Both the position numbers and the translations under genes were made by a program. From positions 77,378 to 141,377 of the forward strand of contig CAYRRP010000003.1 of assembly GCA_964426735.1 (NCBI GenBank): DNA of 64,000 nt, read 5' to 3'. Positions within the stretch are counted from its first letter, which is position 1; the number at the start of each line of letters is the position of its first letter. Shown here in pieces: positions 1-64,000 of the stretch. The stretch is from an uncultured Candidatus Saccharibacteria bacterium. Its GTDB lineage: Bacteria; Patescibacteriota; Minisyncoccia; Phycocordibacterales; DATDWN01. The notes under the pieces are model-generated. The model worked only from the letters and a program-made list of their open reading frames with translations, had not been told where the DNA came from and did not search any database.

Positions 1-1075
1 CTTTCTCTCCTGTTGTTGAGTTATAGATATATGAACCTGATTCTACAGTACCTGAGTACACACGGAAGAATGTCAGCTGTCCTACGAATGGGTCTGTCTG
101 GAGTTTGAAGGCAAGCGCAGCAAACGGTTCTTCATCAGACGCTTTTCGAGTAATCTCATCACCGGTTACTGGATCTGTTCCATGTACTGGTGGAATATCG
201 AGTGGACAAGGGAGATAGTCTACCACTGCATCAAGTACGAGCTGTACACCTTTGTTTTTAAGTGCTGAACCAGTAAATACAGGGAAAAGTTTGTTTGCAA
301 TAACCGCTTTTCGAATCACCGCTTTCAATTCATCAATTGAAAATTCTTTTCCTTCGAGATATCCAGACATCATTGCATCATCAAACTCCACTGCTTTTTC
401 TACAAGCTCTGCTCGATATTTGGTTGCGTCTGCCATGTATTCAGCAGGAATTTCTGCTTCTCTAATAGAGTTACCCATATCACCTTCAAAGTAATATGCT
501 TTCATCTTCAAAAGATCGATTACCGCTTCAAAGTTTGATTCTTCTCCAATTGGAAGCTGCATTCGCACTGCGTTTTTGTTGAGTCGCTCTACGATTGATT
601 TAAATGATCGGTCAAACGATCCTCCTGTTCGGTCAAGTTTGTTGATGAAACAGATTCGAGGTACGTGATATTTATCAGCTTGTCGCCATACAGTCTCAGA
701 CTGAGGCTCCACACCTGCCACACCGTCAAATACTACCACTCCACCGTCAAGCACCTTCAATGATCGCTCCACCTCTACGGTAAAGTCCACGTGACCAGGA
801 GTGTCGATGATATTGAATCGCTGTTTCTTTGATGTATTCGTACCCATATATGTTGGATTCCAGAAACAGGTAATAGCCGCAGCAGTGATCGTAATACCAC
901 GCTCTTTTTCCTGTTCCATCCAGTCAGTGGTTGCTGCACCATCGTGCACCTCACCGATTTTGTGAGACATACCTGTGTAATACAGGATACGTTCTGATGT
1001 AGTAGTCTTACCTGCATCAATGTGAGCAATAATACCGAAGTTTCGTACTCTCTCGAGTGGATAATCGCGATTCAT
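1..1075 (-). CDS. fusA: Elongation factor G, N-terminal ~358 aa (gene continues beyond the left window edge)
   Basis: Absent from the ORF track because its stop lies outside the window. Manual translation from ATG 1075 gives [35 protein letters not shown]...[20 protein letters not shown] (GTPase G1 AHIDAGKT, G3 DTPGH). It follows rpsL-rpsG as in str operons. Confidence 0.95.
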
Positions 1076-1185
1076 ATATAAAATGATTAATGATTAAGTT
1101 GTACCTTATAAAAATCAACACGAAAAACCGTGAGATGATTTAATACCCCAAACTATATACTAAAAGTGCCCTGTGGGCAACTTAG

Positions 1186-1214
1186 TTGACATATATTTTG
1201 TACATGTTTAAATA
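1186..1214 (+). promoter_or_regulatory. Sigma70-like promoter TTGACA-17-TAAATA, antisense to the str operon
   Basis: TTGACA 1186-1191, 17-nt spacer, TAAATA 1209-1214. The expected start is about 6-7 nt downstream at A1221. Confidence 0.5.
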
Positions 1215-1220
1215 GTCTTC

Positions 1221-1503
1221 ATGCCTGTTCTTTCAACAACCACCCCCTCAGAGACAGTGTCTTTCGCTACAGACGAAGAAGCTTGGTACAATGGGAATCG
1301 CGTATTCATCGTCATGGAGGTAAGTCGCCGACTCAGACCCAACGAGCCCTCTTACAAAGTCCGCAAAGGACTCACCACCTTCACGGTCTCGCACAGCGAG
1401 CTCTCCCGGACAAGGCACTAGCACCTATTTCTCCAACCTCGCCTCCCCTTTACCGGGGAGGCGTCAACTTATACAAAAAGCACCCCGAGAAGGGTGTTTT
1501 TTT
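1221..1503 (+). ncRNA. Candidate ~280-nt structured RNA of unknown family (alternative: leaderless 66-aa ORF 1221..1421)
   Basis: Bounded by the promoter above and an intrinsic terminator. By eye it is clearly more GC-rich than its flanks. It has several perfect hairpins (GCCUCCCC/GGGGAGGC 1441-1462, GUCC/GGAC, CUCGC/GCGAG, GACGAAGAA/UUCAUCGUC). One G.U pair is tolerated only on the + strand. Confidence 0.4.
1475..1503 (+). terminator. Intrinsic terminator (usable in both directions)
   Basis: CACCC-cgagaa-GGGTG followed by T7 on the + strand. An A-run upstream gives CTTTTTGT on the minus strand after rpsG. Confidence 0.7.
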
Positions 1504-1630
1504 ATCTGGGTGAGGATTTTTGTTCGAGTTCGAAGGACGGAACTTTTCTCTTGACCAAGATGTAGATTGACTACTTCGCGGGAAAGAGAAAAGTGAGTAC
1601 CGAAGAAATCGGACAAAAAGACCAGCCAGA

Positions 1631-2101
1631 TTACCAGGCGAAGTGAGCAAACGCTTTGTTGGCTTCAGCCATCTTATGAGTGTTTTCTCGTTTCTTTACT
1701 GCTTCACCTTCATTTTTAGCTGCAAGCATGATTTCTTCCGCAAGCTTTTCTGCCATAGGAGAACCTTTTTTAGATCGAGCTGCTTCTACAATCCATTTCA
1801 TTGAAAGATAGTTTCGTCGCTCAGGTCGAACTTCTCGAGGGATTTGGTAGTTTGCACCTCCCACTCGTCGTGATCGTACTTCCATCAAAGGACCTGTGTT
1901 TTTGAGTGCTGTATCAAACACTTCCATAGGATCCTCTACCTTTGCCTTTTCTTTAATATTTTCGAGTGCACCGTATACGATACCTCGCGCAGTCTCCTTC
2001 TGACCTCGTTCCATTACATAGTTAATAAACTTAGAGATTTTCTCTGAGTTATATACGTGGTCGGGAGACACCATATTTCGATTTGTTACTTTTCGTCGCA
2101 T
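1631..2101 (-). CDS. rpsG: 30S ribosomal protein S7
   Basis: 156 aa, with ...RSRRVGGANYQIPREVRPERR...KKRENTHKMAEANKAFAHF typical of S7. Located in the str operon. Confidence 0.97.
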   Translation of the reverse strand: MRRKVTNRNMVSPDHVYNSEKISKFINYVMERGQKETARGIVYGALENIKEKAKVEDPMEVFDTALKNTGPLMEVRSRRVGGANYQIPREVRPERRNYLSMKWIVEAARSKKGSPMAEKLAEEIMLAAKNEGEAVKKRENTHKMAEANKAFAHFAW

Positions 2102-2181
2102 GTTTGTTTAGTCATTAGTCATTAGTTGATAGTCATGAGTTATTCTTCCTATGGACTGTCTACTATTGACTGTTATCTAGT

Positions 2182-2607
2182 TTATTTTTTAGCTGCTCCA
2201 CCTTTAGCTTTCTTAGCACCGTATCGACTTCGAGATTTACCTCGTTTGTCTACACCAGTCGCATCGAGTACACCTCGAACGATCTGATATCGAAGTCCTA
2301 CGTCTTTTACCTTTCCACCTCGGAGCATTACCACTGAGTGTTCCTGAAGTGTGTGACCCATACCTGGGATGTACGCAGTAACTTCCATACCGTTTGAAAG
2401 TCTTACTCGGGCAATCTTTCGAATCGCTGAGTTAGGCTTCTTTGGAGTCTTTGTGGTTACTTTTGTACAAACCCCTCGTTTAAAAGGTGATGAATAAAAA
2501 ATAGGTCGGTTCTTAAGTACGTTAAAACCGCGAGTAAGCGCAACAGAGCGCACTTTTCGCTTTACGTTTGAACGGCTTTTCTTTACTAATTGATTTATCG
2601 TTGACAT
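2182..2607 (-). CDS. rpsL: 30S ribosomal protein S12
   Basis: 141 aa, with [19 protein letters not shown]...[21 protein letters not shown], the S12 signature. Confidence 0.97.
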
Positions 2608-2695
2608 TGACCGTTATCCTAATACATTTGTACTAATATTGCAAGCTGTGTGCTTCTGGTACGTCCATATTTGACGAACTCCTTTATTGGACTGC

Positions 2696-2741
2696 AAAAA
2701 ATAATTTCCACCGTACAACGAGTACGTCTACAATTATTTTT
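2696..2741. repeat. Short member of the imperfect-palindrome intergenic element family
   Basis: AAAAATAATT..CCGTAC-AACGA-GTACG..AATTATTTTT. It has 10-bp outer arms and a GTAC apex with the same AACGA loop as the element at 46215-46320. Confidence 0.5.
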
Positions 2742-2796
2742 CTGGTCCGCCTCGGATTTCAATCAAATCTGAACATCCTCCGAGTTAAACTTATAC

Positions 2797-2843
2797 AAAA
2801 AAAGCCTTGTGCAGGAGGGAGCAAAGCTCCCTCCCACAACAAG
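2797..2843 (-). terminator. Intrinsic terminator downstream of the M50 protease gene
   Basis: Perfect 9-bp stem GGAGGGAGC-aaa-GCTCCCTCC (2813-2834), extended by CTTGTG/CACAAG. It is followed by T7 on the minus strand. Confidence 0.7.
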
Positions 2844-2915
2844 ACATCGATTTTTTCCGACCTTTAAGGGTCAGGCCTCCCGCAATCGTAGTTAGGAGGC
2901 TATTATAACATACAT

Positions 2916-2974
2916 AACCGAAGAACCGAAGAACCGAAGAACCGAAGAACCGAAGAACCGAAGAACCGATGAAC
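2916..2974. repeat. Tandem 8-bp repeat (AACCGAAG), 6 exact copies plus a degenerate seventh
   Basis: Direct reading: aaccgaag repeated from 2916 and ending aaccgatgaac. It produces the spurious ORF 2791..2979 (FGSSVLRFFGSSVLRF). Confidence 0.95.
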
Positions 2975-3050
2975 TGCACAGTGCAGACTGAGAGCTTCAG
3001 ATGAAGCTTTCTGCAAAGAATAGTACACCCCCCTCAAAATTTGTCAAGTG

Positions 3051-3671
3051 CTACATCCCTACTCCAGTAATCATCTTAAAAAAGAAACTTACCACCGGGG
3101 AAAGGAACTGAGACAAGAAAAACACAAAGAAAATGAGGATTGTGATACTGTAAGCTTCCATAGTAGTTCTGATATGTGCCATGTTGTAAGGCAAAAAGGC
3201 AAAAAGTATCTTTGATCCATCAAGTGGTGGGATAGGTACCAGGTTAAAACACGCAAGAACAAGGTTAATTATCGTGATAGTAGCTGATATATGAATAAAA
3301 TCACTCGATAGCGTCAAAATGCCAGTAGATGCAAGTCGGATAATAAGCCCGAAAAACACTGCAATACATATATTAATGAATGGCCCCGCAAAAGCGACAA
3401 TAGCTTCGCCCCATTTTTGATTCCTCAAGTTATAGGGATTAAACGGCACAGGCTTTGCCCAGCCGATGATGAATCCCCCAAGCTGATATGACAAGAATGG
3501 GAGAATCACAGACCCAAACCACTCTAAATGCTTAAGTGGATTGAGAGTGAGGCGTCCCTGGAAGCGAGCTGTATTGTCCCCTTGCAGATACGCTGCATAC
3601 CCATGAGCTACTTCATGGGCAACCACTGAAAACATTAGTATAAGTAATGAAAAGATAAAATCGATTTGCAT
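3051..3671 (-). CDS. Site-2 protease family (peptidase M50) membrane metalloprotease
   Basis: 206 aa and polytopic. It carries HEVAHG (HExxH) in the first TM region and NLVPIPPLDGSK (NxxPxxxLDG) later. Confidence 0.85.
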   Translation of the reverse strand: MQIDFIFSLLILMFSVVAHEVAHGYAAYLQGDNTARFQGRLTLNPLKHLEWFGSVILPFLSYQLGGFIIGWAKPVPFNPYNLRNQKWGEAIVAFAGPFINICIAVFFGLIIRLASTGILTLSSDFIHISATITIINLVLACFNLVPIPPLDGSKILFAFLPYNMAHIRTTMEAYSITILIFFVFFLSQFLSPVVSFFFKMITGVGM

Positions 3672-3711
3672 ATTGGTAAAATTATGCTACCATATTCCCA
3701 CATACAAATAT

Positions 3712-3954
3712 ATGGCTAAAGCATGTCCAATAACTAAAAAGAGTTCTCAGCTCCAGGGCGGATACTCAAACCGAACTCGTGCAACCAAGTTCAACCCAAC
3801 TGGTATCGTACGAAAATACGCAAATCTTCAGAAAAAGAAGATCTATATTCCTGAACTCAAAAAGAGTATCACTATGGAGCTCTCTACTCGAGCGATCAAG
3901 ACTATGCAGAAGAATGGCGTGTATGCGACCCTCAAAAAAGCTAACTTGGTGTAG
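3712..3954 (+). CDS. rpmB: 50S ribosomal protein L28
   Basis: MAKACPITKKSSQLQGGYSNRTRATKFNP...LQKKKIYIPE is L28-like. I prefer the in-frame ATG 3712 over the TTG at 3673 used by the track. Confidence 0.85.
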   Translation: MAKACPITKKSSQLQGGYSNRTRATKFNPTGIVRKYANLQKKKIYIPELKKSITMELSTRAIKTMQKNGVYATLKKANLV

Positions 3955-3968
3955 CAAATAACGGCTCT

Positions 3969-4081
3969 GGTCTTTTTCTCGCATCTCATCTTCTAAAATT
4001 GTAAAAATAATTCTCACCTGCGCACTCAGGCAGGTTCAAATTATTTTTAAATTTTATAAGCGACCTGCGCGAAAAATCCTC
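3969..4081. repeat. Imperfect-palindrome intergenic element (same subfamily as 46215-46320, opposite orientation)
   Basis: The reverse complement aligns with 46215-46320. Shared blocks are TTTCGC..AGGTCGCTTAT.AAATTT.AAAATA and AATTT.AGAAGATGAGAT. Confidence 0.5.
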
Positions 4082-4112
4082 AAAGATTCTTTATATGATA
4101 TAATATGCGCAT

Positions 4113-4349
4113 ATGAAGGAAAATAAGGCAAAAGAACAAATATTTTCTGTAATCTACGAACCTGCACCAGAAGGTGGTTTTGTTGTGTCTGTACCGAGTC
4201 TACCTGGTTGTTACTCTGAAGGAGAGACTTTAGAAGAAGCTCAGAAAAATATCCAAGAAGCTATTGAACTCTATATTGAAAATTCAAAAGAAATCACCAA
4301 CTCCCATCATATAAATCCTATTATTGGCACTGTTTCGGTATATGCCTAA
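4113..4349 (+). CDS. hicB: HicB-family antitoxin (UPF0150 fold)
   Basis: 78 aa. The segment YEPAPEGGFVVSVPSLPGCYSEGETLEEAQKNIQEAIELYIE is typical of HicB. It overlaps the downstream toxin gene by 8 nt. Confidence 0.8.
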   Translation: MKENKAKEQIFSVIYEPAPEGGFVVSVPSLPGCYSEGETLEEAQKNIQEAIELYIENSKEITNSHHINPIIGTVSVYA

Positions 4350-4548
4350 AATACCTCTTCTCACAGATAAAGAGATTATTAGTTTGATTGAAAAGCAAGG
4401 TTTCGTATTCCTCCGACAAAAAGGTAGTCATAAAATCTTTCGGAAAGAAGGAAAGAGTATTGTCGTACCTTGTCACAACAAACAGCTCAAACGAGGTCTT
4501 ACAGCAAAAATCTTAAAAGATGCAGGTATTGATCCGGAAAAACTCTGA
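4342..4548 (+). CDS. hicA: HicA-family mRNA interferase toxin
   Basis: MPKIPLLTDKEIISLIEKQGFVFLRQKGSHKIFRKEGKSIVVPCHNK matches the HicA/YcfA pattern. The start is moved to ATG 4342, in frame with track ORF 4324. Confidence 0.8.
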   Translation: MPKIPLLTDKEIISLIEKQGFVFLRQKGSHKIFRKEGKSIVVPCHNKQLKRGLTAKILKDAGIDPEKL

Positions 4549-4555
4549 AAGCACG

Positions 4556-5431
4556 CTACTTTCTTATAAATCTTTTTCCATCTGACTCAAACACAATCGT
4601 CCCCTCATCCATCGTCACTAAAATCTCCACGTTGTTACTTTTTAAGGTCTCAAGTGTGGCTTGTTTTGGATGTCCGTATGAATTATCTTTTCCAGCAGAA
4701 ATAATCGCAACCTCCGGACTGACTGCTTTTACAAACTCATCTCCTGTTGATGTGTCTGAACCATGATGCGCCACCTTGAGTATATCGGCATCTACATACT
4801 CTTTATATTGGCTTACAATATACTGCTCTATATTTTTTGTCGTATCACCTGTCAACATAATAGACGTATCTTTATACACAAGTCGTGCAACAAGAGAACC
4901 TTCGTTATGTGACACATCTTCGACATCTCTATCAGGGAAGATAATATCAATATATGCACCTCCTCCAAGCAAAATCTTTTGCCCTGTTCGCCCAATCAAC
5001 ACAGGAATCTCTTGTTCTACAAGAATACGCTTAAATTCTTGATATATTGGATTATTGTCAGCTTTCACACCAGGCTCAAGGACTGCTTCAACATCGTACC
5101 GCGACAGAAGCGGTATAAAACCTTCAAAATGATCCCTATCAGGATTAGTTACGATAATCATGTCTATACTTCTATCAATCAGTGGCATTTGTGTAGCAAC
5201 TTCAGAGACAAGCGCACTGCCTGGTCCACCATCAATCACAACCTGATTGCCTGTCGGTGACTCAATAAAAATAGCATCACCTTGTCCTACATCAAGAAAT
5301 GCAACTCGAAGTGGACGTTCTCGTGTTTGAAATACAAAAAATAATACTGCAATTACACACACAAAAAGTGTAAAGAGTGTATATATTTTCCAATAGGTAT
5401 GGATATTTTCTTTAATCCAGTTTTTATTCAT
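4556..5431 (-). CDS. Stand-alone ComEC/Rec2-type metallo-beta-lactamase domain protein with an N-terminal TM anchor
   Basis: 291 aa. It carries VAFLDVGQGDAIFIESPTGNQVVIDGG, TNPDRDHFEGF and KVAHHGS, as in the C-terminal MBL module of ComEC. Confidence 0.8.
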   Translation of the reverse strand: MNKNWIKENIHTYWKIYTLFTLFVCVIAVLFFVFQTRERPLRVAFLDVGQGDAIFIESPTGNQVVIDGGPGSALVSEVATQMPLIDRSIDMIIVTNPDRDHFEGFIPLLSRYDVEAVLEPGVKADNNPIYQEFKRILVEQEIPVLIGRTGQKILLGGGAYIDIIFPDRDVEDVSHNEGSLVARLVYKDTSIMLTGDTTKNIEQYIVSQYKEYVDADILKVAHHGSDTSTGDEFVKAVSPEVAIISAGKDNSYGHPKQATLETLKSNNVEILVTMDEGTIVFESDGKRFIRK

Positions 5432-5577
5432 AGCTATGATATAGTATAACAGTTCAATTAAATTACGGAATGAATCCTGTTAGAAATCACGGAAATCAAT
5501 ATAACGGGAAATAATATATTATTAGTTTAACTTTATAGGAAACATAAACCACTTTATGATTTCCTATTTCTAATGAG

Positions 5578-6171
5578 ATGAAAACATTTGAAGAAATGAA
5601 ATTTAATATCGGCGAGCTTATCGGTATTTCTACCGACTCAGTTACCGAACACCTCAAGCTCTACGCTGGATATGTAAAACATGCCAACCTTATCATTTCT
5701 AAAATCGAAGAAATGAGTAAAGATTCAGAAACAAATGCATATGCACTTGGCGAGCTTCAACGACGTTTTGGTTTTGAATTTGATGGTATGAGAAATCACG
5801 AATATTATTTCAAATCACTCGTTGGTGGTGCAACAGCAATCACCGAAGGTGGCGCGCTTCATACTGCAATCGTTGAAGAATTCGGTTCGTTTGATGCATG
5901 GTTTGCACGTTTTAAAGCAGTAGCACTCACTCGTGGTATTGGCTGGGCAATGCTCTACTACGATAAAACAACTGGACGACTTTTAAATGCATGGGTAGAC
6001 GAACAACACCTCGGACATCTCACCGGACTCTCACCTATTCTTGCGCTTGATGTATGGGAACATGCATTTGTACCTGACTACAAAGCATCTGGGAAAAAAG
6101 CATACGTTGAAGATTTTTTCAAAAATCTCAATTGGTCTGTGATTGAAGAAAATTTCAAAAACGCACAATAG
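5578..6171 (+). CDS. Fe/Mn superoxide dismutase family protein (divergent N-terminus)
   Basis: DVWEHAF and MRNHEYYF ligand motifs are present. Only one His lies in the usual HHxKHH region. Confidence 0.8.
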   Translation: MKTFEEMKFNIGELIGISTDSVTEHLKLYAGYVKHANLIISKIEEMSKDSETNAYALGELQRRFGFEFDGMRNHEYYFKSLVGGATAITEGGALHTAIVEEFGSFDAWFARFKAVALTRGIGWAMLYYDKTTGRLLNAWVDEQHLGHLTGLSPILALDVWEHAFVPDYKASGKKAYVEDFFKNLNWSVIEENFKNAQ

Positions 6172-6473
6172 TTGACTTGTGGCGTGTTTATATATAGTCT
6201 CTACTATAGACTATGCAGGATTTTCATTTTTACAACATCTTGCTCGAGTTTATGTTGAGAGGACCGGTAAATGTCGCAGCACCTTGTACACCTGTGGTCG
6301 ACCCTTTCTCGACTATCCTCGAGGATGCAGTCTCCGCAGTAAATACGTGCATCCAAAAAACCCCTCTTAACAAACAAGAAAAACAACATAACACATCCCG
6401 TCGACGAGCATTACGCGAAAGTCGAGGGAGGGTTTACAGAAAACTCTGACACATGATGTGTTGGAGTTTTTTC
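6172..6473 (+). ncRNA. Candidate ~270-nt RNA of unknown family (TAG-TTGACT promoter to intrinsic terminator)
   Basis: TTGACT 6172-6177 lies directly after the SOD stop, with -10 candidates TATAGT/TAGTCT at 6193-6200. A GC-richer structured interior ends at a strand-specific terminator. Confidence 0.35.
6444..6473 (+). terminator. Intrinsic terminator, + strand specific
   Basis: CUCUGACAC-augau-GUGUUGGAG is a 9-bp stem with two G.U pairs that would be C.A mismatches on the other strand. It is followed by UUUUUUCUU. Confidence 0.75.
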
Positions 6474-6520
6474 TTGCATATAGAAAATATTTTGATAGTG
6501 TGTAACAAGGAGTCACTACG

Positions 6521-6754
6521 ATGAAAGATAACGGTACTGAAGACTTAGAGATGTTCCCTGAAGATCTCGAGTCAGATATTTTCTCAATTATGGGCTACTT
6601 AGCTCAGGAGCTATCGCCACACACCACGCCTGAAGGATTGGTTGAGAATTGTGCACGCGCAACAGGTGTCAGCCCACACTTTGTTCGCGAACTTCTTGTG
6701 GATTGCAGACGTGAATTTTTTAGCAAACTGGTTGTAAAAACACAAGCACCTTAA
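6521..6754 (+). CDS. Hypothetical small acidic protein
   Basis: 77 aa. A canonical AAGGAG lies 8 nt upstream of the ATG. No recognisable domain. Confidence 0.55.
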   Translation: MKDNGTEDLEMFPEDLESDIFSIMGYLAQELSPHTTPEGLVENCARATGVSPHFVRELLVDCRREFFSKLVVKTQAP

Positions 6755-8307
6755 TATCCCACAACCGAATCATCCCCTGAGCGTGGCTCCGCCACACTCA
6801 GGTTTTGTTTTTTATGAAAACGATAGAGAATGAAACCAAAAACTACATAACATACAACTAACCAAAACACAGGAATGTATGGTACATGAATATTTGCAAA
6901 CGGAAGTTTTGAAACACTTTCCGCAATAAATATATCCCACGAGAGAAGAAGATATGTTGGTATTCCTGGAATCAATCCCAAAAAACGTGAGACGAAGCCA
7001 GCTATCGCCGTACAGAAACCGAGAAGCATGGTCAGTGGTACAAATGGAAGTACGACAAAGTTTGCAGGAAATGCAAACACTCCAAAATTTCCAGACATGT
7101 ACACAATATATGGAAGCACAGAAAACTGAGCTCCCAGTGTGGTTGCAGACAATTCCCTTAGTCCATATTTTTCAGTAATAAAAGAAATATGTTTTAAAAC
7201 AATCGGTGCAACATACATCACACCAATAGTTGCTAACACAGATAGATGGAATGATGGATCATATAACAATATAAATGGATTCCACATAACCATCCCCCAT
7301 ACCGCAAGCAGTAGTGCACGTGACACATTGTACGTCTTATGGAATTGCTTCCCTAAAAGCGCAATACTCGCCATAATACCTGCGCGCACTGCTGAAGCTC
7401 CACTCCCTGCCATCAATACAAAAAATATAACACCAAAAAGTGATGCTCCAAATGCAAAACGTACTGACACATATTTCATTACCACCAAAATACTTTCAGC
7501 AACAACTGTAATGTTATACCCTGACAATACGATAATATGCGAAAGTCCTGCCGTCCTAAACTGATCTGTAATAGTTTTTGGTAATGCATCAGTCCCCAAC
7601 AAAATTCCCGCCAAAAGCCCTGCTTCCGGCTCAGGAACCACATTTCTGATTGACTCTACAAATCGACGCTTTAAACCAAAAAGTATCGTAAGGATACTCT
7701 TGCCCTCTTCTCCTATTTTCTTAATTGATGCAAAAGAGAGTGTGTGCGTAATAGAGTCTTTAAATAGATACATTTGATAATCAAACATTCTTCCATCATC
7801 CGCCTCGATGCGCCCAGGCACACGAAGTGTCCCCGTAGCCACGACATAATCACCGTACGAAAATTCTGGAAATGCATGTGTACTTAAAAGAACACGAGTA
7901 TCGACTTGTTTAGTGGTGCTCCCAAAAGAAACTTTATCTACACGAAGCATGACTTTCTGCTTTTCTCCATCGGAGACCGGCTCACGCACCACCACTCCAT
8001 GAAGGGCTATATTTTTTGATTCTTGTGTAGGTAGATTTTTTATATCAGGATAGGAAATCATAAACACACGCAGCTGACCGACACACAACCCAATAAAAAA
8101 TATAATCAAAAGATGGGAAACTTTTCGGACATCTTCTGTCTTGGAAAATTTTGCATACACACCAAGTACACCCGCACACAAGAAACACGCTACACACAAA
8201 GCAACAGAGAGATGTATGAATGAAACAGCAACCCCTACCAAACTGGAAATAAAAAACAGTAACATACTGTTACCGTTTCTTAAACTCACTGATAATATTC
8301 TGCTCAT
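6751..8307 (-). CDS. comEC: ComEC/Rec2 DNA-uptake channel (OB/DUF4131-like N-terminus plus polytopic competence domain, no MBL domain)
   Basis: 518 aa. It has an N-terminal TM pair, then a soluble OB-like segment (HGVVVREPV...YVVATGTLRVP), then about 8 TM helices with LLGTDALP...FRTAGLSHIIVLSGYNI. The start may instead be the internal Met at 8265, which would remove the overlap with rnhA. Confidence 0.85.
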   Translation of the reverse strand: MSRILSVSLRNGNSMLLFFISSLVGVAVSFIHLSVALCVACFLCAGVLGVYAKFSKTEDVRKVSHLLIIFFIGLCVGQLRVFMISYPDIKNLPTQESKNIALHGVVVREPVSDGEKQKVMLRVDKVSFGSTTKQVDTRVLLSTHAFPEFSYGDYVVATGTLRVPGRIEADDGRMFDYQMYLFKDSITHTLSFASIKKIGEEGKSILTILFGLKRRFVESIRNVVPEPEAGLLAGILLGTDALPKTITDQFRTAGLSHIIVLSGYNITVVAESILVVMKYVSVRFAFGASLFGVIFFVLMAGSGASAVRAGIMASIALLGKQFHKTYNVSRALLLAVWGMVMWNPFILLYDPSFHLSVLATIGVMYVAPIVLKHISFITEKYGLRELSATTLGAQFSVLPYIVYMSGNFGVFAFPANFVVLPFVPLTMLLGFCTAIAGFVSRFLGLIPGIPTYLLLSWDIFIAESVSKLPFANIHVPYIPVFWLVVCYVVFGFILYRFHKKQNLSVAEPRSGDDSVVGY

Positions 8308-8962
8308 CCTCTGTGCTCACTGATTTTTTGAATAACGCACCTGACACACCGTTTACACGCGCTTTACACTCGTCCCAAGTTCTGTGTACCTCAACTACTC
8401 CTTTGACACAACTGACATATGAATATGCGGGGTGTGATTTTTTTGACGCACTCTTTTTTTCTTTAGACTCGATTGAACTTTCAACCTGCTCCACATCGAC
8501 ATCATACTGGTCGAGACTTCCTTCATATAGTTCCACAGGATTGTTATCTGCATATGAGGTAGCGATCACATCACATCGTTCATTTGCAGGCACACCAGCA
8601 TGCCCAGAAACTTTTCGAAACAACACTTCACGAGACGTGATTACCTGATCAAGTGCTTCCCACAAATCTCTGTTTAATACATCATCTTTAGTTTTTGTTT
8701 TCCAATTATTTTTTTTCCATCCTTCAATCCAAGAAGTGATACCTGAAATAAGGTAACTTGAATCGGTGTGCACAATCACCTCATCTGCTTTTGTGTATGT
8801 GAGTGCTTCGAGTACCGCAGTGAGTTCCATTCTGTTGTTGGTCGTATTTCCTTCACGACCACCGAGTTCGGTTACACGCTCACCTTCTACAATAACCGCA
8901 CCCCATCCCCCAAGTCCCGGATTTCCTCGTGACGAACCGTCTGTAAAAATAATTGCTTTCAT
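8270..8962 (-). CDS. rnhA: Ribonuclease HI with a C-terminal hybrid-binding (Cauli_VI-type) domain
   Basis: MKAIIFTDGSSRGNPGLGGWG...NNRMELTAVLEAL...HTDSSY...SGHAGVPANERCD carries the RNase HI D-E-D-D residues. The C-terminus YSYVSCVKGVVEVHRTWDECKARVNGVSGALFKKSVSTEDE matches the HBD pattern. The start is set at ATG 8962, because the track's longer N-terminus runs through a hairpin repeat. Confidence 0.85.
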   Translation of the reverse strand: MKAIIFTDGSSRGNPGLGGWGAVIVEGERVTELGGREGNTTNNRMELTAVLEALTYTKADEVIVHTDSSYLISGITSWIEGWKKNNWKTKTKDDVLNRDLWEALDQVITSREVLFRKVSGHAGVPANERCDVIATSYADNNPVELYEGSLDQYDVDVEQVESSIESKEKKSASKKSHPAYSYVSCVKGVVEVHRTWDECKARVNGVSGALFKKSVSTEDEQNIISEFKKR

Positions 8963-8991
8963 AAAGTGTATTATAGCAGAGTTTAGATATG

Positions 8992-9121
8992 AAACAGCAT
9001 TCAGAAGTTGGTGAATATTATATTTAAGCCGTGTCTCGCAGGCTGACGAGCCGAGAGTCAGCGCTGGGCGAGCACGCACAGACAGCGACGGCGAAAAGAT
9101 AATATTCACCAACTTCTGTTT
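8992..9121. repeat. Long hairpin element with 20-bp perfect arms
   Basis: CAGAAGTTGGTGAATATTAT (9002-9021) is the exact reverse complement of 9099-9118. The GC-rich interior has its own GGCTGAC/GTCAGC stem. Confidence 0.7.
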
Positions 9122-9128
9122 ATATGCC

Positions 9129-10874
9129 CTACTCAATCACATCCACTATTCTCAACCGCAATTCAGGGAAGTTGCGAAACATCGACTTTTCTATGTGCGC
9201 AACCAGATTGATTTTCTGTCCCGCTTCCAGTGCAACACTGTATTTACTTGGGTCAGAAAAGAATCCAATTGCTTGGATAGTTTTACCATTCTTCTTGTGA
9301 AACGTAAGTTCAAGATGATTTTTTTCTTTTCCAAATTGTTTCAAACTGCTGATTACCACATCAGAAATCAGAAAAAGAGGCTTTGGATTGTCGATACCAT
9401 ATGGTGCAAGCTTCTCGACATGAGAATAGACATTCCAATCCACATCATCGATTGATATTTCTTTATCCACCACAACAGGTACTGGTTCACTTAGTTCATT
9501 ACGAAGCGCTTTAAATGAATCATTCAATTTTTTCTCAAGCTCATGAACTGTAGCAAGTGATACCGAAAATCCACCCGCACCCGCGTGTCCACCAAAATCA
9601 AGAAATGCATCTTTTGCATGTCCCATCAACTTCATAATATTTGTATCTCCACCTGCTCGACATGAACCTTTCAAAATCACATGTCCGTCTTCATCTTTCA
9701 TTTCTTCACCTGATCGTCCCCAGAGAAATACCGGGCGATTATGTTCATCACCAAATGAATTTGCAACCAGTCCAAGAAGTGATGGTTTCCATTTTGGATT
9801 ACCGAGCACTATCACATCACCGAGCACATCTTCTCGTTCAGAAATTATTTTTTTAATTTCTTTTACCATACTTGCCACCACTCCTTTGCGTTCATTATTG
9901 ATTGTATCTAAATGTTCTGCCATGATTCCTGCTTGTACCGGATCAGTTTCTCCAAGCATCAAAAATGCATCACGAGGGACACCCATGCGAGATGCGGCAT
10001 TGATACGCGGAGTGATCATAAAACCAATATCTTCTTCAGTGAGATGTGCTTGATTCATTTTTAAAATCTGACAGAGTTTTTGAAGACCTGGTCGTGGAGA
10101 CTTTCGCATCACATACAAACCATATGATGCGAGCACGCGGTTTTCTCCACGAAGTGGCACCATGTCAGATAATGTCGCGAGACCAACCATATCAAGAAGC
10201 CACTTCTCCCACCCTTCCACCACAGAATATCTTTTTTTAAATTCTTCATGTTGCAACAGTGCACACACAACTTTCCAAATCACTCCAGACCCACATAACA
10301 TTTTTTCTGGATACTGACATCCTGGTTGTTTTGGATTTATAATTGCATATGCACTTGGAAGTACTTCGTGTGGCAAGTGGTGGTCAGTAACAATCACATT
10401 CAGACCCTCTGAGTTTGCATACTCCACTTCACTTACATCTGCAATCCCACAATCAATAGTGATCACAAGCGTCACTCCATTTTTCTTAAAGAGATCAGTT
10501 GCATCATGACTCATACCGTACCCTTCATCATTTCGATGTGGAATATAAACCTCAAAATTTTCATAACCAATTTTTTTAAAAAAATCATTCATCACCACTG
10601 CACCAGGGATACCGTCTGCATCATAATCAGAAAAGATTCCAATCCGCTCCCCTGCTTCTAGCGCCCGAAGAATTCTCTCCACCGCTTTTCCCATATCTTT
10701 CAGCAGGTAGGGATCGTGAATGTCCCGATTGAAATCAGGAGCGATAAAAAGCTCTGCATCAGCATGTTCGGTAATTCCGCGAGCATGAAGAAGTTCTTGT
10801 AATATCGGATGATACGCTTTGAGATTTTCTCTGACTGCATCCACCAGCTTCTCCCGGACAACATAGTTTTTCAT
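9129..10874 (-). CDS. recJ: Single-stranded-DNA-specific exonuclease RecJ
   Basis: 581 aa. DHH motifs are IFSDYDADG, ITIDCGI and VTDHH, with a DHHA1-like GGHAGAGG. Confidence 0.92.
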   Translation of the reverse strand: MKNYVVREKLVDAVRENLKAYHPILQELLHARGITEHADAELFIAPDFNRDIHDPYLLKDMGKAVERILRALEAGERIGIFSDYDADGIPGAVVMNDFFKKIGYENFEVYIPHRNDEGYGMSHDATDLFKKNGVTLVITIDCGIADVSEVEYANSEGLNVIVTDHHLPHEVLPSAYAIINPKQPGCQYPEKMLCGSGVIWKVVCALLQHEEFKKRYSVVEGWEKWLLDMVGLATLSDMVPLRGENRVLASYGLYVMRKSPRPGLQKLCQILKMNQAHLTEEDIGFMITPRINAASRMGVPRDAFLMLGETDPVQAGIMAEHLDTINNERKGVVASMVKEIKKIISEREDVLGDVIVLGNPKWKPSLLGLVANSFGDEHNRPVFLWGRSGEEMKDEDGHVILKGSCRAGGDTNIMKLMGHAKDAFLDFGGHAGAGGFSVSLATVHELEKKLNDSFKALRNELSEPVPVVVDKEISIDDVDWNVYSHVEKLAPYGIDNPKPLFLISDVVISSLKQFGKEKNHLELTFHKKNGKTIQAIGFFSDPSKYSVALEAGQKINLVAHIEKSMFRNFPELRLRIVDVIE

Positions 10875-10993
10875 TGGTTAATTTTAACACAGCAATACAA
10901 ACAACCTCATTGACACACCTCTTTTAAAAGTAGTATGCATACTTTGACATATAAATATAAATATGGTTAAATTAATTTCGGAGGATCTTTTAC

Positions 10994-11731
10994 ATGCCCA
11001 ACGAACTGGTGGTACGCGAGCAACTTGCACTTACGATTACCAACCCGAGAGTGGTCCATATAGCACACCACCTCAGATGGAAACCTGTCACCACTATTGC
11101 TCGCATCGAACGAGCACTGCCATCAATCCTGGAGCAACAGATTTATCTTGCTATTGCACCAATGGTTGGTGAATCCGGACTCCTTCCGGAATCCCTCGCC
11201 AAACTCCTCAGAATATTTCTAGGGTCAAAGGAGCTTCGACTTGAAGATTTGACACCTGGATACCCAACCCAAAAAAACTTCGATGAATTTATTGAGTTTC
11301 TCGGTGAGTGCATCACCATTCTCAAAGTGATCAAGCACGAATATATAACGCTTGGTTTAAGTATAAATGATGCGGCACTGATTGTGCTTCGTTATGGAAC
11401 AAATGACCCTGAACGTCTTATTGAGATGGTAGACAACAACCTCGAGCAACTATGCGAAGTTCTTGATATCAGCAACAACATTCCGTACGGAACTCGTATG
11501 CGAGTCTGTCTGAATGTTGTCATCACAAAAGTGATACCAGGAAATCAAAAGAGCGGTGCTCCCGATCTACTCGATTTTACTGATTTCATTGAAATGGATT
11601 CCGTCAGGCGTCACCATATTCGCAAATGTGTACACCAAGAAATTGATGACCATCTTGCTTGTGATTTCCAAACTCTGAGAGGATATGATTCTCTCAAAAT
11701 ACTAAAAGAAGAAGGGATTGGTATTCTATGA
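10994..11731 (+). CDS. Hypothetical protein (first gene of the J-domain operon)
   Basis: 245 aa with no recognisable motif. Its own TTGACA-17-TTAAAT promoter lies at 10944-10972, and GGAGG lies 9 nt upstream of the ATG. A 4-nt ATGA overlap links it to the next gene. Confidence 0.7.
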   Translation: MPNELVVREQLALTITNPRVVHIAHHLRWKPVTTIARIERALPSILEQQIYLAIAPMVGESGLLPESLAKLLRIFLGSKELRLEDLTPGYPTQKNFDEFIEFLGECITILKVIKHEYITLGLSINDAALIVLRYGTNDPERLIEMVDNNLEQLCEVLDISNNIPYGTRMRVCLNVVITKVIPGNQKSGAPDLLDFTDFIEMDSVRRHHIRKCVHQEIDDHLACDFQTLRGYDSLKILKEEGIGIL

Positions 11732-12876
11732 GTGGTTTTCTCTCTGATTTAAAGATGTCTATTGCTAAGTCGCGAGAAGGTCCAAAACCATGGGGGGATG
11801 TTAATCCCCTCCTGCTTATAGGACTTTCCGACACCATTCTTAACCTTGGCCTTGATGAACAACAGCTACACGCCGTTGTGAAAAGCTATGGTAGGCAACT
11901 AACTGCTCAGGTACACCCTGATCGTCAGACGGTCAATATCTCTGACGAAATTCGAAAGCGAATCTTTGAAGGGTTTAATGCTATTGATGACTTTGGTCAC
12001 TTTCAGCTTGCCTTGAAAGAATTCCGATCCCTTCGTGCAGAAGATCGGCGGGAAAACAGAATACTTCACGAGGCGATATCTGCATTACAGCATCGTATTT
12101 CTTCCATAGAAGGCGATGCTTCAAAAATCAAGGAGGCAGCTCTCAAGCTCGAATCTGAAAAACAAGAGTTCTTACGCCTTAAGCGAGAGGAAAGCTTGAA
12201 ATTACCTGACCTTCAGAGATACTGCGAAGTTGCTAACAAAAGAATCGACGAACTAATCAAGCAAACCGAATCAACCCGAAAAACAGGTAATGCATGGAAG
12301 AGTCGTTTTTCAACAGCAATGAAATATATGCTGAATTTAGGCAACTTAAATCAACCTCATAAACTCTTTTTTGATGCACAATGGGTTGCAGTAGTCTCTT
12401 TGTGGCACCACGAAGGAAAACCTCTTACACCAGACGACATGATGTGGCGTCTCTTACTTGCACAAGACAAGGAGGTCTGTTCATTAGGTATCCCTTTAGA
12501 GACAATCATTGATCAGTGGCGGATAGCCAAAAGTCATTTTGGCAAACCAGAATTAACAGAATCAAAAAAGCTTCCGCTTTCACTGAGTATACTTAAACTA
12601 GACAAAGGGGTTCCGAGTCTGATATCTGGCGACAGCTTGACGGTGCATGGCGGTAAAGTTATAGGTTCGATTGATGGAAACAGCCACAAAATCACACGAG
12701 AGAACCTGTTTCAAAAGATGGATATTCTAGATATTCCTCGTCTGCTTACACCAACTATCGTACCGAACGGATTACTGGTATCTGTATCGGAACTTAAGGG
12801 AGTTAAAGCTTCTTGGAGTACCACTTGCCCTGGCTACAGGTTCCATACAAAGCGAATCATTGTGGCGGCGGGATAA
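11728..12876 (+). CDS. J-domain (DnaJ-like, HPD motif) protein with coiled-coil and an unknown C-terminal domain
   Basis: 382 aa. LGLDEQQLHAVVKSYGRQLTAQVHPDRQ...IFEGFNAID fits the J-domain helix II-HPD-helix III layout. Residues ~95-190 are heptad-like and charged. Confidence 0.7.
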   Translation: MSGFLSDLKMSIAKSREGPKPWGDVNPLLLIGLSDTILNLGLDEQQLHAVVKSYGRQLTAQVHPDRQTVNISDEIRKRIFEGFNAIDDFGHFQLALKEFRSLRAEDRRENRILHEAISALQHRISSIEGDASKIKEAALKLESEKQEFLRLKREESLKLPDLQRYCEVANKRIDELIKQTESTRKTGNAWKSRFSTAMKYMLNLGNLNQPHKLFFDAQWVAVVSLWHHEGKPLTPDDMMWRLLLAQDKEVCSLGIPLETIIDQWRIAKSHFGKPELTESKKLPLSLSILKLDKGVPSLISGDSLTVHGGKVIGSIDGNSHKITRENLFQKMDILDIPRLLTPTIVPNGLLVSVSELKGVKASWSTTCPGYRFHTKRIIVAAG

Positions 12877-12882
12877 AATTCA

Positions 12883-12925
12883 CACACGTGAAGGATGTAA
12901 ATCCTCCACGTGTGTTTTGTTTTTT
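12883..12925 (+). terminator. Intrinsic terminator of the J-domain operon
   Basis: CACACGTGaAGGAT-gtaa-ATCCTcCACGTGTG followed by TTTTGTTTTTT. Confidence 0.8.
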
Positions 12926-12948
12926 ACAAGTGATATACTTTTACTATT

Positions 12949-13314
12949 ATGAATATGAATGATTGTATATTTTGCAAAATAGTTCGTGGAGAAATTCCTT
13001 CATACAAGGTGTATGAGGATGAACATTTTTTCGCCTTTTTGGATATTCACCCACAGTCCCCAGGACATGTACAAGTGATTCCCAAAAAGCACCACAGGTG
13101 GGTGTGGCAAGTTCCTAATGCTGGCGAGTACTTTGAGGTGGTACGGAAAATAGCTCTCGCCCAACAAAAAGCATTTAATACAGACTGGATACTTTCAAAA
13201 ATTGTCGGTGATGAAGTAGAGCATGCTCACATCTGGGTGTTTCCAAATAATGAAGTCTCTGGCGACCCGAAAGATTTTGAAGGAAACGTAAAGAAATTAA
13301 AAGATTATATATAA
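12949..13314 (+). CDS. HIT-family (histidine triad) nucleotide hydrolase
   Basis: 121 aa. It has CIFCKI at the N-terminus and HAHIWVFP (HxHxHxx). Confidence 0.88.
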   Translation: MNMNDCIFCKIVRGEIPSYKVYEDEHFFAFLDIHPQSPGHVQVIPKKHHRWVWQVPNAGEYFEVVRKIALAQQKAFNTDWILSKIVGDEVEHAHIWVFPNNEVSGDPKDFEGNVKKLKDYI

Positions 13315-13489
13315 AATGCTACCCTTTTGGGGTAGCATTGCTGGTGGAATGGTGGAGAAAGTTGAGAAGTAACAAAAGAAGAAAGAAAAGGTACACACCC
13401 CAAACTATCCTTTTAGTGCTCTTGAAAGACCTTTCCTCTTGAGGAGTCATCTTATAGACTCTTTTTTGCCACTGTAAATCGTACATATT

Positions 13490-13807
13490 CTAGTCCTTAA
13501 TACCTTTTTCCATCTTCCAGATGGCACAGTTTTCTGGGGATCGTTCAAACTCAACCACCATCTCGACAACAGGTTGAGTCCCATCAGATGCCGGTGACTT
13601 AATACCTGTAATCCGCCAGAGTCGCTTTCCATCATCGAAAAAAAGAAAAACTAGGTTACGACCGACATTATGTTTCGTGGTGAGATTGGTATTTCCACAT
13701 GGTGACCAATCCATTTTTTCTCGTTTTTTTAGCTGGGCCGAATACCATACAGATTGAGCCAAAAATAATACAGCAGCAATAACAGCGAGCGGGCCAAAAG
13801 TTTTCAC
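13490..13807 (-). CDS. Hypothetical membrane-anchored or secreted small protein
   Basis: 105 aa with an N-terminal hydrophobic helix. It uses a GTG start preceded by GGAGG at 6 nt. Confidence 0.55.
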   Translation of the reverse strand: MKTFGPLAVIAAVLFLAQSVWYSAQLKKREKMDWSPCGNTNLTTKHNVGRNLVFLFFDDGKRLWRITGIKSPASDGTQPVVEMVVEFERSPENCAIWKMEKGIKD

Positions 13808-13842
13808 AAGGTGCCTCCACAGCTAATATAATCACCCAGGAC

Positions 13843-14973
13843 TTACTTTGTCAAAGCATCAATTCCAGGCAGAGTTTCGTTGACCAAAAAGTCGAGCATT
13901 GCTCCACCTGCAGTAGATACAAACGAAAACTTATCCATCAATCCGAGCTTTTCGATGGATGCGAGTGTGTCCCCTCCTCCGACAATACTGGTCGCCTTAC
14001 TATCTGCAATAATCTGAGCAAGCTGTTCTGTCTTATCAAAAAATCCTGCTTCATAGTTCCCAAGTGGACCATTCCAAACGATCAGTGATGCTTTTTTTAC
14101 CAACTCTTCAAGATGCGCAATGGTCTTCGGCCCCACATCGCCAATATATTCATCAGCTTCTACCTGATGTGCATCCTTTAATGAAAGTGCTCCATTTTCT
14201 TTTTTAACCGTCACATCTACTGGTGCGACAAATTTTGGATTTAGCAACATATCACCGATACCAAAATCTCCCTCTGAAACAAGTGAAGTTCCCACCTCAA
14301 ACCCTTGTGTTTTATACACATTGTTTGCAAGTGCTCCCACTACTACCACATGATCTGCTTTATCCAAATATTTTTGTATCAATGGAAGTTTTGTATCAAA
14401 CTTCGCACCACCTAAGATAAAAAGAAATGGATGTGTCGGAGTAAATGCTTTCGAGAGATTTTCTACTTCATTTAAAAAGAGTGGTCCTACATATGAAGGC
14501 AAAAGCGATGGTATACCTACCACTGATGCGTGTTTTCGATGAGATACTGAAAAAGCATCGTTCACATACACATCACCATACTGAGCAAGTTTTTTTGCAA
14601 AAGATTCGTCATTTGCCTTTTCTCCTTCATCAGAACGAAGATTTTCAAGCATCACCACATCAGCGTCTTCCATATCAGCAATCATTTTAATCGTTTCAGC
14701 AGAAAAAAGATCTTTTGCAAATTGCACTTTCACAAAACCATTTAGATAATCAAACATTGGATACAAGCTCGTATTGCCTTTTGCCTCGGTATGAGCAAGA
14801 ATAATAATCTTTGCTTTCTTAAGACGAAGCATGTCGATAGTTGGAATCGCCTGATCAATACGATACGGATCAGCAACTTTCCCATCAACGATAGGTGTAT
14901 TTAAATCCAAACGAAGGAGTACGTGTTTTCCTGAAATATCTCCTGCATCTTCTATTGTCTGTAATGTTTTCAT
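13843..14973 (-). CDS. pgk: Phosphoglycerate kinase
   Basis: 376 aa. It carries RLDLNTP, NDAFSVSHRKHAS and STAGGAMLDFL. Confidence 0.95.
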   Translation of the reverse strand: MKTLQTIEDAGDISGKHVLLRLDLNTPIVDGKVADPYRIDQAIPTIDMLRLKKAKIIILAHTEAKGNTSLYPMFDYLNGFVKVQFAKDLFSAETIKMIADMEDADVVMLENLRSDEGEKANDESFAKKLAQYGDVYVNDAFSVSHRKHASVVGIPSLLPSYVGPLFLNEVENLSKAFTPTHPFLFILGGAKFDTKLPLIQKYLDKADHVVVVGALANNVYKTQGFEVGTSLVSEGDFGIGDMLLNPKFVAPVDVTVKKENGALSLKDAHQVEADEYIGDVGPKTIAHLEELVKKASLIVWNGPLGNYEAGFFDKTEQLAQIIADSKATSIVGGGDTLASIEKLGLMDKFSFVSTAGGAMLDFLVNETLPGIDALTK

Positions 14974-15053
14974 GGTAAATCAATTTTTGAGTAAAGATAC
15001 GAATTAAATACTTTTAACTTTCTTATTCGTAACTATGTGTATTATTCGTATAT

Positions 15054-15824
15054 TTATTTTATAAGGTCAACGTTATTGATAATGCCTACAAAATTTTCCA
15101 CTTTAAGAGACTCTCGACCAACCAAAAGTCCGTCAACATAACCTCTTTCGACAATTTCTCGTGCATTATCTGCTGTCACTGCGCCACCGTAGAGTACTTT
15201 TGGCAATGGAGCCATTGTGCCATACATTTCCTTAATACATTTCTGAATATATAACGACATTTCATGTACCTGGTGTGAATTCATCGCTTCTTTAGCGCCG
15301 ATAGCCCACACAGGCTCATATGCAATAACTACATCGGAAATAACACTCTTTGACACTCCCGCAAGACCTGATGCAAGCTGACTTTTAATTAACCCGAGGT
15401 ATTCTCCGTGTTCATCTCGAACTGACTCACCGATACATAATACAGGAATAAGCTTATTCTCAAGTGCTCGACTCACCTTTTTAGATACAGACGTGTCGCT
15501 TTCCCCACGAACTCGTCTTTCAGAATGCCCGATAATAACGTATGCAACTTTAAACTGAGAAAGATGTTGCGCTGAAACCTCACCTGTATATGACCCGGAT
15601 GTTTCTTCATGTATATTTTGTACACCCAACGCAACTTTTTTAGAGACCAATCCTTTAAGTTCAGAAACATATACAAATGGCGGACATACAACAACATCAG
15701 TATTTTTAGCTTTTACACTACCCTTTTTAATACCCTCAACTAACTTTTTAGCTTCCTTCGTGGTAAAAATATTCATTTTCCAATTACCAATAACAAGTTT
15801 TTTCTTTTTTAGTGCCATACGCAC
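15054..15824 (-). CDS. tpiA: Triosephosphate isomerase
   Basis: 256 aa. It carries IGNWKMN, IIGHSERR and AYEPVWAIG. Confidence 0.95.
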   Translation of the reverse strand: MRMALKKKKLVIGNWKMNIFTTKEAKKLVEGIKKGSVKAKNTDVVVCPPFVYVSELKGLVSKKVALGVQNIHEETSGSYTGEVSAQHLSQFKVAYVIIGHSERRVRGESDTSVSKKVSRALENKLIPVLCIGESVRDEHGEYLGLIKSQLASGLAGVSKSVISDVVIAYEPVWAIGAKEAMNSHQVHEMSLYIQKCIKEMYGTMAPLPKVLYGGAVTADNAREIVERGYVDGLLVGRESLKVENFVGIINNVDLIK

Positions 15825-15897
15825 ATAATATCATAAAATACATAAGCATCACGAATGGACGTCCAACAAAAAAGTAGATGAAGTGATTTTACTGATG

Positions 15898-17379
15898 TTA
15901 TCTTGTCTCTTCCCAAGAAATGATTTGGTATTGATCTGATGTCAATGGAAAACTCGGAGGCGGCCCGTACAATAAGTTGGCATCATAAATAATATCTCGA
16001 CTGTCGTATCCTGTACCGTCTGTGTATGCAAAACCGTATCGTAAACTACTTGCAATCATTCCGTACAGTGTCAATGAAGCTTTACTGTCATCCGAACATG
16101 ATGTTTCGTAATAATACCTTCCTGCACGTCCATTTTGTGCAACAAGTGCCGCATCTATACGAAGATTATTTGCTGAATACTGACCAACGTTTACGTTACC
16201 TTGCGATATAAGAGAGATTACATCTCGTCCATCATAATTTGTATATAATAAATTTGCATTGATTGTAATACTTGGTCGTGTTGCAGGGTTATCTGGGAAA
16301 CGTCCTACTGCAAGCGTCACACGAGCAGTATCAATCTGTCCATCTACCCACACATTATCTTCAAGGAAAATCAATCCATTCGAAGGAATCGCATAATTAC
16401 CGAGCAGTGTCTGCCCTCCTCCACCAGATGTTCGTATACTCCATGAACCCCACCCTGTTTGATTTTGCACATTAGAACAATTATTACCCACAGACTGAAG
16501 TGCAGTAACTCGATACAAATCAAACGTATCATTTGTTTTAAATACTACACGATACCCTTGATACCCTGATGCAGCAAAATATCTTCCTCCTGTTTGTGCA
16601 CCTGATTTAATTGACGCGAGATCAGTCGTCAATCCAACAAAATCAACCGCCGGAAGCGGAAATTGTCTACCTGATTCAAATACATCAGGTCGAGCAGGTA
16701 CACTATTTGGTGGTGCTTCGGCAGAACGAAACGTATCATTCACAGTACCACCTGGCAATGTTACGTGAGTATGCACTCCAAACTCATTGTTTCCTGAATG
16801 ATCAGGGTCATCATATACATCTCGCGAAGACGAAATAACGTTGTGAGCAAGTCCGTCAAAACGAATTCCACCGTTTGAGTGAATAGGGCCATAGACTTCA
16901 GTACCCTCTCCAAATCGAAGACTGTCATTGCTTACCACTGCATATTTTGCGAGAGATGGAATTGCAAAACGAGCAGTAATTGACCGCGCAACAGAAGGAT
17001 CATCGGTGATACGTCCAGTTGATTTTACAGTCACAATAGTAAACCCTGGTTGTGGTGGAGTAATCTCAAGAGTAAAGGAGCCAATCTGATTTCCATCTTT
17101 ATCATAAAATGGACGCACAGAAGGTGTGCTTGTACCAGTACCATCCTGATAGTCAGTCGGTGCATGTGCAAGATGCCATCGATAATAATCGACTCCAGAT
17201 TCTGCAATTTGAAGGGCTTGCTCTCTATACAATGCAAGACGTGACGCTTTAATATTTAATCCTGCCCAAGAAACCAGTCCTCCAATAATCACAACTGCAA
17301 TACTTCCAAACACAAGTGCTTGAACAAGAAGAGAACCTTTTTGTAGTTGGTATCCAGTAGTGGTGTGTATCTTTTTCAT
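15898..17379 (-). CDS. Pilus-associated protein with a PilX_N-like N-terminus
   Basis: 493 aa. It has an N-terminal TM segment plus ...REQALQIAESGVDYY. It is the last gene of the pil operon, with a 4-nt overlap to the upstream gene. Confidence 0.6.
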   Translation of the reverse strand: MKKIHTTTGYQLQKGSLLVQALVFGSIAVVIIGGLVSWAGLNIKASRLALYREQALQIAESGVDYYRWHLAHAPTDYQDGTGTSTPSVRPFYDKDGNQIGSFTLEITPPQPGFTIVTVKSTGRITDDPSVARSITARFAIPSLAKYAVVSNDSLRFGEGTEVYGPIHSNGGIRFDGLAHNVISSSRDVYDDPDHSGNNEFGVHTHVTLPGGTVNDTFRSAEAPPNSVPARPDVFESGRQFPLPAVDFVGLTTDLASIKSGAQTGGRYFAASGYQGYRVVFKTNDTFDLYRVTALQSVGNNCSNVQNQTGWGSWSIRTSGGGGQTLLGNYAIPSNGLIFLEDNVWVDGQIDTARVTLAVGRFPDNPATRPSITINANLLYTNYDGRDVISLISQGNVNVGQYSANNLRIDAALVAQNGRAGRYYYETSCSDDSKASLTLYGMIASSLRYGFAYTDGTGYDSRDIIYDANLLYGPPPSFPLTSDQYQIISWEETR

Positions 17380-17990
17380 AAATTATCTTTAAGATTACGC
17401 AGTGTTGCTGTGGTAGTCACTATAAGTGGTATTGGTGTTTTATTTGGATCTTTCTCAATAACCAACGTGATCTTTACCATGCGAATATTTGAAATCACTA
17501 CAGGTTGAGTAAGTGGTGATGTAGTTCCAGCAAATGTACTTGGATAATACGTAAACAAAGTTGTTGTTGCACTATTTGCAATATGCGAAACAACTGAAGA
17601 AACTTTTTCATTTGCCTCTACATATGCAAGTGGACTACCAGTTGGAGATAACTCTCCACGGCGAAGGGTTGTGCCGGACATAAAATACCGTATTCTTTCT
17701 TTATTCCCATCATTATTAATATCGCTATAAAAAGTTAACGCGGACGAACTTGCAACAGTTATAGGATATCCTCCAAGAGAAGATGGTGATGCTTCTCGCA
17801 ATTCAGCAACCATCTTTTTAATCACATGACGTGCATCAAGTTGTGCAGACAAACTATTTTGAGCAGAGAAATTTAAGGTAAAAATGTCACGCTGAAATGT
17901 TCCGACCGCAAGTGCAAGTAGGCCAATAATCGCAGAACTCACAACTATTTCAACAAGAGTGACACCTTGTGTATATTTCATATTATTCAC
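17376..17990 (-). CDS. Type IV pilin-like protein (pseudopilin)
   Basis: 204 aa with the prepilin-type N-terminus KYTQG/VTLVEIVVSSAIIGLLA. Confidence 0.8.
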   Translation of the reverse strand: MNNMKYTQGVTLVEIVVSSAIIGLLALAVGTFQRDIFTLNFSAQNSLSAQLDARHVIKKMVAELREASPSSLGGYPITVASSSALTFYSDINNDGNKERIRYFMSGTTLRRGELSPTGSPLAYVEANEKVSSVVSHIANSATTTLFTYYPSTFAGTTSPLTQPVVISNIRMVKITLVIEKDPNKTPIPLIVTTTATLRNLKDNL

Positions 17991-19782
17991 TTACCAGTAT
18001 AACATCTTGTAACTTCCAACTACTGTTAACAATGAGTGGAATCGTCTGAGTTTCATAACCTGTTTTAGTCACCCGAAGACTATATGTACCATCTGAAAGA
18101 CCTGTAAACACCACTTGACCTGGTGGAGTACATGAAGCGGTAAATGTAAATGCAATATCAGAAATATTCGGTGAACGACTCGTATCATCTGTATGGAGGT
18201 AGAGTTTGTATCTTAAATAACGTTTACCACTCGCCGATGAATGTATCGTACGGTTTGCAGTTGTGAAGTAGGTTGCATTTGTACCATCTGGCCCTACATA
18301 ATCCCATGTACCACCATCATCGTTTGTTGCAATCTGAAAACGTACAGCATTTGCACCCGTACTTGTCGCCTGATCCATCGGAGACCATACGATTTCTTGA
18401 AAATTTGAAACTCCGCCAGTATCAAAAGAAGATGATGTCAATGTTCCATCTGTTTGATACTGTCCGAGAATATATTTTAATGTTAAATCACCTGCTGGAT
18501 TATTGATTTCTATATTTCCATCACTACTTAAATACTGTGACATATTTGTTGATGTTGCTTGTCCTCCACCTGATGACCAGTTTGTTTGTACTAAAGAACC
18601 TTTACCGGTCACACGTGTTGCCAACACAGCACCACCAGAAGAAAGGAGTTCAACTGTAGCATCAGCAAGTGGTAGTGATGAAGCACTATCACGTACAGCC
18701 ACCAGTACTGTCTCTGGATCTTTTGGTGCAACAACAAGATCTACTTGTTGTGATGCGTCAGGGGAAAGCAAAAAAGAAATGAGAGGGTTTGCTCCAATCA
18801 AATCATACGTTCCTGATGTCATGGCGAGTGCGTAAGTATCCCACTCCATATTCGACAAAGAGACAGAACCTGAACCACCTGTTGAGTGACTCTGATCATA
18901 TTTAAGAATCACAGGGTTTGTTCCAATTGTTTTTGTGCCTGTTAAGGTGATTGGTATATTGGTTACTGTTGTACAGTTTGATGCGAAACTATTTACAGAT
19001 AATGTACTCAACTCATCAATAATAAAACTCTGCGCTGTTACTTGTTGCAACACCACGGTTGCATGAGGTTTGGTTGGGTTTGGGTTTGCAACCGTAATCG
19101 GATAGGTGCGTTCAGTAGAATACCCTGATTTAGTAACGGTAATTTCATATGCATTAATACCTGGAGGAGCGTCCACGATAGCGAGCAATCCATCATTATT
19201 GGTCACGTCATCAATCGAGATCGTACTTGTGGCACTATTGTTCTCTATATGCACACTTGCTTGTGGTACAGGATTGCCGTTTGCATCAAACACACGAATA
19301 AACAATGCTCCATTTGTTGATGCAGTTTCAAGACTTTTAGGAGCAACTCGTGATGTTACACTCACGGGTTTAAAATTACGACACAATACACATCCGATTT
19401 CTATTTCAACAACCTTAGAATCTGCGGGCGAAAGGTCATTTGGACTACCGCCAAGCGTTCCATCAAATGGATCATCAAAATTTCGTACTGTAGTCGTGGC
19501 GATAAATGTCGTCCCGTCTCGAACCAACGTCTGCACATGAGTCAACAAACCATCCGGAATACCTCCATCAATACCCACACTTGCATACGGAAGATTTTTT
19601 ACAATTTCCAACTGTTCGTTTGCCAAGTCGATAGCAGCAATCTTTTGTCGTGACACAGATACTGCTTGGTAAATAGAAGTATATGCATTGTATACACCAA
19701 CAATAATAATGGTAAACACAGAAACCCCCACCAGAAGCTCTATAAGCGTAAAACCTTTTTTATTTTTGATGTAATTTTGCAT
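17983..19782 (-). CDS. Large (599 aa) type IV pilin-like protein with carboxypeptidase-regulatory-like beta domains
   Basis: Prepilin N-terminus KKG/FTLIELLVGVSVF. Repeated beta-sandwich-like segments include VHIENNSATS...VTKSGYSTE, ATVELLSSGG and LRVTKTGYETQ. Confidence 0.8.
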   Translation of the reverse strand: MQNYIKNKKGFTLIELLVGVSVFTIIIVGVYNAYTSIYQAVSVSRQKIAAIDLANEQLEIVKNLPYASVGIDGGIPDGLLTHVQTLVRDGTTFIATTTVRNFDDPFDGTLGGSPNDLSPADSKVVEIEIGCVLCRNFKPVSVTSRVAPKSLETASTNGALFIRVFDANGNPVPQASVHIENNSATSTISIDDVTNNDGLLAIVDAPPGINAYEITVTKSGYSTERTYPITVANPNPTKPHATVVLQQVTAQSFIIDELSTLSVNSFASNCTTVTNIPITLTGTKTIGTNPVILKYDQSHSTGGSGSVSLSNMEWDTYALAMTSGTYDLIGANPLISFLLSPDASQQVDLVVAPKDPETVLVAVRDSASSLPLADATVELLSSGGAVLATRVTGKGSLVQTNWSSGGGQATSTNMSQYLSSDGNIEINNPAGDLTLKYILGQYQTDGTLTSSSFDTGGVSNFQEIVWSPMDQATSTGANAVRFQIATNDDGGTWDYVGPDGTNATYFTTANRTIHSSASGKRYLRYKLYLHTDDTSRSPNISDIAFTFTASCTPPGQVVFTGLSDGTYSLRVTKTGYETQTIPLIVNSSWKLQDVILVSE

Positions 19783-19810
19783 TTTTATCTTCTCGAATAA
19801 TTACGAACCA

Positions 19811-19920
19811 ATAAAATTGCTTTAGGTGCGCGGCGCAAGAAGGTTTTGGAGCGAGCCTTACTTGTCGTAAGGCAAGTGGCAAAACTTGAATTGCAACAAA
19901 GCAGATGAAGTGATTTTATT
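19811..19920. repeat. Imperfect-palindrome intergenic element (subfamily with 39031-39139 and 40303-40409)
   Basis: The apex is CCTTAC-TTGTC-GTAAGG (19856-19872). The arms are AAAATTGCTTTAGGTGCGCG.. and ..CAAAGCAGATGAAGTGATTTT. It lies between pilC and the pilin genes. Confidence 0.6.
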
Positions 19921-19930
19921 GTGTTCGCGG

Positions 19931-21145
19931 TTAGATTGCATCAGCAAGACTATACGTAGGAGCAAGCATTGAAATAGCAAATATTCCCACCGCTGCACCG
20001 ATCACAATCATAAGCACAGGTTCAATCACAGAAGACATGTCTTTTGTCTTCTGATCTACTTCATCCTCATAAAACTGAGCTACTCCAACCAACATATCCC
20101 CTATTTTTCCTGTTTCCTCACCTACCGAAACCATTTCTCCTACGAAAATAGGGTAAAGATCTTCATGTTTTAAAAAGATTGCAGACATTAATTCTCCTTT
20201 CTGAATCACCTGCTCAATATTATCAAGCACAGCTTTATAATAGGTATTTTGAATAACCTCTTTTGTGACAGAAATAGCGACCACAATATCCACACCTGAG
20301 CTAATAAGTGACGAGAGTGTACGTGCGGTACGTGCCGAATTAACTTGTTTTACAATATCTCCAATCACGGGAGTATGTAATGCAACATAATCAGATAATC
20401 GTTTTCCTTTTGTTGTTCTTAATCCATAATATACACCTGCACACAAAGCAATTACTCCACCAATCATCACGAGAAAATAGTCTTTCATGATATCACTGAT
20501 ACCAATAATGATTCGTGTAGACAACGGGAGCTTAATACCGAGACCTTTAAACGTTTCTGTGAGTGTTGGAACCATGTATACCATCATCAATACACCGATC
20601 ACCGCCATCAGAGAAAAAATAACTGCAGGATACATCATTGCTCCTTTGATTTTCTTATTCAACTGATATGTCTTTTCCATCTGGTTTGAAATATTCTTGA
20701 GTGCAAGAATAAGGTTTCCAGATTCTTCACCTGCACGCACCATTGAAATAAACAAGGTTGAAAATACCTCTGGATAGGCCTTCATTGCTTCAGAGAGAGT
20801 AACACCTTTACTGATTTCTTCTTCAAGAGAGGTGAGGATTTTTTTAAACTGACCTTTTGACTGCCTGCCCATAATAGATATTGCTCGAGTAATCGGAAGT
20901 CCTGCCTCAATCATAGAAGAAAGATTTCGTGCAAACACGATCTTGTCATGAGTTTTTACTTTTCCTGAAAATGGCATCGAAAAAGATCCTGAGAAAAACT
21001 TTTGAGTATGTACTTCGGATGACGAAAGCACCTGTCCCCCTTCTTTTTTTATATCTCTATATAAAGAAAATTTATCGGGAGCTTCTTTTACTCCTTCATA
21101 TTCTTTACCTTCTGCATCAATTGCTTTGTATTTATATTGTGACAT
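19931..21145 (-). CDS. pilC: Type IV pilus platform protein PilC (GspF family)
   Basis: 404 aa with two GspF-like repeats and 3 TM segments. It lies adjacent to pilB. Confidence 0.92.
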   Translation of the reverse strand: MSQYKYKAIDAEGKEYEGVKEAPDKFSLYRDIKKEGGQVLSSSEVHTQKFFSGSFSMPFSGKVKTHDKIVFARNLSSMIEAGLPITRAISIMGRQSKGQFKKILTSLEEEISKGVTLSEAMKAYPEVFSTLFISMVRAGEESGNLILALKNISNQMEKTYQLNKKIKGAMMYPAVIFSLMAVIGVLMMVYMVPTLTETFKGLGIKLPLSTRIIIGISDIMKDYFLVMIGGVIALCAGVYYGLRTTKGKRLSDYVALHTPVIGDIVKQVNSARTARTLSSLISSGVDIVVAISVTKEVIQNTYYKAVLDNIEQVIQKGELMSAIFLKHEDLYPIFVGEMVSVGEETGKIGDMLVGVAQFYEDEVDQKTKDMSSVIEPVLMIVIGAAVGIFAISMLAPTYSLADAI

Positions 21146-21188
21146 ATATATTAAAACTGATGATTTACAAATTTGTAAATCATATTAT

Positions 21189-22940
21189 TTATTCTGAAAT
21201 TACACGAAGCACCTCTTCTATTGTAGTTGTACCTTGTACAGCCTGAAAAATACCATCTTCAATCATAGTGAGCATACCTTCTTTTTCTGCCTGTTTTTGT
21301 ATTTCATCTGCAGTTCCACCTTTCATAATAATTTCCTTAATCGCTGGTGATACTTTTAATATTTCATGGATACCTGCTCGTCCACCATATCCATCAGCAT
21401 CAGCAGTACCCTTCTTTGGTCTAAAGAATGGTATTTTTTCCCAATTATCACTTTTGCCAATTATTTTTTCAGCACGAAGTGCCTCGGCGATTTTATCAAG
21501 ATTTACCGACTTACCAAGAGTGTCGACTTCAGACTTTGTAAGAAAATATTTTTCTTTTGATTCTTCAGTTAACCGTCGCACCAAACGCTGCGCAATAATA
21601 ATATTGATAGTCGACACAAGCAAAAATGGCTCAACTTTCATATCGATAAGACGAGGAATAGCTCCTGCAGCACTGTTGGTGTGCAAGGTTGAGAGCACCA
21701 CGTGTCCTGTCAGTGATGCATTGATTGCTAGAGACGCTGTTTCATTATCTCGAATCTCTCCCACCATAATAATATCCGGGTCTTGTCGTACAAGTGTTCG
21801 AAGTCCTGAAGAAAACGTAAACCCTATTTCTGGACGAACCTGTGTCTGATTAATACGTTTCATCTGATATTCCACCGGGTCCTCGATAGTTGAGATGTTT
21901 ACATCAGGAGTATTGAGCATATCGAGAATAGTATAGAGAGTTGTAGTTTTACCAGATCCTGTAGGACCTGTAGTCAAAATCATTCCTGTTGTTGATTTGA
22001 TTGCTTTATGAATACGCTCAAGACCTTCTCCATGAAAATGAAGTTTCTCGAGAGTAAAGCCTGATACGGTTTCTCGAAGTAAACGCATTACGGTCTTTTC
22101 TCCATAATATGTCGGGAGTGTTGAGACACGAAAAGATACTTTCTCACCGTTCATATCAATCTTAAAACGACCATCTTGAGGAAGACGCTTTTCATCGAGC
22201 TTGAGACTTGCGAGCACTTTTATACGAGCACTAATAGACGGCGCAACATTTTTAGGTAGCACCATCGCATCATGAAGCAGACCATCAATACGGTATCGTA
22301 CCAAAAGCTCTGTTTCCATCGGCTCAATATGAATATCGGATGCATCTTGCAAGATTGCATGTTTCAAAAGCGTATCAACAATACGCACCACTGGCACATC
22401 ATCTGCCAATTTTTTCAAATCACTTTCTGAAACATCTTCCTCTAAATCCTCAACTTTTTTAAGAGAAAGGGCGTCCTTTTGAATCAGATCACCAAACTCA
22501 GCCTTCAAACTTTTTTGATACTGCAACAGTGCTGATTTCATTGATTCCCCATCAGTAAGACGTGGAAGAATTTTAAGACCTACCTTCTTTTTAACGAAAT
22601 CAATAGCTGTCAAATCTTCAGTATCAAGCATCGCTACCTCAAGTGCAGTGTCTGTTTTTTTGAATGCAACAATATTATGGTTGCGTGCGATAGGTTCTGG
22701 GATCAATGAGAGGACTTCAAAATCAAGTTTTTCACCCTTCAAGTCAACAAAGGGGATACCGAGAATATATGCTTGCATTCGACGAAGGTCATCTTCCGTT
22801 AGTTTACCTTTACTCACCAATATCTTCCCCAACCCTTCACCTGATTCTTCACCTTCTTTGGCCGCAGCAGTAACCTCAGCACGAGATACAAGACCTGAGT
22901 CAATAATGAAATCTTTAAGTTGTGTTTCTTCAATGTGCAT
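21189..22940 (-). CDS. pilB: Type IV pilus assembly ATPase PilB (GspE family)
   Basis: 583 aa. It has Walker A GPTGSGKTTT, MVGEIRD, and an N-terminal GSPII_E_N-like domain. Confidence 0.93.
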   Translation of the reverse strand: MHIEETQLKDFIIDSGLVSRAEVTAAAKEGEESGEGLGKILVSKGKLTEDDLRRMQAYILGIPFVDLKGEKLDFEVLSLIPEPIARNHNIVAFKKTDTALEVAMLDTEDLTAIDFVKKKVGLKILPRLTDGESMKSALLQYQKSLKAEFGDLIQKDALSLKKVEDLEEDVSESDLKKLADDVPVVRIVDTLLKHAILQDASDIHIEPMETELLVRYRIDGLLHDAMVLPKNVAPSISARIKVLASLKLDEKRLPQDGRFKIDMNGEKVSFRVSTLPTYYGEKTVMRLLRETVSGFTLEKLHFHGEGLERIHKAIKSTTGMILTTGPTGSGKTTTLYTILDMLNTPDVNISTIEDPVEYQMKRINQTQVRPEIGFTFSSGLRTLVRQDPDIIMVGEIRDNETASLAINASLTGHVVLSTLHTNSAAGAIPRLIDMKVEPFLLVSTINIIIAQRLVRRLTEESKEKYFLTKSEVDTLGKSVNLDKIAEALRAEKIIGKSDNWEKIPFFRPKKGTADADGYGGRAGIHEILKVSPAIKEIIMKGGTADEIQKQAEKEGMLTMIEDGIFQAVQGTTTIEEVLRVISE

Positions 22941-23091
22941 AGGAAAGTAAAAAGTCCATAAAGTTGAAAGTCCTTAAAGTCGGAACTCAAACTTTGAATT
23001 ACATTTAGTATATCAAAAAAGTAGTTTTCTCTAGTGTAAAAATGTGTACAAGAAAAGCCGGCCTAACATCATTAAACCGGCTTTCAGATCT

Positions 23092-23382
23092 TCACCCCCA
23101 TCCAAATCCTTTGTGATTCATTAACCACAAACCTACCCCTAGAAAAATTAGCCCATCCAAGCATTTAAACCCAGTTGGCACATCAAGACCAAGTCGGTAT
23201 GCGGTCGCGGTTAGCCAAAGACAGGTGGCCACTTGGAATCCAACTTGCTGGTCGACAAAGTACACACAGACTATGGCAACCGCGGACAATAGAGCGCAGA
23301 GCTTTTCCTTCACATCTGCACCTTCTCTAAAGAAAAACCAACCCTGTAAAAACAAGGTAAAAAGCAGAACAATCTCAAGCAT
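23092..23382 (-). CDS. Hypothetical small membrane protein
   Basis: 96 aa with three hydrophobic helices. No motif recognised. Confidence 0.5.
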   Translation of the reverse strand: MLEIVLLFTLFLQGWFFFREGADVKEKLCALLSAVAIVCVYFVDQQVGFQVATCLWLTATAYRLGLDVPTGFKCLDGLIFLGVGLWLMNHKGFGWG

Positions 23383-23469
23383 CGTAAGAACTCCTTCCTT
23401 ATATAACTATACATAATTAGGTTGATTTGACAATTTTTACCACTACTGTATTATATATGTATCTGACAA

Positions 23470-23498
23470 GTCCGCCCGAAAGGCGGGCACGTTTTTTT
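23470..23498 (+). terminator. Promoter-proximal intrinsic terminator in the nusA leader
   Basis: GUCCGCC-cgaaa-GGCGGGC followed by U7. It sits about 10 nt downstream of a TTGACA(23427)-16-TATTAT(23449) promoter. Confidence 0.7.
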
Positions 23499-23529
23499 AA
23501 AAAATTATCAACATTCCAATTAATCACAA

Positions 23530-23648
23530 GCGGTTCAGATACGCCAGATTTCGAGGCAAAATTTGAAAAATCGAGGAGTCATACTTAATAGTACAGTGAC
23601 GAGCATTTTTTAAATTTTAACAAAGAAAGCTGGCAGTATATGAGACGC
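23530..23648. repeat. Imperfect-palindrome intergenic element in the nusA leader
   Basis: Arms GCGGTTCAGATACGCCAG...AAAATTTGAAAAAT and ATTTTTTAAATTTT...CTGGCAGTATATGAGACGC. The apex is CATAC-TTAATA-GTACAG. Confidence 0.5.
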
Positions 23649-23658
23649 GTAACATATT

Positions 23659-24870
23659 ATGTTTGATTTAAAAGTAATCCATTCAGTTTTAACACAACTC
23701 GAAGAAGAGCGAGGTATTCCTCAAGCAAAAATTATTGAGGCTATTGAGCTCGCACTCGCAACTGCATATAAAAAAGAATATGGCAAAAAAGGCCAGATTG
23801 TTCGCGCTAAATTTGATATAAACTCAGGTGCAGTTGAAATGTACCAAGTTAAAATCGTTGTTGATGAGTCAACAGTCGTTATGGAGCTTGCAGACGATGC
23901 TGATCTCCCAGAAGGCATGGAGCTCTACAACCCAGAACACCACATGTTACTCGCCGATGCCAAACTCATCAAAAAGGATGCGGTACTCGGTGAAGAAATA
24001 GTCTTTCCACTCGAAGATAAGGCTGATTATAGCCGTATCGCAGCACAAACCGCAAAACAGGTAATCATGCAGAAAATCCGTGAAGCAGAAAAAGTGTCTG
24101 TACTTGGTGAATACGGTAAACGAGAAGGTGAGATTGTCACTGGTACTGTACAACGTATTGAACGAGGAAATATCTTTGTCGACATGGGTCGTGCAACTGG
24201 TCTACTTTCATACGAAGAGCAAATCCCTGGAGAACGATATGGTCAAGGTGAACGTGTACGAGCATACATGTACAGAGTAGAAGACTCAGGAAAAGGTGTA
24301 TTTTTGCGACTTTCACGTTCACATCCAAAATTCCTCGAGAAACTCTTTGAAGCAGAAGCTCCAGAGCTTGCAACAGGTGCAGTCGTAGTAAAATCAATCG
24401 CACGTGAAGCAGGTTCACGAACCAAGATCGCTGTTGCTTCAACTGATGAACATATTGACCCTGTGGGTTCTATGGTAGGTCAGCGTGGAGTACGTGTGGC
24501 GACTGTAATGTCTGAGCTTGGTGGCGAAAAAATTGATATTATCGAATGGAATGCAGATGCGAAGAAATTTATCGAAGAAGCCCTCTCTCCTGCAAAAATC
24601 CTTTCGATTGAGATCAATGAAGCTGACAAGTCAGCTAAAGTAGCAGTATCTCCAGACCAACAGTCACTTGCTATCGGAAAAGGTGGACAAAATGTACGTT
24701 TGGCAGCAAAACTCACTGGTTGGAGAATCGACATCCAGTCAGATGGCTCTACAGAGCCATTAGTAAGCGCAAGTGCAGCTCCAGTAGAAGCAGTTGCTGA
24801 CTCAGATGAAGGTTTTGCAGATATCTCAAGCCTAAAAGCTGATGCTCAAGAGGCAGAGAAGCAAGATTAA
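23659..24870 (+). CDS. nusA: Transcription termination/antitermination factor NusA
   Basis: 403 aa with N-terminal, S1 (GEIVTGTVQRIERGNIFVDMG) and two KH domains (GQRGVRV, IGKGGQNVRLA). Confidence 0.95.
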   Translation: MFDLKVIHSVLTQLEEERGIPQAKIIEAIELALATAYKKEYGKKGQIVRAKFDINSGAVEMYQVKIVVDESTVVMELADDADLPEGMELYNPEHHMLLADAKLIKKDAVLGEEIVFPLEDKADYSRIAAQTAKQVIMQKIREAEKVSVLGEYGKREGEIVTGTVQRIERGNIFVDMGRATGLLSYEEQIPGERYGQGERVRAYMYRVEDSGKGVFLRLSRSHPKFLEKLFEAEAPELATGAVVVKSIAREAGSRTKIAVASTDEHIDPVGSMVGQRGVRVATVMSELGGEKIDIIEWNADAKKFIEEALSPAKILSIEINEADKSAKVAVSPDQQSLAIGKGGQNVRLAAKLTGWRIDIQSDGSTEPLVSASAAPVEAVADSDEGFADISSLKADAQEAEKQD

Positions 24871-24890
24871 AGATTAAGGAATAACTCAAA

Positions 24891-24914
24891 AAACCTCCCC
24901 TAAGGGAGGTTTTT
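24891..24914 (+). terminator. Intrinsic terminator after nusA
   Basis: CCTCCC-ctaa-GGGAGG followed by TTTTT. Confidence 0.8.
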
Positions 24915-24973
24915 GCATCAACTTATTTTTTCCTGTACTATTGACTATTATCTATTAACTAAAGACTACTCTC

Positions 24974-25483
24974 ATGAATTTAATCAAAGAAATCAGTGCG
25001 GGATCAGCCGAAGAGATGAATGTTATCGTCGAAATCCCTAAAGGCTCTAAAAATAAATACGAAATCGACAAAGAAACCGGTCTTATTGCCCTCGACCGAG
25101 TGATGCATACTTCTCAGGATATGCCCTTTGACTATGGTTTTGTACCTCAAACCCTCTGGGAAGACGGTGACCCGCTCGATGTAGTAATCCTCACTACATA
25201 CCCTCTCCATCCTGGTATTTTGGCTAAGGTTCGCCCTGTCGGTATGATGGATATGGTGGATGATGGTGAAAGTGATGTGAAAATCATCGCTGTACCAGTC
25301 AAAGACCCTCGTTTTTCTGAAATAAAAGACCTTTCTGACGTCAACAAACATACAATCAAGGAAATGGAGCACTACTTCACTACCTACAAGAAACTTCAGA
25401 ATAAAGAAGTTATAATCAAAGGTTTCGGCGACAAACAAGCAGCAATGGATGCATTCAACAAAGCGATCGCCGCATTCAAATAA
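24974..25483 (+). CDS. ppa: Inorganic pyrophosphatase (family I)
   Basis: 169 aa. It carries EIPKGSKNKYE, DGDPLDVV and the DDGESDVKIIAVP pattern. Confidence 0.95.
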   Translation: MNLIKEISAGSAEEMNVIVEIPKGSKNKYEIDKETGLIALDRVMHTSQDMPFDYGFVPQTLWEDGDPLDVVILTTYPLHPGILAKVRPVGMMDMVDDGESDVKIIAVPVKDPRFSEIKDLSDVNKHTIKEMEHYFTTYKKLQNKEVIIKGFGDKQAAMDAFNKAIAAFK

Positions 25484-25599
25484 TCACTTCATCACTAATC
25501 CCCAGAAAGACCTGTCTGTAAATATACAGCCAGGTCTTTTACTTATATAATATACAGATAGGTATATGTCGCATATATCTATCTAATCGTAATATACCA

Positions 25600-26361
25600 A
25601 TGAAAAAATACTTATATATATCAATCATAACCTGTGCTCTTGTCTGCGCACCATACGTGTACGCAGAAGATGGTACAACAGGAACAGCAGAAACCACTTC
25701 TGCTACCACACCGACAGGTGCACCAAAACCAAGACCACTCGCTCCTATACGAGAAGTTCGAAAAGAAATTCGAGAAGACCGTAAGGAAATGAATGAAGGG
25801 ATCAGAGAGGATAAAAAAGAGTTTAACGAACAAGTGCGTGAAGACAGAAAAGCACTTGCCTCAAGTACTGCCTCTACAACACCTGCAATGCGAAAAGAAT
25901 TTCGAGAAGGTGTAAAAGAAGATCGTAAAGAGCTTCGTGAAGAAAACAAAGATAAACGAGAAGAATTTCGTGAGGAAAACAAAGATAAACGAAAAAATGC
26001 TCGACTAGAAACTATGGTAACTATCGTAGTAAATCGTCTCAATGCAACAATTACTCGCCTTGAAAAACTTATTGAAAAGCTCGATATGCGTATCGCTAAG
26101 TTTAAAGAAAAAGGTGCTGATGTAACTACTGCAACAGCAGCTTCAACAGAAGCAAAAAATGCAATCGCAAATGCTAAAAGCAAAGTAAGTGGTATCACCG
26201 TACCGACAAGCTCAACTACCGCATCAAGTACTGCTGAAACAATCAAATCAACAGTTAAACTCGTGGAACAAGACCTCAAAATGGCTCGATCTGCTCTCGA
26301 AAAAGCATTAAAAAGTTTTAAAGGTTTAAGCTCTCAAGCAACAACCACACCAACTAATTAA
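25600..26361 (+). CDS. Secreted charged repeat/coiled-coil protein
   Basis: Signal peptide MKKYLYISIITCALVCAPYVYA. It has repeated REDRKE/REENKDKREEF units. Confidence 0.7.
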   Translation: MKKYLYISIITCALVCAPYVYAEDGTTGTAETTSATTPTGAPKPRPLAPIREVRKEIREDRKEMNEGIREDKKEFNEQVREDRKALASSTASTTPAMRKEFREGVKEDRKELREENKDKREEFREENKDKRKNARLETMVTIVVNRLNATITRLEKLIEKLDMRIAKFKEKGADVTTATAASTEAKNAIANAKSKVSGITVPTSSTTASSTAETIKSTVKLVEQDLKMARSALEKALKSFKGLSSQATTTPTN

Positions 26362-26369
26362 TAGTCTCT

Positions 26370-26693
26370 ATGGAAAACGAAACAACAAATCAATTTCAAG
26401 CACCACAAACACCTGCTGAACAGGCTCCGGTAACAATGGTGCCTGAAAAATCTTCAACTAGTGGTATCATCGGCACAATTATTATTATTGCCCTTATTAT
26501 CCTCGGTGGATTATATTTCTGGGGTAAACGTATCAGTACTCAACAAGAAACAGCATCCCTTATCAATCAAGAACAAGTTGCTGCTCAGGAAGCGGCGGCG
26601 ATCCAGGCGGTAAGTACAAGTGATGAGGTAGATACGCTTCAAGCAGAACTTGATGCAACCATCACCTCTGATCTTGGTGCCGAACTCGAATAG
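26370..26693 (+). CDS. Hypothetical single-pass membrane protein
   Basis: 107 aa with the TM helix GIIGTIIIIALIILGGLYFWG. Confidence 0.6.
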   Translation: MENETTNQFQAPQTPAEQAPVTMVPEKSSTSGIIGTIIIIALIILGGLYFWGKRISTQQETASLINQEQVAAQEAAAIQAVSTSDEVDTLQAELDATITSDLGAELE

Positions 26694-26754
26694 AGCACAA
26701 TCACTCTATAATACTTTTGTAAAAACCTCGTGTAACGAGGTTTTTACTTGCTTT

Positions 26755-26803
26755 ATTCGTAAAAATTCGTATCATTCGTATATTCGTTAATTCGTATATT
26801 TAT
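26755..26803 (+). promoter_or_regulatory. Array of five ATTCGT(A) heptamers ending in the 14-mer ATTCGTATATTTAT, upstream of tig
   Basis: ATTCGT starts at 26755, 26765, 26774, 26782 and 26790, giving spacings of 10, 9, 8 and 8. The 14-mer at 26790-26803 lies 4 nt before the ATG. Confidence 0.5.
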
Positions 26804-26807
26804 AACT

Positions 26808-27878
26808 ATGGCTAAAAAAGATTACACAAACATTGTAGTGCACAAACTCCCCCAACAAGAAGTAGAAATTACTGGTGAAATTACTGTAGAAAAAATGGAT
26901 TCGATGCGAAAAAAAGCAATCGAATCACTTAAGAAAGAAATCACTCTTCCTGGATTTCGAAAAGGTACTGCACCTGAAAACCTTGTAATACAGCAGATTG
27001 GTGAAGTGAAAATACTTGAGGAAGCAGGAGAGCTTGCACTCGGTGAAGTATATCCTGATATTCTCGAAGATGAGAAACTTGATCCTCTTGGTAAACCAGA
27101 GGTAACTATCACGAAGATTGGTGTTGGTAGTGCCCTTGGTTTTAAGATCAAAACAGCACTGATGCCTGAAGTGAAAATCGGTAATTATAAAAAAATCGCC
27201 CAGAAAGTCTATGCAAAAGAAGTAGCTGTAGAAGTCACAGATAAAGATATTGAGGACGTCATCCTCAATCTTCGAAAAAATGTTGCTCATGCAAAACTCC
27301 ATGAAGAAGGTGGATATGATGAACACGATCACTCTCACGGAGAAATCAAAGATGAAGATTTACCAGAAGTAAATGATGATTTCTTAAAACAGATTGGTGA
27401 GTTTGCATCAGTTGAAGATTTAAAAGAAAAAATAAAAGAAAATCTCCTTAAAGAAAAAACTTTTAAAGCAAAAGATAAAAAACGAACAGAAACACTTGAA
27501 GAAATTATTAATGCATCAACAATTGAAATTCCCCAGATCTTGATTGATGGAGAGCTTGATCGAATGAAAGCTCAGTTTGAGGATGATTTGGCACAATCAG
27601 GTATTACACTTACAAACTACCTCTCATACGCAAAGAAAACAGAGGACGACCTCAAGGCTGATTGGAAAGATACGGCAATCAAACGAGCAAAATCTCAAAT
27701 CATTCTTAATACTATTGCAAAAGAAGAGAGCATCACACCTGACGAAGCGATGATAAAAACGGAAATGGAAAAAATCCTCGCACACCACAAAGATGCAGAA
27801 CGTTTCCGTGTACGAATGTATGTGGAAACATTTCTCACCAATGATTTGGTGTTTAAGTTTCTTGAGGAGCAGAAATAG
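26808..27878 (+). CDS. tig: Trigger factor lacking the FKBP/PPIase domain
   Basis: 356 aa. It has the ribosome-binding signature LPGFRKGTAP and TF N- and C-domains. A short His-rich linker (HEEGGYDEHDHSHGEIKDED) sits where the PPIase domain belongs. Confidence 0.85.
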   Translation: MAKKDYTNIVVHKLPQQEVEITGEITVEKMDSMRKKAIESLKKEITLPGFRKGTAPENLVIQQIGEVKILEEAGELALGEVYPDILEDEKLDPLGKPEVTITKIGVGSALGFKIKTALMPEVKIGNYKKIAQKVYAKEVAVEVTDKDIEDVILNLRKNVAHAKLHEEGGYDEHDHSHGEIKDEDLPEVNDDFLKQIGEFASVEDLKEKIKENLLKEKTFKAKDKKRTETLEEIINASTIEIPQILIDGELDRMKAQFEDDLAQSGITLTNYLSYAKKTEDDLKADWKDTAIKRAKSQIILNTIAKEESITPDEAMIKTEMEKILAHHKDAERFRVRMYVETFLTNDLVFKFLEEQK

Positions 27879-28038
27879 TTGACGAAAAAGTAAGAGTATC
27901 TTATTCTTAGTTTAGACTTGCTCCCGCAGAGTAAGACCGCTTGATTCAGGAGGTGAAGAGGAAGAGACGCAAAAATAGCGAGCCCCTATTGGACGTGGGG
28001 GTGAAAAAGCGAAGGATGTTATGAACCCTTCGCTTTTT
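27879..28038 (+). ncRNA. Candidate ~125-nt sRNA (TAG-TTGACG promoter to intrinsic terminator)
   Basis: TTGACG 27879-27884, 17-nt spacer, TATTCT 27902-27907. The terminator is AAGCGAAGG-loop-CCTTCGCTT + TTT (28007-28038). The interior contains AGGAGGUGA. Confidence 0.35.
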
Positions 28039-28091
28039 ATATTGACTTATTTTTACCACTCGAGTAACCCTGGAGCTTACTACCTTTTATA

Positions 28092-28799
28092 TTACATTCC
28101 CAAAAGCACAGCTCCAGCGATTGCTGCTGTCTCTGCTCGCAAAATACGAGGTCCAAGTGCAAACCCTGCAACATTGTATTGTCTAAAGAGTGCGATTTCT
28201 TCATCACTAAAACCTCCTTCTGGACCAATAAAATAAGCAAATGAATACTGGTTTGTGTGTGCAGATAGATATTGCTGTATCGGAGGAAACTCGGGATGAA
28301 AAAATATTTTTTCTTGAGGAAGCACACCACGTTCAAACAGTTTTGGTAGTGTAGTCAGTTCATGTACTGTGAGCAATTCCCCTCTTCCCGACTGTTCTGT
28401 TGCCTCTTGAACAATCTTTTGCAATCGCTCCATATTGAGTTTTTTCTTTTCACTTCGTTCACCAACAATAGGAACAATATGACTCACACCGAGCTCCACT
28501 GCTTTTTGTACCACCAATTCAACATTATCTTTTTTAATAAGCGAAAGGCATAGCCAAATATTTTTTATAGGCGCTGCGATTTCTTTTGTTTCAAGGATTG
28601 AAAGTTCTGCTTCAGACGGAGAAACTTTTGCAATCACTGCTCGACACTCAATACCTGAACCATCAAATACAATCACCTGACTTCCTACATTATATCGAAA
28701 GACCTTTCGCCATTGGTGAATCAGGTCTCTGTTAGAGATATGTATACTTTTTTCCTTTTCAACTATTTTTTCAGTTATATAAAATCGATGGAGTCTCAT
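28092..28799 (-). CDS. rsmE: 16S rRNA (uracil1498-N3)-methyltransferase RsmE
   Basis: It starts MRLHRFY, with HIVPIVGERSE and GPEGGFSDEE motifs. The start is set at ATG 28799, which is internal to the track ORF. Confidence 0.85.
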   Translation of the reverse strand: MRLHRFYITEKIVEKEKSIHISNRDLIHQWRKVFRYNVGSQVIVFDGSGIECRAVIAKVSPSEAELSILETKEIAAPIKNIWLCLSLIKKDNVELVVQKAVELGVSHIVPIVGERSEKKKLNMERLQKIVQEATEQSGRGELLTVHELTTLPKLFERGVLPQEKIFFHPEFPPIQQYLSAHTNQYSFAYFIGPEGGFSDEEIALFRQYNVAGFALGPRILRAETAAIAGAVLLGM

Positions 28800-28899
28800 A
28801 TACCAATATTGTGCAACAAAGAGTGTAAAAATGAAAGGTCTAGCATAATTCGTTTCTTTTGCTATAATAGTTAACACATTAACAATCAATATTGAATAT

Positions 28900-29475
28900 A
28901 TGAGCTATTTAGTACCAACAGTAATTGAAAAAACAAACATGGGTGAGCGAGCATACGATATCTACTCTCGCCTACTCAAAGACAATATTATCTTTTTAGG
29001 TGGGCCGATTGACGACACCGTTGCAAACCTCGTCATTGCCCAGCTTCTTTTCCTCCAGTCTGAGGATCCAAAAAAGGATATCTCTATTTATATCAACTCA
29101 CCAGGAGGGTCCGCTTCTGCTACGTTGGCGATGATTGACACAATGAATCATATTAAAAATGATGTTTCTACTGTATGTATCGGTATGGCCGCTTCAGGTG
29201 GTGCATGGATGCTCTCTGCAGGGACAAAAGGTAAACGTTTTGCACTTCCTAATGCTGAGATTATGATTCACCAGCCACTCGGAGGTGCTGAGGGTCAGGC
29301 TACCGATATTGAGATTCGAGCAAAACAAATCCTCAAACTCCGTGAAAACCTCACAAAAATCATGGCAAAAAATACTGGTCAAACTGTAGCAAAAGTGGCT
29401 CAAGACATTGACCGTGACTTCTGGATGAATTCTGAAGAAGCCAAAAAATACGGAATTATTGACAAAGTGTTGTAA
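28900..29475 (+). CDS. clpP: ATP-dependent Clp protease proteolytic subunit
   Basis: 191 aa. It carries [15 protein letters not shown] and MIHQP (Ser-His-Asp context). Confidence 0.96.
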
Positions 29476-29507
29476 TAAAATATAGTAATTACAGAAAGGG
29501 CATTTAT

Positions 29508-29717
29508 ATGGTAATCATCGTAGTTGTAGGTCATTTGGGTGAAGAAAAATTGTTCTACGCCAAAACAACAGAAGAGGCGGAAAACACTTTACTCTTAAAA
29601 GGTTTTACGCTCTCAACAAAAAATGAGTCGGTTTTTTGGGAAGACACCTATCGTGGATGCCGAGCGAAAATCAAAAGACCTGAGGCATCTATCCCGCACA
29701 TCTCGGATCTTTGTTAA
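29508..29717 (+). CDS. Hypothetical small protein
   Basis: 69 aa with no motif. It is followed directly by a terminator. Confidence 0.5.
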   Translation: MVIIVVVGHLGEEKLFYAKTTEEAENTLLLKGFTLSTKNESVFWEDTYRGCRAKIKRPEASIPHISDLC

Positions 29718-29749
29718 ACCACCACCGAATACCACGGGTGGTGGTTTTT
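29717..29749 (+). terminator. Intrinsic terminator
   Basis: AACCACCACC (29717-29726) pairs with GGTGGTGGTT (29737-29746), followed by TTT. Confidence 0.8.
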
Positions 29750-29927
29750 CGGTTAAATTAGACAAAGTTAAGTAATTAATGTATCGTGTAAGTATTACCC
29801 ATTTAAATTTGTGTAACTGACTGCTCCACCACTACTGCCCTGACCGACAACCAGCAATTCCCCCTTGTACTGACACCATAAAACTTTTTTAGGCTTCCGT
29901 GTAAGGCAGTAAGTTACTGCGTATAAT

Positions 29928-31457
29928 ATGTCATTAAAAATAGTAGCAGCCCTTTTGGCTGGAGCATCCGTCATCGGACTTGCTTTAGGTTATTACCTAC
30001 GACTGATCATTTCTCTCGGAAAACGTGGCTCTATGGAGCTTGAGCTCAAACAAATGGAGCTTGCCGCAAAAGACCGTGAAAAAGAAATCATCGAAGGTGC
30101 AGAACAAAAAGCAGAAAAAATCCTTGAAGAAGCTCGAAGTGAAATAAAAGAGAAAGAAGAAAAAGCAAAGAAAACAGAGGAGCGTTTGATCAAAAAAGAA
30201 GAAATGCTCGACAAACGGCAGATCGATATCGACTCTGAAGTTGATATGATTAAGGAAAAGATTGCTGAAGTGAAAGAAGTGCGAGATAAGGCGGATAAAC
30301 TTAAAGAGGAACGCCAAAAAGAACTCGAGCGTGTCAGCAGACTTACTCCAGAGGAAGCAAAGAAGGAAATTCTTGAAAATACCGAACGTACATATGAGGC
30401 GGATATTTTGGCGCGTATGCAAAAGCTCGAACGCAATGGTGAGGAGCAACTTTTGAAGAAGGCTCAGGATATTCTCGCTACATCGATTCAACGTCTTGCA
30501 AACTCAGTAACCGCAGACATGCTCACTACAAACGTACCGATTCCTTCAGATGAAATCAAAGGAAAGATCATCGGTAAAGAGGGGCGAAATATCAAAGCGT
30601 TTGAACGTATGAGCGGTGTGGAAATTATCGTAGATGACACCCCAGGCTCTATTACCATCTCATCATTTGACCCTGTACGCCGACAAGTTGCGAAAGTAGC
30701 TTTGGAAAAACTCATCGCCGATGGACGTATTCAACCTGCAAAAATCGAGGAGATGATCCAAAAAGCTCAAGAAGATATCAATAAAATGATAAAAGAAAAA
30801 GGTGAAGAAGCGGTGTATGAGTGTGGAATTTTGAACCTTGATCCAAAAGTTGTTGCTATTCTTGGTCGTCTCCACTATAGAACAAGCTACGGACAAAACG
30901 TCCTTGCTCACTCAGTAGAGATGGCACATATTGCAGGAATGCTTGCAGAAGAGCTCGGTGCAAATGTACAAGTAGCGAAAGCTGGTGCACTCCTCCATGA
31001 CCTCGGAAAAGCACTCGACCACGAAGTAGCAGGAACTCATGTAGAAATCGGACGCCGAATCTTGCAGAAATTCAATGTTGATGAAGCGGTAATCAAGGCA
31101 ATGCAGGCACACCATGAAGAATACCCATATGAAACTATCGAATCTATTATCGTGCAGTGTGCTGACGCTATTTCAGGAAGCCGTCCTGGTGCTCGCCGAG
31201 ACTCAGTAGAAAACTACTTGAAACGACTCGCAGACCTCGAAGGTGTCGCAACATCATTTAAAGGTGTTGAGAAAGCATATGCACTTCAGGCAGGACGAGA
31301 AATCAGAATCTTTGTGACTCCACAAGAAGTGACTGACTTGGAAGCAAAGAAAATGGCTCGTGATATAGCGACTCGTATTGAAAATGAATTGAAATACCCA
31401 GGAGAAATAAAAGTAAACGTAATTCGCGAAAGCAGAACGATTGAATACGCCCGATAA
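29928..31457 (+). CDS. rny: Ribonuclease Y
   Basis: 509 aa. It has an N-terminal TM segment, a K/E-rich coiled coil, a KH domain (IIGKEGRNIKAFE) and an HD domain (LLHDLGKA). Confidence 0.95.
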   Translation: MSLKIVAALLAGASVIGLALGYYLRLIISLGKRGSMELELKQMELAAKDREKEIIEGAEQKAEKILEEARSEIKEKEEKAKKTEERLIKKEEMLDKRQIDIDSEVDMIKEKIAEVKEVRDKADKLKEERQKELERVSRLTPEEAKKEILENTERTYEADILARMQKLERNGEEQLLKKAQDILATSIQRLANSVTADMLTTNVPIPSDEIKGKIIGKEGRNIKAFERMSGVEIIVDDTPGSITISSFDPVRRQVAKVALEKLIADGRIQPAKIEEMIQKAQEDINKMIKEKGEEAVYECGILNLDPKVVAILGRLHYRTSYGQNVLAHSVEMAHIAGMLAEELGANVQVAKAGALLHDLGKALDHEVAGTHVEIGRRILQKFNVDEAVIKAMQAHHEEYPYETIESIIVQCADAISGSRPGARRDSVENYLKRLADLEGVATSFKGVEKAYALQAGREIRIFVTPQEVTDLEAKKMARDIATRIENELKYPGEIKVNVIRESRTIEYAR

Positions 31458-31465
31458 TAGTTAAC

Positions 31466-31544
31466 AGTAGACAGTCAATAGTCTTTAGTAAAAACAAAAA
31501 ATCACCTTTCGGTGATTTTTTGTTAATAACTTCGACTGTCTACT
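31466..31544 (+). terminator. rny terminator embedded in a long imperfect palindrome
   Basis: The core is AAAAAATCACC-tttc-GGTGATTTTTT (31495-31520). The outer arms are AGTAGACAGTC (31466-31476) and GACTGTCTACT (31534-31544). The 11-mer GACTGTCTACT recurs at 2154-2164. Confidence 0.7.
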
Positions 31545-31669
31545 CATGACTTATGACTACACACTTCCTTGTCCGTCAACCCCTTGCACTCGAAAACCCT
31601 TGGTATATAATAGCTATATAGTAGATAGGGTGAGTCTTGAAAGATTACAAATTTAGTTTTACAACATCC

Positions 31670-31942
31670 ATGAATAAAGCATCATTGGTAGACGCAGTAT
31701 ATGCAGAGCTCGGTGGTACAAAAGTACAGGCTGAGAAAGTGGTTGATATTATTATCGACAACATTGTTGCTACTTTGAAAAAAGGTGGTGAAGTGTCTAT
31801 CGCGGGTCTTGGTATCTTTTCAACAAAAACTCGAGCGGCTCGACAGGCTCGAAACCCACGAACAGGTGAATCAATCTCTGTTCCTGCAATGAAAGTTCCT
31901 AAATTCCGCGCAGCTAAGGGTCTTAAGGACGCCGTAAAATAA
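31670..31942 (+). CDS. hup: DNA-binding protein HU
   Basis: MNKASLVDAVYAELGG...GLGIFSTKTRAARQARNPRTGESISVPAMKVPKFRAAKGLKDAV. The start is set at ATG 31670. Confidence 0.92.
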   Translation: MNKASLVDAVYAELGGTKVQAEKVVDIIIDNIVATLKKGGEVSIAGLGIFSTKTRAARQARNPRTGESISVPAMKVPKFRAAKGLKDAVK

Positions 31943-32158
31943 TAAAATCCATATTTGGTGAATTTCTTTGTTGCTTCACCTTTTTCTCTCCCGCGCAGTA
32001 CTCTTGTACAACTTGGTCAAGAAAAAGGTTTGTGCCTCAAACTTCACTCAAATCTGAAATTTTCTTACGTTTTATTCTCTAGAGAATATCAAAAAACACT
32101 CCAACCGGGGTGTTTTTTGATTACAAAAAGCCCACCAACATGGCTCTTTGTTGGTGGG

Positions 32159-32512
32159 TTATACATTGTAATGTGCCCTGATGTCTGCGACTACTGTGTC
32201 TATGTACGACACTGGGTAATCCTGTCTGGTATTAACACAATAGACATACTCGACCACCAAAAACCACTGCCCTAGTTTTTTCTCAAGCGTGACCATGCAC
32301 AAACAGGTTGTTTTCCCATAGAGATACAGGGGAAATTTTTCACCTCTGTAAATACTCACGCCTCGCATGCCGCGCTGCGTCCAAAAATCATTCTCAAGAT
32401 CAAAAATGCAAAGCTCTTCATGGAGTTCGGATAGAGTATCATGGACAAAATTATTTTCTTCATGATTCTCTTTCCACCACGCCTCAATCCATTGCAATAT
32501 TCTGGACATCAA
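32159..32512 (-). CDS. Hypothetical protein
   Basis: 117 aa with no motif. It has its own terminator (CCCACCAACA/TGTTGGTGGG plus a T-run on the minus strand at about 32125-32160). Confidence 0.55.
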   Translation of the reverse strand: MMSRILQWIEAWWKENHEENNFVHDTLSELHEELCIFDLENDFWTQRGMRGVSIYRGEKFPLYLYGKTTCLCMVTLEKKLGQWFLVVEYVYCVNTRQDYPVSYIDTVVADIRAHYNV

Positions 32513-32545
32513 TCCTCCTTCTTCCAGACTACCATAGGTAAAAAA

Positions 32546-33094
32546 CTAATCAATAGAACTATTCAATATTTTCAAAAATAACTCATCCCCCTCAGATTCC
32601 TCAACAAAATTCTCCGGATGAAATTGAAAACCATATAGAGGTAAATTTTTATGTTTAATAATTTCAGGACCATCATTTGATATACCCAATACATCAAAAG
32701 TCTCTGGCAACATATCTACTACCCATCGATGACTCTCAAATACCCGTACTATCCCCTCTCCCAAACTTTTATCTAAAAGTCGAACTTCATACATTCCCTT
32801 TTTGTCCTGTGATAGTTCCTTTAGAGTACCTCCAAACGCAGTAACGATAAGTTCATACCCAAAACAAATCCCAATGACCGGAATTTTTGCATTTTTAATA
32901 AAATCTATTTCTTTTTTAAATATGTCCTCATTACCCACCAATTGATATTTACTTCCTCCCGACAAAATAACCACATCAAAATCTGTCGTATCTGTATCAA
33001 AATCAGCAAAAGAATGCACTATTTCTTTTCCAGGAATAAGTACTTTAAGTTTATTTAAAAGGGTTGTTCCATTGTCGATAAGTAAAATTTTCAT
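32546..33094 (-). CDS. Class I glutamine amidotransferase-like protein (stand-alone GATase1 domain)
   Basis: 182 aa. The nucleophile elbow GICFGYE and the FQFHPE His/Glu pair are present. An extended -10 TGgTATACT lies 6 nt before the ATG. Confidence 0.8.
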   Translation of the reverse strand: MKILLIDNGTTLLNKLKVLIPGKEIVHSFADFDTDTTDFDVVILSGGSKYQLVGNEDIFKKEIDFIKNAKIPVIGICFGYELIVTAFGGTLKELSQDKKGMYEVRLLDKSLGEGIVRVFESHRWVVDMLPETFDVLGISNDGPEIIKHKNLPLYGFQFHPENFVEESEGDELFLKILNSSID

Positions 33095-33153
33095 GTGGTA
33101 AGTATACCAAATTATTTAGCCAAATTAGTAGGAAGAAAGTTAGAAATTTCCAC

Positions 33154-33301
33154 TGGTGCGGGTGGGGAGAATCGGTCACGAGTAATTCTGGTTCCGTCGA
33201 ACCAGAATTCTCTCGACCCCGACTCGCGACCCACTCTGGTGAGCGGGTGCCCCCGCTCCGTCTTTCGATTCCCCATGCAAAGCTCTGCTTTGCTCACCCG
33301 C
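33154..33301 (-). ncRNA. tRNA-flanking structured element, copy R4 (unknown family), with tRNA-Gly-like acceptor ends and an encoded CCA
   Basis: 5' GCGGGUG and 3' CACCCGCA-CCA pair like the neighbouring tRNA-Gly acceptor stem. The interior is homologous to 37390-37496 and 37148-37275, with covarying hairpins. Confidence 0.6.
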
Positions 33302-33353
33302 ACACATATCAAAAAACCGGCATAAAACCGGTTTTTTGATATGTGTGCGGGTG
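33295..33353. repeat. 26-bp perfect inverted repeat joining the tRNA-Gly 3' end to element R4
   Basis: CACCCGCACACATATCAAAAAACCGG (33295-33320), a 7-nt loop, then the exact reverse complement (33328-33353). The inner part is an A6CCGG/CCGGT6 terminator-like hairpin. Confidence 0.95.
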
Positions 33354-33416
33354 GGGAGAATCGAACTCCCGTATACTGCTTGGAAGGCAGTCATTCTACC
33401 ACTAAATTACACCCGC
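33346..33416 (-). tRNA. tRNA-Gly (anticodon UCC)
   Basis: GCGGGTGTAATTTAGTGGTAGAATGACTGCCTTCCAAGCAGTATACGGGAGTTCGATTCTCCCCACCCGCA. This is a 71-nt cloverleaf with anticodon loop CTTCCAA. Confidence 0.95.
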
Positions 33417-33479
33417 GATTGAAATACTCTAGCAGAAAAACAAGTATTCGGCAATTAAAAATGTTATATACTTATACGT

Positions 33480-34607
33480 ATGCTCAGACATCTTTTTACA
33501 AAAATCATTCTTTTCCTTAGCCTGTCTTTCTTTATACACCCCAACCCGGTAGTTATTTCAAACATGCCCACACTTCCCCATTCCACAACCACATCAGAAG
33601 CGAAAGCAACTTCCACTCAATCTGCGATCACATCAACGCCGTCAACACCAAAAAAAGAAACAACAAAGCCAACTGGTACAAAAAATACCTCAAAAGTCAG
33701 CGAAACACAGTCTGTAGCATCATCCACTACTCCCGTAGTAGTCCCAGAACCAACTATTCCCTTTGAGACAATCAACGAAAATGCTCGTAAAGCAGTGGTA
33801 AATATTTTATGTACTGTACAAAACTCTAGCTCACTTTCGACGATTACTGGAAGCGGTATTGTTTTAAGTAGTGATGGTTTGATTTTGACCAACGCTCATG
33901 TAGCACAATATTTCCTCTTTAAAAACTTTAACAATCAAAAAGATTTTATCTCATGCGTAATCCGTACTGGAAACCCTGCCTACCCTACGTATACCGCAGA
34001 GCTCGCATACATTTCTCCACAATGGATAGCGGAACACAAAGGCGATATTGTCCTTGAGAGTCCAAAAGGTACCGGTGAATATGATTATGCTTTTTTACGT
34101 ATTACCGGAAAAACAGATGGCACTATAGCACCCACAACACTTCCGTTTATTCCCATAAATCTGATTGAATTTACAGAAATAGGTACACCAGCAGTACTCG
34201 TCTCATATCCTGCTGGTTTTCTCGGAGGGCAAAGTATTATTCAAAATCTGTATCAAAGTAGTGCAGTGATCAATGTTACTGATCGATTTACATTTGGTGA
34301 GAATACTGTAGACCGACTGTCTCTCGGAGGAAGTGTGGTGGCACAAAAAGGCTCTTCAGGAGGAGCTGTGGTAGATAGCAGAGGTACCCTCATTGGATTG
34401 ATTTCTATTAGCTCAGACGGAAATACCACGGGAGAACGAGACCTTAGTGCCATTACCCTCTCCTACATCAACCGCGATCTTATTAAAAATGCAAACACTA
34501 CTATTTCCTCTATCGCTTCGAATAGCGCTGTCTTTGCCGCAACATTTAATGAAAAATTAGCTCCTGGACTGACTAAAGCATTGAGTGATGTGATTTTGAA
34601 GAAATAA
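33480..34607 (+). CDS. Secreted trypsin-like (S1/HtrA-like, no PDZ) serine protease
   Basis: 375 aa. It has an N-terminal anchor, an S/T-rich linker, LILTNAHV (His) and KGSSGGAVVDSRGTLIGL (Ser). Confidence 0.8.
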   Translation: MLRHLFTKIILFLSLSFFIHPNPVVISNMPTLPHSTTTSEAKATSTQSAITSTPSTPKKETTKPTGTKNTSKVSETQSVASSTTPVVVPEPTIPFETINENARKAVVNILCTVQNSSSLSTITGSGIVLSSDGLILTNAHVAQYFLFKNFNNQKDFISCVIRTGNPAYPTYTAELAYISPQWIAEHKGDIVLESPKGTGEYDYAFLRITGKTDGTIAPTTLPFIPINLIEFTEIGTPAVLVSYPAGFLGGQSIIQNLYQSSAVINVTDRFTFGENTVDRLSLGGSVVAQKGSSGGAVVDSRGTLIGLISISSDGNTTGERDLSAITLSYINRDLIKNANTTISSIASNSAVFAATFNEKLAPGLTKALSDVILKK

Positions 34608-34632
34608 AAGGTATTGTTACAATATACAGATT

Positions 34633-35145
34633 ATGAAAAAAATCTGGAACTCTTTTTGGAATTGGTACGATAGTCACCCAACACTCACCCTTGGTATAAC
34701 CCTCGGGCTCTTTAGTTTACAAATTATTCACCTGATTTGGCTCTTAACTAGTGTTATTTGGACTAAAGCATTTGGTCACGCACTCTTTGCACCACATGAA
34801 GCTTTTGAGCGCATTCTTGTTCTTGTAGATTATACTGAAATACCAGCACTCATCAGTGCCTCTCTTGTATATATTGACGATTTACGTAAAAAAATAAGCC
34901 CAAAAGCTATCATGTACCTCATCTTCCTCAACACTCAATGGCTTCACCTTTTCTGGATCACTGATGAATATGTAGTAAGTCAATTTACACAAACTGTTCT
35001 TATCCCCTCATGGCTCGCATGGATTGCTATTCTTATAGACTATCTCGAACTTCCAGTGATACTTGATACGCTCAAAAAATTTATTTCATCGCTTCATAAA
35101 GGAGAAGTGAAGCAGGCTTTCCAAGCTATTTCTGAACGAGACTAG
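34633..35145 (+). CDS. Hypothetical polytopic membrane protein
   Basis: 170 aa with about 4 hydrophobic helices. Confidence 0.6.
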   Translation: MKKIWNSFWNWYDSHPTLTLGITLGLFSLQIIHLIWLLTSVIWTKAFGHALFAPHEAFERILVLVDYTEIPALISASLVYIDDLRKKISPKAIMYLIFLNTQWLHLFWITDEYVVSQFTQTVLIPSWLAWIAILIDYLELPVILDTLKKFISSLHKGEVKQAFQAISERD

Positions 35146-35202
35146 TTACCCTAAAACATTCTTCCTGAAGAATGTTCGGGCGAACATTTTAGTAAAAATG
35201 TT

Positions 35203-35499
35203 TTAGCCGGCTTTTTCAGCAGCAATTTGTAACACCATATCAAAATTATCTTCTTTTTGTGCTTTATTCGCTCGTGTAAAACCACACTTTTCACATACTT
35301 GAATAATATTGTATTCACTCCCCTTCTTTTGTATTTCCGTTGGACGCATCAGTCCTCCACATGTTTCCGCTCGATCACCTGGGTCAATATCAACATGTTT
35401 AGACCACAAACACTGTGGGCAATGATTCGTAAAACCATTCCCTACCACAGTTTCTCCGCAGTGTTCACAGACAAAATCTTCAATAGTTCGTTTGAACAT
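35203..35499 (-). CDS. RNHCP-domain zinc-ribbon protein
   Basis: CEHCGETV...TNHCPQCLWSKHVD...CEKCG. The start is set at the internal ATG 35499. Confidence 0.65.
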   Translation of the reverse strand: MFKRTIEDFVCEHCGETVVGNGFTNHCPQCLWSKHVDIDPGDRAETCGGLMRPTEIQKKGSEYNIIQVCEKCGFTRANKAQKEDNFDMVLQIAAEKAG

Positions 35500-35539
35500 A
35501 CACCATGTATAGTAACACAATCAATCCAAAAAAAGCCCC

Positions 35540-36061
35540 TCACAAGGAGGGGACTTCTAGTGTCTGTACATCAAATGAAAGTGGATGTCCTGCAGGTGTA
35601 GAAAACACCGCACAGGGAACTGCCAGAAATTGATAGCTGCGCATTGGCGTGTAAACGGGGTCAGAATAAGCATGGTTAAATAAAACAACATAACGCACCT
35701 TTTCATAATCTACTTCCCTACCTACACCAACAGAAGATTGCATGAACTTTTTTTCCGCTTGATTAATCCATGTAGGAAAACTGATAGCAGTTCCTACATG
35801 AAAACCAATAACATCAAAAAGGAAGTATGGAACCGGATAGTTTGCTAAAAATGAGTCAAGTACATGATTTAGCATCCTTCCTTGAAACATCTCGACAGCA
35901 CGCTCTTTGGTGATAATTTTTGGACAATCTGATGTGAAGTATTCAGAAAAACCATTCTGATACAAACCTCTCAACAGTTTCACGTCACCCGAACACAAAA
36001 CAATCTTCAATGAACTCCTCGGTGGATCCTCTAAAACTTTTTTCCAATTTACATACATCAT
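35540..36061 (-). CDS. Hypothetical protein
   Basis: 174 aa from ATGATG at 36061, preceded by GAGGAGG 7 nt upstream. No recognisable motif. Confidence 0.6.
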   Translation of the reverse strand: MMYVNWKKVLEDPPRSSLKIVLCSGDVKLLRGLYQNGFSEYFTSDCPKIITKERAVEMFQGRMLNHVLDSFLANYPVPYFLFDVIGFHVGTAISFPTWINQAEKKFMQSSVGVGREVDYEKVRYVVLFNHAYSDPVYTPMRSYQFLAVPCAVFSTPAGHPLSFDVQTLEVPSL

Positions 36062-36153
36062 CACAACACCTCCTCGTCTAAATACTAAACTTATTGAATT
36101 AATTGTCAAAATTGTAATTTAGCACTTTTATGTTACACTAGTTGAGTATTATA

Positions 36154-36226
36154 CGGGGTGTGGTGTAACGGCTAACATGCTTGATTTGGGATCAAGTGAC
36201 TCCGGGTTCGAATCCCGGCACCCCGA
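36154..36226 (+). tRNA. tRNA-Pro (anticodon UGG)
   Basis: CGGGGTG...CTTGATTTGGGATCAAG...CCGGGTTCGAATCCCGGCACCCCGA. This is a 73-nt cloverleaf. Confidence 0.93.
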
Positions 36227-36247
36227 CAATAGATTTTCTAAATACAC

Positions 36248-36673
36248 CTAAAGTATTATATCTTCCAGCATCTTTACCCTACATACTCGTTTTTCTTGAT
36301 CCACATACACCGTAGCTACATCAAACTGCCACTCCGTATCATCTGAGACATTTTTATCAAGCAAATACGACTGTATAGTCCGAGCAAGCCTCTGGAGTTT
36401 CCATGGGTGCATATTATCCTCTGGCCGATACCTATTATTCGTTTCACGTGGCACATCTTCAAACTTTCTCGATACACTCTTCACCTCAACAAAGTGAATT
36501 TTTTTGTCCTTTATAGCTACCACATCCAATTCTCCCCACTTTTTTAAATAGTTACGATCAGTCACCTTAAAACCTTTTCTCTTAAGATACGTACACACCG
36601 CTTCTTCCCCAATTGCACCCAATATCTGTTTTTGGGTTTTAGTATGAACCTTCAATGCAGCTTTTTCTCTCAT
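36248..36673 (-). CDS. YraN-family (UPF0102) endonuclease-like protein
   Basis: GEEAVCTYLKRKGFKVTDRNY...GELDVVA...HFVEVKS. The start is set at ATG 36673 (TATACT lies 8 nt upstream). Confidence 0.8.
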   Translation of the reverse strand: MREKAALKVHTKTQKQILGAIGEEAVCTYLKRKGFKVTDRNYLKKWGELDVVAIKDKKIHFVEVKSVSRKFEDVPRETNNRYRPEDNMHPWKLQRLARTIQSYLLDKNVSDDTEWQFDVATVYVDQEKRVCRVKMLEDIIL

Positions 36674-36713
36674 ACATATATAGTATACAAGCTTAATCCT
36701 TTCACGTGTAACT

Positions 36714-36745
36714 ATATTATATGTTACATATGTAACATATAATAT
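36714..36745. repeat. 32-bp perfect AT-rich palindrome
   Basis: ATATTATATGTTACAT|ATGTAACATATAATAT, verified base by base. It lies upstream of the yraN-like gene. Confidence 0.95.
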
Positions 36746-36870
36746 TTGAGTAGGTACAGGAGGATTCGTAGTATAAAGTACACAATTTCCTTTGTATAAA
36801 GCCATTTTTGGAGACTTTTGGACACAAAGTCTTATACTTTGAAGCCTGTCAAAGACTGTCTCTAATACAC

Positions 36871-36891
36871 ATGTCCACAGACTTATCCACA
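36871..36891 (+). promoter_or_regulatory. DnaA-box-like sites (one consensus TTATCCACA plus an adjacent ATGTCCACA)
   Basis: TTATCCACA at 36883-36891 and ATGTCCACA at 36871-36879. A related TTGTCCCACA lies at 36936-36945. Confidence 0.4.
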
Positions 36892-37027
36892 GTTTTCAAC
36901 ATATTTTGTGTAAAACTGACTTTAATTTAAAGACTTTGTCCCACAGAATAGGGGTTTAATGGAGACAGTCCGTGATCAAATAGACAAAACTTGGCAAAAG
37001 CTAGAAAAAAGGTATGATACATATATT

Positions 37028-37101
37028 GCACCCGTAGCTCAATTGGATAGAGTATTTGTCTTCGGAACAAAGGGTTGCAGGTTCGAGTCCTGCCGGGTGC
37101 A
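37028..37101 (+). tRNA. tRNA-Arg (anticodon UCG)
   Basis: GCACCCGTAGCTCAATTGGATAGAGT...TTTGTCTTCGGAACAAA...GCAGGTTCGAGTCCTGCCGGGTGCA, 74 nt. A TTGGCA-16-TATGAT promoter lies upstream, and an A6TCCCAA/TTGGGAT6 terminator lies downstream. Confidence 0.95.
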
Positions 37102-37147
37102 CACGACAAAAAATCCCAACTGCTTGGGATTTTTTGCTACGTGTGCA

Positions 37148-37275
37148 CAACGGAGACATGTTTTTTCAGCAGAAAAAAAGGTCGAGTTGTGGACCGAAGG
37201 AAATTTCAATTCGACGGAATTGAAATTATCCGAAGTGTACAAGACAAAACCCTATGTATTTGAATTTCTCCCCAC
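37148..37275 (+). ncRNA. tRNA-flanking structured element, copy R6 (AT-shifted paralog)
   Basis: CGGAG (37151-37155). P3 is TTTTTTC[AGCA]GAAAAAA (37161-37178). GGTCGAG (37180-37186). P4 is AAATTTCAATTC[GACG]GAATTGAAATT (37201-37227). The tail is ATTTCTCCCCAC (37264-37275). Confidence 0.5.
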
Positions 37276-37296
37276 TTTGTGTAAAATGAAGGGGAA

Positions 37297-37367
37297 GCGG
37301 CTATGGTTTAGTGGTAGAACACGTCCTTGCCAAGGATGAGATTCGGGTTCGATTCCCGGTAGCCGCA
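37297..37367 (+). tRNA. tRNA-Gly (anticodon GCC)
   Basis: GCGGCTATGGTTTAGTGGTAGAACACGTCCTTGCCAAGGATGAGATTCGGGTTCGATTCCCGGTAGCCGCA, 71 nt. Confidence 0.95.
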
Positions 37368-37389
37368 CAGAAAAATCGGAGATTTTTAT

Positions 37390-37496
37390 CCGGGAATCGA
37401 AAGCCGGAGCGAGGGTTCCCGTCAGCAGACGGGACCGCGAGGCCGGGTCGGGAAATTTTACGAGTGGCGACGAGTAAAATATTCCTGACCGATTCC
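37390..37496 (+). ncRNA. tRNA-flanking structured element, copy R5
   Basis: CCGGGAATCGAAAGCCGGAGCGAGGG..CCCGTC[AGCA]GACGGG..GCGAGGCCGGGTCGGG..TTTTACGAGT[GGCG]ACGAGTAAAA..GACCGATTCC. The closing helix is GGAATCG/CGATTCC. Confidence 0.6.
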
Positions 37497-37545
37497 AGTG
37501 CCCATACTCATAAATAAGGCCTCCAAAAGCCTTAAAATCACTCAT

Positions 37546-39018
37546 ATGAATACAAACTTCACTATCCCTGTCGAAGTGTCACGTGTAACACAAACCCTCG
37601 AAAATGCCGGTTTTGAGGCTTTTTTGGTTGGTGGATGTGTACGAGATCTTATCCTCAACAAAAAACCAAAAGATTGGGATGTTACTACCAACGCAACACC
37701 TGAGCAAATCATTGCTTTGTTTCCACATACCTTTTACGAAAACAACTTTGGAACAGTTGGTGTTGTTTCAGATGAAACAGAAGATGACACTCTTAAAACT
37801 ATTGAAGTTACGCCATACCGTCTTGAATCAGAGTATTCTGACAATCGACGCCCAGACGCTGTTACTTTTTCACAAAATCTCACAGATGACTTAAGGCGAC
37901 GCGACTTCACCATTAACGCCCTTGCATACTCAGTATCTAAAGGACAACTCACTGATGTCTTTAATGGACAAGCTGATATTTCTGCTCAAACTATACAAAC
38001 AGTAGGGAATGCGGTCGAAAGACTCACTGAAGATGCCCTTCGTATCATGCGAGCAGTGCGGTTTCATGTGGAACTTGGCTTTATCCTTTCACGTGAAACG
38101 GAAAAAGCGGTACTTGAACACGGTCATTTACTACAAAACATCTCAAAGGAACGCATTCGTGACGAATTTACAAAGATTATTATGTCTCCGCAGCCAATGA
38201 ATGGCTTACTCATGCTGAAAAAGCTGAATTTACTTCAGTATATTGTACCAGAACTGGAAAAAACTATTGGGGTAGAGCAGAACCGGGCACATTCATACGA
38301 TGTATGGGAACATTTACTTCGAAGCCTCCAGACTGCAGCAGATAAGAACTGGCCTCTTGATATTAGACTTACCGCTTTATTTCACGATATTTCAAAACCT
38401 GAGACACGTCGATGGGGAAAAGAGCAGAATACGTGGACATTTTACGGTCATGAAGTAGTTGGTTCACGTGTAACACGGAAAATACTTACTGATTTGCGAT
38501 ATCCGAATAAACTAATTGATAAAGTGGTGACAATGGTGCGATGGCATATGTTTTTTTCTGACACAGAACAGATAAGCCTCTCTGCGGTCCGTAGAATGAT
38601 CGTAAATGTTGGACGAGAGAATATCTGGGATTTGATGAATGTACGCATCTGCGACCGTGTAGGAACTGGTAGACCCAAAGAAGATCCGTACCGCCTCCGC
38701 AAATACCATGCAATGATAGAGGAGGCTCTTCGTGACCCGATTACTGTAGGAATGTTGAAAATAGATGGTAAACGTTTAATCGATGTTACACAGGGAACAC
38801 CTGGTCCTAAAATAGGGTATACACTTCATGCATTACTCGAAGAGGTACTCGAAGATCCAACTAAAAACACTGTGGAATATTTAGAAAAACGCTCTGTTGA
38901 GCTCTATACTATGGATGAGATCGAATTAAAAAAGCTCGGTGAACAAGGTAAACAAACGAAAGAAGAAATAGATCAGCAGGAAATCTCAAAAATTCGTAAA
39001 GGACACAAAGTAAAGTAG
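37546..39018 (+). CDS. cca: CCA-adding enzyme / tRNA nucleotidyltransferase with HD domain
   Basis: GGCVRDLIL...DWDV, RRDFTINA, and an HD region (LFHDISKP). The start is set at ATG 37546 (TAAAAT lies 7 nt upstream). Confidence 0.9.
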   Translation: MNTNFTIPVEVSRVTQTLENAGFEAFLVGGCVRDLILNKKPKDWDVTTNATPEQIIALFPHTFYENNFGTVGVVSDETEDDTLKTIEVTPYRLESEYSDNRRPDAVTFSQNLTDDLRRRDFTINALAYSVSKGQLTDVFNGQADISAQTIQTVGNAVERLTEDALRIMRAVRFHVELGFILSRETEKAVLEHGHLLQNISKERIRDEFTKIIMSPQPMNGLLMLKKLNLLQYIVPELEKTIGVEQNRAHSYDVWEHLLRSLQTAADKNWPLDIRLTALFHDISKPETRRWGKEQNTWTFYGHEVVGSRVTRKILTDLRYPNKLIDKVVTMVRWHMFFSDTEQISLSAVRRMIVNVGRENIWDLMNVRICDRVGTGRPKEDPYRLRKYHAMIEEALRDPITVGMLKIDGKRLIDVTQGTPGPKIGYTLHALLEEVLEDPTKNTVEYLEKRSVELYTMDEIELKKLGEQGKQTKEEIDQQEISKIRKGHKVK

Positions 39019-39030
39019 TTCTGCAAATAA

Positions 39031-39139
39031 GTTAAACTGCTTCAGATGCTAGGCGCGAGAGAATTTGTGAGTGAGTTGTACTTGTCGTACGGTGAGCGAA
39101 CAAATTTGAATCGCAACAACGCAGATGGAGTAATTTAAC
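39031..39139. repeat. Imperfect-palindrome intergenic element (close copy of 40303-40409)
   Basis: GTTAAACTGCTTCAGATGCTAGGCGCGAGAG...TTGTAC-TTGTC-GTACGG...CAACGCAGATGGAGTAATTTAAC. Confidence 0.7.
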
Positions 39140-39497
39140 TTATTTAACAACAAAAAACCGCCCAAGGTGGCGTCATTTGTCGCAAAGACGGCTCACGGGC
39201 GGCTAAAGAAGTATTTCCCAGCAAGAATAAGGATTTGATAAATATCTCAATCTTAAAATATATAGTAGATAGTGTAGATATGTATATCTCTTGTCCTATC
39301 GAACCAAGAAACCTTCATGGGGGAGAACCTGCAGATTCTCAAATGTACAAACGCACAACTTTATGTGTAAAGAACTTTAAACGACAGAATTGTTTGTTTC
39401 TTTTTTGATGAAACTCTCGATCCTGTTCTGGAGTAACTATATCAGACAGATAAAAGTCATGTAAAGGACTATGCTGTGGATAACTTTGTCTTATTAA

Positions 39498-40268
39498 TTA
39501 TATAGCAATGTCCAATTGAAGAGGACAGTGGTCTGACCCTAAAATATCATTGTGTATAGTCATATTTTTCACATTTGAAAGAAGTGATGTGTCAACAAAA
39601 AAATAATCGATTCTCCATCCAACATTTCTACTTCGTGCAAATGTTTTCATATCCCAGTATGTGTATATATCTTTTGCATCAGGATTTTTTTCTCTCCATA
39701 CATCAACAAAATTATTTTGCACCACTTCATCAATCCATGCTCGTTCGATAGGGAGGAAGCCTGTATTTTTCTCATTTTCTTTTGGTCGAGCAAGATCAAC
39801 AGCGGTATGTGCAGTATTTACATCTCCACAGAAAATCACCTTCATACCTTTTTTACGAAGCTTAAGAATAAACACAAGAAAGTGTTTATAAAACTCGAGT
39901 TTATATGCAAGACGCTCTGGACCACCTCCTCCGTTAGGGAAATAGCAGTTCAGTAACACAAATTCATCAAAATACGCAACGATGAGACGCCCTTCTTGAT
40001 CCATTTCGGGAATACCCATACCATACTCGACTTTATTTGGTTCAATCTTTGAGTAAATAGCGACACCGCTGTACCCCTTACGTGTTTTTGAGGAATTAAA
40101 ATATGAAAAATACCCTAAAGGAGAGCGTACTTCATCTGGAAGTTGATGTGATTCTGATTTAGTTTCCTGTATACAAAAAATATCCGGACTTTGGTCAATA
40201 AGCCACTGAAACGCACCTTTTTTAAAAGATGCCCGTGCACCATTTACATTCCATGAGATTATTTTCAT
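39498..40268 (-). CDS. xthA: Exodeoxyribonuclease III
   Basis: 256 aa. It carries MKIISWNVNG, QETK, GDVNTAH and SDHCP. Confidence 0.93.
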   Translation of the reverse strand: MKIISWNVNGARASFKKGAFQWLIDQSPDIFCIQETKSESHQLPDEVRSPLGYFSYFNSSKTRKGYSGVAIYSKIEPNKVEYGMGIPEMDQEGRLIVAYFDEFVLLNCYFPNGGGGPERLAYKLEFYKHFLVFILKLRKKGMKVIFCGDVNTAHTAVDLARPKENEKNTGFLPIERAWIDEVVQNNFVDVWREKNPDAKDIYTYWDMKTFARSRNVGWRIDYFFVDTSLLSNVKNMTIHNDILGSDHCPLQLDIAI

Positions 40269-40302
40269 TACTAAAAGATATTACCACACCTTGAATGAAG
40301 AA

Positions 40303-40409
40303 GTTAAATTGCTCCAGATGCTAGGCGCGAGAAAATTTATGAGTGAACCGTACTTGTAGTACGGTGAATGAATAAATTTGAATCGTAACAACGCAGATGG
40401 AGTAATTTA
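40303..40409. repeat. Imperfect-palindrome intergenic element (close copy of 39031-39139)
   Basis: It is in the same orientation as 39031-39139. I counted 12 mismatches over about 107 aligned nt by hand. Its right end overlaps the stop codon of the recombinase gene. Confidence 0.7.
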
Positions 40410-41393
40410 CTTCTTTCCGTGAAATTTCTTGTGAATGTCACGCAGGTGCTTGTCGGTTACGTGTGTATAAATCTGGGTCGTAATAATGCTCGAATGACCC
40501 AACAAAGCCTGAACTGAGCGAATATCTGCTCCGTTTGAAAGTAAATCAGTCGCAAAGAGATGACGCATGGTGTGCGGTGTTACACGTTTTGAAATACCTG
40601 CTTTGATTGCATATTGTTTGATGATGCGCTCTATTGTCCGTTTGGTCAGGGGACTTGCTTCTTTACTAGTAATTTCTCGCCCTACCTGCACAAAAAGAGC
40701 ATCATTCATATCTTTACGGAGAGACAAGTACGCCTTGAGACAATTTTTTGCAGTATCTGAAAGAAATACTACTCGCACCTTTCCTCCTTTTCCTCGAATA
40801 GAAAGTTCATCGGAAGTCAGATCAATATCAGACGTGAGGGAACAGAGCTCAGAAACACGCAAACCTGTTGAAAATAATAATTCGAGAATTGCTTTGTCAC
40901 GAACTGTCTTCAAATCACTACCTTTAGGAGCATCGAGAAGGCGAGCGAGCTCATTTTCTGTAATAAGATCAAGAAGACGCTCTCCAGTTTTTGCAAGGTC
41001 GATACGCTCAGGCGCAAGAGAAGTGACACCTTCTCGAGCAAGAAACTTGAGAAACGCCCGGAGTGCAATCAGGTGATAGTTTTGAGTTTTTTTAGAAAGA
41101 GTATTTTTTTTGGCTTTATCAAGTCCTGAAAGTTGTCTGTTGAGCCACAAACGAAACTCTCGTACCACCATATCGGTGATATCTCCTGGTTTTGAAGCTT
41201 TTGTTTGCTCAAGAAAGCGTACAAGGTAATGTAAATAGTTTTGCCGAGTCTGGATAGATCGCCCTCTTTCTATTTCAAGATAGTTGAGAAAATCACGAAG
41301 AAAACGCCCTAAGGGGGTTTTCGGTATTCTTTCTTCTTCTGTCAAAGCAGGTTTGCGTTTAGACGTCTCTTTTTTAATCTTTTCCTCTGCCAT
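40407..41393 (-). CDS. Tyrosine recombinase, XerC/XerD-like
   Basis: 328 aa. It carries TGLRVSEL, HTMRHLFAT and LGHSSIITTQIYTHV (R-H-R-Y catalytic set). Confidence 0.9.
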   Translation of the reverse strand: MAEEKIKKETSKRKPALTEEERIPKTPLGRFLRDFLNYLEIERGRSIQTRQNYLHYLVRFLEQTKASKPGDITDMVVREFRLWLNRQLSGLDKAKKNTLSKKTQNYHLIALRAFLKFLAREGVTSLAPERIDLAKTGERLLDLITENELARLLDAPKGSDLKTVRDKAILELLFSTGLRVSELCSLTSDIDLTSDELSIRGKGGKVRVVFLSDTAKNCLKAYLSLRKDMNDALFVQVGREITSKEASPLTKRTIERIIKQYAIKAGISKRVTPHTMRHLFATDLLSNGADIRSVQALLGHSSIITTQIYTHVTDKHLRDIHKKFHGKK

Positions 41394-41492
41394 TTGTATA
41401 ATTCTAACATAGCTTCACGTCGCACAATAACAGAACAATCGCGCGCTAAAGCACTTGCATTATGGTTTTATTTGTGATATCTTATAAAAACA

Positions 41493-41759
41493 ATGTTAAC
41501 CAAGACAAAAAAGGCAAAAGTTATCGATACCGTGAAAATTCACGATACAGACACTGGATCTCCAGAGGTTCAGATTTCTATACTCTCAAAACGAATCGAC
41601 GAGCTTGCTTCACACCTCAAGAAAAACAATAAAGATAACCACTCACGACGTGGACTTCTCCAGATGGTGGCTGACCGAAAAGCTCACATGAAATACCTCG
41701 AGAAGAAATCTCCAAAACGATACGCTTCACTCATCAAAAAACTCGGTTTGAAAAAATAG
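41493..41759 (+). CDS. rpsO: 30S ribosomal protein S15
   Basis: 88 aa. It carries DTGSPEVQISILSKRIDELASHLKKNNKDNHSRRGLLQMV. Confidence 0.96.
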   Translation: MLTKTKKAKVIDTVKIHDTDTGSPEVQISILSKRIDELASHLKKNNKDNHSRRGLLQMVADRKAHMKYLEKKSPKRYASLIKKLGLKK

Positions 41760-41858
41760 CAAACAGAAAAACTACCCGAAAGGGTATTTTTCTTATGCTA
41801 TACTTAGTATGTTCCATTTTTTCATAAAGCATTGCAATTAATTTTTTAATACAAAAAC

Positions 41859-42455
41859 ATGTCAGTCATTAAACATAAAAATCAACGAGTCGGTATCTTC
41901 ATCGACACCCAAAATCTTTATCACACCGCTAAAAACCTCTATGGTTGCAAAGTAAATTTTGACCAAGTGGTCAAAGACGGTCTTGCAGGACGTTCTCTTA
42001 TCCGTGCTGTGGCATATGTCATCACCACTGAAGCAGGAGATGAAAAGGGTTTTTTTGATGCGCTTGAAAAAGTAGGTATCGAAACAAAAACAAAAAATCT
42101 CCAAATTTTCTCTGGCGGAGCAAAGAAAGGGGACTGGGATGTAGGGATGGCGGTAGATGCTATCAAGCTTGCACCAAAGCTTGATGCGGTAATCCTTGTT
42201 ACCGGAGACGGGGATTTTGTACCACTTGCAGAGTATCTCCGTACAAACCAAGGTTGTCAGGTAGAAGCAATCTCTTTTGGAAAATCTTCATCTTCAAAAC
42301 TTATTGAAGCTGTGGATGACTTTATCGATCTCGACACAAACCCAGCAAAATACCTGATCGGATATCGATCGAGACGACCTCATGCTCGAAATTTTCGTAA
42401 ACAATCCAGAGTAGACCAGGCGCCAGATCAATCAGTTGACAATCAGACTGAATAA
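41859..42455 (+). CDS. NYN-domain (LabA/DUF88-like) putative RNase
   Basis: VGIFIDTQNLYH, GDWDVGMAVDA and ILVTGDGDFVPL. Confidence 0.85.
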   Translation: MSVIKHKNQRVGIFIDTQNLYHTAKNLYGCKVNFDQVVKDGLAGRSLIRAVAYVITTEAGDEKGFFDALEKVGIETKTKNLQIFSGGAKKGDWDVGMAVDAIKLAPKLDAVILVTGDGDFVPLAEYLRTNQGCQVEAISFGKSSSSKLIEAVDDFIDLDTNPAKYLIGYRSRRPHARNFRKQSRVDQAPDQSVDNQTE

Positions 42456-42698
42456 TTCTATTCTAAGAACAGAGTCTTGTGTGTACTTCCGCATCCCCCC
42501 GACACATAAGAACACCTCATGAGGGGCCATAGGGCGGAGCCCCTCCTGCACTTATTCATATATTGTTTTTTAGACTGTCTCTATCTTCTCCAGTGGTGGA
42601 AATGTATCGAGATAGTCCTTATGAGGATCCATGCTCTGCACAGCATTGTATTGATCCTCTTTTTTTATATACAGAAATACTGATATACTTATATACAA

Positions 42699-43649
42699 AT
42701 GCCCCCTCTCCCTGACAACAAAAAAAATAGTTTGCAGTCTGTGGTTGACACGATTCAATCACAAATAAGCTCTTCTTCTAAAAACCAGCCGACACCGGGA
42801 TACATTCCAAACCCTCAATTAAAATCACTGCGAACATTTCAAGGTGATGTGCAGGAACATATCGAAACAAAAAAAGAAACAATAGCCACCATCGCACTAG
42901 CTGAACAGAAGAAGAAAATTGAACATAATGAACCTACATACACCGAACGCCCAACGCATTCTTTTACTGCAGGTATTTTGGTTACCATTAGTATTATTTT
43001 TCTTGCAGTAGGCGGAATGATTATAGGGGGAATATATTTTTTTAAAACCACCGCCGAACCCACCTCTTCTCTTACTACTGAACAAACAATAATCACATAC
43101 ACTGATAAAAAAGATGTTGTTCTTCCTGGAATAACACATGAATATTTGGCAGCAGCACTACGGAATGAAAAAACATCATTTACTACAGAAGTAGATCGTA
43201 TTCTCCATACAACTTTTTCATATGGAACAAGCAGTCTCACCACAACTGAGCTGATACCTCTTATCGCACCAAACGCGGGAGATGCATTGCAAAGAAATAT
43301 CACTTCTGTGATGGTTGGTGTCTACTCATATGACACTCATGAGGTATTTTTCTTATTACGTCCCGATGATTTTGGTATTGTATATTCTGGAATGTTGAAT
43401 TGGGAAAGTGCACTTGGAAATGATATGGCTGATTTTTTCCCAGCACTACAAAACCATCTCATCACAAACCCTTCAATCTTTACTGACGAAACATATAAAA
43501 ACAAAGATGTACGTGTAATCAAAGATACAAATGGAAATGTTGTTCTTCTGTATGGATTTATTGATAAAAACACACTCGTGATCACTGCTAATGAGAAAAT
43601 ATTTGAAGCTATTTTGAATCGCTACCTACAAAGTAAACTCTCTCGCTAG
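42699..43649 (+). CDS. Hypothetical single-pass membrane protein
   Basis: 316 aa with one TM helix (GILVTISIIFLAVGGMIIGGIYFF). Confidence 0.6.
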   Translation: MPPLPDNKKNSLQSVVDTIQSQISSSSKNQPTPGYIPNPQLKSLRTFQGDVQEHIETKKETIATIALAEQKKKIEHNEPTYTERPTHSFTAGILVTISIIFLAVGGMIIGGIYFFKTTAEPTSSLTTEQTIITYTDKKDVVLPGITHEYLAAALRNEKTSFTTEVDRILHTTFSYGTSSLTTTELIPLIAPNAGDALQRNITSVMVGVYSYDTHEVFFLLRPDDFGIVYSGMLNWESALGNDMADFFPALQNHLITNPSIFTDETYKNKDVRVIKDTNGNVVLLYGFIDKNTLVITANEKIFEAILNRYLQSKLSR

Positions 43650-43714
43650 TAAAAATTTATCAAGTTCGCAATGTTGAATGTACATACTTGATATATTTCT
43701 GACTTGATAGGCTT

Positions 43715-43749
43715 TTGACTTGATGGACTTGATGGACTATCATGTACAT
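43715..43749 (+). promoter_or_regulatory. Promoter TTGACT-17-TATCAT placed 6 nt before the ATG (leaderless geometry)
   Basis: TTGACT 43715-43720, TATCAT 43738-43743, ATG 43750. It is embedded in GACTTGATRG repeats. Confidence 0.55.
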
Positions 43750-44109
43750 ATGATTAATACTGAATATTTTAAAGAAAAACTTGAGGCAGAATTAAAAACC
43801 GTCGAGGCTGAATTGCATACAGTGGGAAGAAAAAACCCATCAAACCCTTTGGATTGGGAAGCAAAAGAGGGTGAAATGAACACCGATACTGCAGAGGAAG
43901 CTGAAGTTGCAGAAGGTATTGAAGAGTATGAAAATAACTCAGCAATCTTGAAGCAACTAGAAATTCGATATAATGAAATAAAAGACGCTCTCGCAAAGAT
44001 AGATATGGGTACATATGGTATCTGTGAAGTTTCTGGCTTGCCGATTGAAGAAGATAGACTTGAAGCCAACCCCGCAGCACGCACCTGCAAAGCTCACATG
44101 AATTCATAA
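43750..44109 (+). CDS. DksA/TraR-family protein with a degenerate zinc finger
   Basis: It has a coiled-coil N-terminus. The C-terminus reads GICEVSG...ARTCKAH (CxxS...CxxH instead of CxxC...CxxC). The start is set at ATG 43750. Confidence 0.75.
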   Translation: MINTEYFKEKLEAELKTVEAELHTVGRKNPSNPLDWEAKEGEMNTDTAEEAEVAEGIEEYENNSAILKQLEIRYNEIKDALAKIDMGTYGICEVSGLPIEEDRLEANPAARTCKAHMNS

Positions 44110-44165
44110 CCACAAACCCATCAGAGCTACTGTAAATACGAAAAGCATTTCTGACTTGATAGACT

Positions 44166-44201
44166 TTGGACTTTATAGACTTGATGGACTAAAATAGACA
44201 T
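44166..44201 (+). promoter_or_regulatory. Promoter TTGGAC-18-TAAAAT placed 6 nt before the comM ATG
   Basis: TTGGAC 44166-44171, TAAAAT 44190-44195, ATG 44202. It shares the 17-mer ATTTCTGACTTGATAG with the upstream promoter region. Confidence 0.55.
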
Positions 44202-45758
44202 ATGTCTATTTCTCAAATATACAGCGCTCAGACAAACCTCCTCGATGCCTCCATAGTGACTATAGAAGTGGACCTCTCAAAGGGGCTCCACTCTTTTTCT
44301 ATAGTAGGACTTGCAGGGAAAGCGGTGGATGAAGCAAAAGACCGCGTATCTTCTGCAATTAAAAATACCGGTTTTACTTCACCAAAAAGTAAAAACCAAA
44401 AAGTTGTTGTATCACTTGCTCCCGCTGATATCAAAAAAGAAGGACCTGCATTTGATCTCGGTATTGCTGTCGGATATTTGTGTGCCTCAGGAGACATTCA
44501 AGCGGATATGAAGAAGACTGTGTGTATTGGTGAACTTTCACTCGATGGAAGTATTCGAAAAGTGAAGGGTATTATCCCGATGATTATCGAGGCTCGAAAA
44601 AGAGGTTTTACTGATTGTATTATTCCAAAAGAAAATAGTATTGAGGCATCAGTGATACCTGACATCACCATATATCCCGCAGAAACATTACGTGAAGTGA
44701 TTGGTCATATTCACACAAACCCTCATGGAGAAAAATGGCCTGGAATAGAAAGTACTCCTATACCAACTCTTGAAATACACACTCCTGAAATCCACCTCGC
44801 GCACAATGATGTCGATATGCAGGATGTCGCGGGACAAGAGGTAGCAAAGCGCGCACTCGAAATAGCGGCGGCAGGTGGACATAATATTATTATGTATGGC
44901 CCACCAGGAACAGGAAAAACGATGCTCGCTAAAGCATGCAAAGGATTACTTCCTGAACTTTCTTTTGATGATATGCTCGAAGTTACATCGATTCACTCAC
45001 TTCACAATGGAGGAGGGGATTTGATAACCGCTGCACCGTTTCGTGCACCACACCATACTGCATCATATGTATCAGTGGTCGGAGGTGGTTCAAGCCCACG
45101 ACCAGGAGAAGTAACTCTGGCGCACAAAGGAGTACTTTTTTTGGATGAGATGCCCGAGTTTAGTACACAAGTACTCGAAACACTTCGTGAACCACTCGAA
45201 GAAAAGAAGGTGCGTATCAGTCGAGCAAAAGGAAGTGTAGTATACCCTGCACAATTTATCCTCGTGGGAGCAATGAATCCGTGTCCCTGTGGATACTATG
45301 GAGTGAAGGGAAAGGAATGTATTTGTTCACCGATTCATATTCAAAAATACAAACGAAAACTTTCGGGACCAATCGCTGATCGTATTGATATATGGGTTGA
45401 AGTAAATACAGTCGAACACTCAGAGCTTACAAAAAAGGGGACAGGTGAAACAACGGCCGATATTAAAAAACGTGTTCAAGCAGCTCGAAATATCCAAAAA
45501 AATCGATATATCGAAAAAGGAATCAGTCTCAACAGCGAACTCTCCGGCAAACAGCTTGTTGAAATGATTCACCTCTCTCCTGAAGCAAAAGGAATACTGG
45601 AAGCATCAGCAAAAAAGTTTGATATTTCAGCACGTGCATATCATCGAATCATCAAAACCGCACAAACAATTGCCGACCTTGCAGAAAGTGTACATATCCA
45701 ACCAGAGCATATTCTCGAAGCATTACAATATCGCCCAAAAGCGTATCAGATTATTTAA
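44202..45758 (+). CDS. comM: ComM/YifB Mg-chelatase-like AAA+ protein (competence helicase family)
   Basis: 518 aa. It has a Lon-like N-domain, Walker A GPPGTGKTM and Walker B VLFLDEMPEF. Confidence 0.92.
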   Translation: MSISQIYSAQTNLLDASIVTIEVDLSKGLHSFSIVGLAGKAVDEAKDRVSSAIKNTGFTSPKSKNQKVVVSLAPADIKKEGPAFDLGIAVGYLCASGDIQADMKKTVCIGELSLDGSIRKVKGIIPMIIEARKRGFTDCIIPKENSIEASVIPDITIYPAETLREVIGHIHTNPHGEKWPGIESTPIPTLEIHTPEIHLAHNDVDMQDVAGQEVAKRALEIAAAGGHNIIMYGPPGTGKTMLAKACKGLLPELSFDDMLEVTSIHSLHNGGGDLITAAPFRAPHHTASYVSVVGGGSSPRPGEVTLAHKGVLFLDEMPEFSTQVLETLREPLEEKKVRISRAKGSVVYPAQFILVGAMNPCPCGYYGVKGKECICSPIHIQKYKRKLSGPIADRIDIWVEVNTVEHSELTKKGTGETTADIKKRVQAARNIQKNRYIEKGISLNSELSGKQLVEMIHLSPEAKGILEASAKKFDISARAYHRIIKTAQTIADLAESVHIQPEHILEALQYRPKAYQII

Positions 45759-45837
45759 ATTGATACTGGATTAAAAGATTAAGGATTAAAGGAAAAGGCG
45801 CATCCACAGGATGCGCCTCTTTAGAACACATAATCTG

Positions 45838-46131
45838 TCAGCCAGCAGGGAAGTAGCGAGCAAGTACAGCACCCACTGTCACACAGGTCATGTATATCCC
45901 CACAAACCCAGGAACCCCTAAGGTAATCTTCCATTTCTGGAGACCTTGAGAATAGTTATGGTAAGTGACAAGCACTCCCAACATCTGGTTGAAAGCCAAC
46001 ATCAAAAGCAAAACAAACACCGCTCCGAGAACATTGGCAGATGTTAGTGGTATGGAAAAAAAGACCCATGCCCCTAAAACAACAATAACCCACAGCACAA
46101 CCGAGATCTGATAGAACCGAGATACTTTCAT
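45838..46131 (-). CDS. Hypothetical small membrane protein
   Basis: 97 aa with three hydrophobic helices. Confidence 0.55.
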   Translation of the reverse strand: MKVSRFYQISVVLWVIVVLGAWVFFSIPLTSANVLGAVFVLLLMLAFNQMLGVLVTYHNYSQGLQKWKITLGVPGFVGIYMTCVTVGAVLARYFPAG

Positions 46132-46214
46132 TGGTTACTCCTAAGTAACATTATACAATAATTATGTAAATTAAGCAATAAAAATGTTTTTGGCTTTTAA
46201 AAGTATAAAACTTT

Positions 46215-46320
46215 CACAATTTCGCCAAGGTCGCTTATGAAATTTTAAAATATTCCTCACCTTACAACGAGTAAGGTTCGTCATATTTTAAAATTTCAGA
46301 AGATGAGATTGGTGAAATTT
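46215..46320. repeat. Imperfect-palindrome intergenic element
   Basis: The arms include a 16-bp perfect TGAAATTTTAAAATAT pairing. The apex is CCTTAC-AACGA-GTAAGG. It abuts the stop of the M23 peptidase gene. Confidence 0.55.
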
Positions 46321-46327
46321 GGAAGTT

Positions 46328-47506
46328 TTAGAATGGGTTTCGGGCACCTCGTACTTCGAAATGGAGATGAGTCCCCGTCGACTTTCCTGTCGATCCCATG
46401 TTTCCAATTACCTGACCTTGAGATACATTTTGCCCTACTGAGACTTGCACACCTGAAAGGTGAGCATAGAGGGTTTGTGTACCATTTCCATGTTTAATAA
46501 CCACATACGAACCGTATCCTCCATTGTACCCACTACTTTTAGCAACAATCACTTCTCCATCTGCAGCAGCAAGAATATCTGAACCAAAATGAGAAACGAG
46601 GTCAACACCATTGTGTCCATGTATACCCTGACTCTTCACTCCACCCACAATCGGACGAATATAATATCCACTATATGAAGGTGCAGAAAGATACTGTTGA
46701 ACTTTCTTCACAGATGTTGATGTGGTTGTTTTTGTCGTAGAATGCCCAGAGAACATTTCTCCATCAGGGATAATAACAACATCACCCACTGAAAGTTTTT
46801 CACCGGCAGTAAGATCATTAAACTGAGTGATTTCTTCAAGATCCCCACTGTATTTCTTGGCGATAGATTGTAGCGTATCTCCTTTTTTAACCACATGACG
46901 TACTCCAGAAACAGGAAGAATAACCAATCGATCACCAGGGGATACTGTATTTCCTGAAATATCGTTTGACCATACAATTGTATTTGTTGTCACATTAAAC
47001 ATCTTGGCGATTCCAGAAAGAGTGTCTCCTTTTCGTACCACATAAATAGTAATCTGATCTGACGACAGATGATCTTTTGCTGTTGCAGCAACACCAGAAG
47101 TCTCAGCAAGCAATGATGAGTCATCAACAATAGCAATATCACCACCACCAAGAGGTTGGTTTGATGGTGCAGTAGCCGCTTGAAGTAAAGCCATATTTTG
47201 TGAATTTTGGACAAATTCAACATCAGCCGATGCATCTTTAAACATACCAAACACAAAAGATCTGATCCCTGCAGAGGCAACAAAAGGGATAGCGATAAGC
47301 AGACATGCAAAAATAAACTTTGTGAAAAGTTTTATTATAGATTCTTTGTCCGCACCCTTATCGTATGACCCAACTCGACTTCTCCGTACTTTACGGACTG
47401 TCTTGTTTTTTAGACCATTTTGATGAGGAGCTTCTTGTGAGTTTCCCCTAATACGCGTTATGTTAGTTTCAATTCTGCATTTCTGTAAATGGCTCTGTTG
47501 AGCCAT
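46328..47506 (-). CDS. LysM-repeat M23 family peptidoglycan endopeptidase
   Basis: 392 aa. It has LysM units (YVVRKGDTLSGIAKMF, HVVKKGDTLQSIAKKY) and an M23 core (HNGVDL...GSTGKSTGTHLHFEV). Confidence 0.88.
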   Translation of the reverse strand: MAQQSHLQKCRIETNITRIRGNSQEAPHQNGLKNKTVRKVRRSRVGSYDKGADKESIIKLFTKFIFACLLIAIPFVASAGIRSFVFGMFKDASADVEFVQNSQNMALLQAATAPSNQPLGGGDIAIVDDSSLLAETSGVAATAKDHLSSDQITIYVVRKGDTLSGIAKMFNVTTNTIVWSNDISGNTVSPGDRLVILPVSGVRHVVKKGDTLQSIAKKYSGDLEEITQFNDLTAGEKLSVGDVVIIPDGEMFSGHSTTKTTTSTSVKKVQQYLSAPSYSGYYIRPIVGGVKSQGIHGHNGVDLVSHFGSDILAAADGEVIVAKSSGYNGGYGSYVVIKHGNGTQTLYAHLSGVQVSVGQNVSQGQVIGNMGSTGKSTGTHLHFEVRGARNPF

Positions 47507-47617
47507 TTTTTACGACTGTATTTCTGAAGAACTTCTTAAGTATACCTAAAGGGATACATCGGTCAACTAGACCTATCCACACAAACTATGGTCAGACTTT
47601 ATGATATAGTAAGCCCC

Positions 47618-49585
47618 ATGGACGCAACGAAAGACTACCTTTCAGGATTGAATGCTAAACAAAAATCTGCGGTACTTACCACAGAAGGCCCGGTACTTAT
47701 CGTAGCAGGCGCAGGAGCAGGGAAAACCAAGACTATAACTCACAGAATACTCCATCTTATAAAAAACGGGGTACACCCCCACAATATTCTCGCGATTACG
47801 TTTACAAATAAAGCAGGAAAGGAAATGCGTGAGCGAGTGGAGCATTTACTTGCCGCTGACCCTATGCTCCGTGCCCAGCACCACAATGCAGCACCTTTTG
47901 TGAGCACGTTCCACTCACTCGGGGTATTTATCATCAAACAATGGGCTGACCGATTGGGACTTCCGAGACATTTTGGTATTTTTGATAAAACAGATTCAAA
48001 AAAAGCACTGAAAAAGGCACTCGAATCACTGAATGTAGAACCAAAAGAACATCTCGATAAAGTAGCAAGTATTATCTCTCGAGAAAAAGGACTTGGAGTA
48101 TCGTACCAAGAATTTGCTTCACGTCAGAGTTATGATTTTACATCTGATATCACTGCTCGTGCATGGAATATATATGAATCAACACTCAAGAAAGAAAAAG
48201 CTCTCGATTTTGATGACCTGCTTCTCAAATCACTCGAACTTCTTGAACAACACCTTGACATACGTACGTATTATCAAAACCTGTGGCACTATGTACATAT
48301 TGATGAATACCAAGATACAAATAAAGTACAAAATAAAATTGCCGAACTGATCTCTGAAAAACATCGTAATATTTGTGTAGTAGGGGATACAGATCAAAAT
48401 ATTTATAGTTGGCGAGGAGCTGAGATCAAGAACATGCTCTCGTTTGAAAAAAAATATACTGATGCTCACGTCATACTGCTTGAGCAAAATTATCGTTCAA
48501 CAAAAATGATTTTGGATGTTGCAAATGATATTATTTCAAAAAATAAATGGCGTATTCCCAAAAAACTTTTCACTGAAAACACCAAAGGGGAAAAGGTGAG
48601 TGTGTATGAAGCATTCAATGAAGTAGACGAGGCTCATTTCATAGCACAAAAAAGTAAAGAGTTAATCGACCAAGGAACATCATCAGATGAAATCGCTGTT
48701 CTTTTTCGCGCGAACTTCCAATCACGAATCCTTGAAGAAGCATTTCTCGCATATGGAGTGTCGTACCAAATGCTTGGGACAAAATTCTTTGAACGTAAAG
48801 AAATTAAAGATATGCTTTCGTATATTAAATCCGCACTCAACCCAGAAAGTAGTATTGATTTGGCACGCATTATCAATGTGCCGCCACGTGGTATTGGTAA
48901 AGTCACACTTGATAAAATAGAAGCTGGCGAATTTGATTCTCTTCCCACTAAAACTCAGGAAAAAATAAGATTATTTAAAGAAATGCTTGCTCGTATTAAA
49001 GATTTTATCCTGAGTCATAAAACCTCCGAATCAATTCGTTTTATTGTGGAAATTTCAGGAATAGCGAAAGCGTACACAGAAGGAAATGACGAGGATCAGG
49101 AACGTCTCGAAAACATTATGGAGCTTGTCACACTTGCAACAGGATATGATGAATTACTTCCAGAAGAAGGTATCGAGATGCTCCTTACTGATGCTGCGCT
49201 TGTATCGGATCAAGACTCTCTTAAAAAAGAAACTTCTGGGGTTAAACTTATGACTGTCCACTCATCCAAAGGACTTGAATTTGATACTGTGTTCATTTCA
49301 GGTATGGAGGAAGGTTTATTTCCTCATCAACGCCTTGGCGAAAAGAAAAAAGAAGGTGAGGATAGCGAAGAAGAACGACGCCTCTTTTATGTAGCAGTCA
49401 CCCGTGCTCGAAAAAAACTCTATCTCACACTCGCTCAAATGCGTACGATTTTTGGAAACAAACAGATTAACACCCCATCTCATTTTATCGGAGATATCAA
49501 TGAAGATTTTCTTGATCATGAAAAGAAAAGTATGCTGGGGCCTATGGGTAATGCAGGCGGGAAGTATTTTAGTATTGATTTCTAG
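47618..49585 (+). CDS. pcrA: UvrD/PcrA-type ATP-dependent DNA helicase
   Basis: It carries AGAGAGKTKT, DEYQDTN, VGDTDQNIYSWRGA, TVHSSKGLEF and VAVTRAR. I prefer ATG 47618 (TATAGT lies 7 nt upstream), and ATG 47588 is the alternative. Confidence 0.93.
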   Translation: MDATKDYLSGLNAKQKSAVLTTEGPVLIVAGAGAGKTKTITHRILHLIKNGVHPHNILAITFTNKAGKEMRERVEHLLAADPMLRAQHHNAAPFVSTFHSLGVFIIKQWADRLGLPRHFGIFDKTDSKKALKKALESLNVEPKEHLDKVASIISREKGLGVSYQEFASRQSYDFTSDITARAWNIYESTLKKEKALDFDDLLLKSLELLEQHLDIRTYYQNLWHYVHIDEYQDTNKVQNKIAELISEKHRNICVVGDTDQNIYSWRGAEIKNMLSFEKKYTDAHVILLEQNYRSTKMILDVANDIISKNKWRIPKKLFTENTKGEKVSVYEAFNEVDEAHFIAQKSKELIDQGTSSDEIAVLFRANFQSRILEEAFLAYGVSYQMLGTKFFERKEIKDMLSYIKSALNPESSIDLARIINVPPRGIGKVTLDKIEAGEFDSLPTKTQEKIRLFKEMLARIKDFILSHKTSESIRFIVEISGIAKAYTEGNDEDQERLENIMELVTLATGYDELLPEEGIEMLLTDAALVSDQDSLKKETSGVKLMTVHSSKGLEFDTVFISGMEEGLFPHQRLGEKKKEGEDSEEERRLFYVAVTRARKKLYLTLAQMRTIFGNKQINTPSHFIGDINEDFLDHEKKSMLGPMGNAGGKYFSIDF

Positions 49586-49664
49586 TCTACCTAGAAATTT
49601 TCTCAGATTAAGAACTCTCAAAAACTCATTCGCCAAGCTATGTATGCTGTGTTAGATTAAACTT

Positions 49665-50450
49665 ATGAAAGCTAAAAAGTCACTCGGGCAACATTTCCTC
49701 ACTTCAGAAGCAGCGGTGCATCATATAGTCACCGCATCAGGTGCTAAAAAAGGAGATACGATCCTTGAAATTGGCCCCGGGAAAGGTGTGCTCACTAAGG
49801 CATTACTCGCTACTGGTGCATCTGTCGCAGTGGTAGAAAAAGATGATCGCATGGTACCAGTTTTGTCGGAGACTTTTGTACAAGAAATCAAAGATGGTCA
49901 ACTCACTATTATTCATGGAGATATCTTAACAACCAACATTGAAAAGATACTAAGTGAACCATACTCTGTTGTGGCAAATATTCCGTATTACATTACAGGG
50001 GAAATAATGCGTCTCTTTTTGGAACACAACCACCAACCAAAAAGTATGACATTACTTGTTCAAAAAGAAGTTGCGGAGCGTATTGTTGCTCGCGACAAAA
50101 AAGAAAGTGTACTTTCACTTTCAGTAAAAGCATTTGGCGCACCATCTCTTATATCGGTAGTAAAAAAGGGATCATTTTTTCCAATACCAAACGTTGATTC
50201 TGCCATTATTCATATCGCAGATATTTCGCGAACAAAACTTGGCACAGTATCACCTGAACATTTTTTCGCTGTGGTGAAAACAGGTCTTGCGCATAAGCGA
50301 AAAATTCTTATTTCAAATCTGAAGGACTTATACACAAAAGACACGCTTTCACGTGTCTTTGCAGAACTTTCTTTATCTGAAGATGTACGGGGAGAAGACC
50401 TTGATGTTTCTACATGGATCAACCTTTCCCGTATACTCCAACAGTATTAA
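49665..50450 (+). CDS. rsmA: 16S rRNA dimethyladenosine transferase RsmA/KsgA
   Basis: KSLGQHFL, EIGPGKGVLT and ANIPYYIT. Confidence 0.94.
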   Translation: MKAKKSLGQHFLTSEAAVHHIVTASGAKKGDTILEIGPGKGVLTKALLATGASVAVVEKDDRMVPVLSETFVQEIKDGQLTIIHGDILTTNIEKILSEPYSVVANIPYYITGEIMRLFLEHNHQPKSMTLLVQKEVAERIVARDKKESVLSLSVKAFGAPSLISVVKKGSFFPIPNVDSAIIHIADISRTKLGTVSPEHFFAVVKTGLAHKRKILISNLKDLYTKDTLSRVFAELSLSEDVRGEDLDVSTWINLSRILQQY

Positions 50451-51745
50451 TTGCAAGGTTTTGTCAATGCATCCCAATCATAGTATGCATTGTTGAATGA
50501 TCCGAAAAGGTTTGCATACTCTGTGTTTCCTCCTGCTGTTCCCGGGAGAGATTGTAAATAATTAAACTTTCCTTGATTTTGCCGATTGAGGTCAAGCGCA
50601 TTTGTTGCTGTAAATGAGAAAAGTGGGGGAACATAATACGGATCACTCGGAGTACTGTATGCAAGATTGTTTAACGTAACAGTCCATGTGTTATCGCTGT
50701 TTTTCTTAAACATATATACATATTTACCATTCTTCATACCTGATCGTGGGGCAGAACATGATGAGGTTGAAGTTTGTGTGGTGGTTACTATTGCTGAAGC
50801 AGGCACAATACATGCTGAATTTAGGTATGCTCGAGTTTTTTCTCCCACTACGCCAGTACCTTGAGTAAGTCCGAGGATACTGAGTATTTCAGTTGCATGC
50901 GCCTCCTGGAATCTTTTCACTGCAGTCATTACTGTAGAGTCAAACGTTGATGTAGTTTGATTTAAAAACCCACCCTGCTTAAGCGCATAACTCAATGCAA
51001 ACACATCGTTTCCAGAATTACCAAAAGACAGGTTGTTAGAAAAAGAGTAACACTGAGAGTTTGAGGTTATGTTTATATTTGTTCCGTTTGTTTCCGAAGA
51101 AGTTGCTCTTCTTGTCACAAAACTCCCAATATCAATACCGTATGTATTTTTATACGTATTCACCAAATTAGCATAGAGAGAATTTAATGCGCTTAATAAT
51201 GCAGAAGATGCTCGCGTTGTTACATCTGCTGCAGAAGATTCTTGGTTTTTTGTTGAGCCAACAGAAGATGCTGGCACAGGAAGAGCGCCCTCTGGAGCAG
51301 TACACGTATATGCACCATTTACATAATATGGTGCTTTGCCTCCACACTGAGCAAATGCTTTTCCATAAGCAAGTTCTGTTTTTAAAATATCCCAACCAGG
51401 ATTTACACTCTGGATAATAGCATTTGAACCTGGTGCAGCTGTAAACCCAGCAAGTAAATACGCACCATGTCCTGTAGAACCATTGACTGTACATACTCCA
51501 TTAAGAATATAGTCTTTCCCTGATGTAGGGTCGACAAATCCTGCAAGACCAAGTTGTTCCACCTTACAACTCATATCATACCCAAGCGCCTCTCCCTGAG
51601 CTATAGCTTTATTAACACAATCTTGTGCTGCTACTGGATCTGTACGTATCTCACCTGTACAAGTGCCTGTTGTACTTTGTGCATTAGATAAAGATGGTGC
51701 ACACATCCATACCATTAAAAAACCAAAAAGAAGTATTTTTTTCAT
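50447..51745 (-). CDS. Secreted Cys-rich protein with a peptidoglycan-binding (PG_binding_1-like) domain
   Basis: 432 aa with a signal peptide. It carries DVFALSYALKQGGFLNQTTSTFDSTVMTAVKRFQEAH. Confidence 0.65.
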   Translation of the reverse strand: MKKILLFGFLMVWMCAPSLSNAQSTTGTCTGEIRTDPVAAQDCVNKAIAQGEALGYDMSCKVEQLGLAGFVDPTSGKDYILNGVCTVNGSTGHGAYLLAGFTAAPGSNAIIQSVNPGWDILKTELAYGKAFAQCGGKAPYYVNGAYTCTAPEGALPVPASSVGSTKNQESSAADVTTRASSALLSALNSLYANLVNTYKNTYGIDIGSFVTRRATSSETNGTNINITSNSQCYSFSNNLSFGNSGNDVFALSYALKQGGFLNQTTSTFDSTVMTAVKRFQEAHATEILSILGLTQGTGVVGEKTRAYLNSACIVPASAIVTTTQTSTSSCSAPRSGMKNGKYVYMFKKNSDNTWTVTLNNLAYSTPSDPYYVPPLFSFTATNALDLNRQNQGKFNYLQSLPGTAGGNTEYANLFGSFNNAYYDWDALTKPCN

Positions 51746-51802
51746 AATTTCTGTGAATAATAATTACTGTTGATTATACCACTGTGTTATACTAAAAACA
51801 CC

Positions 51803-52723
51803 ATGACACATCAAAAAGTGTTAGTAACTCTCATTCTATGTGCAGGTCTTATTACCTCTGTTTTCCTTATATCAAAAACAGAAAAATCTAATGAAAAGAG
51901 TGTAAAAAATGATTCTACTCAACAAAACATAAACCTTTTAGCTACAATTGATAAAAAAGCTGATTCTGATACTGACGGAGATGGTTTAAAGGATTGGGAG
52001 GAAAGTCTGATTAACACCAACCCTCAACTCAAAGATACTGATGATGATGGTACGTCAGACGGAGATGAAGTGGTTCAAAACCGAGATCCTCGAAAAAAAG
52101 CTCCAAATGACAAAAATATCACTCAAAACACAATAACAGAATCCACCTTAACAGATGAAACTCTTACCGAAAGGGTGTCGAGAGACTTTTTTAGTCGATA
52201 TTTAATCGCAAAACAACAAAACATAGATATTACGCCGGAGGAAGCATCTGTGATTGCACAACAAGTAGTCGCAAATATTCCAGGCACTATTGAGGTAAAA
52301 GCATACGGAATAAAAGATATTGTGATTACACCTAACAACTCAGAACAAAGCAGGCTTGCATATGCAAAACAAATGAGTGACATATTGGTTAATAACTCAC
52401 CTCAATTCACAGAAAATAGCTTGGAAATTGTCGGGCGTATCATACAAAACCCTACCGAAAACGACAAAAAGAAACTTGCAACTATCCTCGCAAGCTATAA
52501 AACAATTCTTTCTAAGACGCTTGCGATAGCTGTACCAAGTACAGTTGTACCTGAGCACCTTGTATATATCAACACATTATCTTCAATTTATTCAAACTTG
52601 GCTGAAATAGAGCAAATGACGGTTGATCCAATCAAAGGATATGTAGCATACTCACATTATTCCAATTTTCTCATCAAAATATCAATTGCATTTGAAAATC
52701 TCAAGAAAGCTTCAGGTGTCTAG
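51803..52723 (+). CDS. Membrane-anchored protein with thrombospondin-type-3-like Ca-binding repeats
   Basis: DSDTDGDGLKDWEE and DTDDDGTSDGDE. The start is set at ATG 51803. Confidence 0.6.
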   Translation: MTHQKVLVTLILCAGLITSVFLISKTEKSNEKSVKNDSTQQNINLLATIDKKADSDTDGDGLKDWEESLINTNPQLKDTDDDGTSDGDEVVQNRDPRKKAPNDKNITQNTITESTLTDETLTERVSRDFFSRYLIAKQQNIDITPEEASVIAQQVVANIPGTIEVKAYGIKDIVITPNNSEQSRLAYAKQMSDILVNNSPQFTENSLEIVGRIIQNPTENDKKKLATILASYKTILSKTLAIAVPSTVVPEHLVYINTLSSIYSNLAEIEQMTVDPIKGYVAYSHYSNFLIKISIAFENLKKASGV

Positions 52724-52800
52724 TACGGGTGTAATTGTTTTCAACAGATAAGAGACTAGAGGGGTAGCACCATACCTCACTCGTACTATATACTATATAT

Positions 52801-54114
52801 ATGTTGTACCCCTCATTTTTCTCAAAAAAAGTACTGTCAAGTGTTTTAATGCTCTGCCTCATATTACCCTTTGGTTTTCTCTTTAATCCAACAACAGCAA
52901 ATGCCCAATGGGTAGTATGGGATCCAGGTAATAATGCAACTGCAGTAGCAGGATGGGCATCAATGATCCCAAACACAACTGCAAACGTAATTAACACAGT
53001 CAAAGAACAAGGTCTTGATGCAATCGGGTATATTATTGCAAAGGCAGTATTAAGTAAAATGACTGCATCCACTGTAAACTGGATTAACACAGGCTTTCAA
53101 GGTAACCCAAGTTTCCTTACAGACCCCGAGAGATTTTTTGGAAATATTGGAGACCAAGTCGCTACTCAGTATTTATTAGGAGCAAATTCTCCATTAAACC
53201 AACTCTGTAGCCCTTTTAAAGCAGAGGTGCGTCTTGCATTGGTTAAAAACTATCTTCAAGAAAACACTTTTCAGTCACAATGTACCTTTTCTGCAATCGG
53301 GGCAAATTTTGAAAGTTTTACCCGAGACTTTACTCAAGGAGGGTGGGATGCTTGGTTTACCATGACCCAGCAAGATCAAAACAACCCCTATGGTGCATAT
53401 CTACAAGCAAAACAACAGCTTTCATTACAAATTGGAACTCAACAAAATAAATATCAAACACAAGTTGCAAATGGTAATGGCTTTCTTTCTTATGAACGTT
53501 GCCGTCGGGACTACATACCTCCGGCAAATGTTGCAAATAGACAATGTATAAAATATGAACCTCTTACTGTAGGAGGAGGAGAGCCAAAGTGTCTGGCATA
53601 CGAGATAGCTGATCCGAATGGTCTTGGTTATGATGACTGCCCTGCATCAGAAAAAGAAGTAGTGACCCCAGGAAGTGTAATCAATGAACAACTTGGTAAA
53701 GCTCTTGGTTCGAGTTTTGCCCAACTCGAAGCTGCAGATGAGCTTAATGAAATTGTAAATGCACTGATGGTACAACTTGTGAATAAAACATTTAGTAGTA
53801 TAGGAAATGGTCTTCGTGGTTTGAGCTCTTCAAATTCTACAAATACAAAAAGTGCAACTCAACAACTCCAAGATGCTGTTAATACTTCCAGCTCTGAACT
53901 TGGATTAGATACAGTAGTAACTACAACACAAGCACTACAGAATGCAGCTAATACAATCCCTACAGAATTTCAACCTGGATCAACTTCCCAAACTCCTGAC
54001 CCTGCAGCAATACAAAGGGCAGTAGATGAAGAGACTGAACGTTTTAGACAGCAATACTGCGCCCAAAATCCAGCAAATTGTCCCTCAAATACAAACGGTA
54101 ACGAAAATCCTTAG
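52801..54114 (+). CDS. Secreted protein, first gene of the T4SS-like cluster (function unknown)
   Basis: 437 aa with a signal peptide ending ANAQ. TATACT lies 6 nt before the ATG. It is Q/N-rich with a helical C-terminus. Confidence 0.6.
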   Translation: MLYPSFFSKKVLSSVLMLCLILPFGFLFNPTTANAQWVVWDPGNNATAVAGWASMIPNTTANVINTVKEQGLDAIGYIIAKAVLSKMTASTVNWINTGFQGNPSFLTDPERFFGNIGDQVATQYLLGANSPLNQLCSPFKAEVRLALVKNYLQENTFQSQCTFSAIGANFESFTRDFTQGGWDAWFTMTQQDQNNPYGAYLQAKQQLSLQIGTQQNKYQTQVANGNGFLSYERCRRDYIPPANVANRQCIKYEPLTVGGGEPKCLAYEIADPNGLGYDDCPASEKEVVTPGSVINEQLGKALGSSFAQLEAADELNEIVNALMVQLVNKTFSSIGNGLRGLSSSNSTNTKSATQQLQDAVNTSSSELGLDTVVTTTQALQNAANTIPTEFQPGSTSQTPDPAAIQRAVDEETERFRQQYCAQNPANCPSNTNGNENP

Positions 54115-54120
54115 TATTCC

Positions 54121-56484
54121 ATGAAATCTGTCGCACAAAAAATCCTTATAACATTTGGTTTTATCACACTTATAACACTAAGTGTGATTCCTGTTTCTGT
54201 ATCAGCTGATCGTGCTGCGTATGAAGCGTGTGCCGCAAATGCAGGAGATGATCCTTCAGTATGTAATCATTTATTAACAGAAAATGAGGCTCAAACAGGA
54301 AAATCAAATCTCTCAGTAGGTGGAGTTGTTGGTGGTGCGATAAGTGGATTGTTTGATATACAAGGAGCTTTTTTGCGCGTACCACTCTTTCTCATCATGA
54401 AGATTGCTGCTGCACTACTCGGGATGGCTGGACTTTTACTCGATGAAGTGATGGTACGTACAGTAGTACACATGTCTGATGAAATCGGGAAAATTACCGC
54501 CATCAATGATGTATGGAGGATTATCAGGGATCTTGTAAACATGTCTTTTATTTTTATCCTCTTGTACCACGGTATTCGTATGGTACTCGGCCTCAGTGAC
54601 GCTGGTGTAAAGAAAATCATCGCAGGTATTGTTACCACTGCAATACTTATAAACTTTAGTCTATTGTTTACTAAAGTTATTATTGACGCATCAAACGTCG
54701 TTACGCTTGGTTTTTATAATTCAATTAGCGCAGCAGGAGGGACAGCAAAAGGGGATGAGTTTGCTGGAAAATACAATTTTGGTTTTTCAGGAGCTTTTAT
54801 GAAACCTCTTGGTATCACTGGTGCTTTCGACCCCTCAGGGCTTTCTCAAGCTACAAACTTCACGTTTGGAGAAAATGGAAACATGGTGATTATCTACCTT
54901 GGCAGTATTGTATTTATGCTTATTACCATTTTTATTTTTATGGCTGTAAGCGTATTCTTTATCATTCGTTTTGTTGCCTTCATCATACTCCTTATTATGT
55001 CACCAGTGGCATTCCTTTTTATTGCTCTTCCTGGTTTAGACAATCTGAAATCAAAATATTGGGGCACACTTTCTGGTCAAGCTCTTTTTGGACCATTGTA
55101 TATGTTTTACTCATGGCTTGTTTTACGACTCATGGGTCCTGGAGGTCTTGGTTCTTCAGATTATACCTTGGGGTATGCTTTAATGAACCCGAATAAAGAT
55201 ACGATATCGGTGATTATTAACTTTATTATACTTATCGGACTTCTTGTTACATCAGTTATTGAAGCAAAAAAACAAGCAACAAGCGGAGGCATAATCAGCA
55301 CAAAAATACTCGATAAAGGAACAGGTTATTTGGGAAGTGCTATTTTTGGAGGAGCTTCTATGCTCGGAAGGTCAACATTGGGTAGAGTTGGTCAAAAAAT
55401 ATCAGAAAATGATGATTTAAAGAAAAGAGCTGCCGATGGTGGAAAGTGGGCTCGCCTACAACTACTTGCAGGGAACAAACTAGCGTCATCGTCTTTTGAC
55501 GCGCGAAACACTAAAGTGATGGAGCTAGCTAGTAAAGATGTTACTGGTTTAGGAGCAATTGCTAATTTTGGTAAAGCAATTAATACAAAAGGGTATCGAG
55601 GGTATGTTGAAGAAAAACTAAAAGCTGACGCGGAATCAGACAAAGCAAGAAATGCTCAATTTAAAATGTCTGATGAACAAAAAAACATAAATAAACAAAA
55701 ATTAAAAGACTATGAAGCCAGTGGAGATGAAGCAAAGAAGAAGAAAGAACATATCGAAGCACTTACTGCCCAAATCGAAGCCGAGGAAAATGCTCTTGGT
55801 ATACCTGCATTAAATAAAAAAATTACTGAACTTACAGAGACAAAGAAAGCCACAGATGAGCAGAAAAAGAAAACTGATCAAGAAATTACTAACCTTGAAA
55901 AACAAATAAAAGAAACTATTCTTCCCGAAGAGCAGCAGCGCCTCAAAAACATTCTTCTTGAAAAGAAAAAAGTTGCTGATGATATTGAAAATACTGCAAA
56001 AGAAATAGCTACTCAACTTGTTCAAGAAAATGCCAAATATGAAGAAATTAAGAAAACAAGTGATTACAGAGATATTCAGGAAAAAATTAAAAATCGCACA
56101 GAGGAAGAAAAGTTCTACATATCTTCTGAATATGAAAAGCTTATTAGTTTAGCAGATGACAAGAAGGGTAATAAAAACCCAAGAATCAACGCTATTGAAA
56201 GAGAAGGCGATAGACGAATTAAAGCATACGCAAATAGGTTGGAGAAAAAAAGTGGTGTATTGAGTGGATTTCCAAATATTATTATTGATAAAGATTACAC
56301 TAAACGTAGAGCTAGTGTAATACGCAAACTTGCAAATGCTGAAAGACCTGAGGCTAATCTAAAAAAAGCATTAAAAGAATTTAAATTTATCGATGAGGAA
56401 GAAAATGAAGAGAAGTCTAAAGAAAAAAAAGATGATGATAAAAAAGAAGAATCAAAAACAACCCCTCCACCTTCAACACCTTAA
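54121..56484 (+). CDS. Polytopic membrane protein, VirB6/TrbL-like by topology and context, with a long K/E-rich coiled-coil tail
   Basis: 787 aa with at least 6 TM helices in residues ~60-390, followed by a ~350-aa charged coiled coil. The assignment rests on architecture and neighbourhood only. Confidence 0.55.
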   Translation: MKSVAQKILITFGFITLITLSVIPVSVSADRAAYEACAANAGDDPSVCNHLLTENEAQTGKSNLSVGGVVGGAISGLFDIQGAFLRVPLFLIMKIAAALLGMAGLLLDEVMVRTVVHMSDEIGKITAINDVWRIIRDLVNMSFIFILLYHGIRMVLGLSDAGVKKIIAGIVTTAILINFSLLFTKVIIDASNVVTLGFYNSISAAGGTAKGDEFAGKYNFGFSGAFMKPLGITGAFDPSGLSQATNFTFGENGNMVIIYLGSIVFMLITIFIFMAVSVFFIIRFVAFIILLIMSPVAFLFIALPGLDNLKSKYWGTLSGQALFGPLYMFYSWLVLRLMGPGGLGSSDYTLGYALMNPNKDTISVIINFIILIGLLVTSVIEAKKQATSGGIISTKILDKGTGYLGSAIFGGASMLGRSTLGRVGQKISENDDLKKRAADGGKWARLQLLAGNKLASSSFDARNTKVMELASKDVTGLGAIANFGKAINTKGYRGYVEEKLKADAESDKARNAQFKMSDEQKNINKQKLKDYEASGDEAKKKKEHIEALTAQIEAEENALGIPALNKKITELTETKKATDEQKKKTDQEITNLEKQIKETILPEEQQRLKNILLEKKKVADDIENTAKEIATQLVQENAKYEEIKKTSDYRDIQEKIKNRTEEEKFYISSEYEKLISLADDKKGNKNPRINAIEREGDRRIKAYANRLEKKSGVLSGFPNIIIDKDYTKRRASVIRKLANAERPEANLKKALKEFKFIDEEENEEKSKEKKDDDKKEESKTTPPPSTP

Positions 56485-56493
56485 TTAATTACC

Positions 56494-57159
56494 ATGGAAG
56501 AAGCACTTCAAGAAATAAAAGAATCACTCAAGACACTCCCTTCACATATACGTGAGGTTGTTACTCAAACAAACTGGGAGCCAAAAATAGAAGAGCTTGC
56601 TTTGAAGTATTCACTCACCAACGAACAAAAGCGTGCGTTATTTATTGAGGTATTACTTGTCCTTGTTGCAATAAACCCAGAAGAGGAGATTGTGGAAAAT
56701 ATCGAAAATGAACTCGGTGTTTCTACAATACTTGCTGAACAACTCGCCGAAGAAGTGGGGGAGCGTGTATTTTCTTGGATATATAAACTATATACAGAAA
56801 AAGCAGAGCAACACACACACAACGGAGCGCCTAAACAACCAATCAACACCCTTGATACTCCTCCACCAAACCTTCCAGGGGAAATAATCGAGGATCTTCC
56901 ACTTCCTCCAGTGGATCAAGAACCTTTATTTGCAAAAACTCAACAACGCCCACTACGAGACACTGTTGCGGACTTTTTTGCAAAACCAGAACCTATCGAG
57001 ACTCCAGTTATAGAACCAACCTCTCTACCAAAACCAGAGTCCGCAAACACAACTTCGACATTTATTAGTAAAAAACTAAGTCAACCAAGCACCATATCTA
57101 CACCGTCACGTACACCACAATCATATACTGTTGATCCGTATCGAGAACCGGTTGAATAG
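56494..57159 (+). CDS. Hypothetical protein with a Pro-rich C-terminus
   Basis: 221 aa with no motif. Confidence 0.55.
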   Translation: MEEALQEIKESLKTLPSHIREVVTQTNWEPKIEELALKYSLTNEQKRALFIEVLLVLVAINPEEEIVENIENELGVSTILAEQLAEEVGERVFSWIYKLYTEKAEQHTHNGAPKQPINTLDTPPPNLPGEIIEDLPLPPVDQEPLFAKTQQRPLRDTVADFFAKPEPIETPVIEPTSLPKPESANTTSTFISKKLSQPSTISTPSRTPQSYTVDPYREPVE

Positions 57160-57175
57160 ATTTACCATTATATTT

Positions 57176-57607
57176 ATGAGATTCCAAGTACCACAATTTA
57201 TTGAAATAGAAGATAAAATCGTAGGACCACTGACGCTTAAGCAGTTTTTGTATCTCGCTGGATCAGTAGGTATGTCAATTATTGCATATCGTTTTCTTCC
57301 ACTTATTGTAGCGATTATTGTGATTGCATGTGTTGGTTCACTTGGTATAGCTCTCGCATTTTTTAAGTACAATAACAAACCTTTTATCGACCTTCTTGAA
57401 TCAGGTGTACAGTATTACTTGGGAGAAAAACTATACATTTGGAAAAAAAGGGAGCGGGTTGTTGAAAAACAAAATACTGCTGATAAAAATCCTGCTCAAG
57501 TATATGTACCTCGTTTATCTGACAGTAAACTTAAAGAGCTCACCTGGAGCTTAGATATTAAAGAAAATCAAAACCCAGTTACTCGGGAAGAAAGTAGATT
57601 AAAGTAA
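57176..57607 (+). CDS. PrgI-family (VirB3-like) small membrane protein
   Basis: MRFQVPQFIEIEDKIVGPLTLKQFLYLAGSVG followed by two TM helices matches the PrgI pattern. The start is set at ATG 57176. Confidence 0.7.
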   Translation: MRFQVPQFIEIEDKIVGPLTLKQFLYLAGSVGMSIIAYRFLPLIVAIIVIACVGSLGIALAFFKYNNKPFIDLLESGVQYYLGEKLYIWKKRERVVEKQNTADKNPAQVYVPRLSDSKLKELTWSLDIKENQNPVTREESRLK

Positions 57608-57679
57608 AAGGATTACAGAATAATTCTTATTCATTAATCCTACTACCTTAATCATTAATCAATCTGGTATACTATTCTT

Positions 57680-58318
57680 ATGGCTATTCCTTCTAAAGCA
57701 ACACAAGATTTTGTACCTATCAAAGAAATACGTGATGGGGTAGTACTGCTCAAAGATAATTCTATGCGTGCCGTACTCCTCGCATCTTCTTTAAACTTTT
57801 CTCTTAAATCAGAAGATGAGCGAAAAGGTATTTTATACCAATTTCAAGATTTTCTTAACTCACTTGATTTTCCACTTCAAATCTTTATCCAGTCACGAAG
57901 ACTTGATATTAGACCATATATTGCTCTTCTTGAAGGTCGGTATAAAGAACAGATGAATGATTTGATGAAAATTCAAACTCAAGAATACATTGAATTTATT
58001 AAAAAGTTTACTGAGTCGACCAATATTATGACAAAAAGTTTCTTTGTGGTTGTTCCATACACTCCCGCACTGATCCAAGGAAAAGGTATAGATCCTACAA
58101 GTTTTTTTGGCAAGAAAGATGCGGATGATGCTGTAAAAAAACGCATGGTGAATTTTGAAGAAAACAAGACTCAGCTCGAACAAAGAATGGCAATCGTGGA
58201 ACAAGGACTTGTACGTTGTGGAATCAGAGTGGCACGTCTTGGAACAGAAGAAGTGGTAGAATTATTTTATAAAATATTTAATCCAGGAGAAACAGAAAAA
58301 CCAATCCAAGTGAGCTAA
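57680..58318 (+). CDS. Stand-alone VirB4 N-terminal-region homolog (first part of a split Gram-positive-type VirB4)
   Basis: TQDFVPIKEIRDGVVLLKDNSMRAVLLASSLNFSLKSEDERKGILYQFQDFLNSL resembles the extreme N-terminus of PrgJ/Tn916-Orf16-type VirB4 proteins. This is from my recollection and was not searched. Confidence 0.6.
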   Translation: MAIPSKATQDFVPIKEIRDGVVLLKDNSMRAVLLASSLNFSLKSEDERKGILYQFQDFLNSLDFPLQIFIQSRRLDIRPYIALLEGRYKEQMNDLMKIQTQEYIEFIKKFTESTNIMTKSFFVVVPYTPALIQGKGIDPTSFFGKKDADDAVKKRMVNFEENKTQLEQRMAIVEQGLVRCGIRVARLGTEEVVELFYKIFNPGETEKPIQVS

Positions 58319-58440
58319 CTATACGAATATGCGAATGAAAAACTTACGAATAACCACGAATACAGAAAATCAAAATGTTTTTTATTCGTATACATTCGTA
58401 GATTCGAATTATTTGTATATTCGTATATTTATTTAAAACT
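58319..58440. repeat. Imperfect palindrome built from 4 ACGAAT and 4 ATTCG(T) units, ending in the 14-mer ATTCGTATATTTAT
   Basis: TATACGAATAT...CTTACGAAT...ACGAATA faces TATTCGTATACATTCGTAGATTCGAAT...ATATTCGTATA. The 14-mer lies at 58419-58432, 8 nt before the ATG. Confidence 0.7.
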
Positions 58441-60246
58441 ATGGGACTATTTGATTTTTTACAAAAAAAAGAAGAGCCGTCAATATCTTCTATCATCCCT
58501 CAGGAGATTTACCAAGCAGGTACACTTGAACTGCAGGATATTATCGCACCAAGTGCGTTAAAAATTTCACCAAAAGAAATAAATCTTGGGGAAAAGGTGC
58601 TTCGTAGTTTTTTTGTAATCTCTTATCCTCGATTTCTTGGAGAAAACTGGTTCTCTCCAATCATTAACCTCGATAAAGTATTTGATATTGCTATTTTTGT
58701 ACACCCTATTGAAACATCCGATGTACTTCGTACATTTCAAAAAAAAGTAGCTGAGGTACAAAGTCAGATTATGGAACGTGAGAGTAGGGGACAAGTACGA
58801 AACCCGATGCTTGATACCGCATATCAAGATCTTGAAAACCTCCGTGACCAACTTCAACAAGCACAAGAGAAACTTTTTGATGTTGGTTTATATATCACCA
58901 TGTATGGAGATAATGAAGCGGAGCTTGATAAGATGGAATCAGAAATAAAATCTATTCTTGAATCAAAGCTTGTATATGTAAAACCAGCTCTCTTCCAACA
59001 AGAACAAGCGTTTAAAACAGTACTTCCTTTAGGAACTGATCAGCTTGAGGTTCATAGTAAGCTAAATTCTTCTCCACTCTCAAGCCTTTTTCCTTTCATA
59101 TCTTTCGACCTTACCTCAGATAAAGGTATCTTATATGGGATTAACCGACACAACTCATCACTTGTATTATTTGACCGTTTTTCACTTGAAAACTATAACT
59201 CAATTACTTTTGCAAAATCAGGTTCGGGTAAATCATATGCAACAAAACTCGAAATCCTTCGAACACTTATGTTTGATACATCAGTAATGGTTATCGACCC
59301 TGAAAATGAGTACGAGTACATGGCTGAAGCAGTAGGGGGAAGATACTTTAAAATATCGTTAAACTCAGAGCATCATATAAACCCTTTTGATCTTCCTATA
59401 CCCAATGAAGATGAATCTGCTGCGAGTGTTCTTCGAAGCAATATTATAAACTTGGTAGGGCTTTTCCGTATTATGCTTGGGGGGCTCACACCAGAAGAAG
59501 ATGCGATTGTAGATCGAGCTATCACCGAAACATACGCGCTCAAGGACATAACTCCGGACTCAGACTTCAAAAATATCGAGCCGCCACTTCTTTCTGATTT
59601 TGAAATGGTACTCTCTGGTATGGAAGGTGGAGAATCTCTTGCTCAACGTCTTACAAAATATACCAAAGGTACATGGGCTGGTTTTATCAACCGACCAACC
59701 AACATTGATATTAATAAAAAATTCATCGTCTTCTCAGTGCGAGATATGGAAGACGAGCTTAAGCCGATTGCAATGTATATTATTATGCATTATATCTGGG
59801 CTGCAATCAGAAAGGAACTAAAAAAACGTCTTCTTGTTATTGATGAAGCGTGGTGGATGATGAAATCTGAAGATACTGCTTCATTCCTTTTGTCGTTGGC
59901 AAAACGAGGACGAAAATACTTCCTCGGACTAGCGACAATCACTCAAGACGTGGATGACTTCCTTAAATCTCCGTACGGAATGCCGATTATTACAAACTCT
60001 TCTATACAAATACTTCTCAAACAATCACCGACTTCAATGGATAAACTCCAGCAAACATTTAACCTCACTGATGAAGAAAAATATCTACTCCTTGAGTCTG
60101 ATGTAGGGGAGGGAATCTTCTTTGCAGGACTCAAACACGTAGCAATCAAGATTATTGCTTCATATACTGAAGACCAGATCATCACTTCAGATCCATCTCA
60201 GATCCTTGCTATCAAAAAAGCAAAAAACGACTTACTTTCTTCTTGA
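58441..60246 (+). CDS. virB4: VirB4/TrbE-family T4SS ATPase
   Basis: 601 aa. It has Walker A FAKSGSGKSY, Walker B LLVIDEAWWMM, and a conserved pre-ATPase region (FFVISYPRFL...). Confidence 0.88.
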   Translation: MGLFDFLQKKEEPSISSIIPQEIYQAGTLELQDIIAPSALKISPKEINLGEKVLRSFFVISYPRFLGENWFSPIINLDKVFDIAIFVHPIETSDVLRTFQKKVAEVQSQIMERESRGQVRNPMLDTAYQDLENLRDQLQQAQEKLFDVGLYITMYGDNEAELDKMESEIKSILESKLVYVKPALFQQEQAFKTVLPLGTDQLEVHSKLNSSPLSSLFPFISFDLTSDKGILYGINRHNSSLVLFDRFSLENYNSITFAKSGSGKSYATKLEILRTLMFDTSVMVIDPENEYEYMAEAVGGRYFKISLNSEHHINPFDLPIPNEDESAASVLRSNIINLVGLFRIMLGGLTPEEDAIVDRAITETYALKDITPDSDFKNIEPPLLSDFEMVLSGMEGGESLAQRLTKYTKGTWAGFINRPTNIDINKKFIVFSVRDMEDELKPIAMYIIMHYIWAAIRKELKKRLLVIDEAWWMMKSEDTASFLLSLAKRGRKYFLGLATITQDVDDFLKSPYGMPIITNSSIQILLKQSPTSMDKLQQTFNLTDEEKYLLLESDVGEGIFFAGLKHVAIKIIASYTEDQIITSDPSQILAIKKAKNDLLSS

Positions 60247-60363
60247 GATACGAGGCGAGAGATTTGAGATAAGAGATATGAAAGATACACCGCTTTTTTC
60301 TCATATCCCTTCGTAAGGTTCAACCTTTACTCAACCACGTAACTTCTATACCATTATCTATAT

Positions 60364-60741
60364 ATGGATACTGAACTCGAACAAATACGCGAACAAAACA
60401 GATATAAACCAAACGATACCAATCAACAATATACTCCTCCCACAAATATACCTCCCAATACAGCAACGTGGATGTTGGCAACTGCTGGTTTTATCGACGG
60501 ATTACAAGCACTAATCACTCTTACTGGAGTAGGTGCTATTATTAACCCTTTTGTGAGTATATTTGCAGCGATTTTATTTTGGTTCTGGTTTAAGATATAT
60601 AATGTATCTTTACTTACATGGCAAAGAATGCTTACGTTTATGTTTGGTGGTGTACTTGAAGCAATACCTGTTGTTGATGCATTACCTGGTTGGTATGGAA
60701 TAGTGTGGAGAATTATACAAACTACAAAAACATCTTCGTAA
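60364..60741 (+). CDS. Hypothetical small membrane protein
   Basis: 125 aa with 2-3 TM helices. Confidence 0.55.
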   Translation: MDTELEQIREQNRYKPNDTNQQYTPPTNIPPNTATWMLATAGFIDGLQALITLTGVGAIINPFVSIFAAILFWFWFKIYNVSLLTWQRMLTFMFGGVLEAIPVVDALPGWYGIVWRIIQTTKTSS

Positions 60742-60799
60742 CCTTTACTGTTAACAACCGTTACCTCTTTTCTATACGGTTTATGATAAAATATGTGTA

Positions 60800-61810
60800 A
60801 TGATTTTTCGTTATATTACACAATTATCTTTTTTATGTTTACTATTTTTTTGTGTACCATTTATAGGAAATACACAATTGATTGGTATAACAAACAACGA
60901 TGTTTCTATTGGAGTTTCTCCAGAAAACCCGGGGCCATATAGTGTAGTTTCTGTAACAATAGAAACGTATTCGTTCGACCTTGATAACTCGAATACACGA
61001 TGGTATGTAAATGATGTTTTAGCACAAGAAGGTAAGGGGCTCAAAACGCTTACATTCGATACCGGCAAACTTGGCAAACCTATGGTAATAAAAGTTGTTA
61101 TAGATTCCACTAAAGGAACACTTACCAAAGACCTCACTATTGTCCCAAGTACAGTAAATATTCTTTGGGAAGCACAAACATATACTCCACCATTCTTTAA
61201 AGGTAAATCTTTATTTTCACATCAAAGTAGCGTCGTATTTTTTGCCCAACCGGAACTTATTTCAAATGGGAAAGTTTTAAATTCATCGAACCTTGTATAC
61301 ACATGGAGTAAAGACGGGGTTGTACTTGGTAGTGCAAGTGGGTACGGAAAACAAAGTCTCACCCTTACAGGTTCTGTTATTTCTCGTCCACTCCGTATAT
61401 TCGTAGACGTAACTGATCCAAATACCAATATTTCTGGTTCAGGTGTTATTACAGTAAATCCTATAGAACCTGAAATTCTTACGTATGTTGTACATCCATT
61501 ATATGGTATCCAATACGAAAAAGTGATAACAAAAACCCTCCCTTTGTCCGGAAAAGAGGTTACTCTTCGAGCAGAACCTTATTATTTCAACTCTGTAGAT
61601 AAAAATACATTAGGTAAATTAGCGTACAACTGGTCTATTAATGGCAACGTTATTTCTGACGGACAAAATACACAGACACGAGTTTTCAGAAAGGTAGGGG
61701 ATGTGTTTGGTTTATCAAATATAGGCATTACTGTAAATAACGATTCCAAACTATTACAATTTGCATCATACCAGCTCGCTATTGATTTTCTAAAAGATCG
61801 ATCTGAATAA
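60800..61810 (+). CDS. Secreted beta-rich protein
   Basis: 336 aa with an N-terminal signal or anchor. TAAAAT lies 7 nt before the ATG. Confidence 0.6.
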   Translation: MIFRYITQLSFLCLLFFCVPFIGNTQLIGITNNDVSIGVSPENPGPYSVVSVTIETYSFDLDNSNTRWYVNDVLAQEGKGLKTLTFDTGKLGKPMVIKVVIDSTKGTLTKDLTIVPSTVNILWEAQTYTPPFFKGKSLFSHQSSVVFFAQPELISNGKVLNSSNLVYTWSKDGVVLGSASGYGKQSLTLTGSVISRPLRIFVDVTDPNTNISGSGVITVNPIEPEILTYVVHPLYGIQYEKVITKTLPLSGKEVTLRAEPYYFNSVDKNTLGKLAYNWSINGNVISDGQNTQTRVFRKVGDVFGLSNIGITVNNDSKLLQFASYQLAIDFLKDRSE

Positions 61811-61813
61811 TTT

Positions 61814-62746
61814 ATGAAAAAAATTTTTTATACATCACTTCTTATATGCACCGCTCTCGTTGGTACTTTTGTGTATGCACAAACACCTTCAACTACCGAA
61901 CCAATCACCGGAGAATACACCGTTCTTGCCCCTATACCTGGCACAACAAAAACTTGTACCGGAAGTGGTGCAGATGAAAAATGTACTGCCGATATAAATT
62001 CTTACTTAAACGGTTTTCTTGGTGTGATAATTAGTATTGGAGCAATTATTGCTATGCTTTATATTGCATATTATGGCTTCCAGTATGCTATCTCAGACAG
62101 CGCTTCTTTGAAAATGGAATCTAAAGGAAAATTATTTGAAATTATGGGTGGTCTAGTTCTTATTATTTCTGCATACGCAATTGTATACACTATTAACCCC
62201 AAAATACTTCCAGAAGGTGGCTTATCTCTTGATATTAGCGTTCCTCGTATAAACTCTCAAACACCGATGGTTTCTGGTGGTAATGGTGGTATGCGAACCA
62301 CATTTACAACAAATCCTGATCCTGCAGGAGATAAAGTGGTGCGCGATAGATTAATAAACAATACAGGTATATCAATTAACAGAACAAACCCTTGTACACC
62401 AACTCAACGCACAGGTTGTACTTCTTTAACTGCTTTACCTGAAGTCGCTATCACAGGAGTTCTTACCTTAAACAAAGAGTGCCAGTGTAATTTAATAATA
62501 ACAGGAGGTACAGAGACACTCCCTCATAACGGTGGAGTTAATACTGAACACGGCCCAGGTTTATCTGTTGTCGATCTCAACCCTTCAGCAAAACTAAATT
62601 CATACCTTGGAAAACCAAACCCTCAAGAAAGAGACAGGGTTTCAAAAACTATCAATGGTAGAGAGGTAATCTTTATTTTTGAAAAAGCTGGTGGGAATGC
62701 ATCTCATTCATCAACAGGAGATCATTGGCATGTTCAATTTAAATAA
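61814..62746 (+). CDS. T4SS-pilin-like (VirB2/TrbC-type two-helix) N-domain fused to a LAS/M15-like metallopeptidase C-domain
   Basis: It has a signal peptide, then two hydrophobic helices (FLGVIISIGAIIAMLYIAYYG, LFEIMGGLVLIISAYAIVY). The C-terminus carries TEHGPGLSVVDL (HxxGxxxD) and GDHWHVQF. Confidence 0.6.
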   Translation: MKKIFYTSLLICTALVGTFVYAQTPSTTEPITGEYTVLAPIPGTTKTCTGSGADEKCTADINSYLNGFLGVIISIGAIIAMLYIAYYGFQYAISDSASLKMESKGKLFEIMGGLVLIISAYAIVYTINPKILPEGGLSLDISVPRINSQTPMVSGGNGGMRTTFTTNPDPAGDKVVRDRLINNTGISINRTNPCTPTQRTGCTSLTALPEVAITGVLTLNKECQCNLIITGGTETLPHNGGVNTEHGPGLSVVDLNPSAKLNSYLGKPNPQERDRVSKTINGREVIFIFEKAGGNASHSSTGDHWHVQFK

Positions 62747-62748
62747 TT

Positions 62749-63954
62749 ATGATAAAAAAAATCCTTAAAATAAGCGCATATGTACTTATTGCACTTGCAT
62801 GTGCACTTCTTGGGTATTATTTTATAATTTCAACAAATGATGGTGGTGGGGCAAATAAAAAACCTTTTTTTGCTAATCTATTTCCTTTTGGAAACAACCC
62901 AACAGTAGTATCTGAACTCCCATTTGCAACAACTACAGAAACCACTTCTGATGAGCCATCTACAGGTAATGTAGATCAAGTGATGCGTTTAATATCAAAC
63001 GAACCTGTAGCAGGAAGTGTTTTTATAGAAACACAAAGAGGGGACATTGTTCGTTATATAGAGAAGGCAACTGGTCATATTTACGATGTTCCTACATTTG
63101 AAAACACAGTTTCTCGTATTTCAAATACAACGATTCCTCAATTATATACAGCAAAATTTACTGAAAACGGATCTGGTTTTATCACTCAATATATAAAAGA
63201 TGATAATTCTCTCGAAACATTGTACGGAAAAATAATAAGTACCTCTACAGAACAAACAGTTACAGGGACGATTCTTTCTAAAAAGATTATGTCTTTTGAT
63301 ATATCTCCAAACGGAAAAACTGTCTTTACGTTAGAAACTACACAAAATGGGAGTGAGGGATATATATCAACTCCTAATGGGACAAACAAAAAACTTATAT
63401 GGACATCACCTCTACGAGAACTTATTCCTCAATATACTTCAGATACCCATATTGGATTACAAACAAAACCTCATTCTTCTGCCTATGGTATATTATTTGA
63501 TGTTGATACGAACACCTCAGCAAAAAAAATACTTGTGTCAAACCATAAAAATCTCACGACACTGCCATATATAAACAAGAATTATATTTTGTATTCAAAT
63601 ACAATCGGATTATTTACCATAAATACCACTACGGGTGTTTCAGAAGAACTTTCTCCAAACACATTTGCTGAAAAATGCGTATGGGCACACACCAAAGCAT
63701 TTGTATACTGTGCAGTTCCGCAAACAACATTAAATTCTAATTCACTGTATGCGTGGTACAAAGGAGAATTATCTTACTCTGACACTATTTGGGAATATGA
63801 TATAGAGAAAAATACCGCTCGAGAGTTGGTAAATCCTGTAGATGTCGGTGGAAGAGCTGTTGATATATCTTCTATCTCTATAAATAAAAGTGGCACACTA
63901 CTTTTAATTCAAAGTAAAACCGATGGAAGTTTGTGGACAATTAAAGTTAATTAA
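62749..63954 (+). CDS. Membrane-anchored beta-rich (propeller-like) protein
   Basis: 401 aa with an N-terminal TM segment and repeated beta-strand-rich segments. Confidence 0.6.
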   Translation: MIKKILKISAYVLIALACALLGYYFIISTNDGGGANKKPFFANLFPFGNNPTVVSELPFATTTETTSDEPSTGNVDQVMRLISNEPVAGSVFIETQRGDIVRYIEKATGHIYDVPTFENTVSRISNTTIPQLYTAKFTENGSGFITQYIKDDNSLETLYGKIISTSTEQTVTGTILSKKIMSFDISPNGKTVFTLETTQNGSEGYISTPNGTNKKLIWTSPLRELIPQYTSDTHIGLQTKPHSSAYGILFDVDTNTSAKKILVSNHKNLTTLPYINKNYILYSNTIGLFTINTTTGVSEELSPNTFAEKCVWAHTKAFVYCAVPQTTLNSNSLYAWYKGELSYSDTIWEYDIEKNTARELVNPVDVGGRAVDISSISINKSGTLLLIQSKTDGSLWTIKVN

Positions 63955-63979
63955 AAAAACGACATATGTCGTTTTTTAA
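63953..63979 (+). terminator. Intrinsic terminator closing the T4SS-like cluster
   Basis: AAAAAACGACAT|ATGTCGTTTTTT is a perfect palindrome. Confidence 0.8.
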
Positions 63980-64000
63980 TTAACTTTTTCGTATATGTTT

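Follow-up and report, generated by a model that had tools for sequence, protein, structure and literature searches.

The spacer between rpsG and fusA in the window, i.e., the 64-kb stretch of DNA analyzed here, contains a unit (positions 1186-1503) that is very probably a gene transcribed on its own and encoding a small protein; on the basis of sequence comparisons, we assign a probability of about 0.88 to this reading. The original prediction had regarded this unit principally as a structured noncoding RNA, maybe RNase P-like, and had mentioned a leaderless ORF of 66 amino acids as an alternative. It is the alternative reading that is supported by syntenic protein homologues, by purifying selection at the codon level, and by a conserved geometry of promoter and ATG. 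The candidate novel RNA resolves into a small, unannotated, probably leaderless protein gene that is mostly missed by gene callers; it is called in only two assemblies, in one of them with a wrong start. Its product represents a new and very rare family in a familiar gene format. The features of the region are listed in Table 1.

Table 1. Features in and around the rpsG-fusA spacer, with positions given in window coordinates.
Feature	Position	Strand	Basis or remarks
fusA (EF-G), 5′ part	1..1075	-	window opens within the gene; homologous proteins are EF-G and carry Pfam GTP_EFTU domains
fusA 5′ UTR, putative, ~70 nt	1076..1148	-	between putative promoter and ATG; start predicted
fusA promoter, putative: TTGCCC (1180-1175), 17 nt, TATAGT (1157-1152)	1152..1180	-	promoter scan
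Small-gene promoter: -35 TTGACA (1186-1191); -10 TTAAAT (1208-1213) or TAAATA (1209-1214)	1186..1214	+	conservation
ORF, putatively leaderless, 66 codons plus stop: MPVLSTTTPSETVSFATDEEAWYNGNRVFIVMEVSRRLRPNEPSYKVRKGLTTFTVSHSELSRTRH	1221..1421	+	
Hairpin 1, CGCCTCCCC-TTTACC-GGGGAGGCG	1440..1463	+	3′ UTR; 9-bp perfect inverted repeat; no T-run after it in the window
Bidirectional intrinsic terminator: A-run, GCACCC-CGAGAA-GGGTG, T7	1476..1503	both	sequence, MFE fold, scan
Imperfect palindrome, ~130 nt, beginning at the rpsG stop codon	1501..1635	-	fold, covariation, covariance-model matches
rpsG (ribosomal protein S7)	1631..2101	-	ORF and Pfam Ribosomal_S7
rpsL	2182-2607	-	
Further palindrome copy	31937-32069	+	
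Further palindrome copy	39020-39151	-	
Further palindrome copy	40291-40418	-	

The 555 bp that had been predicted to separate rpsG from fusA are borne out, as the spacer extends over positions 1076-1630, between the start codon of fusA (1075-1073, minus strand) and the stop codon of rpsG (1633-1631). It comprises about 110 bp with the putative fusA promoter and leader, about 320 bp forming the small-gene cassette, and about 130 bp of a palindrome that abuts the rpsG stop codon. The accompanying assumption that rpsG and fusA normally almost adjoin each other fails for this clade; among 70 relatives, the spacer has a median length of 336 bp (range 4-2274 bp), exceeding 400 bp in 33 genomes and measuring at most 100 bp in 21. 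The spacers of relatives hold many unrelated genes on either strand. The host genome belongs to the Patescibacteria (Parcubacteria/Paceibacteria), and its nearest species-level relatives include a UBA910 MAG (L002), whose S7 protein is 99% identical, as well as several bins of Parcubacteria and Zambryskibacteria.

At the 5′ end of the unit, the TTGACA box, the 17-nt distance to TAAATA, and the ATG beginning with A1221 are all present as originally described. A consensus promoter scan did not call this promoter, the -10 hexamer being non-canonical, because neither TAAATA nor the overlapping TTAAAT possesses both A2 and T6; it is thus conservation and not consensus that supports the promoter. 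The succession TTGAC(A/T), 16-18 nt, T-T-n-A-A-T-A, 6-7 nt, and ATG is found in all eight genomes with the unit (the window, L002, L003, L004, L010, L082, L083, and L084, with their spacers oriented alike), and a GC-rich hairpin is located 3′ of the ORF stop codon in each of these spacers. Due to an in-frame stop codon at 1209-1211, ATG 1221 is the first possible start, and none of the Shine-Dalgarno (SD) motifs GGAG, GAGG, or AGGA precedes it. The -10 box ends 6-7 nt before this ATG, i.e., within the range of 5-9 nt that, along with a missing SD motif, characterizes leaderless genes, and the mRNA of the small gene is predicted to be leaderless with its exact transcription start at or near A1221. 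Only three of the 53 genes in the window carry an SD-like 4-mer, and 19 of them have a TANNNT ending 5-8 nt before their ATG, compared with 8.7% of all ATGs. In the host genome, leaderless initiation appears to be widespread and SD motifs appear to be rarely used, which bears on the annotation of gene starts in bacteria of the candidate phyla radiation (CPR).

An exhaustive HMMER search among 1.84 billion representative proteins identified two homologues of the small protein, P0001 (E = 8.9e-8), which covers residues 1-66 of the query and shows 48% identity in BLASTP, and P0002 (E = 2.1e-6) with 39% identity; the alignments of both extend over practically the entire length. Both homologue genes (contigs L082 and L083) are situated antisense between fusA and rpsG, as in the window. 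P0001 was called with 12 additional residues at the N-terminus, which are a translation of the promoter, and its true start is likely to be the conserved Met-13 (MPVLS). Conserved evolution at the codon level, which according to the original prediction would favor the small-ORF reading, is indeed observed. Between the window and L082, dS is 1.14 and dN is 0.34, with 17, 21, and 30 differences at codon positions 1, 2, and 3, respectively, and the resulting dN/dS of about 0.3 is a rough value, as dS is near saturation. Among the genomes with the unit, codon 2 varies between CCT, CCC, and CCA and codon 5 between TCA and TCT, all of these changes being synonymous. The frame is open for 61-95 codons in all eight genomes, the chance of an open frame lying between 0.008 and 0.084 in each case. 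These comparisons establish that the gene is coding, that it is syntenic, that the distance of its start from the promoter is conserved, and that its protein is under purifying selection. The family is extremely rare, being represented by just two homologues in a total of about 15 billion predicted proteins. A word-index protein search with the 66-aa ORF gave no match, and with a four-sequence profile the same type of search returned only the two known homologues. No relative was present in JGI metagenome contigs, queried with the single protein and with a three-sequence alignment, and the window protein had no match in viral contigs (IMG/VR) and phage genomes (tblastn).

That the unit specifies a structured noncoding RNA (1221-1503, about 280 nt) on the strand opposite to the str operon, perhaps a housekeeping RNA such as a divergent RNase P or 6S RNA, was suggested by its GC-rich interior and its boundaries of promoter and terminator, and a fold z of -2.4 for the whole unit as well as compensatory changes in hairpin 1 among relatives would be in line with it. 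We nevertheless consider this very unlikely, since the unit has no Rfam match, its folding is not in excess of expectation, and its interior DNA is not conserved. The covariance models of Rfam 15 (RNase P, tmRNA, SRP, 6S, and all others) detect only four tRNAs in the whole window at gathering thresholds, and cmscan over positions 900-1800 at E ≤ 10 yields only terminator look-alikes, the best of them reaching 21.8 bits where the gathering score is 55. ARAGORN found no tmRNA, and the resemblance of one segment to the P4 strand of RNase P is attributed to chance, as no Rfam match accompanies it. The helices listed in the original prediction do exist, but positions 1221-1430 fold no better than shuffled sequences (z = +0.42; 130 of 200 shuffles fold equally well or better), and the 9-bp helix described as perfect, GACGAAGAA/UUCAUCGUC, contains a central A.A mismatch. 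The only conserved structures in the unit are the two terminator-like hairpins at its 3′ end, and these would account for the z of -2.4. When the spacer was compared by BLASTN with 80 related species-level loci, only its two ends matched and the GC-rich interior was left without any DNA match; this interior is conserved as protein and not as DNA, its synonymous sites are near saturation, and in one close relative (L084, see below) it is unrelated between near-identical flanks. The TAG-TTGAC context, which had been thought to recur at two other orphan units (6172 and 27879), is explained by chance, as TAGTTGAC occurs four times versus 2.3 times expected and 20 of 100 shuffles reach four.

The higher GC content of the interior, which had been noted from the start, is confirmed and distinguishes the small protein gene from its surroundings. 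Its GC of 0.54 and GC3 of 0.62 contrast with means of 0.39 and 0.30 for the 53 genes of the window (z = 5.6 and 6.0, respectively), and its GC3 lies beyond their range of 0.20-0.44. This composition could point to a foreign origin or to some constraint. With such outlying values, an extremely rare family, and a spacer that is a hotspot holding many unrelated genes in relatives, one might think of inserted foreign DNA that is decaying in a permissive location, i.e., a pseudogene or spurious ORF functionless by now. This seems extremely improbable to us, considering that the frame is intact, that a native-style promoter, a terminator, and the leaderless geometry are conserved, that dN/dS remains at about 0.3 across deeply diverged copies at the same position, and that no phage or defence family is matched.

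The 66-residue product possesses neither a signal peptide nor a membrane segment. AlphaFold2, employing the three-sequence alignment, provides a low-confidence model (pLDDT 62.7) with a disordered N-terminus and β-strands predicted at residues 20-24, 27-34, 44-49, and 52-57. The fold might be a four-stranded SH3-like β-barrel, although at low confidence, preceded by a Thr/Ser/Pro-rich disordered tail of about 18 residues. The SH3-like fold suggested by the model is generic and gives no pointer to function. Sequence searches of Pfam, PHROGs, PADLOC, and PDB with the window protein gave nothing significant, and a phage-derived or anti-phage defence protein was discarded, there being no match to PHROGs, PADLOC, IMG/VR, or phage genomes. 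As a best guess, the product would be a binding protein of the cytoplasm that is accessory and non-essential and that evolves under diversifying selection. Its tryptic peptides, as derived from the sequence, include VFIVMEVSR and GLTTFTVSHSELSR.

Downstream of the ORF, hairpin 1 shows compensatory variants in L082 (GCCTTCCCT/AGGGAAGGC) and is 87% identical between the window and L084; at this position, most other relatives possess a hairpin followed by a T-run. The terminator with CACCC-CGAGAA-GGGTG and T7 is present at 1481-1503, as originally predicted. A terminator scan listed this hairpin on the minus strand only, and it is regarded as bidirectional because an A-run flanks its 5′ side; its efficiency of termination is predicted from the sequence. 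It is 93% identical between the window and L084, and analogous hairpins exist in L003, L004, L007, and L082. On the other side of the unit, fusA is probably transcribed from a promoter of its own, with a leader of about 70 nt, as this promoter is called by the scan and its -10 region is conserved in many relatives. This region, CTTTTAGTATATAGTT, recurs 5′ of fusA in L002, L005, L006, L009-L013, L016, L018, and L019, and it is found upstream of fusA in L003 and L082-L084 as well. The leader is 96% identical between the window and L084 and includes a hairpin, CACGGTTTTTCGTG, with a T-rich tail (1119-1132), which was listed by the terminator scan. The -35 boxes of fusA and the small gene lie back-to-back on opposite strands, only 5 bp apart.

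From this arrangement, a mode of expression can be proposed. A sigma-70-type promoter (TTGACA, 16-17 nt, TTAAAT/TAAATA) would start transcription at or beside A1221, giving rise to an mRNA that lacks a 5′ leader and an SD motif and on which the ribosome would begin directly at the 5′-terminal AUG. Transcription would head toward rpsG and end at the bidirectional terminator, which probably also stops rpsL-rpsG transcripts arriving from the other side. Transcription of fusA would be re-started from its own conserved promoter, back-to-back with that of the small gene.

Comparison with L084, a Parcubacteria MAG encoding an EF-G that is 96% identical to that of the window, demonstrates that the body of the ORF is replaced. 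The palindromes of both are 99% identical (126/127) and nucleotide identity amounts to 90% for rpsG and 87% for fusA, whereas the ORF bodies are only 11% identical, L084 encoding an unrelated 66-aa protein that begins with MPSIPVVLL. All-against-all BLASTP of the eight ORFs results in one family (window, L082, and L083) and five singletons, i.e., six unrelated ORF bodies in eight genomes that share the promoter, the first two to five codons, and the terminator. Profile comparison of the window family with the ORFs of L002, L003, L004, and L010 revealed no homology beyond the first 5-8 residues, and we do not claim that all ORFs at this position form one family. The sharing of ORF alleles does not track the flanks; the closest allele to that of the window occurs in L082, with rpsG 92% identical at the nucleotide level, and L002 (93%) and L084 (90%) hold other bodies. 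The GC content of ORFs at this position is 0.44-0.54, as compared with 0.41-0.43 for their own genomes. The unit is absent from L085-L090, genomes that were found via their EF-G homologues, and it is also absent where the spacer of relatives is short or filled by other genes. Most likely, as judged from these alignments, ORF bodies are replaced by recombination across the conserved islands of promoter-start and terminator.

Since every one of the six bodies keeps an open frame against a chance of 0.008-0.084, all of them are most likely coding. For the five non-homologous ORFs, the support consists of open frames and shared starts and not of homology. An unchanged promoter, unchanged first codons, and unchanged terminators around unrelated bodies could also be expected if the transcript itself were functional and the ORFs incidental, with convergent, antisense transcription shielding the fusA promoter against read-through from rpsG or bringing about transcriptional interference; the back-to-back position of both promoters and the bidirectional terminator would suit such a role. 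We judge this to be unlikely, as all eight bodies are open over 61-95 codons, with a joint chance of about 4e-10 for the six unrelated ones (the product of the per-ORF values), as amino acid sequences in the family of window, L082, and L083 are under purifying selection, and as a role in transcription alone would not require the start codon to stay at the site where transcription begins. The small protein gene remains our preferred reading. The str operon, usually considered fixed, is a hotspot here, with an occupant that differs between near-identical backgrounds, and this makes the rpsG-fusA spacer a convenient natural system for studying small-protein turnover.

The palindrome abutting the rpsG stop codon, next to the small gene, has good support as a candidate new structured element. 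It has four good copies in the 64-kb window, had no match in Rfam, and folds with z = -6.2 on the minus strand and z = -7.5 on the plus strand. In nine copies, 25 of 41 pairs covary. In a 24-row alignment, which is model-fitted and contains three rows that are reverse-strand self-matches, 88% of the cells pair (versus 62% in shuffles and 36-48% when slid), double changes occur in 32 of 41 pairs, and the covariation score is 0.61 versus 0.17. A covariance model built from the nine copies locates the palindrome immediately 3′ of rpsG in at least 13 genomes, as well as after fusA (three genomes), rpmB/L28 (two genomes), hup, and a xerC-like gene. In 19 of 22 matches, a gene that lies on the same strand and has at least 86 codons terminates with its stop codon ending at position 2-12 of the element. 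The gene-sense strand is favored by the position of the stop codon and by two conserved G.U pairs, and the opposite strand is favored by folding energy in all nine copies. A miniature inverted-repeat element (MITE) was also considered, TAA flanking both ends of the palindrome in the window, L041, and L066; this reading was not adopted, the outer stems varying in sequence from copy to copy and showing covariation. As these outer stems are not conserved in sequence, the palindrome does not resemble a recently copied mobile element. A short-read contig with an identical rpsG breaks in the middle of the palindrome.

These observations can be combined into a broader proposal, namely that the rpsG-fusA gap of a Parcubacteria subclade is a dedicated slot for variable small proteins, consisting of a leaderless promoter, an M-P-x-L-S start, and a terminator, in which at least six mutually unrecognizable bodies of 61-95 codons are exchanged by recombination between genomes with flanks of 93-99% identity, and that the adjoining, covarying hairpin of about 130 nt, beginning at stop codons of highly expressed genes (S7, EF-G, L28, and HU), represents a new class of 3′-end RNA elements in Patescibacteria. 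We advance this proposal tentatively, taken as a whole at clearly less than even odds. If true, diversifying or frequency-dependent selection would act on a small cytoplasmic protein.

Several known systems invite comparison. Diversity-generating retroelements cause adenine-limited variation in a variable repeat by means of a template repeat and a reverse transcriptase; a target of such an element is not supported by the pattern of variation, as the ORF bodies differ completely (11% identity) and not at scattered positions. Integrons harbor promoterless cassettes, attC sites with a GTTRRRY core, and an IntI integrase. An integron cassette is likewise not supported by the sequence of the units, as each unit has its own promoter and the GTCAACT/GTTAACT after hairpin 1 does not fit GTTRRRY. 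Small SH3-like barrels (SH3, Tudor, and KOW, e.g., the KOW domains of NusG/RfaH and of Spt5), which consist of five or six strands or, in reduced form, of four, share no sequence similarity with the window protein, identity among the top matches being 2-17%.

The canonical str operon, rpsL-rpsG-fusA-tufA, is co-transcribed and has short intergenic gaps. The window keeps the order rpsL-rpsG-fusA, but its operon is broken by a convergent gene and a putative bidirectional terminator, and fusA probably possesses its own conserved promoter. Leaderless genes of bacteria are extensive in Mycobacterium, Streptomyces, and Deinococcus, and gene-start models include a "bacterial leaderless" class. Cortes et al. 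in 2013 reportedly studied transcription start sites in Mycobacterium tuberculosis. Like known leaderless genes of bacteria, the ORF of the window has its -10 box 6-7 nt before the ATG, no SD motif, and a start codon that coincides with the predicted transcription start site. It differs from these examples in that its host is a Parcubacteria/Patescibacteria genome and in that its start is a prediction from the DNA itself; a literature search on leaderless initiation in Patescibacteria, Parcubacteria, or CPR bacteria found nothing directly relevant.

The closest parallel to the palindrome is provided by the ERIC or IRU elements of enterobacteria, which are imperfect palindromes of about 127 bp that occur in multiple copies in transcribed intergenic regions. 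The element of the window is similarly an imperfect palindrome of about 130 nt with a conserved core, present in several copies per genome and located just 3′ of genes. Unlike ERIC, to which it has no sequence relation, it has a helix beginning 0-3 nt behind the stop codon, and at least 13 species-level genomes have kept it orthologously 3′ of rpsG, with changes that are compensatory.

The imperfect palindrome of about 130 nt that abuts the rpsG stop codon is a recurrent element, copies of which are found both in the window and in relatives (see table; the copies named there are part of the set and others exist). Covariation is strong, with 32 of 41 pairs covarying, and the element starts 0-3 nt 3' of the stop codon of rpsG, fusA, rpmB, hup, or an xerC-like gene. 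Rfam holds no match for the palindrome. Between the window and L084, a relative with near-identical spacer flanks, 126 of 127 palindrome positions are identical, whereas the adjoining rpsG genes share 90% identity. The only public contig encoding an identical S7 protein, Logan contig SRR14271373_227303 (L001), ends 61 nt past the rpsG stop, i.e., in the middle of the palindrome, and this end is probably an assembly break due to the inverted repeat.

Palindrome copies, and genes situated near fusA in relatives
Feature	Locus	Position	Strand	Remark
Palindrome	window	1501-1635	-	conserved, covarying, imperfect
Palindrome	window	31937-32069	+	
Palindrome	window	39020-39151	-	
Palindrome	window	40291-40418	-	
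Palindrome	window	46202-34		weaker match
Palindrome	L017	3467-3601		
Palindrome	L017	3638-3770		
Palindrome	L011	1485-1620		
Palindrome	L009	1513-1644		
Palindrome	L003	4644-4775		
Palindrome	L016	4351-4485		
Pilin-like N_methyl protein	L085	rpsG-fusA gap		
RRM-type RNA-binding proteins	L068, L074	rpsG-fusA gap		by sequence
RRM_1 gene	L091	upstream of fusA		rpsG not found on that stretch
23S_rRNA_IVP protein	L087	rpsG-fusA gap		
Membrane proteins	L020, L023	rpsG-fusA gap		

The rpsG-fusA gap itself is an insertion hotspot, ranging from 4 to 2274 bp among the relatives compared (L002-L081 and L085-L087) and occupied by unrelated genes that vary by species.

Within the stretch of the window that separates rpsL from the M50 peptidase gene (~2790-3040), FFGSSVLRFFGSSVLR recurs in ORF translations, implying that the DNA 5' of rpsL carries a short tandem repeat. 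The highest-GC 200-nt stretch of the window (33148-33345) adjoins tRNA-Gly (33345-33416, - strand), whose 3' end, TGCGGGTGGGGAGAATCG, has motif copies at 33158 and 33347; this repeated motif may be a scar left by integration, or else a fragment of a tRNA.

The -35 context TAG-TTGAC of the small-gene promoter had been said in the original prediction to recur at 6172 and 27879; the 8-mer common to the TAG-TTGAC sites occurs at a chance-level frequency. At 6169-6450 (+), a second such promoter-like site precedes a 78-codon ORF starting at 6214 (MQDFHFYNILLEF...). The stretch 27876-28040 (+) combines a promoter-like TTGACG with some 150 downstream nt that lack a long ORF and end in a hairpin with T-run (AAAAGCGAAGG...CCTTCGCTTTTT). 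Either a small RNA or a short gene may be encoded here, and an Rfam E-value search of 27850-28100 gave no relevant match.

Shine-Dalgarno-like motifs are nearly absent from the window, being present in 3 of its 53 genes (long ORFs), and a TANNNT box ends 5-8 nt 5' of the ATG in 19 of these 53 genes versus 8.7% of all ATGs. Together, these two features suggest that this Parcubacteria genome relies mainly on leaderless initiation.

Follow-up and report, generated by a model that had tools for sequence, protein, structure and literature searches.

A long imperfect hairpin at 19796-19931 occupies the spacer that separates two minus-strand genes; its 3' end is 10 nt from the stop codon of one, a PilC/T2SSF gene (19931-21145), and its 5' end is 21 nt from the start of the following one. 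The plus strand is the better folder here, with a minimum free energy of -54.4 kcal/mol compared to -38.8 kcal/mol for the opposite strand. The window, by which we mean the whole 64-kb stretch of DNA analysed, holds eight full copies and one remnant of this kind of element, which belong to several subfamilies and together fill roughly 15% of the intergenic spacers. They are given below on their model strand, that is, the strand that folds best, with scores from R1, a covariance model built from copies of other genomes and the three canonical copies of the window.

2664-2779, minus strand: second subfamily, full-length; R1 55.4 bits, E 3e-11; basal arms TTCAGATTTG...CAAATATGGA
3969-4086, minus strand: third subfamily, second copy; R1 19.3 bits
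15867-15899, plus strand: remnant, 3' arm only; 33 nt that match the 3' arm of 19811-19920 at 88% (blastn E 1e-4)
19796-19931, plus strand: canonical copy, core 19811-19920, outer stem 19804-19930; R1 111.8 bits (19804-19920)
23529-23648, plus strand: divergent copy that keeps the GAGGC/AACAAAG loop; R1 34.3 bits (match 23529-23643)
31948-32064, minus strand: second subfamily; R1 35.5 bits, E 3e-6
39018-39148, plus strand: canonical copy; R1 111.6 bits (match 39024-39140)
40290-40420, plus strand: canonical copy; R1 112.2 bits (match 40296-40412)
46208-46323, plus strand: third subfamily, AGGTCGCTTAT...AGAAGATGAGAT; R1 32.8 bits

Most of these copies lie at the end of a gene. The copy at 40290-40420 overlaps the stop codon of an Xer-type recombinase gene (40407-41393, minus strand), and in its outer stem the final codons of Xer (GAAGAAGTAAAT) are base-paired to their complement at the far side of the element. 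The copy at 46208-46323 is 4 nt from the stop of a LysM/M23 peptidase gene (46328-47506, minus strand), and that at 31948-32064 begins 5 nt past the stop of the HU gene (31637-31942, plus strand; identified by Pfam) in the usual antisense orientation, with a folding z-score of -6.3 on the model strand and -5.2 on the other. At 3969-4086, the element is located 14 nt after the stop of a small plus-strand open reading frame (3673-3954) and 26 nt before hicB; the reading frame is conserved in locus L015 (tblastx), where it is also followed by an element, at 5600-5712. The remnant at 15867-15899 forms no hairpin, and abuts the stop of a minus-strand gene (15898-17379) in the usual orientation. Among the few copies that are sense-oriented to the abutting gene is 39018-39148, which lies 5 nt past the stop of a CCA-adding/PolyA_pol gene (37498-39018, plus strand); the Exo_endo_phos gene that converges on it ends 357 nt off, with a terminator of its own in between. 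Two further copies lie ahead of genes. One, at 2664-2779, is in sense orientation 56 nt upstream of the rpsL start (neighbors assigned by Pfam) and is therefore not at a stop codon, and the other, at 23529-23648, is approximately 10-15 nt upstream of the nusA start (23659).

Most of these loci had been picked out in a sequence-only reading of the window, which proposed a dispersed family of hairpins in intergenic spacers. The main copies it listed are real; however, its 2696-2741 is only the apex of the full-length element at 2664-2779, and the copy at 31948-32064 was missed. The truncated copy that it placed at about 15848-15897 corresponds to the 33-nt remnant of the 3' arm. Three long palindromes that it had considered related (8992-9121, 31466-31544 and 58319-58440) do not belong to the family, as BLAST returned only their self-matches and R1 gave 15 bits for the first, approximately 20 bits over 34 nt for the second and no match for the third. 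The second contains an ordinary terminator composed of an A-tract, a hairpin and a T-tract.

The hairpins themselves are far more stable than their composition predicts. Compared with dinucleotide shuffles, the window copies have z-scores of -5 to -9, and none of 200 shuffles was as stable. With outer stems included, z was -6.9 for 19796-19931, -6.3 for 31944-32068, -5.6 for 39018-39148, -9.2 for 40290-40420 and -9.4 for 46205-46328. The copies are also related by sequence. Those at 39031 and 40303, which are 1.2 kb apart, share 87% identity (blastn E 1e-32), the 19811 copy is 72-74% identical to both (E 1e-16), and the third-subfamily copies at 46215-46320 and 3969, which are in opposite orientation, are 71% identical (E 4e-11). 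As previously described, the differences between the 39031 and 40303 copies include compensatory changes and U.G pairs in place of C-G pairs. These E-values, R1 scores of up to 112 bits and a covariation signal that was reached by none of 500 shuffles (see below) indicate a relationship that goes beyond AT-rich palindromy, and the family consists of several subfamilies that have a basal core in common.

Both in the window and in other CPR loci, the repeat unit is a long, imperfect hairpin of approximately 115-140 nt. Its outermost part is a stem of 10-12 bp that differs at each locus and often takes in the stop and last codons of the neighboring gene, such that coding sequence is paired with its complement downstream of the gene. 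This stem is itself subject to compensatory change, as seen in the pair CCAGATAA/TTATCTGG in L043 compared to CCAAATAA/TTATTTGG in L051. Many outer stems are A-tract/T-tract pairs. Inside the outer stem lie conserved arms of 16-20 nt in inverted orientation, which form the strongly conserved basal core, 5'-TAAAATTGCTTTAGATGC GAGGC ... AACAAAGCAGATGRAGTRATTTTA-3'. The core contains two internal loops, one 2x2 GA/GA and one purine-rich, and is followed by an inner stem that is variable and covarying and by an apex of the form GUAC-loop-GUAC. The apex and arm words reported from the sequence-only reading are real and conserved across copies, and the apex is deleted or expanded in some. Terminal structure varies, and element length ranges from 103 to approximately 220 nt; the variants of 170-220 nt carry additional hairpins only, with no open reading frames. 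Two other interpretations of the conserved motifs were set aside. The GAUGA/GA motifs resemble a K-turn or box C/D, but the 3-nt bulge that such a motif has is absent beside the 2x2 GA/GA loop, which is therefore read as a symmetric internal loop. The 3' arm can also be read as a mini-ORF (AUG-RAG-URA) with GAGG as a split Shine-Dalgarno sequence, but pairing explains the variable positions concerned and we take this as coincidence.

Covariation was assessed in an alignment of 34 copies collected with a 20-mer from one arm, a search pattern that did not include the 5' arm. The 5' arm is nevertheless nearly invariant in the alignment, despite not having been searched for. Compensatory changes were found at 20 of 34 base pairs, and 93.7% of paired cells are complementary, compared to 79% in shuffles and 37-49% when the partners were slid; none of 500 shuffles reached the observed covariation.

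The same 20-mer revealed this hairpin in approximately 35 loci of Patescibacteria metagenome-assembled genomes (MAGs). In 35 CPR loci the covariance model identified 54 distinct copies, 19 of which have no match to the 20-mer used for the scan, and it identified none in 14 non-CPR control loci that contain chance matches to the 20-mer. The density in the CPR loci scanned is approximately one copy per 8-13 kb, and in every case examined the copies are intergenic, save for overlaps of a few nucleotides with a gene end. A number of short-read contigs terminate at a copy or close to one. Between genomes in which ribosomal proteins S12 and S7 are only 63-69% identical, the core hardly differs. Several subfamilies coexist in the window, and several coexist also in L028, a distant Parcubacteria MAG, in which 4648-4764 is 76% identical to the window copy at 2664-2779 and 5981-6098 is 71% identical to that at 46208-46323. 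Copies are retained at orthologous gene ends, including several sets among the other loci. The copy at the PilC stop is found also in the close relatives L030 and L012, with its apex deleted in both, and the LysM/M23 gene end bears a copy in L064 (39.4 bits).

The sequence-only reading was not aware of any description of elements of this type for CPR-like genomes, and the searches made here agree. Against Rfam 15 at gathering score, tRNAs are the sole matches in the 64-kb window. With the threshold relaxed to E = 1 for three loci, and to E = 10 for 39000-40440, no match overlapped any element. No description of this element was found in the full-text literature searched, and for CPR/Patescibacteria neither Rfam 15 nor that literature holds a repeat family or structured noncoding element of this kind. 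A phage origin was also considered and rejected, as viral contigs gave just two matches, neither of which folds into the hairpin.

The position of the elements is highly constrained. A converging gene has its stop codon no more than 20 nt from the 3' end of the model in 50 of the 65 copies, in agreement with the proposal that copies abut stop codons, and where just one end of a copy is at a stop, the preferred orientation outnumbers the other 47 to 3 (p = 4e-11). Approximately 10 copies are located in 5' UTRs in the other orientation. The spacer from the element to the start of the next gene is often just 18-60 nt. An orientation rule set by the replication strand, as expected for single-stranded lagging-strand template, was rejected: both orientations are present in the window, throughout which the cumulative GC skew falls, and both occur within 1.2 kb in L031 and in L046. 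Orientation tracks the adjacent gene and not replication.

Given this orientation, the model strand is antisense to the abutting gene. It is the more stable strand in 62 of 62 copies, with a mean of -42.1 kcal/mol compared to -30.4 kcal/mol for its complement. The asymmetry is evident in the types of pair: 123 G.U cells against 10 A.C cells in the whole alignment, 21 against 5 in the locus-specific outer stems alone, and 80 against 31 in the variable interior alone, where 39 of 45 copies fold better on the model strand. The G.U pairs, the 2x2 GA/GA internal loop and the purine-rich loops are carried by the model strand. On the mRNA-sense strand, A.C mismatches take the place of the conserved G.U pairs, and mismatched pyrimidines that of the GA/GA and purine-rich loops, such that this strand folds worse; it is thus on the non-mRNA strand that selection for pairing can be seen. 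The fixed orientation, the antisense-strand folding and the very deep conservation of the core all go beyond what had been observed from the sequence-only reading.

That the elements are not ordinary terminators, as had been argued from their lack of U-tracts, is borne out. They have no short GC-rich stem followed by a U-tract, having instead an AT-rich base and a length of 115-140 nt. Separate classical terminators, consisting of a hairpin and a T-run, are found within 80 nt after 14 of 44 canonical copies, compared to 1.05 expected from shuffles, and many of these downstream hairpins have A- and T-tracts on both sides. A classical terminator thus follows a third of copies, which places the element inside the 3' UTR. 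At an rpsO stop and an RNase Y stop that are free of the element, an ordinary terminator occupies the same position. On the model strand, no promoter-like hexamer was found at a fixed distance upstream, and any possible antisense promoter would be separated from the element by a terminator hairpin in a third of loci.

Presence/absence polymorphism, which the sequence-only reading had put forward as a check, was found between close relatives. The whole hairpin at 23529-23648, upstream of nusA, is missing at the orthologous site of L030, where both flanks align and the flanking proteins are approximately 97% identical. At this one clean junction, which is of low complexity and leaves the alignment ambiguous by a few bases, no direct repeat or target-site duplication was seen, nor any defined cleavage motif. 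Only the window has an element after the Xer stop; it is absent from L061 (97% amino acid identity) and L064 (82%), and the Xer C-terminus is the same in all three. Conversely, an element follows the DksA stop in L061, L064 and L065 and is absent from the window; the spacers at this site are too diverged to align for exact insertion boundaries. At the rpsO and rpsL stops, L037, L015 and L039 carry an element and the window does not. Gain and loss between close relatives takes the form of indels of the whole hairpin, and remnants, apex-deleted copies and apex-expanded copies also exist. No candidate mobilizing gene accompanies the copies: Pfam searches and precomputed annotations show no transposase and no RAYT gene in the 64-kb window, no RAYT gene was found next to copies, and all-against-all clustering of 269 ORFs from those loci gave no protein family common to more than five loci.

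The best reading of the elements is as a new REP/ERIC/Correia-like family of CPR bacteria. The likeness proposed earlier holds in that this is a dispersed palindromic family, with the 54 further copies in CPR loci and none in controls; however, the elements carry the defining features of no named family. ERIC/IRU of enterobacteria and YPAL of yersiniae are imperfect palindromes of approximately 127-170 bp. They are like the CPR elements in size, in forming one long imperfect hairpin per unit, in lying in transcribed intergenic regions near stop or start codons with co-transcription with the neighbors, in having a core conserved across genera, in presence/absence polymorphism and in having no known transposase. 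The CPR elements differ in having no sequence similarity to them, a nearly fixed orientation to the upstream gene (47:3), an outer stem that incorporates the stop codon, antisense-favored folding, a core conserved across a far deeper radiation and no TA duplication at the one clean junction.

REP sequences are imperfect palindromes of 20-40 nt with a 5' GTAG, and two REPs in inverted arrangement make up a REPIN. In REPIN-RAYT systems a single-copy RAYT gene, encoding a Y1 HUH transposase, is found in the genome and is usually flanked by REPs. REPs of E. coli stabilize mRNA and, near stop codons, affect translation termination; REP families are usually species- or genus-specific. REP/BIME and REPIN-RAYT of E. 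coli and Pseudomonas resemble the CPR elements as high-copy extragenic palindromes in 3' UTRs and between cistrons, and their populations are long-lived and vertically inherited and are believed to be processed, as hairpins of single-stranded DNA, by a trans-acting enzyme present in single copy. The CPR elements share high copy number (one per 8-13 kb), extragenic location and single-strand hairpins (here with z -5 to -9 and strand-specific folding) with REPs, but not the REP unit, as their arms AAATTGCTTTAGATGC and GCAGATGAAGTAATTT pair with one another and are not palindromes themselves, and GTAG is not conserved. Correia elements of Neisseria (CREE/NEMIS) are hairpin-forming MITEs of approximately 100-155 bp that are present in hundreds of copies near genes, are co-transcribed and provide RNase III sites, terminators and promoters. 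The CPR elements are likewise hairpin-forming, high-copy near genes and co-transcribed. Correia elements differ in that they end in inverted repeats of 26 bp, duplicate a TA at the target, contain an IHF site, insert in both orientations and are confined to a single genus. In common with MITEs generally, the CPR elements have conserved inverted repeats in a unit of 115-140 nt (MITE range 100-400 bp) and show presence or absence of the whole unit, at the site upstream of nusA and at the Xer, DksA, rpsO and rpsL stops.

Parallels extend to integron attC sites, in which only the hairpin base is conserved, terminal structure varies over a similar range of lengths, the antisense strand folds and the site starts at or over the stop codon of an ORF, as it does here. 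However, the attC core sites R'' RYYYAAC and R' GTTRRRY are absent, the core base reading TAAAATTGC...GTAATTTTA with no conserved AAC/GTT pair. The copies are 1-15 kb apart, on both strands and after housekeeping genes rather than in arrays. The only tyrosine recombinase is of the Xer type, scoring 137 bits with the integron integrase model against a cutoff of 265, and 239 with XerA against 220. With an Xer-type rather than an IntI recombinase and no arrays, an integron was rejected. TIGR-Tas systems consist of tandem hairpin arrays with box C/D-like motifs and dual spacers adjoining a Tas (Nop-domain) gene (PMC12045711). Their stem arrays are excluded by architecture, since the CPR copies are single and dispersed, with no recurrent neighbor gene.

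We consider it about an even prospect that, in CPR bacteria of the Parcubacteria type, the elements form a non-autonomous, dispersed family of mobile palindromic repeats that is probably processed in the form of a single-stranded hairpin. The strand antisense to the abutting gene would be copied to new sites as a hairpin of single-stranded DNA, through a trans-acting enzyme of HUH/Y1 or recombinase type that would be encoded elsewhere in the genome or, alternatively, through template switches between short stretches of homology (for example the TAAAAT/stop-codon region). Selection would keep mainly those insertions in which the weaker-folding strand is the mRNA and ribosomes still reach the stop codon; orientation may be set by this selection against a strong mRNA hairpin. 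Retained copies would be co-transcribed and, as hairpins in 3' UTRs or between cistrons, would probably protect the mRNA or partition it, in the manner of REP elements of E. coli, ERIC and Correia elements. Several points weigh against mobility. Hairpin-mediated deletion could mimic insertion, the window has no transposase and the 35 loci have no recurrent neighbor gene, and an orientation that follows the gene is not predicted by the classical model of lagging-strand single-stranded DNA transposition. REP or MITE families do not usually show core conservation of such depth, which could mean a host function tied to conserved machinery, and persistence at orthologous gene ends fits function as well as neutrality.

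Function to the host is central to a second explanation, possible but rather doubtful in our estimation, in which the element is a beneficial cis-acting RNA module in the 3' UTR or between cistrons that spreads only by occasional duplication. It might be an mRNA-stabilizing cap, an RNase processing site or a structure coupled to translation termination, recognized through its conserved internal loops by a conserved CPR protein. The strict stop-codon position and orientation, the location in the transcribed 3' UTR ahead of classical terminators, the conservation of the basal loops across very divergent genomes, the copies kept at orthologous gene ends and the ordinary terminators at element-free rpsO and RNase Y stops all suit such a module, but the mRNA-sense strand is the worse folder with pairing selected on the other strand, the element comes and goes freely at housekeeping genes among close relatives, and approximately 10 copies are in 5' UTRs in the other orientation. 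In another reading, transcription of the model strand would yield independent small RNAs or antisense RNAs, converging on the 3' end of the neighbor gene. G.U pairs that interchange with both Watson-Crick alternatives, the 2x2 GA/GA and purine-rich loops and the strong covariation are what an RNA would show; however, the lack of a promoter-like hexamer at a fixed upstream distance, the spacers that are often 18-60 nt, the terminators lying between element and possible promoter in a third of loci and, by extrapolation from one copy per 8-13 kb, the roughly one hundred antisense RNAs required per genome make this highly improbable.

If the folding strand is DNA, it could constitute a recombination site, comparable to attC or the attP hairpin of CTX phage, that is used by the conserved Xer-type recombinase. 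Folding of the strand antisense to the ORF with the site at or over the stop codon matches the attC bottom strand, as do a conserved base with unpaired spacers and terminal structures giving lengths of 103 to approximately 220 nt; Xer is 70-77% identical across Parcubacteria, which could explain the deeply conserved core, and one copy overlaps the xer stop. We nonetheless judge such sites very unlikely. The RYYYAAC/GTTRRRY core sites and an integron-type integrase are lacking, the recombinase being of XerC/D/XerA type, and essential genes (rpsL, rpsO, pilC, hup, dksA) are followed by dispersed copies of either orientation, with no co-oriented cassette arrays. Polymorphisms involve the hairpin alone and not gene-plus-hairpin cassettes, recombination between direct copies would delete essential genes, and adjacency to xer is one gene end among approximately 50. 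Finally, location at gene ends and the many A-tract/T-tract outer stems are what would be seen if the hairpins were ordinary intrinsic terminators or chance AT-rich palindromes of no common origin. This is hardly tenable and is already refuted by homology (E to 1e-32), R1 scores of up to 112 bits, core identity in distant genomes and the covariation controls; it also conflicts with folding z-scores of -5 to -9, the absence of a short GC-rich stem with a U-tract and the separate terminators after 14 of 44 copies.

As a REP/ERIC/Correia-like family, the elements have practical consequences for work on CPR bacteria. The covariance model lets annotators mask or label copies, some of which overlap gene ends; the elements may explain assembly breaks; and they are markers for strain typing of uncultured CPR. 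CPR/Patescibacteria genomes are tiny and streamlined, and they carry an abundant, deeply conserved element that is tied precisely to stop codons. The puzzle is that pairing is selected on the strand antisense to the mRNA, which could expose a single-stranded DNA mobilization system or a new gene-end mechanism. It is conceivable, if unlikely, that the elements are more than selfish DNA and are the cis sites of a Parcubacteria-wide system in which a conserved host enzyme, Xer-type or an unrecognized HUH, recognizes the folded antisense strand on the stop codon. Were that so, the elements would be dispersed folded-DNA sites like attC or CTX attP, or a new factor-dependent gene-end device; the near-identity of the core, where S12 and S7 have only 63-69% identity, would reflect co-evolution with essential conserved machinery, and approximately a hundred gene ends would be involved in each minimal genome.

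Long imperfect hairpins do lie where the sequence-only reading of the window had placed them; they are 124-136 nt long once the pairing flanks are counted, and fold with z values between -5.6 and -9.4 relative to shuffles that preserve dinucleotides, 0 of 200 of which were as stable. When each candidate hairpin was compared with the window by blastn, 19811-19920, 39031-39139 and 40303-40409 formed a canonical group (E values of 1e-16 to 1e-32, the last two being 87% identical), 15867-15899 matched as a 33-nt remnant of the 3' arm of this group, and 46215-46320 and 3969-4081 formed a second related pair in opposite orientations (E = 4e-11). A covariance model built from copies in other genomes and the three canonical window copies was then run on the window with filters off, and the total came to eight copies and one remnant in 64 kb.

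Copies of the element in the window, with covariance-model scores
19811-19920, canonical copy, about 112 bits
39031-39139, canonical copy, about 112 bits
40303-40409, canonical copy, about 112 bits
2664-2779, copy, 55 bits
31948-32064, copy, 35.5 bits
23529-23643, copy, 34 bits
46208-46323, copy, 33 bits
3969-4086, copy, 19 bits

The copy at 31948-32064 is new, having been missed from sequence inspection. A hairpin had been reported at 2696-2741 and is present, but it is only the apex of the full copy at 2664-2779. Three palindromes that had been listed as related, 8992-9121, 31466-31544 and 58319-58440, gave only self-matches in the window, and 31466-31544 includes an ordinary A-tract/GC-stem/T-tract terminator. 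The 58319-58440 palindrome is composed of the 8-mer words ATTCGTAT / TATACGAATA, which have 19 matches with at most one mismatch in the window versus 4.4 expected and are clustered at 26754-26800 (just upstream of the trigger-factor gene at 26808), 58320-58427 (upstream of the gene at 58441) and 15043-15052 (between the TIM and PGK genes); the pattern resembles that of a repeated operator or promoter motif rather than a family hairpin. At 8992-9121, a 130-nt hairpin with a GC-rich centre (MFE -57.7) lies 7 nt past the stop of minus-strand recJ (9129); in position and size it matches family members, but it has no sequence relation to them (15 bits, E = 0.47), and it may be a gene-end hairpin that is unrelated or has diverged extremely far.

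The same element occurs in other genomes. A 20-mer of the 3' arm, CAAMGCAGATGRAGTRATTT, was searched in one genome per GTDB species (596 Gb) and found at 51 loci, about 35 of which belong to Patescibacteria MAGs labelled Nomurabacteria, Kaiserbacteria, Zambryskiibacteriota, Paceibacteria/Paceibacterota, Parcubacteria, Minisyncoccia or plain "bacterium", with some third-party assemblies labelled "Saccharibacteria". At those roughly 35 loci the same hairpin is present, with the 20-mer as its 3' arm. Matches in Bacteroidales, Pelagibacteraceae, archaea and other groups show no hairpin fold and number 14, versus about 9 that we estimate would be expected by chance in 596 Gb. When 31 copies from these loci were aligned with three window copies, the 5' arm AAATTGCTTTAGATGC was nearly invariant, though absent from the search pattern. 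In the fetched loci the covariance model detected 54 distinct copies in 35 CPR loci, 19 of them without the 20-mer, and none in 14 non-CPR loci; the family first proposed from the window thus has further copies elsewhere, at a density of roughly 1 per 8-13 kb. One good copy (79.5 bits) lies at 1692-1809 of L025, a 23.6-kb contig whose MAG carries a non-CPR name, Candidatus Azotimanducaceae, and could reflect a mis-binned contig or a genuine non-CPR occurrence. In L043, another of the compared loci, 100 nt at 2476-2577 match positions 2120-2221 of the bacterial 23S rRNA model (55 bits) and adjoin a tRNA and the element copy at 2310-2428; possible explanations are an rRNA fragment and a ribosomal-protein leader mimic.

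The window carries genes for the type IV pilus, TIM, PGK, RecJ, ComEC, NusA, trigger factor, ClpP, RNase Y, HU, S12, S7 and S15, and every named homologue of its Xer recombinase (70-77% identity) comes from Parcubacteria-type CPR. Close relatives L030 and L012 share 90-99% amino-acid identity across 16.3-24.8 kb of the window. In three other loci, L015, L039 and L010, identity to the window in S12, S7, RNase Y, ClpP and HU is only 58-69%, indicating that the element core is almost unchanged between very distant genomes. Furthermore, the nearest kin of the window's second and third subfamilies are found in a distant MAG (L028 at 4648, 7442 and 5981; 67-76% identity), so several subfamilies coexist in more than one lineage. 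Three short-read Logan contigs encoding exactly the window's proteins (L004, L007 and L001) end at or near element copies, at about 3.9, 23.6 and 39.1 kb of the window; by derived coordinates, SRR14271372_8727 covers about 3.9-23.6 kb and SRR14271365_21962 ends at about 39107, within the 39024-39140 copy. Element repeats appear to break short-read assemblies.

RNAalifold returned a single long hairpin of 34 pairs, with compensatory double changes in 20. Standard pairs make up 93.7% of cells, versus 79.2% when partners are exchanged at random between sequences and 37-49% when they are displaced by 1-3 columns; double-change cells number 158 versus 48 expected, and 0 of 500 shuffles match the observed value on any of five measures. 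Together with E values down to 1e-32 and scores of about 112 bits, these shuffles place the similarity beyond that of chance palindromes. On the modelled strand, which is the better-folding one, the 5' half reads outer stem of 10-12 bp (different at each locus), TAAAATTGCTTTA, GA, TGC, GAGGC, variable stem of 13-15 bp and GA; the apex is CCGTAC - N4-6 - GTACGG; and the 3' half reads stem, AACAAA, GCA, GA, TGRAGTRATTTTA and outer stem. The two opposed GA dinucleotides form a 2x2 GA/GA internal loop, and the purine-rich GAGGC/AACAAA loop is kept even in divergent subfamilies in the model alignments. The apex is deleted in the L012 and L030 copies (103 nt) and enlarged by extra hairpins to 170-220 nt at L060 7418, L028 2393 and L026 7372, so the conserved part is the base of the hairpin. 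In 42 copies the outer stem extends ungapped pairing 10-12 bp past the conserved core with a sequence that differs per locus, frequently reaching into the gene to take in its stop codon and final two or three codons, and in orthologous copies a coding change is mirrored on the far arm (CCAGATAA...TTATCTGG in L043 versus CCAAATAA...TTATTTGG in L051).

The modelled strand was more stable than its complement in all 62 copies first examined (mean -42.1 vs -30.4 kcal/mol). Alignment cells contain 123 G.U versus 10 A.C, the latter being G.U on the other strand. Much of this excess comes from five positions where G.U swaps with both Watson-Crick alternatives, and the bias persists among independent sequences: it is 21 to 5 in the locus-specific outer stems, and the variable interior, folded alone, has 80 G.U versus 31, the modelled strand being better there in 39 of 45 copies. 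On the mRNA strand, the GA/GA and purine-rich loops become pyrimidine mismatches. Taken together, G.U bias, folding asymmetry and loops indicate that the strand under selection for pairing is the one antisense to the gene that the element abuts.

According to our own ORF maps, 50 of 65 copies have the 3' end of the modelled strand no more than 20 nt from the stop codon of an opposite-strand gene (usually between -6 and +12 nt), bearing out the suspected association with gene ends, and the 5' end is at a stop in only 6. Where a single end of the copy is at a stop, the ratio is 47 to 3 (binomial p = 4e-11), so the abutting gene's mRNA carries the reverse complement of the modelled strand from the stop codon on. 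The 39024 copy is a rare case of sense orientation after a stop codon. About ten copies, mostly divergent, precede a start codon by 12-31 nt and have the modelled strand in the sense direction, including those in the window at 23529 before nusA and 2664 before rpsL. The abutting genes are diverse housekeeping genes (pilC, xer, hup, a LysM/M23 peptidase gene, dksA, rpsL, rpsO and rny). A classical hairpin with a T-run lies within 80 nt beyond the element in 14 of 44 canonical loci, versus 1.05 in shuffles, which places the element inside the upstream gene's 3' UTR, before the real terminator, and agrees with the earlier view that it is not an ordinary terminator. Given these far-side terminators, spacers to the next gene of often 18-60 nt, and the finding of no promoter-like hexamer at a fixed distance upstream on the modelled strand, RNA transcribed from that strand is unlikely.

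Other features adjoin some copies or genes. A HicB/HicA toxin-antitoxin pair (4113-4548) directly adjoins the 3969-4086 copy; in L061, a close relative, a rearranged site is occupied by a PemK/PhdYeFM pair. The 270 nt that separate the M50 peptidase gene from the rpsL-upstream hairpin copy include, at 2916-2974, 7.4 near-perfect tandem copies of AACCGAAG (98% matches). At 33295-33353, an inverted repeat of 26 perfectly matched bp and a 7-nt loop overlaps the 3' end of tRNA-Gly(UCC) (33345-33416, minus strand); flanked by runs of A and T on either side, it probably serves as a bidirectional terminator.

Presence/absence polymorphism is seen between relatives as whole-hairpin differences at several sites. 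L030 lacks the entire hairpin found upstream of nusA at 23529-23648, although both flanks are alignable there and the flanking proteins are about 97% identical; no direct repeat flanks the hairpin at this junction. At the xer stop, the window has an element that is lacking both in L061, whose Xer is 97% identical with the C-terminus and stop unchanged, and in L064 (Xer 82%). This copy is 87% identical to a copy 1.2 kb away, and the likeness of the xer coding-sequence end AAGAAGTAAAT to the outer arm AATAAGTTAAAT of that neighbour suggests that the xer-stop copy may have integrated at short homology including the stop codon. Elements absent from the window are found at the stops of dksA (L061, L064, L065), rpsL (L015, L039), rpsO (L037, the window having instead a short classical terminator) and rny (L010, the window having the terminator-containing palindrome 31466-31544). 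The two window spacers flanking the dksA-like gene (43686-43738 and 44153-44190) contain a tandem or near-tandem 9-mer, GACTTGATA(G), and the second is the site of the element in L061 and L064. Copies after pilC and the LysM/M23 gene are common to the window and relatives, and several orthologous gene-end sets among the MAG loci carry copies. Therefore, the family turns over locally yet persists for very long.

A host RNA function, the main rival explanation, accounts for the position and conservation of the element but leaves both the strand asymmetry and the free gain and loss unexplained. An attC-like or Xer-substrate site would share the strand logic and the stop-codon position, yet this reading fails on sequence, array and integrase alike: the neighbouring recombinase is of XerC/D/XerA type and not an integron integrase, and the copies are not organized as cassette arrays. 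TIGR stem arrays, which are tandem and adjoin Tas genes (PMC12045711), were likewise rejected, as copies of this family are single and dispersed. No Rfam family matches the element, no gene family was found to recur beside copies, no transposase is present in the window and no element was found in viral contigs.

The evidence best supports a family of non-autonomous palindromic repeats in the broad class of REP/REPIN, ERIC and Correia elements, as first proposed, with traits of its own: a stop codon embedded in the outer stem, nearly fixed orientation, a conserved base with varying apex, pairing selected on the antisense strand, and a core kept across a deep radiation. A literature search of incomplete coverage found no description of the element, so we regard it as undescribed, and as a new family for CPR bacteria, only provisionally. 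As such a repeat, the unit would be handled as a single-stranded DNA hairpin during copying, most surviving insertions would be in the orientation in which the mRNA receives the weaker basal stem, and retained copies would act as 3'-UTR or intercistronic hairpins.

Follow-up and report, generated by a model that had tools for sequence, protein, structure and literature searches.

A structured RNA module behind tRNA-Gly(UCC) in a Saccharibacterium, probably one copy of a tRNA-anchored cassette family across the Patescibacteria

Why should the 3' end of one tRNA gene be present three times between positions 33154 and 33416 of the 64-kb stretch of DNA analysed here (the window)? The gene itself, tRNA-Gly(UCC) at 33345..33416 on the minus strand, is intact and was recognised by ARAGORN, by the Rfam tRNA model (73.7 bits) and from its sequence. 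Its positions C56 to A73 (33363-33346, minus strand) are the origin of two repeats. One is direct, the 19-mer GTGCGGGTGGGGAGAATCG occurring exactly at 33156-33174 and at 33345-33363; its 15-nt core is found exactly at these two sites only in the 64 kb, with a third site carrying three mismatches. The other is an inverted repeat of 26 nt (33295-33320 against 33328-33353), 100% complementary around a 7-nt loop. The original prediction had described both repeats and the intact gene, and all three were found where it had placed them. It had also noted a genomically encoded CCA on the copy and none on the gene, with which the sequence agrees: read on the minus strand, the downstream copy ends in ...CGATTCTCCCCACCCGCA-CCA (CCA at 33156-33154), and the tRNA gene runs on as ...GCA-CACATA, so that its CCA is not encoded.

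All features of the locus lie on the minus strand. The inverted repeat forms a perfect 59-nt palindrome (33295..33353), whose first arm (33353-33328) comprises the last 8 nt of the tRNA and an 18-nt trailer. Beyond the loop (33327-33321), the second arm (33320-33295) ends in an antisense copy of the acceptor 3' strand, GCGGGUG (33295..33301), which by sequence is the same as the tRNA 5' acceptor strand and which in the folds has two possible partners, the tRNA's own 3' end or the downstream copy. The middle of the palindrome resembles a terminator of the A-tract/CCGG/U-tract kind, and a consensus terminator scan made no call on it. A predicted hairpin, P0 (GCAAAGC-AGA-GCUUUGC, 33277..33293), stands directly 5' of a helix, P1, whose 5' strand GGGGAAUCG (33266..33274) is antisense to tRNA positions 56-64 and is placed by the fold and by the family consensus structure described below. 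The 3' strand of P1 and the tail that continues it are the sense copy of tRNA C56-A73 (33174-33157), marked out by the 19-nt direct repeat and followed by the CCA (33154..33174 in all). Between the two strands lies an element-specific interior (33175..33265, by covariance model R1), in which a junction AAA (33265-33263) is followed by helix P2 (GAC/GUC, 33262-33260 with 33223-33221), then an internal loop GGA/GA and a hairpin-A domain (33255-33227), and by P3 and hairpin B with a bulged A (33218-33174), the last base being common to the tail.

A 149-nt minus-strand RNA from this region, which we call R4, has a predicted folding energy of -81.6 kcal/mol (z = -7.65), with 0 of 200 shuffled sequences equally stable, and its segment contains 61% GC amid surroundings of 26-42%. 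The predicted fold combines a 7-bp acceptor-like stem with the helix GGGGAAUCG/CGAUUCUCC, much as the original prediction had drawn it, and has no analogue of a D-arm or anticodon arm, again as foreseen. In place of the minimum-energy hairpin GAGCGGG/CCCGCUC, comparison of orthologues favours ACCCGCUC-ACCA-GAGUGGGU (33248-33229) as the conserved form. When tRNA and R4 are folded as one co-transcript, the minimum-energy structure joins the antisense segments to the 3' half of the tRNA, and the tail to the tRNA's 5' acceptor strand.

No known RNA family accounted for R4. At gathering threshold, the 4227 families of Rfam 15 returned only tRNA in the window and only tRNA or tmRNA in 18 loci of the family introduced below; at E values up to 10, the R4 region gave only chance miRNA-type matches on the palindrome besides tRNA, and the sole tRNA match there was 33346-33416. 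ARAGORN, whose tmRNA mode had been proposed as a check, found only the four true tRNAs of the window and called neither a tRNA nor a tmRNA in R4. A tmRNA or permuted tmRNA was rejected, the sole tmRNA_permuted match scoring 18.7 bits against a gathering threshold of 47 and lying on the palindrome. Self-cleaving ribozymes (hammerhead, twister, pistol, hatchet and HDV-like) had no Rfam match; by inspection, the junction strands (AAA / G / none) misfit the hammerhead core, and junction and loop sequences likewise misfit the K-turn, hairpin ribozyme, 5S, SRP, 6S, retron and integron attC, a retron ncRNA being further set aside for want of an RVT domain in downstream neighbours. Group I introns in Patescibacteria tRNA genes would be expected to have a group I core and a length of 200 nt or more; the published ones occupy the anticodon loop, at position 35/36 (PMC13011429). 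The module studied here was rejected as such an intron, lying outside an intact tRNA, measuring some 80-130 nt in its structured part across the family, and giving no Rfam intron match. A full-text search of the published literature returned no description of these modules.

R4 has many relatives. A strict, exact 26-base pattern matched at least 119 genome stretches, nearly all from Patescibacteria; because the family seed set came from this pattern, some of the 'invariant' positions owe their constancy to the pattern itself. A same-strand tRNA or tmRNA gene ends within 150 nt upstream in 96 of the 111 evaluable copies, and an opposite-strand one in none, the typical distance being 20-85 nt. 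Among the fetched loci, 124 of 195 tRNA or tmRNA genes have a downstream model match, and the host genes with such a match represent about 38 anticodons and 5 of 5 tmRNAs. In R4 the pattern starts 73 nt past the end of tRNA-Gly(UCC), on the same strand and within 150 nt; R4 scores 92.8 bits with model R1 over 33163-33277, and builds its P1 from antisense and sense tRNA copies. The same core stands beside a different tRNA in one relative (L007), and orthologous copies behind tRNA-Gly(UCC) are retained across lineages. A hairpin ends no more than 4 nt from P1 in 79 of 120 members, frequently with a CUGC or CUUC loop, and P0 itself is kept in the relatives L121, L069 and L060. R4 is thus probably one copy of an undescribed, Patescibacteria-wide family of structured RNA cassettes, anchored to tRNA and tmRNA genes and homogenised by recombination. 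Of the three tRNA ends at this locus, one belongs to the gene, and the other two are the antisense and sense anchors of a single module.

What the family conserves is an inner three-way junction together with P1, a helix of 8-9 bp, and not the minihelix. Its core consists of the AAA junction strand, P2 with the GGA/GA internal loop and a variable hairpin, and P3 with a variable hairpin and the bulged A. Across the alignment, 93.4% of paired cells are complementary, compared with 74% in shuffles (0 of 500 as high) and 29-50% when the partners are slid, with a covariation score of 0.515 versus 0.155; the central P2 pair alone occurs as AU 39, CG 39, GC 30 and UA 6 times. Because one stem position shows G-U without A-C, the folded strand is the tRNA-sense strand. 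The interior of R4 has compensatory changes relative to both L121 and L069. A covarying RNA structure of about 100 nt is common to more than 150 copies behind some 38 tRNA species, and at least two unrelated core types use the same anchors.

The anchors follow the neighbouring tRNA. From T-loop C56 onward, the 5' strand of P1 is antisense and the 3' strand identical to that tRNA, and both strands change with its T-loop: TTCGAATCC goes with GGGATTCG.../...CGAATCCC, TTCAAGTCC goes with GGACTTG.../...CAAGTCC, and TTCGAGCCC behaves likewise. The sense strand usually extends to the discriminator and C(C)A, and in 52 of 93 copies the tail is identical to the adjoining tRNA up to and including the discriminator. 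The direct repeat begins at C56 in all copies, its target always preceded by the universal G53-T54-T55, and reaches at least 18 nt in 56 of 93, with a peak at 19-21 nt and a range from 6 to at least 34 nt exact (about 85 nt by inspection).

Integrase sites of the T-loop class in tRNA and tmRNA genes have this layout, a repeat from the T-loop to the 3' end, and an integrase scar, with the direct repeats as attL and attR and the intervening element mostly deleted, had been one of two explanations first proposed for this locus. Several traits fit: the repeat begins in the T-loop and ends at the tRNA 3' end or slightly past it, the upstream tRNA is intact, the displaced downstream copy decays, tmRNA genes are used as well, and tandem arrays exist, all as in integrative elements of tRNA and tmRNA genes. 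However, only about 170 nt separate the two direct repeats in the window, and the interval, rather than the remnant of a larger insertion, is the conserved RNA found behind some 38 anticodon species and tmRNA, roughly 100 nt beside the repeat covarying in more than 150 copies and one core serving dozens of tRNAs. Moreover, the extra antisense copy tracks each T-loop and is not a product of att recombination; neither an integrase nor cargo is seen near the copies, and no larger element was seen. We therefore consider an att scar extremely improbable.

Domains of integrases, transposases and reverse transcriptases (RVT) are absent from all 86 ORFs that neighbour the copies downstream; UPF0102 recurs in 6 of the 86, probably through synteny. 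The neighbours of R4 itself are, by the Pfam annotation of homologs, a GATase and a trypsin-like protease, and gene order around the downstream GATase gene is not kept in relatives. An empty-site query for R4 in metagenomes returned 0 matches, a result without bearing on the question because that collection does not include the organism. In viral contigs the strict pattern had 0 matches and the relaxed pattern two, apparently chance or incomplete, with 0 by the model; the GenBank phage and plasmid collections held no copy. A few copies are orphans. In L074, an ORF assigned to the IS3-type transposases by motif, and not by family search, separates the copy from the expected tRNA position, and this sole orphan with a visible upstream cause speaks further against an integrase. 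The ORFs upstream of the L119 orphan include no mobilising enzyme, and a further orphan, L039, was inspected by sequence only.

The other explanation first proposed was a tRNA-like minihelix acting on its own, which tRNA-processing enzymes such as RNase P, the CCA-adding enzyme or glycyl-tRNA synthetase might take as a substrate or be misled by as a decoy. Part of this has stood: R4 is a structured element derived from the tRNA 3' end and is predicted to close like a tRNA, its 7-bp acceptor-like stem stacking on P1 and its 3' end reading ACCA. The L054 array contains a comparable closure, again with an encoded CCA, and across the family encoded CCA is only weakly enriched (14 of 52 copies versus 7 of 52 tRNA genes), with eight cases of a CCA in the copy but not in its tRNA gene and one of the reverse. 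Of 85 mid-spacer copies, 16 have the 5' acceptor strand of their tRNA repeated exactly upstream, well above a chance expectation that we estimate at about 0.4%, and in 32 of 85 with one mismatch or none; where present, this antisense acceptor copy lengthens the post-tRNA hairpin into a long palindrome. In their acceptor-like stem on a T-stem-like helix and their NCCA end, R4 and a minority of members recall the tRNA-like domain of tmRNA, mascRNA and viral tRNA-like structures.

Against this, the closure is not family-wide. It is exact in only 16 of 85 mid-spacer copies and is lacking in all but one short-spacer copy (1/17). The original prediction had hung on the acceptor-like pairing being conserved in other copies, and the pairing is absent from the second member in the window and lost in L121, the nearest relative found, which has lost the acceptor 3' copy and kept palindrome and core. 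Many host tRNAs, moreover, have synthetases that read the anticodon (Trp, Arg, Leu, Glu), and neither ARAGORN nor Rfam sees R4 as a tRNA or tmRNA. Unlike true tRNA-like RNAs, the module has a three-way junction in place of a T-loop, lacks counterparts of the D and anticodon arms as well as a tag reading frame, and owes its sequence to copying from the neighbouring tRNA, not to independent evolution. A stand-alone minihelix appears unlikely, and the 'minihelix' of R4 is probably a by-product of a young or renewed copy that does not define the family. A retro-copy of mature tRNA was also rejected: the CCA excess is weak (14 vs 7 of 52), and because some repeats extend into the trailer, a mature-tRNA template is unable to explain them.

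Two further sites in the window belong to the family, one of them decayed. W2, a second intact member found by pattern match and by R1 (81.2 bits), lies on the plus strand at 37388..37501 behind tRNA-Gly(GCC) (37297-37368). A short hairpin precedes it (~37370-37390), and strand comparison shows a 10-nt match to that tRNA in its 5' strand CCGGGAAUCG (37391-37400); decay has left 7 nt of its tail, and it has neither the 5' acceptor copy nor the acceptor 3' copy of its tRNA, hence no acceptor-like closure. W3, also on the plus strand, at 37140..37243 behind tRNA-Arg(UCG) (37028-37102), is a decayed third copy that R1 detects once its filters are switched off (14.7 bits, E = 7e-4 in 421 nt); both hairpins are discernible, P1 and P3 are gone, and a palindrome (~37097-37148) that again takes in the tRNA 3' end precedes it. 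The 64-kb window thus holds two to three copies, and one 8-kb locus elsewhere holds up to five.

Copies are also exchanged between loci. In one genome a 98%-identical core stands behind tRNA-Lys and behind tmRNA, each with locus-specific flanks, and on one chromosome a block of about 98% identity, running from the T-stem through the tail, is shared by two tRNA-Glu genes with differing bodies. Mean core identity is 71% within genomes compared with 60% between them. The spacer from tRNA-Arg to tRNA-Gly ranges from 4 to 203 nt across genomes, and therefore indicates presence/absence polymorphism. In the outer flanks decay runs at similar rates and changes go uncompensated, and many tails have decayed with their cores intact.

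In being intergenic and numerous, with secondary structure kept, copies homogenised within genomes and others decayed, the modules resemble REP/BIME, Correia and MITE-like repeats. They differ from these in standing strictly behind same-strand tRNA or tmRNA genes, in carrying terminal inverted segments copied from each neighbouring tRNA, and in having no fixed-length target duplication or known mobilising enzyme. A more specific analogy is with TnpB omega RNAs and IS110 bridge RNAs, in which a structured scaffold is joined to segments matching or complementing the flanking DNA. By this analogy the core would act as a scaffold for protein binding, and an RNA-guided nuclease, recombinase or transposase encoded elsewhere would be directed by the tRNA-derived strands to cut or recombine tRNA genes at T54-T55|C56, leading to homing of the cassette. 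Guides of the TnpB/Cas12 type are built in this way, with some 18-21 nt behind the scaffold that match the adjacent target exactly; the repeat always starts at C56, with G53-T54-T55 always ahead of the target; the presence of target segments in both sense and antisense is reminiscent of IS110 bridge RNAs; and the [T-arm ... tail] block is copied between genes in a conversion-like manner. However, no such protein gene adjoins any copy examined, with no TnpB/IscB/Cas12-type ORF next to R4 in the window or among the 86 downstream neighbour ORFs. The supposed guide strands pair with each other within P1, many tails are decayed beside intact cores, and the modules have neither sequence similarity nor an Rfam match to a guide-RNA family. 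A guide function of this sort would seem very unlikely.

A different possibility is that the module serves its host in cis, as a tRNA trailer in which a three-segment switch would link the folding of the tRNA, or the processing of its 3' end, with cleavage, termination or decay, for instance by offering long double-stranded RNA to RNase III or a tRNA-like end to RNase P or RNase Z. The position is fixed and always on the strand of the tRNA, and the predicted co-transcript fold joins the tRNA 3' half to the antisense segments. The three segments (tRNA 3' half, antisense and sense copy) can pair in two mutually exclusive ways, so that the RNA could influence the folding or processing of its tRNA or serve as a readout of it. 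This arrangement is like that of three-segment attenuators and riboswitch platforms, antisense segment 2 being free to pair with the tRNA 3' half as segment 1 or with the sense copy as segment 3, but differs from them in that segment 1 lies inside a mature functional RNA and not in a leader, with no evident regulated downstream gene and no ligand or signal known. Compensatory changes hold the structure in orthologous copies, and terminator-like hairpins lie downstream of many copies. Compared with L121, the window shows conservation of 96% in palindrome and P0, 83% in the core and 58-71% in the flanks, and the palindrome is still perfect in L121 through a compensating A/T swap; such conservation fits poorly with these segments as neutral by-products. 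The family is also present in very small genomes throughout the Patescibacteria radiation. Same-genome cores are mostly well diverged, their structure held by compensatory changes, which together with the persistence of the tRNA-Gly(UCC) orthologues favours a host function over a purely selfish repeat. Nevertheless, modules sit behind only a fraction of tRNA genes and their presence differs among relatives, some copies, such as W3, have decayed, the anchors are common to at least two unrelated core types, and one core is exchanged between unrelated loci. We regard a host-serving trailer switch as possible, and put it forward tentatively.

Returning to the cassette family, which we consider the best account of R4, we propose the following outline. 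The module would be transcribed with its tRNA or by read-through from it, and would persist as a repeated cassette. Recombination among tRNA 3' regions may swap and homogenise the core and the [T-arm ... tail] block, and the tRNA-derived flanks may be templated at the birth of a copy or renewed by conversion, thereafter presumably decaying beyond the 8-9 bp that P1 requires. Recombination among existing copies is, however, insufficient for the first colonisation of a new tRNA with its own antisense and sense copies. A bolder proposal, which we hold to be rather unlikely, is a tRNA-templated element homing to the T-loop/3' end of any tRNA or tmRNA gene, its antisense and sense target copies serving as guides or recombination handles through a ribozyme or a trans-acting RNA-guided enzyme; or, equally novel, a radiation-wide RNA device for tRNA 3'-end maturation or quality control in bacteria without much of the usual RNase repertoire.

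Practical consequences follow for genome annotation. Fragments of tRNA 3' ends, some with an encoded CCA, could misguide the annotation of tRNAs and att sites, and the repeats and long palindromes may break assemblies, two related contigs stopping about 100 nt from the neighbouring gene; the family covariance model is ready for annotation and for experiments in cultivable Saccharibacteria. The Patescibacteria make up a large part of bacterial diversity and have tiny, streamlined genomes, which nonetheless bear a structured module of about 100-250 nt behind a large share of their tRNA genes and behind tmRNA. To our knowledge, no other RNA has a closing helix made of antisense and sense copies of the T-loop-to-3'-end segment of a neighbouring tRNA. 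If the modules are selfish, they would represent a new mode of colonising tRNA genes without an encoded enzyme; if they serve their hosts, they would point to a hitherto unrecognised level at which these bacteria mature or survey their tRNAs.

The sequence features on which the original prediction rested held up. ARAGORN and Rfam both call an intact tRNA-Gly(UCC) gene at 33345-33416 (-), its 19-mer running from the T-loop to the acceptor 3' strand has an exact second occurrence at 33156-33174, and the 26-nt inverted repeat (33295-33320 and 33328-33353) is perfect. The downstream copy ends in an encoded CCA, whereas the tRNA gene itself continues CACATA, and the predicted fold of R4, the 149-nt minus-strand RNA downstream of this gene, contains both the acceptor-like stem and the extended T-type helix that had been proposed (-81.6 kcal/mol, z = -7.65). 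The R4 segment forms a 61% GC island within AT-rich surroundings and matched no Rfam family, even at E-values up to 10.

The suggested comparison with related genomes was made through the glutamine-amidotransferase gene downstream of R4, around which synteny was not conserved among the relatives examined; one locus (L007) carried a clearly related sequence after another gene, tRNA-Thr(CGU), whose 3' end is copied in the last 29 nt of that sequence. Two related metagenome contigs stop ~100 nt upstream of the amidotransferase gene (L003:1-100 and L007:1-103), consistent with assemblies breaking at the repeated tRNA-element sequence. The blocks common to R4 and L007 are GAATCGAAAG, GGGGTCGAG and CGTGACCGATTC, and a query combining GGGGTCGAG and CGTGACCGATTC at fixed spacing also revealed a second, intact copy in the window, W2 (37388-37501, +), behind tRNA-Gly(GCC). 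A covariance model of the family scores R4 at 92.8 bits and W2 at 81.2 bits and, with filters off, recognises a decayed third copy, W3 (37140-37243, +; 14.7 bits), behind tRNA-Arg(UCG), which leaves tRNA-Pro(UGG) at 36154-36227 as the only one of the window's four tRNA genes not followed by the element. The ORF directly downstream of W2 (37498-39018, +) resembles a CCA-adding enzyme or poly(A) polymerase with an HD domain, judged by sequence motifs and by a PolyA_pol match to one ORF among 86 scanned neighbours; its position next to a tRNA-like element is probably coincidence. A UPF0102 (YraN-like) gene (36248-36805, -) adjoins the tRNA-Pro/tRNA-Arg/tRNA-Gly cluster and recurs in 6 of the 86 downstream neighbours of family loci, probably reflecting conserved synteny and not a functional link.

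When contigs representing one genome per species were searched with an exact 26-base pattern, at least 119 stretches matched. Judged by record title, the matches listed are almost all from Patescibacteria, spanning Saccharibacteria, Paceibacteria/Parcubacteria, Kaiser-, Nomura-, Yonath-, Taylor-, Wolfe-, Campbell-, Morani- and Berkelbacteria and WWE3; other labels among them are three Elusimicrobia MAGs (L064, L092, L112), a 'Gammaproteobacteria' (L089) and a 'Bdellovibrionales' (L104). The three Elusimicrobia contigs, which are high in GC, look like genuine carriers. Two contigs among the matches are probably mis-binned, and the 'Bdellovibrionales' contig, whose copy shares 99% identity with one from Moraniibacteria, is probably such a case. 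The covariance model matches 134 times over 100 of these loci and 36 times over another 26, many of the copies being additional and more diverged. No real copy was found in the viral contigs, GenBank phages and plasmids searched. A same-strand tRNA or tmRNA gene ends within 150 nt upstream in 96 of 111 evaluable copies, usually at a distance of 19-85 nt, and an opposite-strand gene in none (0/111). Conversely, 124 of the 195 tRNA and tmRNA genes in these loci have a model match downstream, a set that spans ~38 anticodons and includes all five tmRNA genes detected (identity confirmed by Rfam). At least one apparently tRNA-less copy is explained by an ORF that separates it from its upstream region, where its tRNA would be, an IS3-type DDE transposase by its sequence motifs (L074:2317-3075, -); this is the sole orphan whose upstream region showed a cause.

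Aligning 120 distinct copies yields a consensus three-way junction. The closing helix P1 (GGGAAUCG / CGAUUCCC) leads through a junction AAA to P2 (G-N-C / G-N'-C, with a GGA/GA internal loop and then variable hairpin A) and to P3 (GGUCG... / ...UGACC), whose variable hairpin B contains a bulged A. Pairing reaches 93.4%, against 74% in column shuffles (0/500 as high) and 29-50% with partners slid, and the covariation score is 0.515 versus 0.155. The central P2 pair is AU in 39 copies, CG in 39, GC in 30 and UA in 6. At one stem position G-U occurs in 39 sequences and A-C in none, and therefore the tRNA-sense strand is the one that folds, as RNA or single-stranded DNA. Another hairpin, P0, sits directly beside P1 in 79 of the 120 copies, frequently with a CUGC or CUUC loop. 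Invariance at positions within the search pattern follows from how the copies were selected; in copies that miss the strict pattern and were found by the model, these positions prove strongly, not absolutely, conserved. That R4 belongs to a real and widespread structured family is close to certain.

Both strands of P1 change with the neighbouring tRNA. Behind tRNAs with the T-loops TTCGAATCCC, TTCAAGTCC and TTCGAGCCCGCC, the element's 5' strands read GGGATTCGAAAG, AGGACTTGAAAG and GCGGGCTCGAAAG, and its 3' strands GACCGAATCCC, GACCAAGTCC and GACCGAGCCCGCC, respectively. P1 therefore consists of two copies of the adjacent tRNA from C56 onward, one antisense and one sense, and the element-specific part is the interior only. 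Accordingly, the three copies of the tRNA end noted in the original prediction are all present, and they constitute the tRNA and the antisense and sense anchors of one module. As far as the discriminator, the sense copy is identical to its own tRNA in 52 of 93 cases, with direct-repeat length peaking at 19-21 nt; a few repeats span 26 to ~85 nt and take in trailer and spacer, the longest being ~57 nt (L064) and ~85 nt (L089). In 30/93 copies the tail departs from the tRNA within 4 nt past CGATTC, and in 27/93 the 5' strand has fewer than three extra pairs. Across the family both anchors erode in their outer parts, at comparable rates and with no compensatory changes, and where tails have drifted the 5' strand still agrees with the tRNA and not with its own tail, by 23 to 3.

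These comparisons bear on the proposal that R4 is a minihelix substrate or decoy. Its ends do resemble tRNA-like RNAs, but the closure is not conserved in the family: it is missing in W2 and most members, and an additional partial core interrupts the acceptor 3' copy in L121, the closest relative found. The tRNA 5' acceptor strand is copied exactly upstream in just 16 of 85 mid-spacer copies and 1 of 17 short-spacer copies (32/85 mid-spacer copies with at most one mismatch); where present, as it is in R4, it extends the post-tRNA hairpin into a palindrome that takes in the 3' end of the tRNA itself. Encoded CCA is weakly enriched (14/52 copies versus 7/52 tRNA genes; discordant cases, 8 in the copy versus 1 in the gene). 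CA follows the discriminator in most genes and copies alike. Among tRNA genes of the family loci (L007-L129) and the window, CAA, CAT, CAC or CAG follows in 37/52 and CCA in 7/52, suggesting that a partial 3' end is conserved in these genes. The tRNA-like closure is probably not the point of the element, and a minihelix function appears unlikely.

Several observations indicate how copies change. Within one MAG (SRP192927_co3_354), 98%-identical cores lie behind tRNA-Lys(UUU) (L054:4240-4760) and, on another contig, tmRNA (L120:7490-7680), each with the anchors and spacers of its own locus. The tRNA-Lys locus holds two identical cores in tandem and then a third, different one, the array being enclosed by a single acceptor-like stem and ending in a tRNA-Lys acceptor copy plus encoded CCA. 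In the complete Kaiserbacteria chromosome CP066682.1, two tRNA-Glu isoacceptor genes with differing bodies share a ~98%-identical block from the T-stem through spacer and core to just past the tail (L027:3500-3900, L126:1250-1650), an apparent gene conversion of the tRNA 3' part together with the element. Core identity is 0.71 within genomes versus 0.60 between them, the nearest core in another genome lies behind the same tRNA species in only 16/108 cases (6.3 expected), and the length of the tRNA-Arg(UCG)-to-tRNA-Gly(GCC) spacer varies between genomes from 4 to 203 nt. From the shared cores, conversion block, identities and spacer range, we conclude that recombination exchanges and homogenises cores and T-arm-to-tail blocks, alongside gain and loss. 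These results show exchange and homogenisation of existing copies and do not account for first colonisation of a new tRNA.

L121 and the window share 96% identity across the tRNA, palindrome, antisense acceptor copy and P0; in the core, identity drops to 83%, below this spacer block, and the differences there are compensatory. The 26-bp palindrome with the tRNA 3' end (33295-33353) is perfect at the orthologous position in L121 too, with flanks only 58-71% identical. It is kept perfect by a paired A/T swap in both arms, which points to selection acting on the hairpin or else to templated correction of the palindrome.

A second, unrelated core type occupies the same anchors behind other tRNAs (L043:1640-1790; L060:5400-5600, -; also L036, L042, L045 and others); the window has no copy of it. 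It is arranged as ...CGAAG-CC-YGAUUG-hairpin-CAAUUG-GGRUACUG-[stem-UGUAA-stem]-tail, with a covarying 5-bp stem under the UGUAA loop. A third, simpler type lies at L054:4650-4740.

The repeat geometry fits T-loop-class integrase sites, as a plain att scar would, but the recombinase and cargo features of such sites fail, with no integrase, transposase or reverse transcriptase among the 86 downstream neighbour ORFs; a scar is highly improbable. The scaffold-plus-target layout recalls transposon guide RNAs, although no partner gene was found, leaving a guide for a trans-acting enzyme very doubtful. Copy number and homogenisation resemble those of REP or MITE repeats, whose fixed termini the element lacks. 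No Rfam family covers it, nor does any description in the freely accessible literature searched. Set against Rfam, the accessible literature and the systems compared, we rate the element as outside known kinds.

The element lies on the tRNA strand, a short distance downstream, with a small hairpin alone intervening in short-spacer copies, and co-transcription with the tRNA or read-through would for these reasons be the simplest assumption. In the most stable predicted fold of a tRNA-R4 co-transcript, the tRNA 3' half pairs with the antisense segments and the tRNA 5' acceptor strand with the tail, an alternative to a cloverleaf plus folded module. Such a choice among three segments might link the module to how its tRNA folds or is processed, as expected of a cis-acting trailer serving the host, which we consider possible though not probable; it is just as possible that the pairing is an incidental result of templated repeat formation and palindrome correction. 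We favour, with moderate confidence in the package as a whole, a repeated RNA cassette that is anchored on the 3' ends of tRNAs and evolves in concert, its flanks templated or renewed from the tRNA and dispensable beyond P1.
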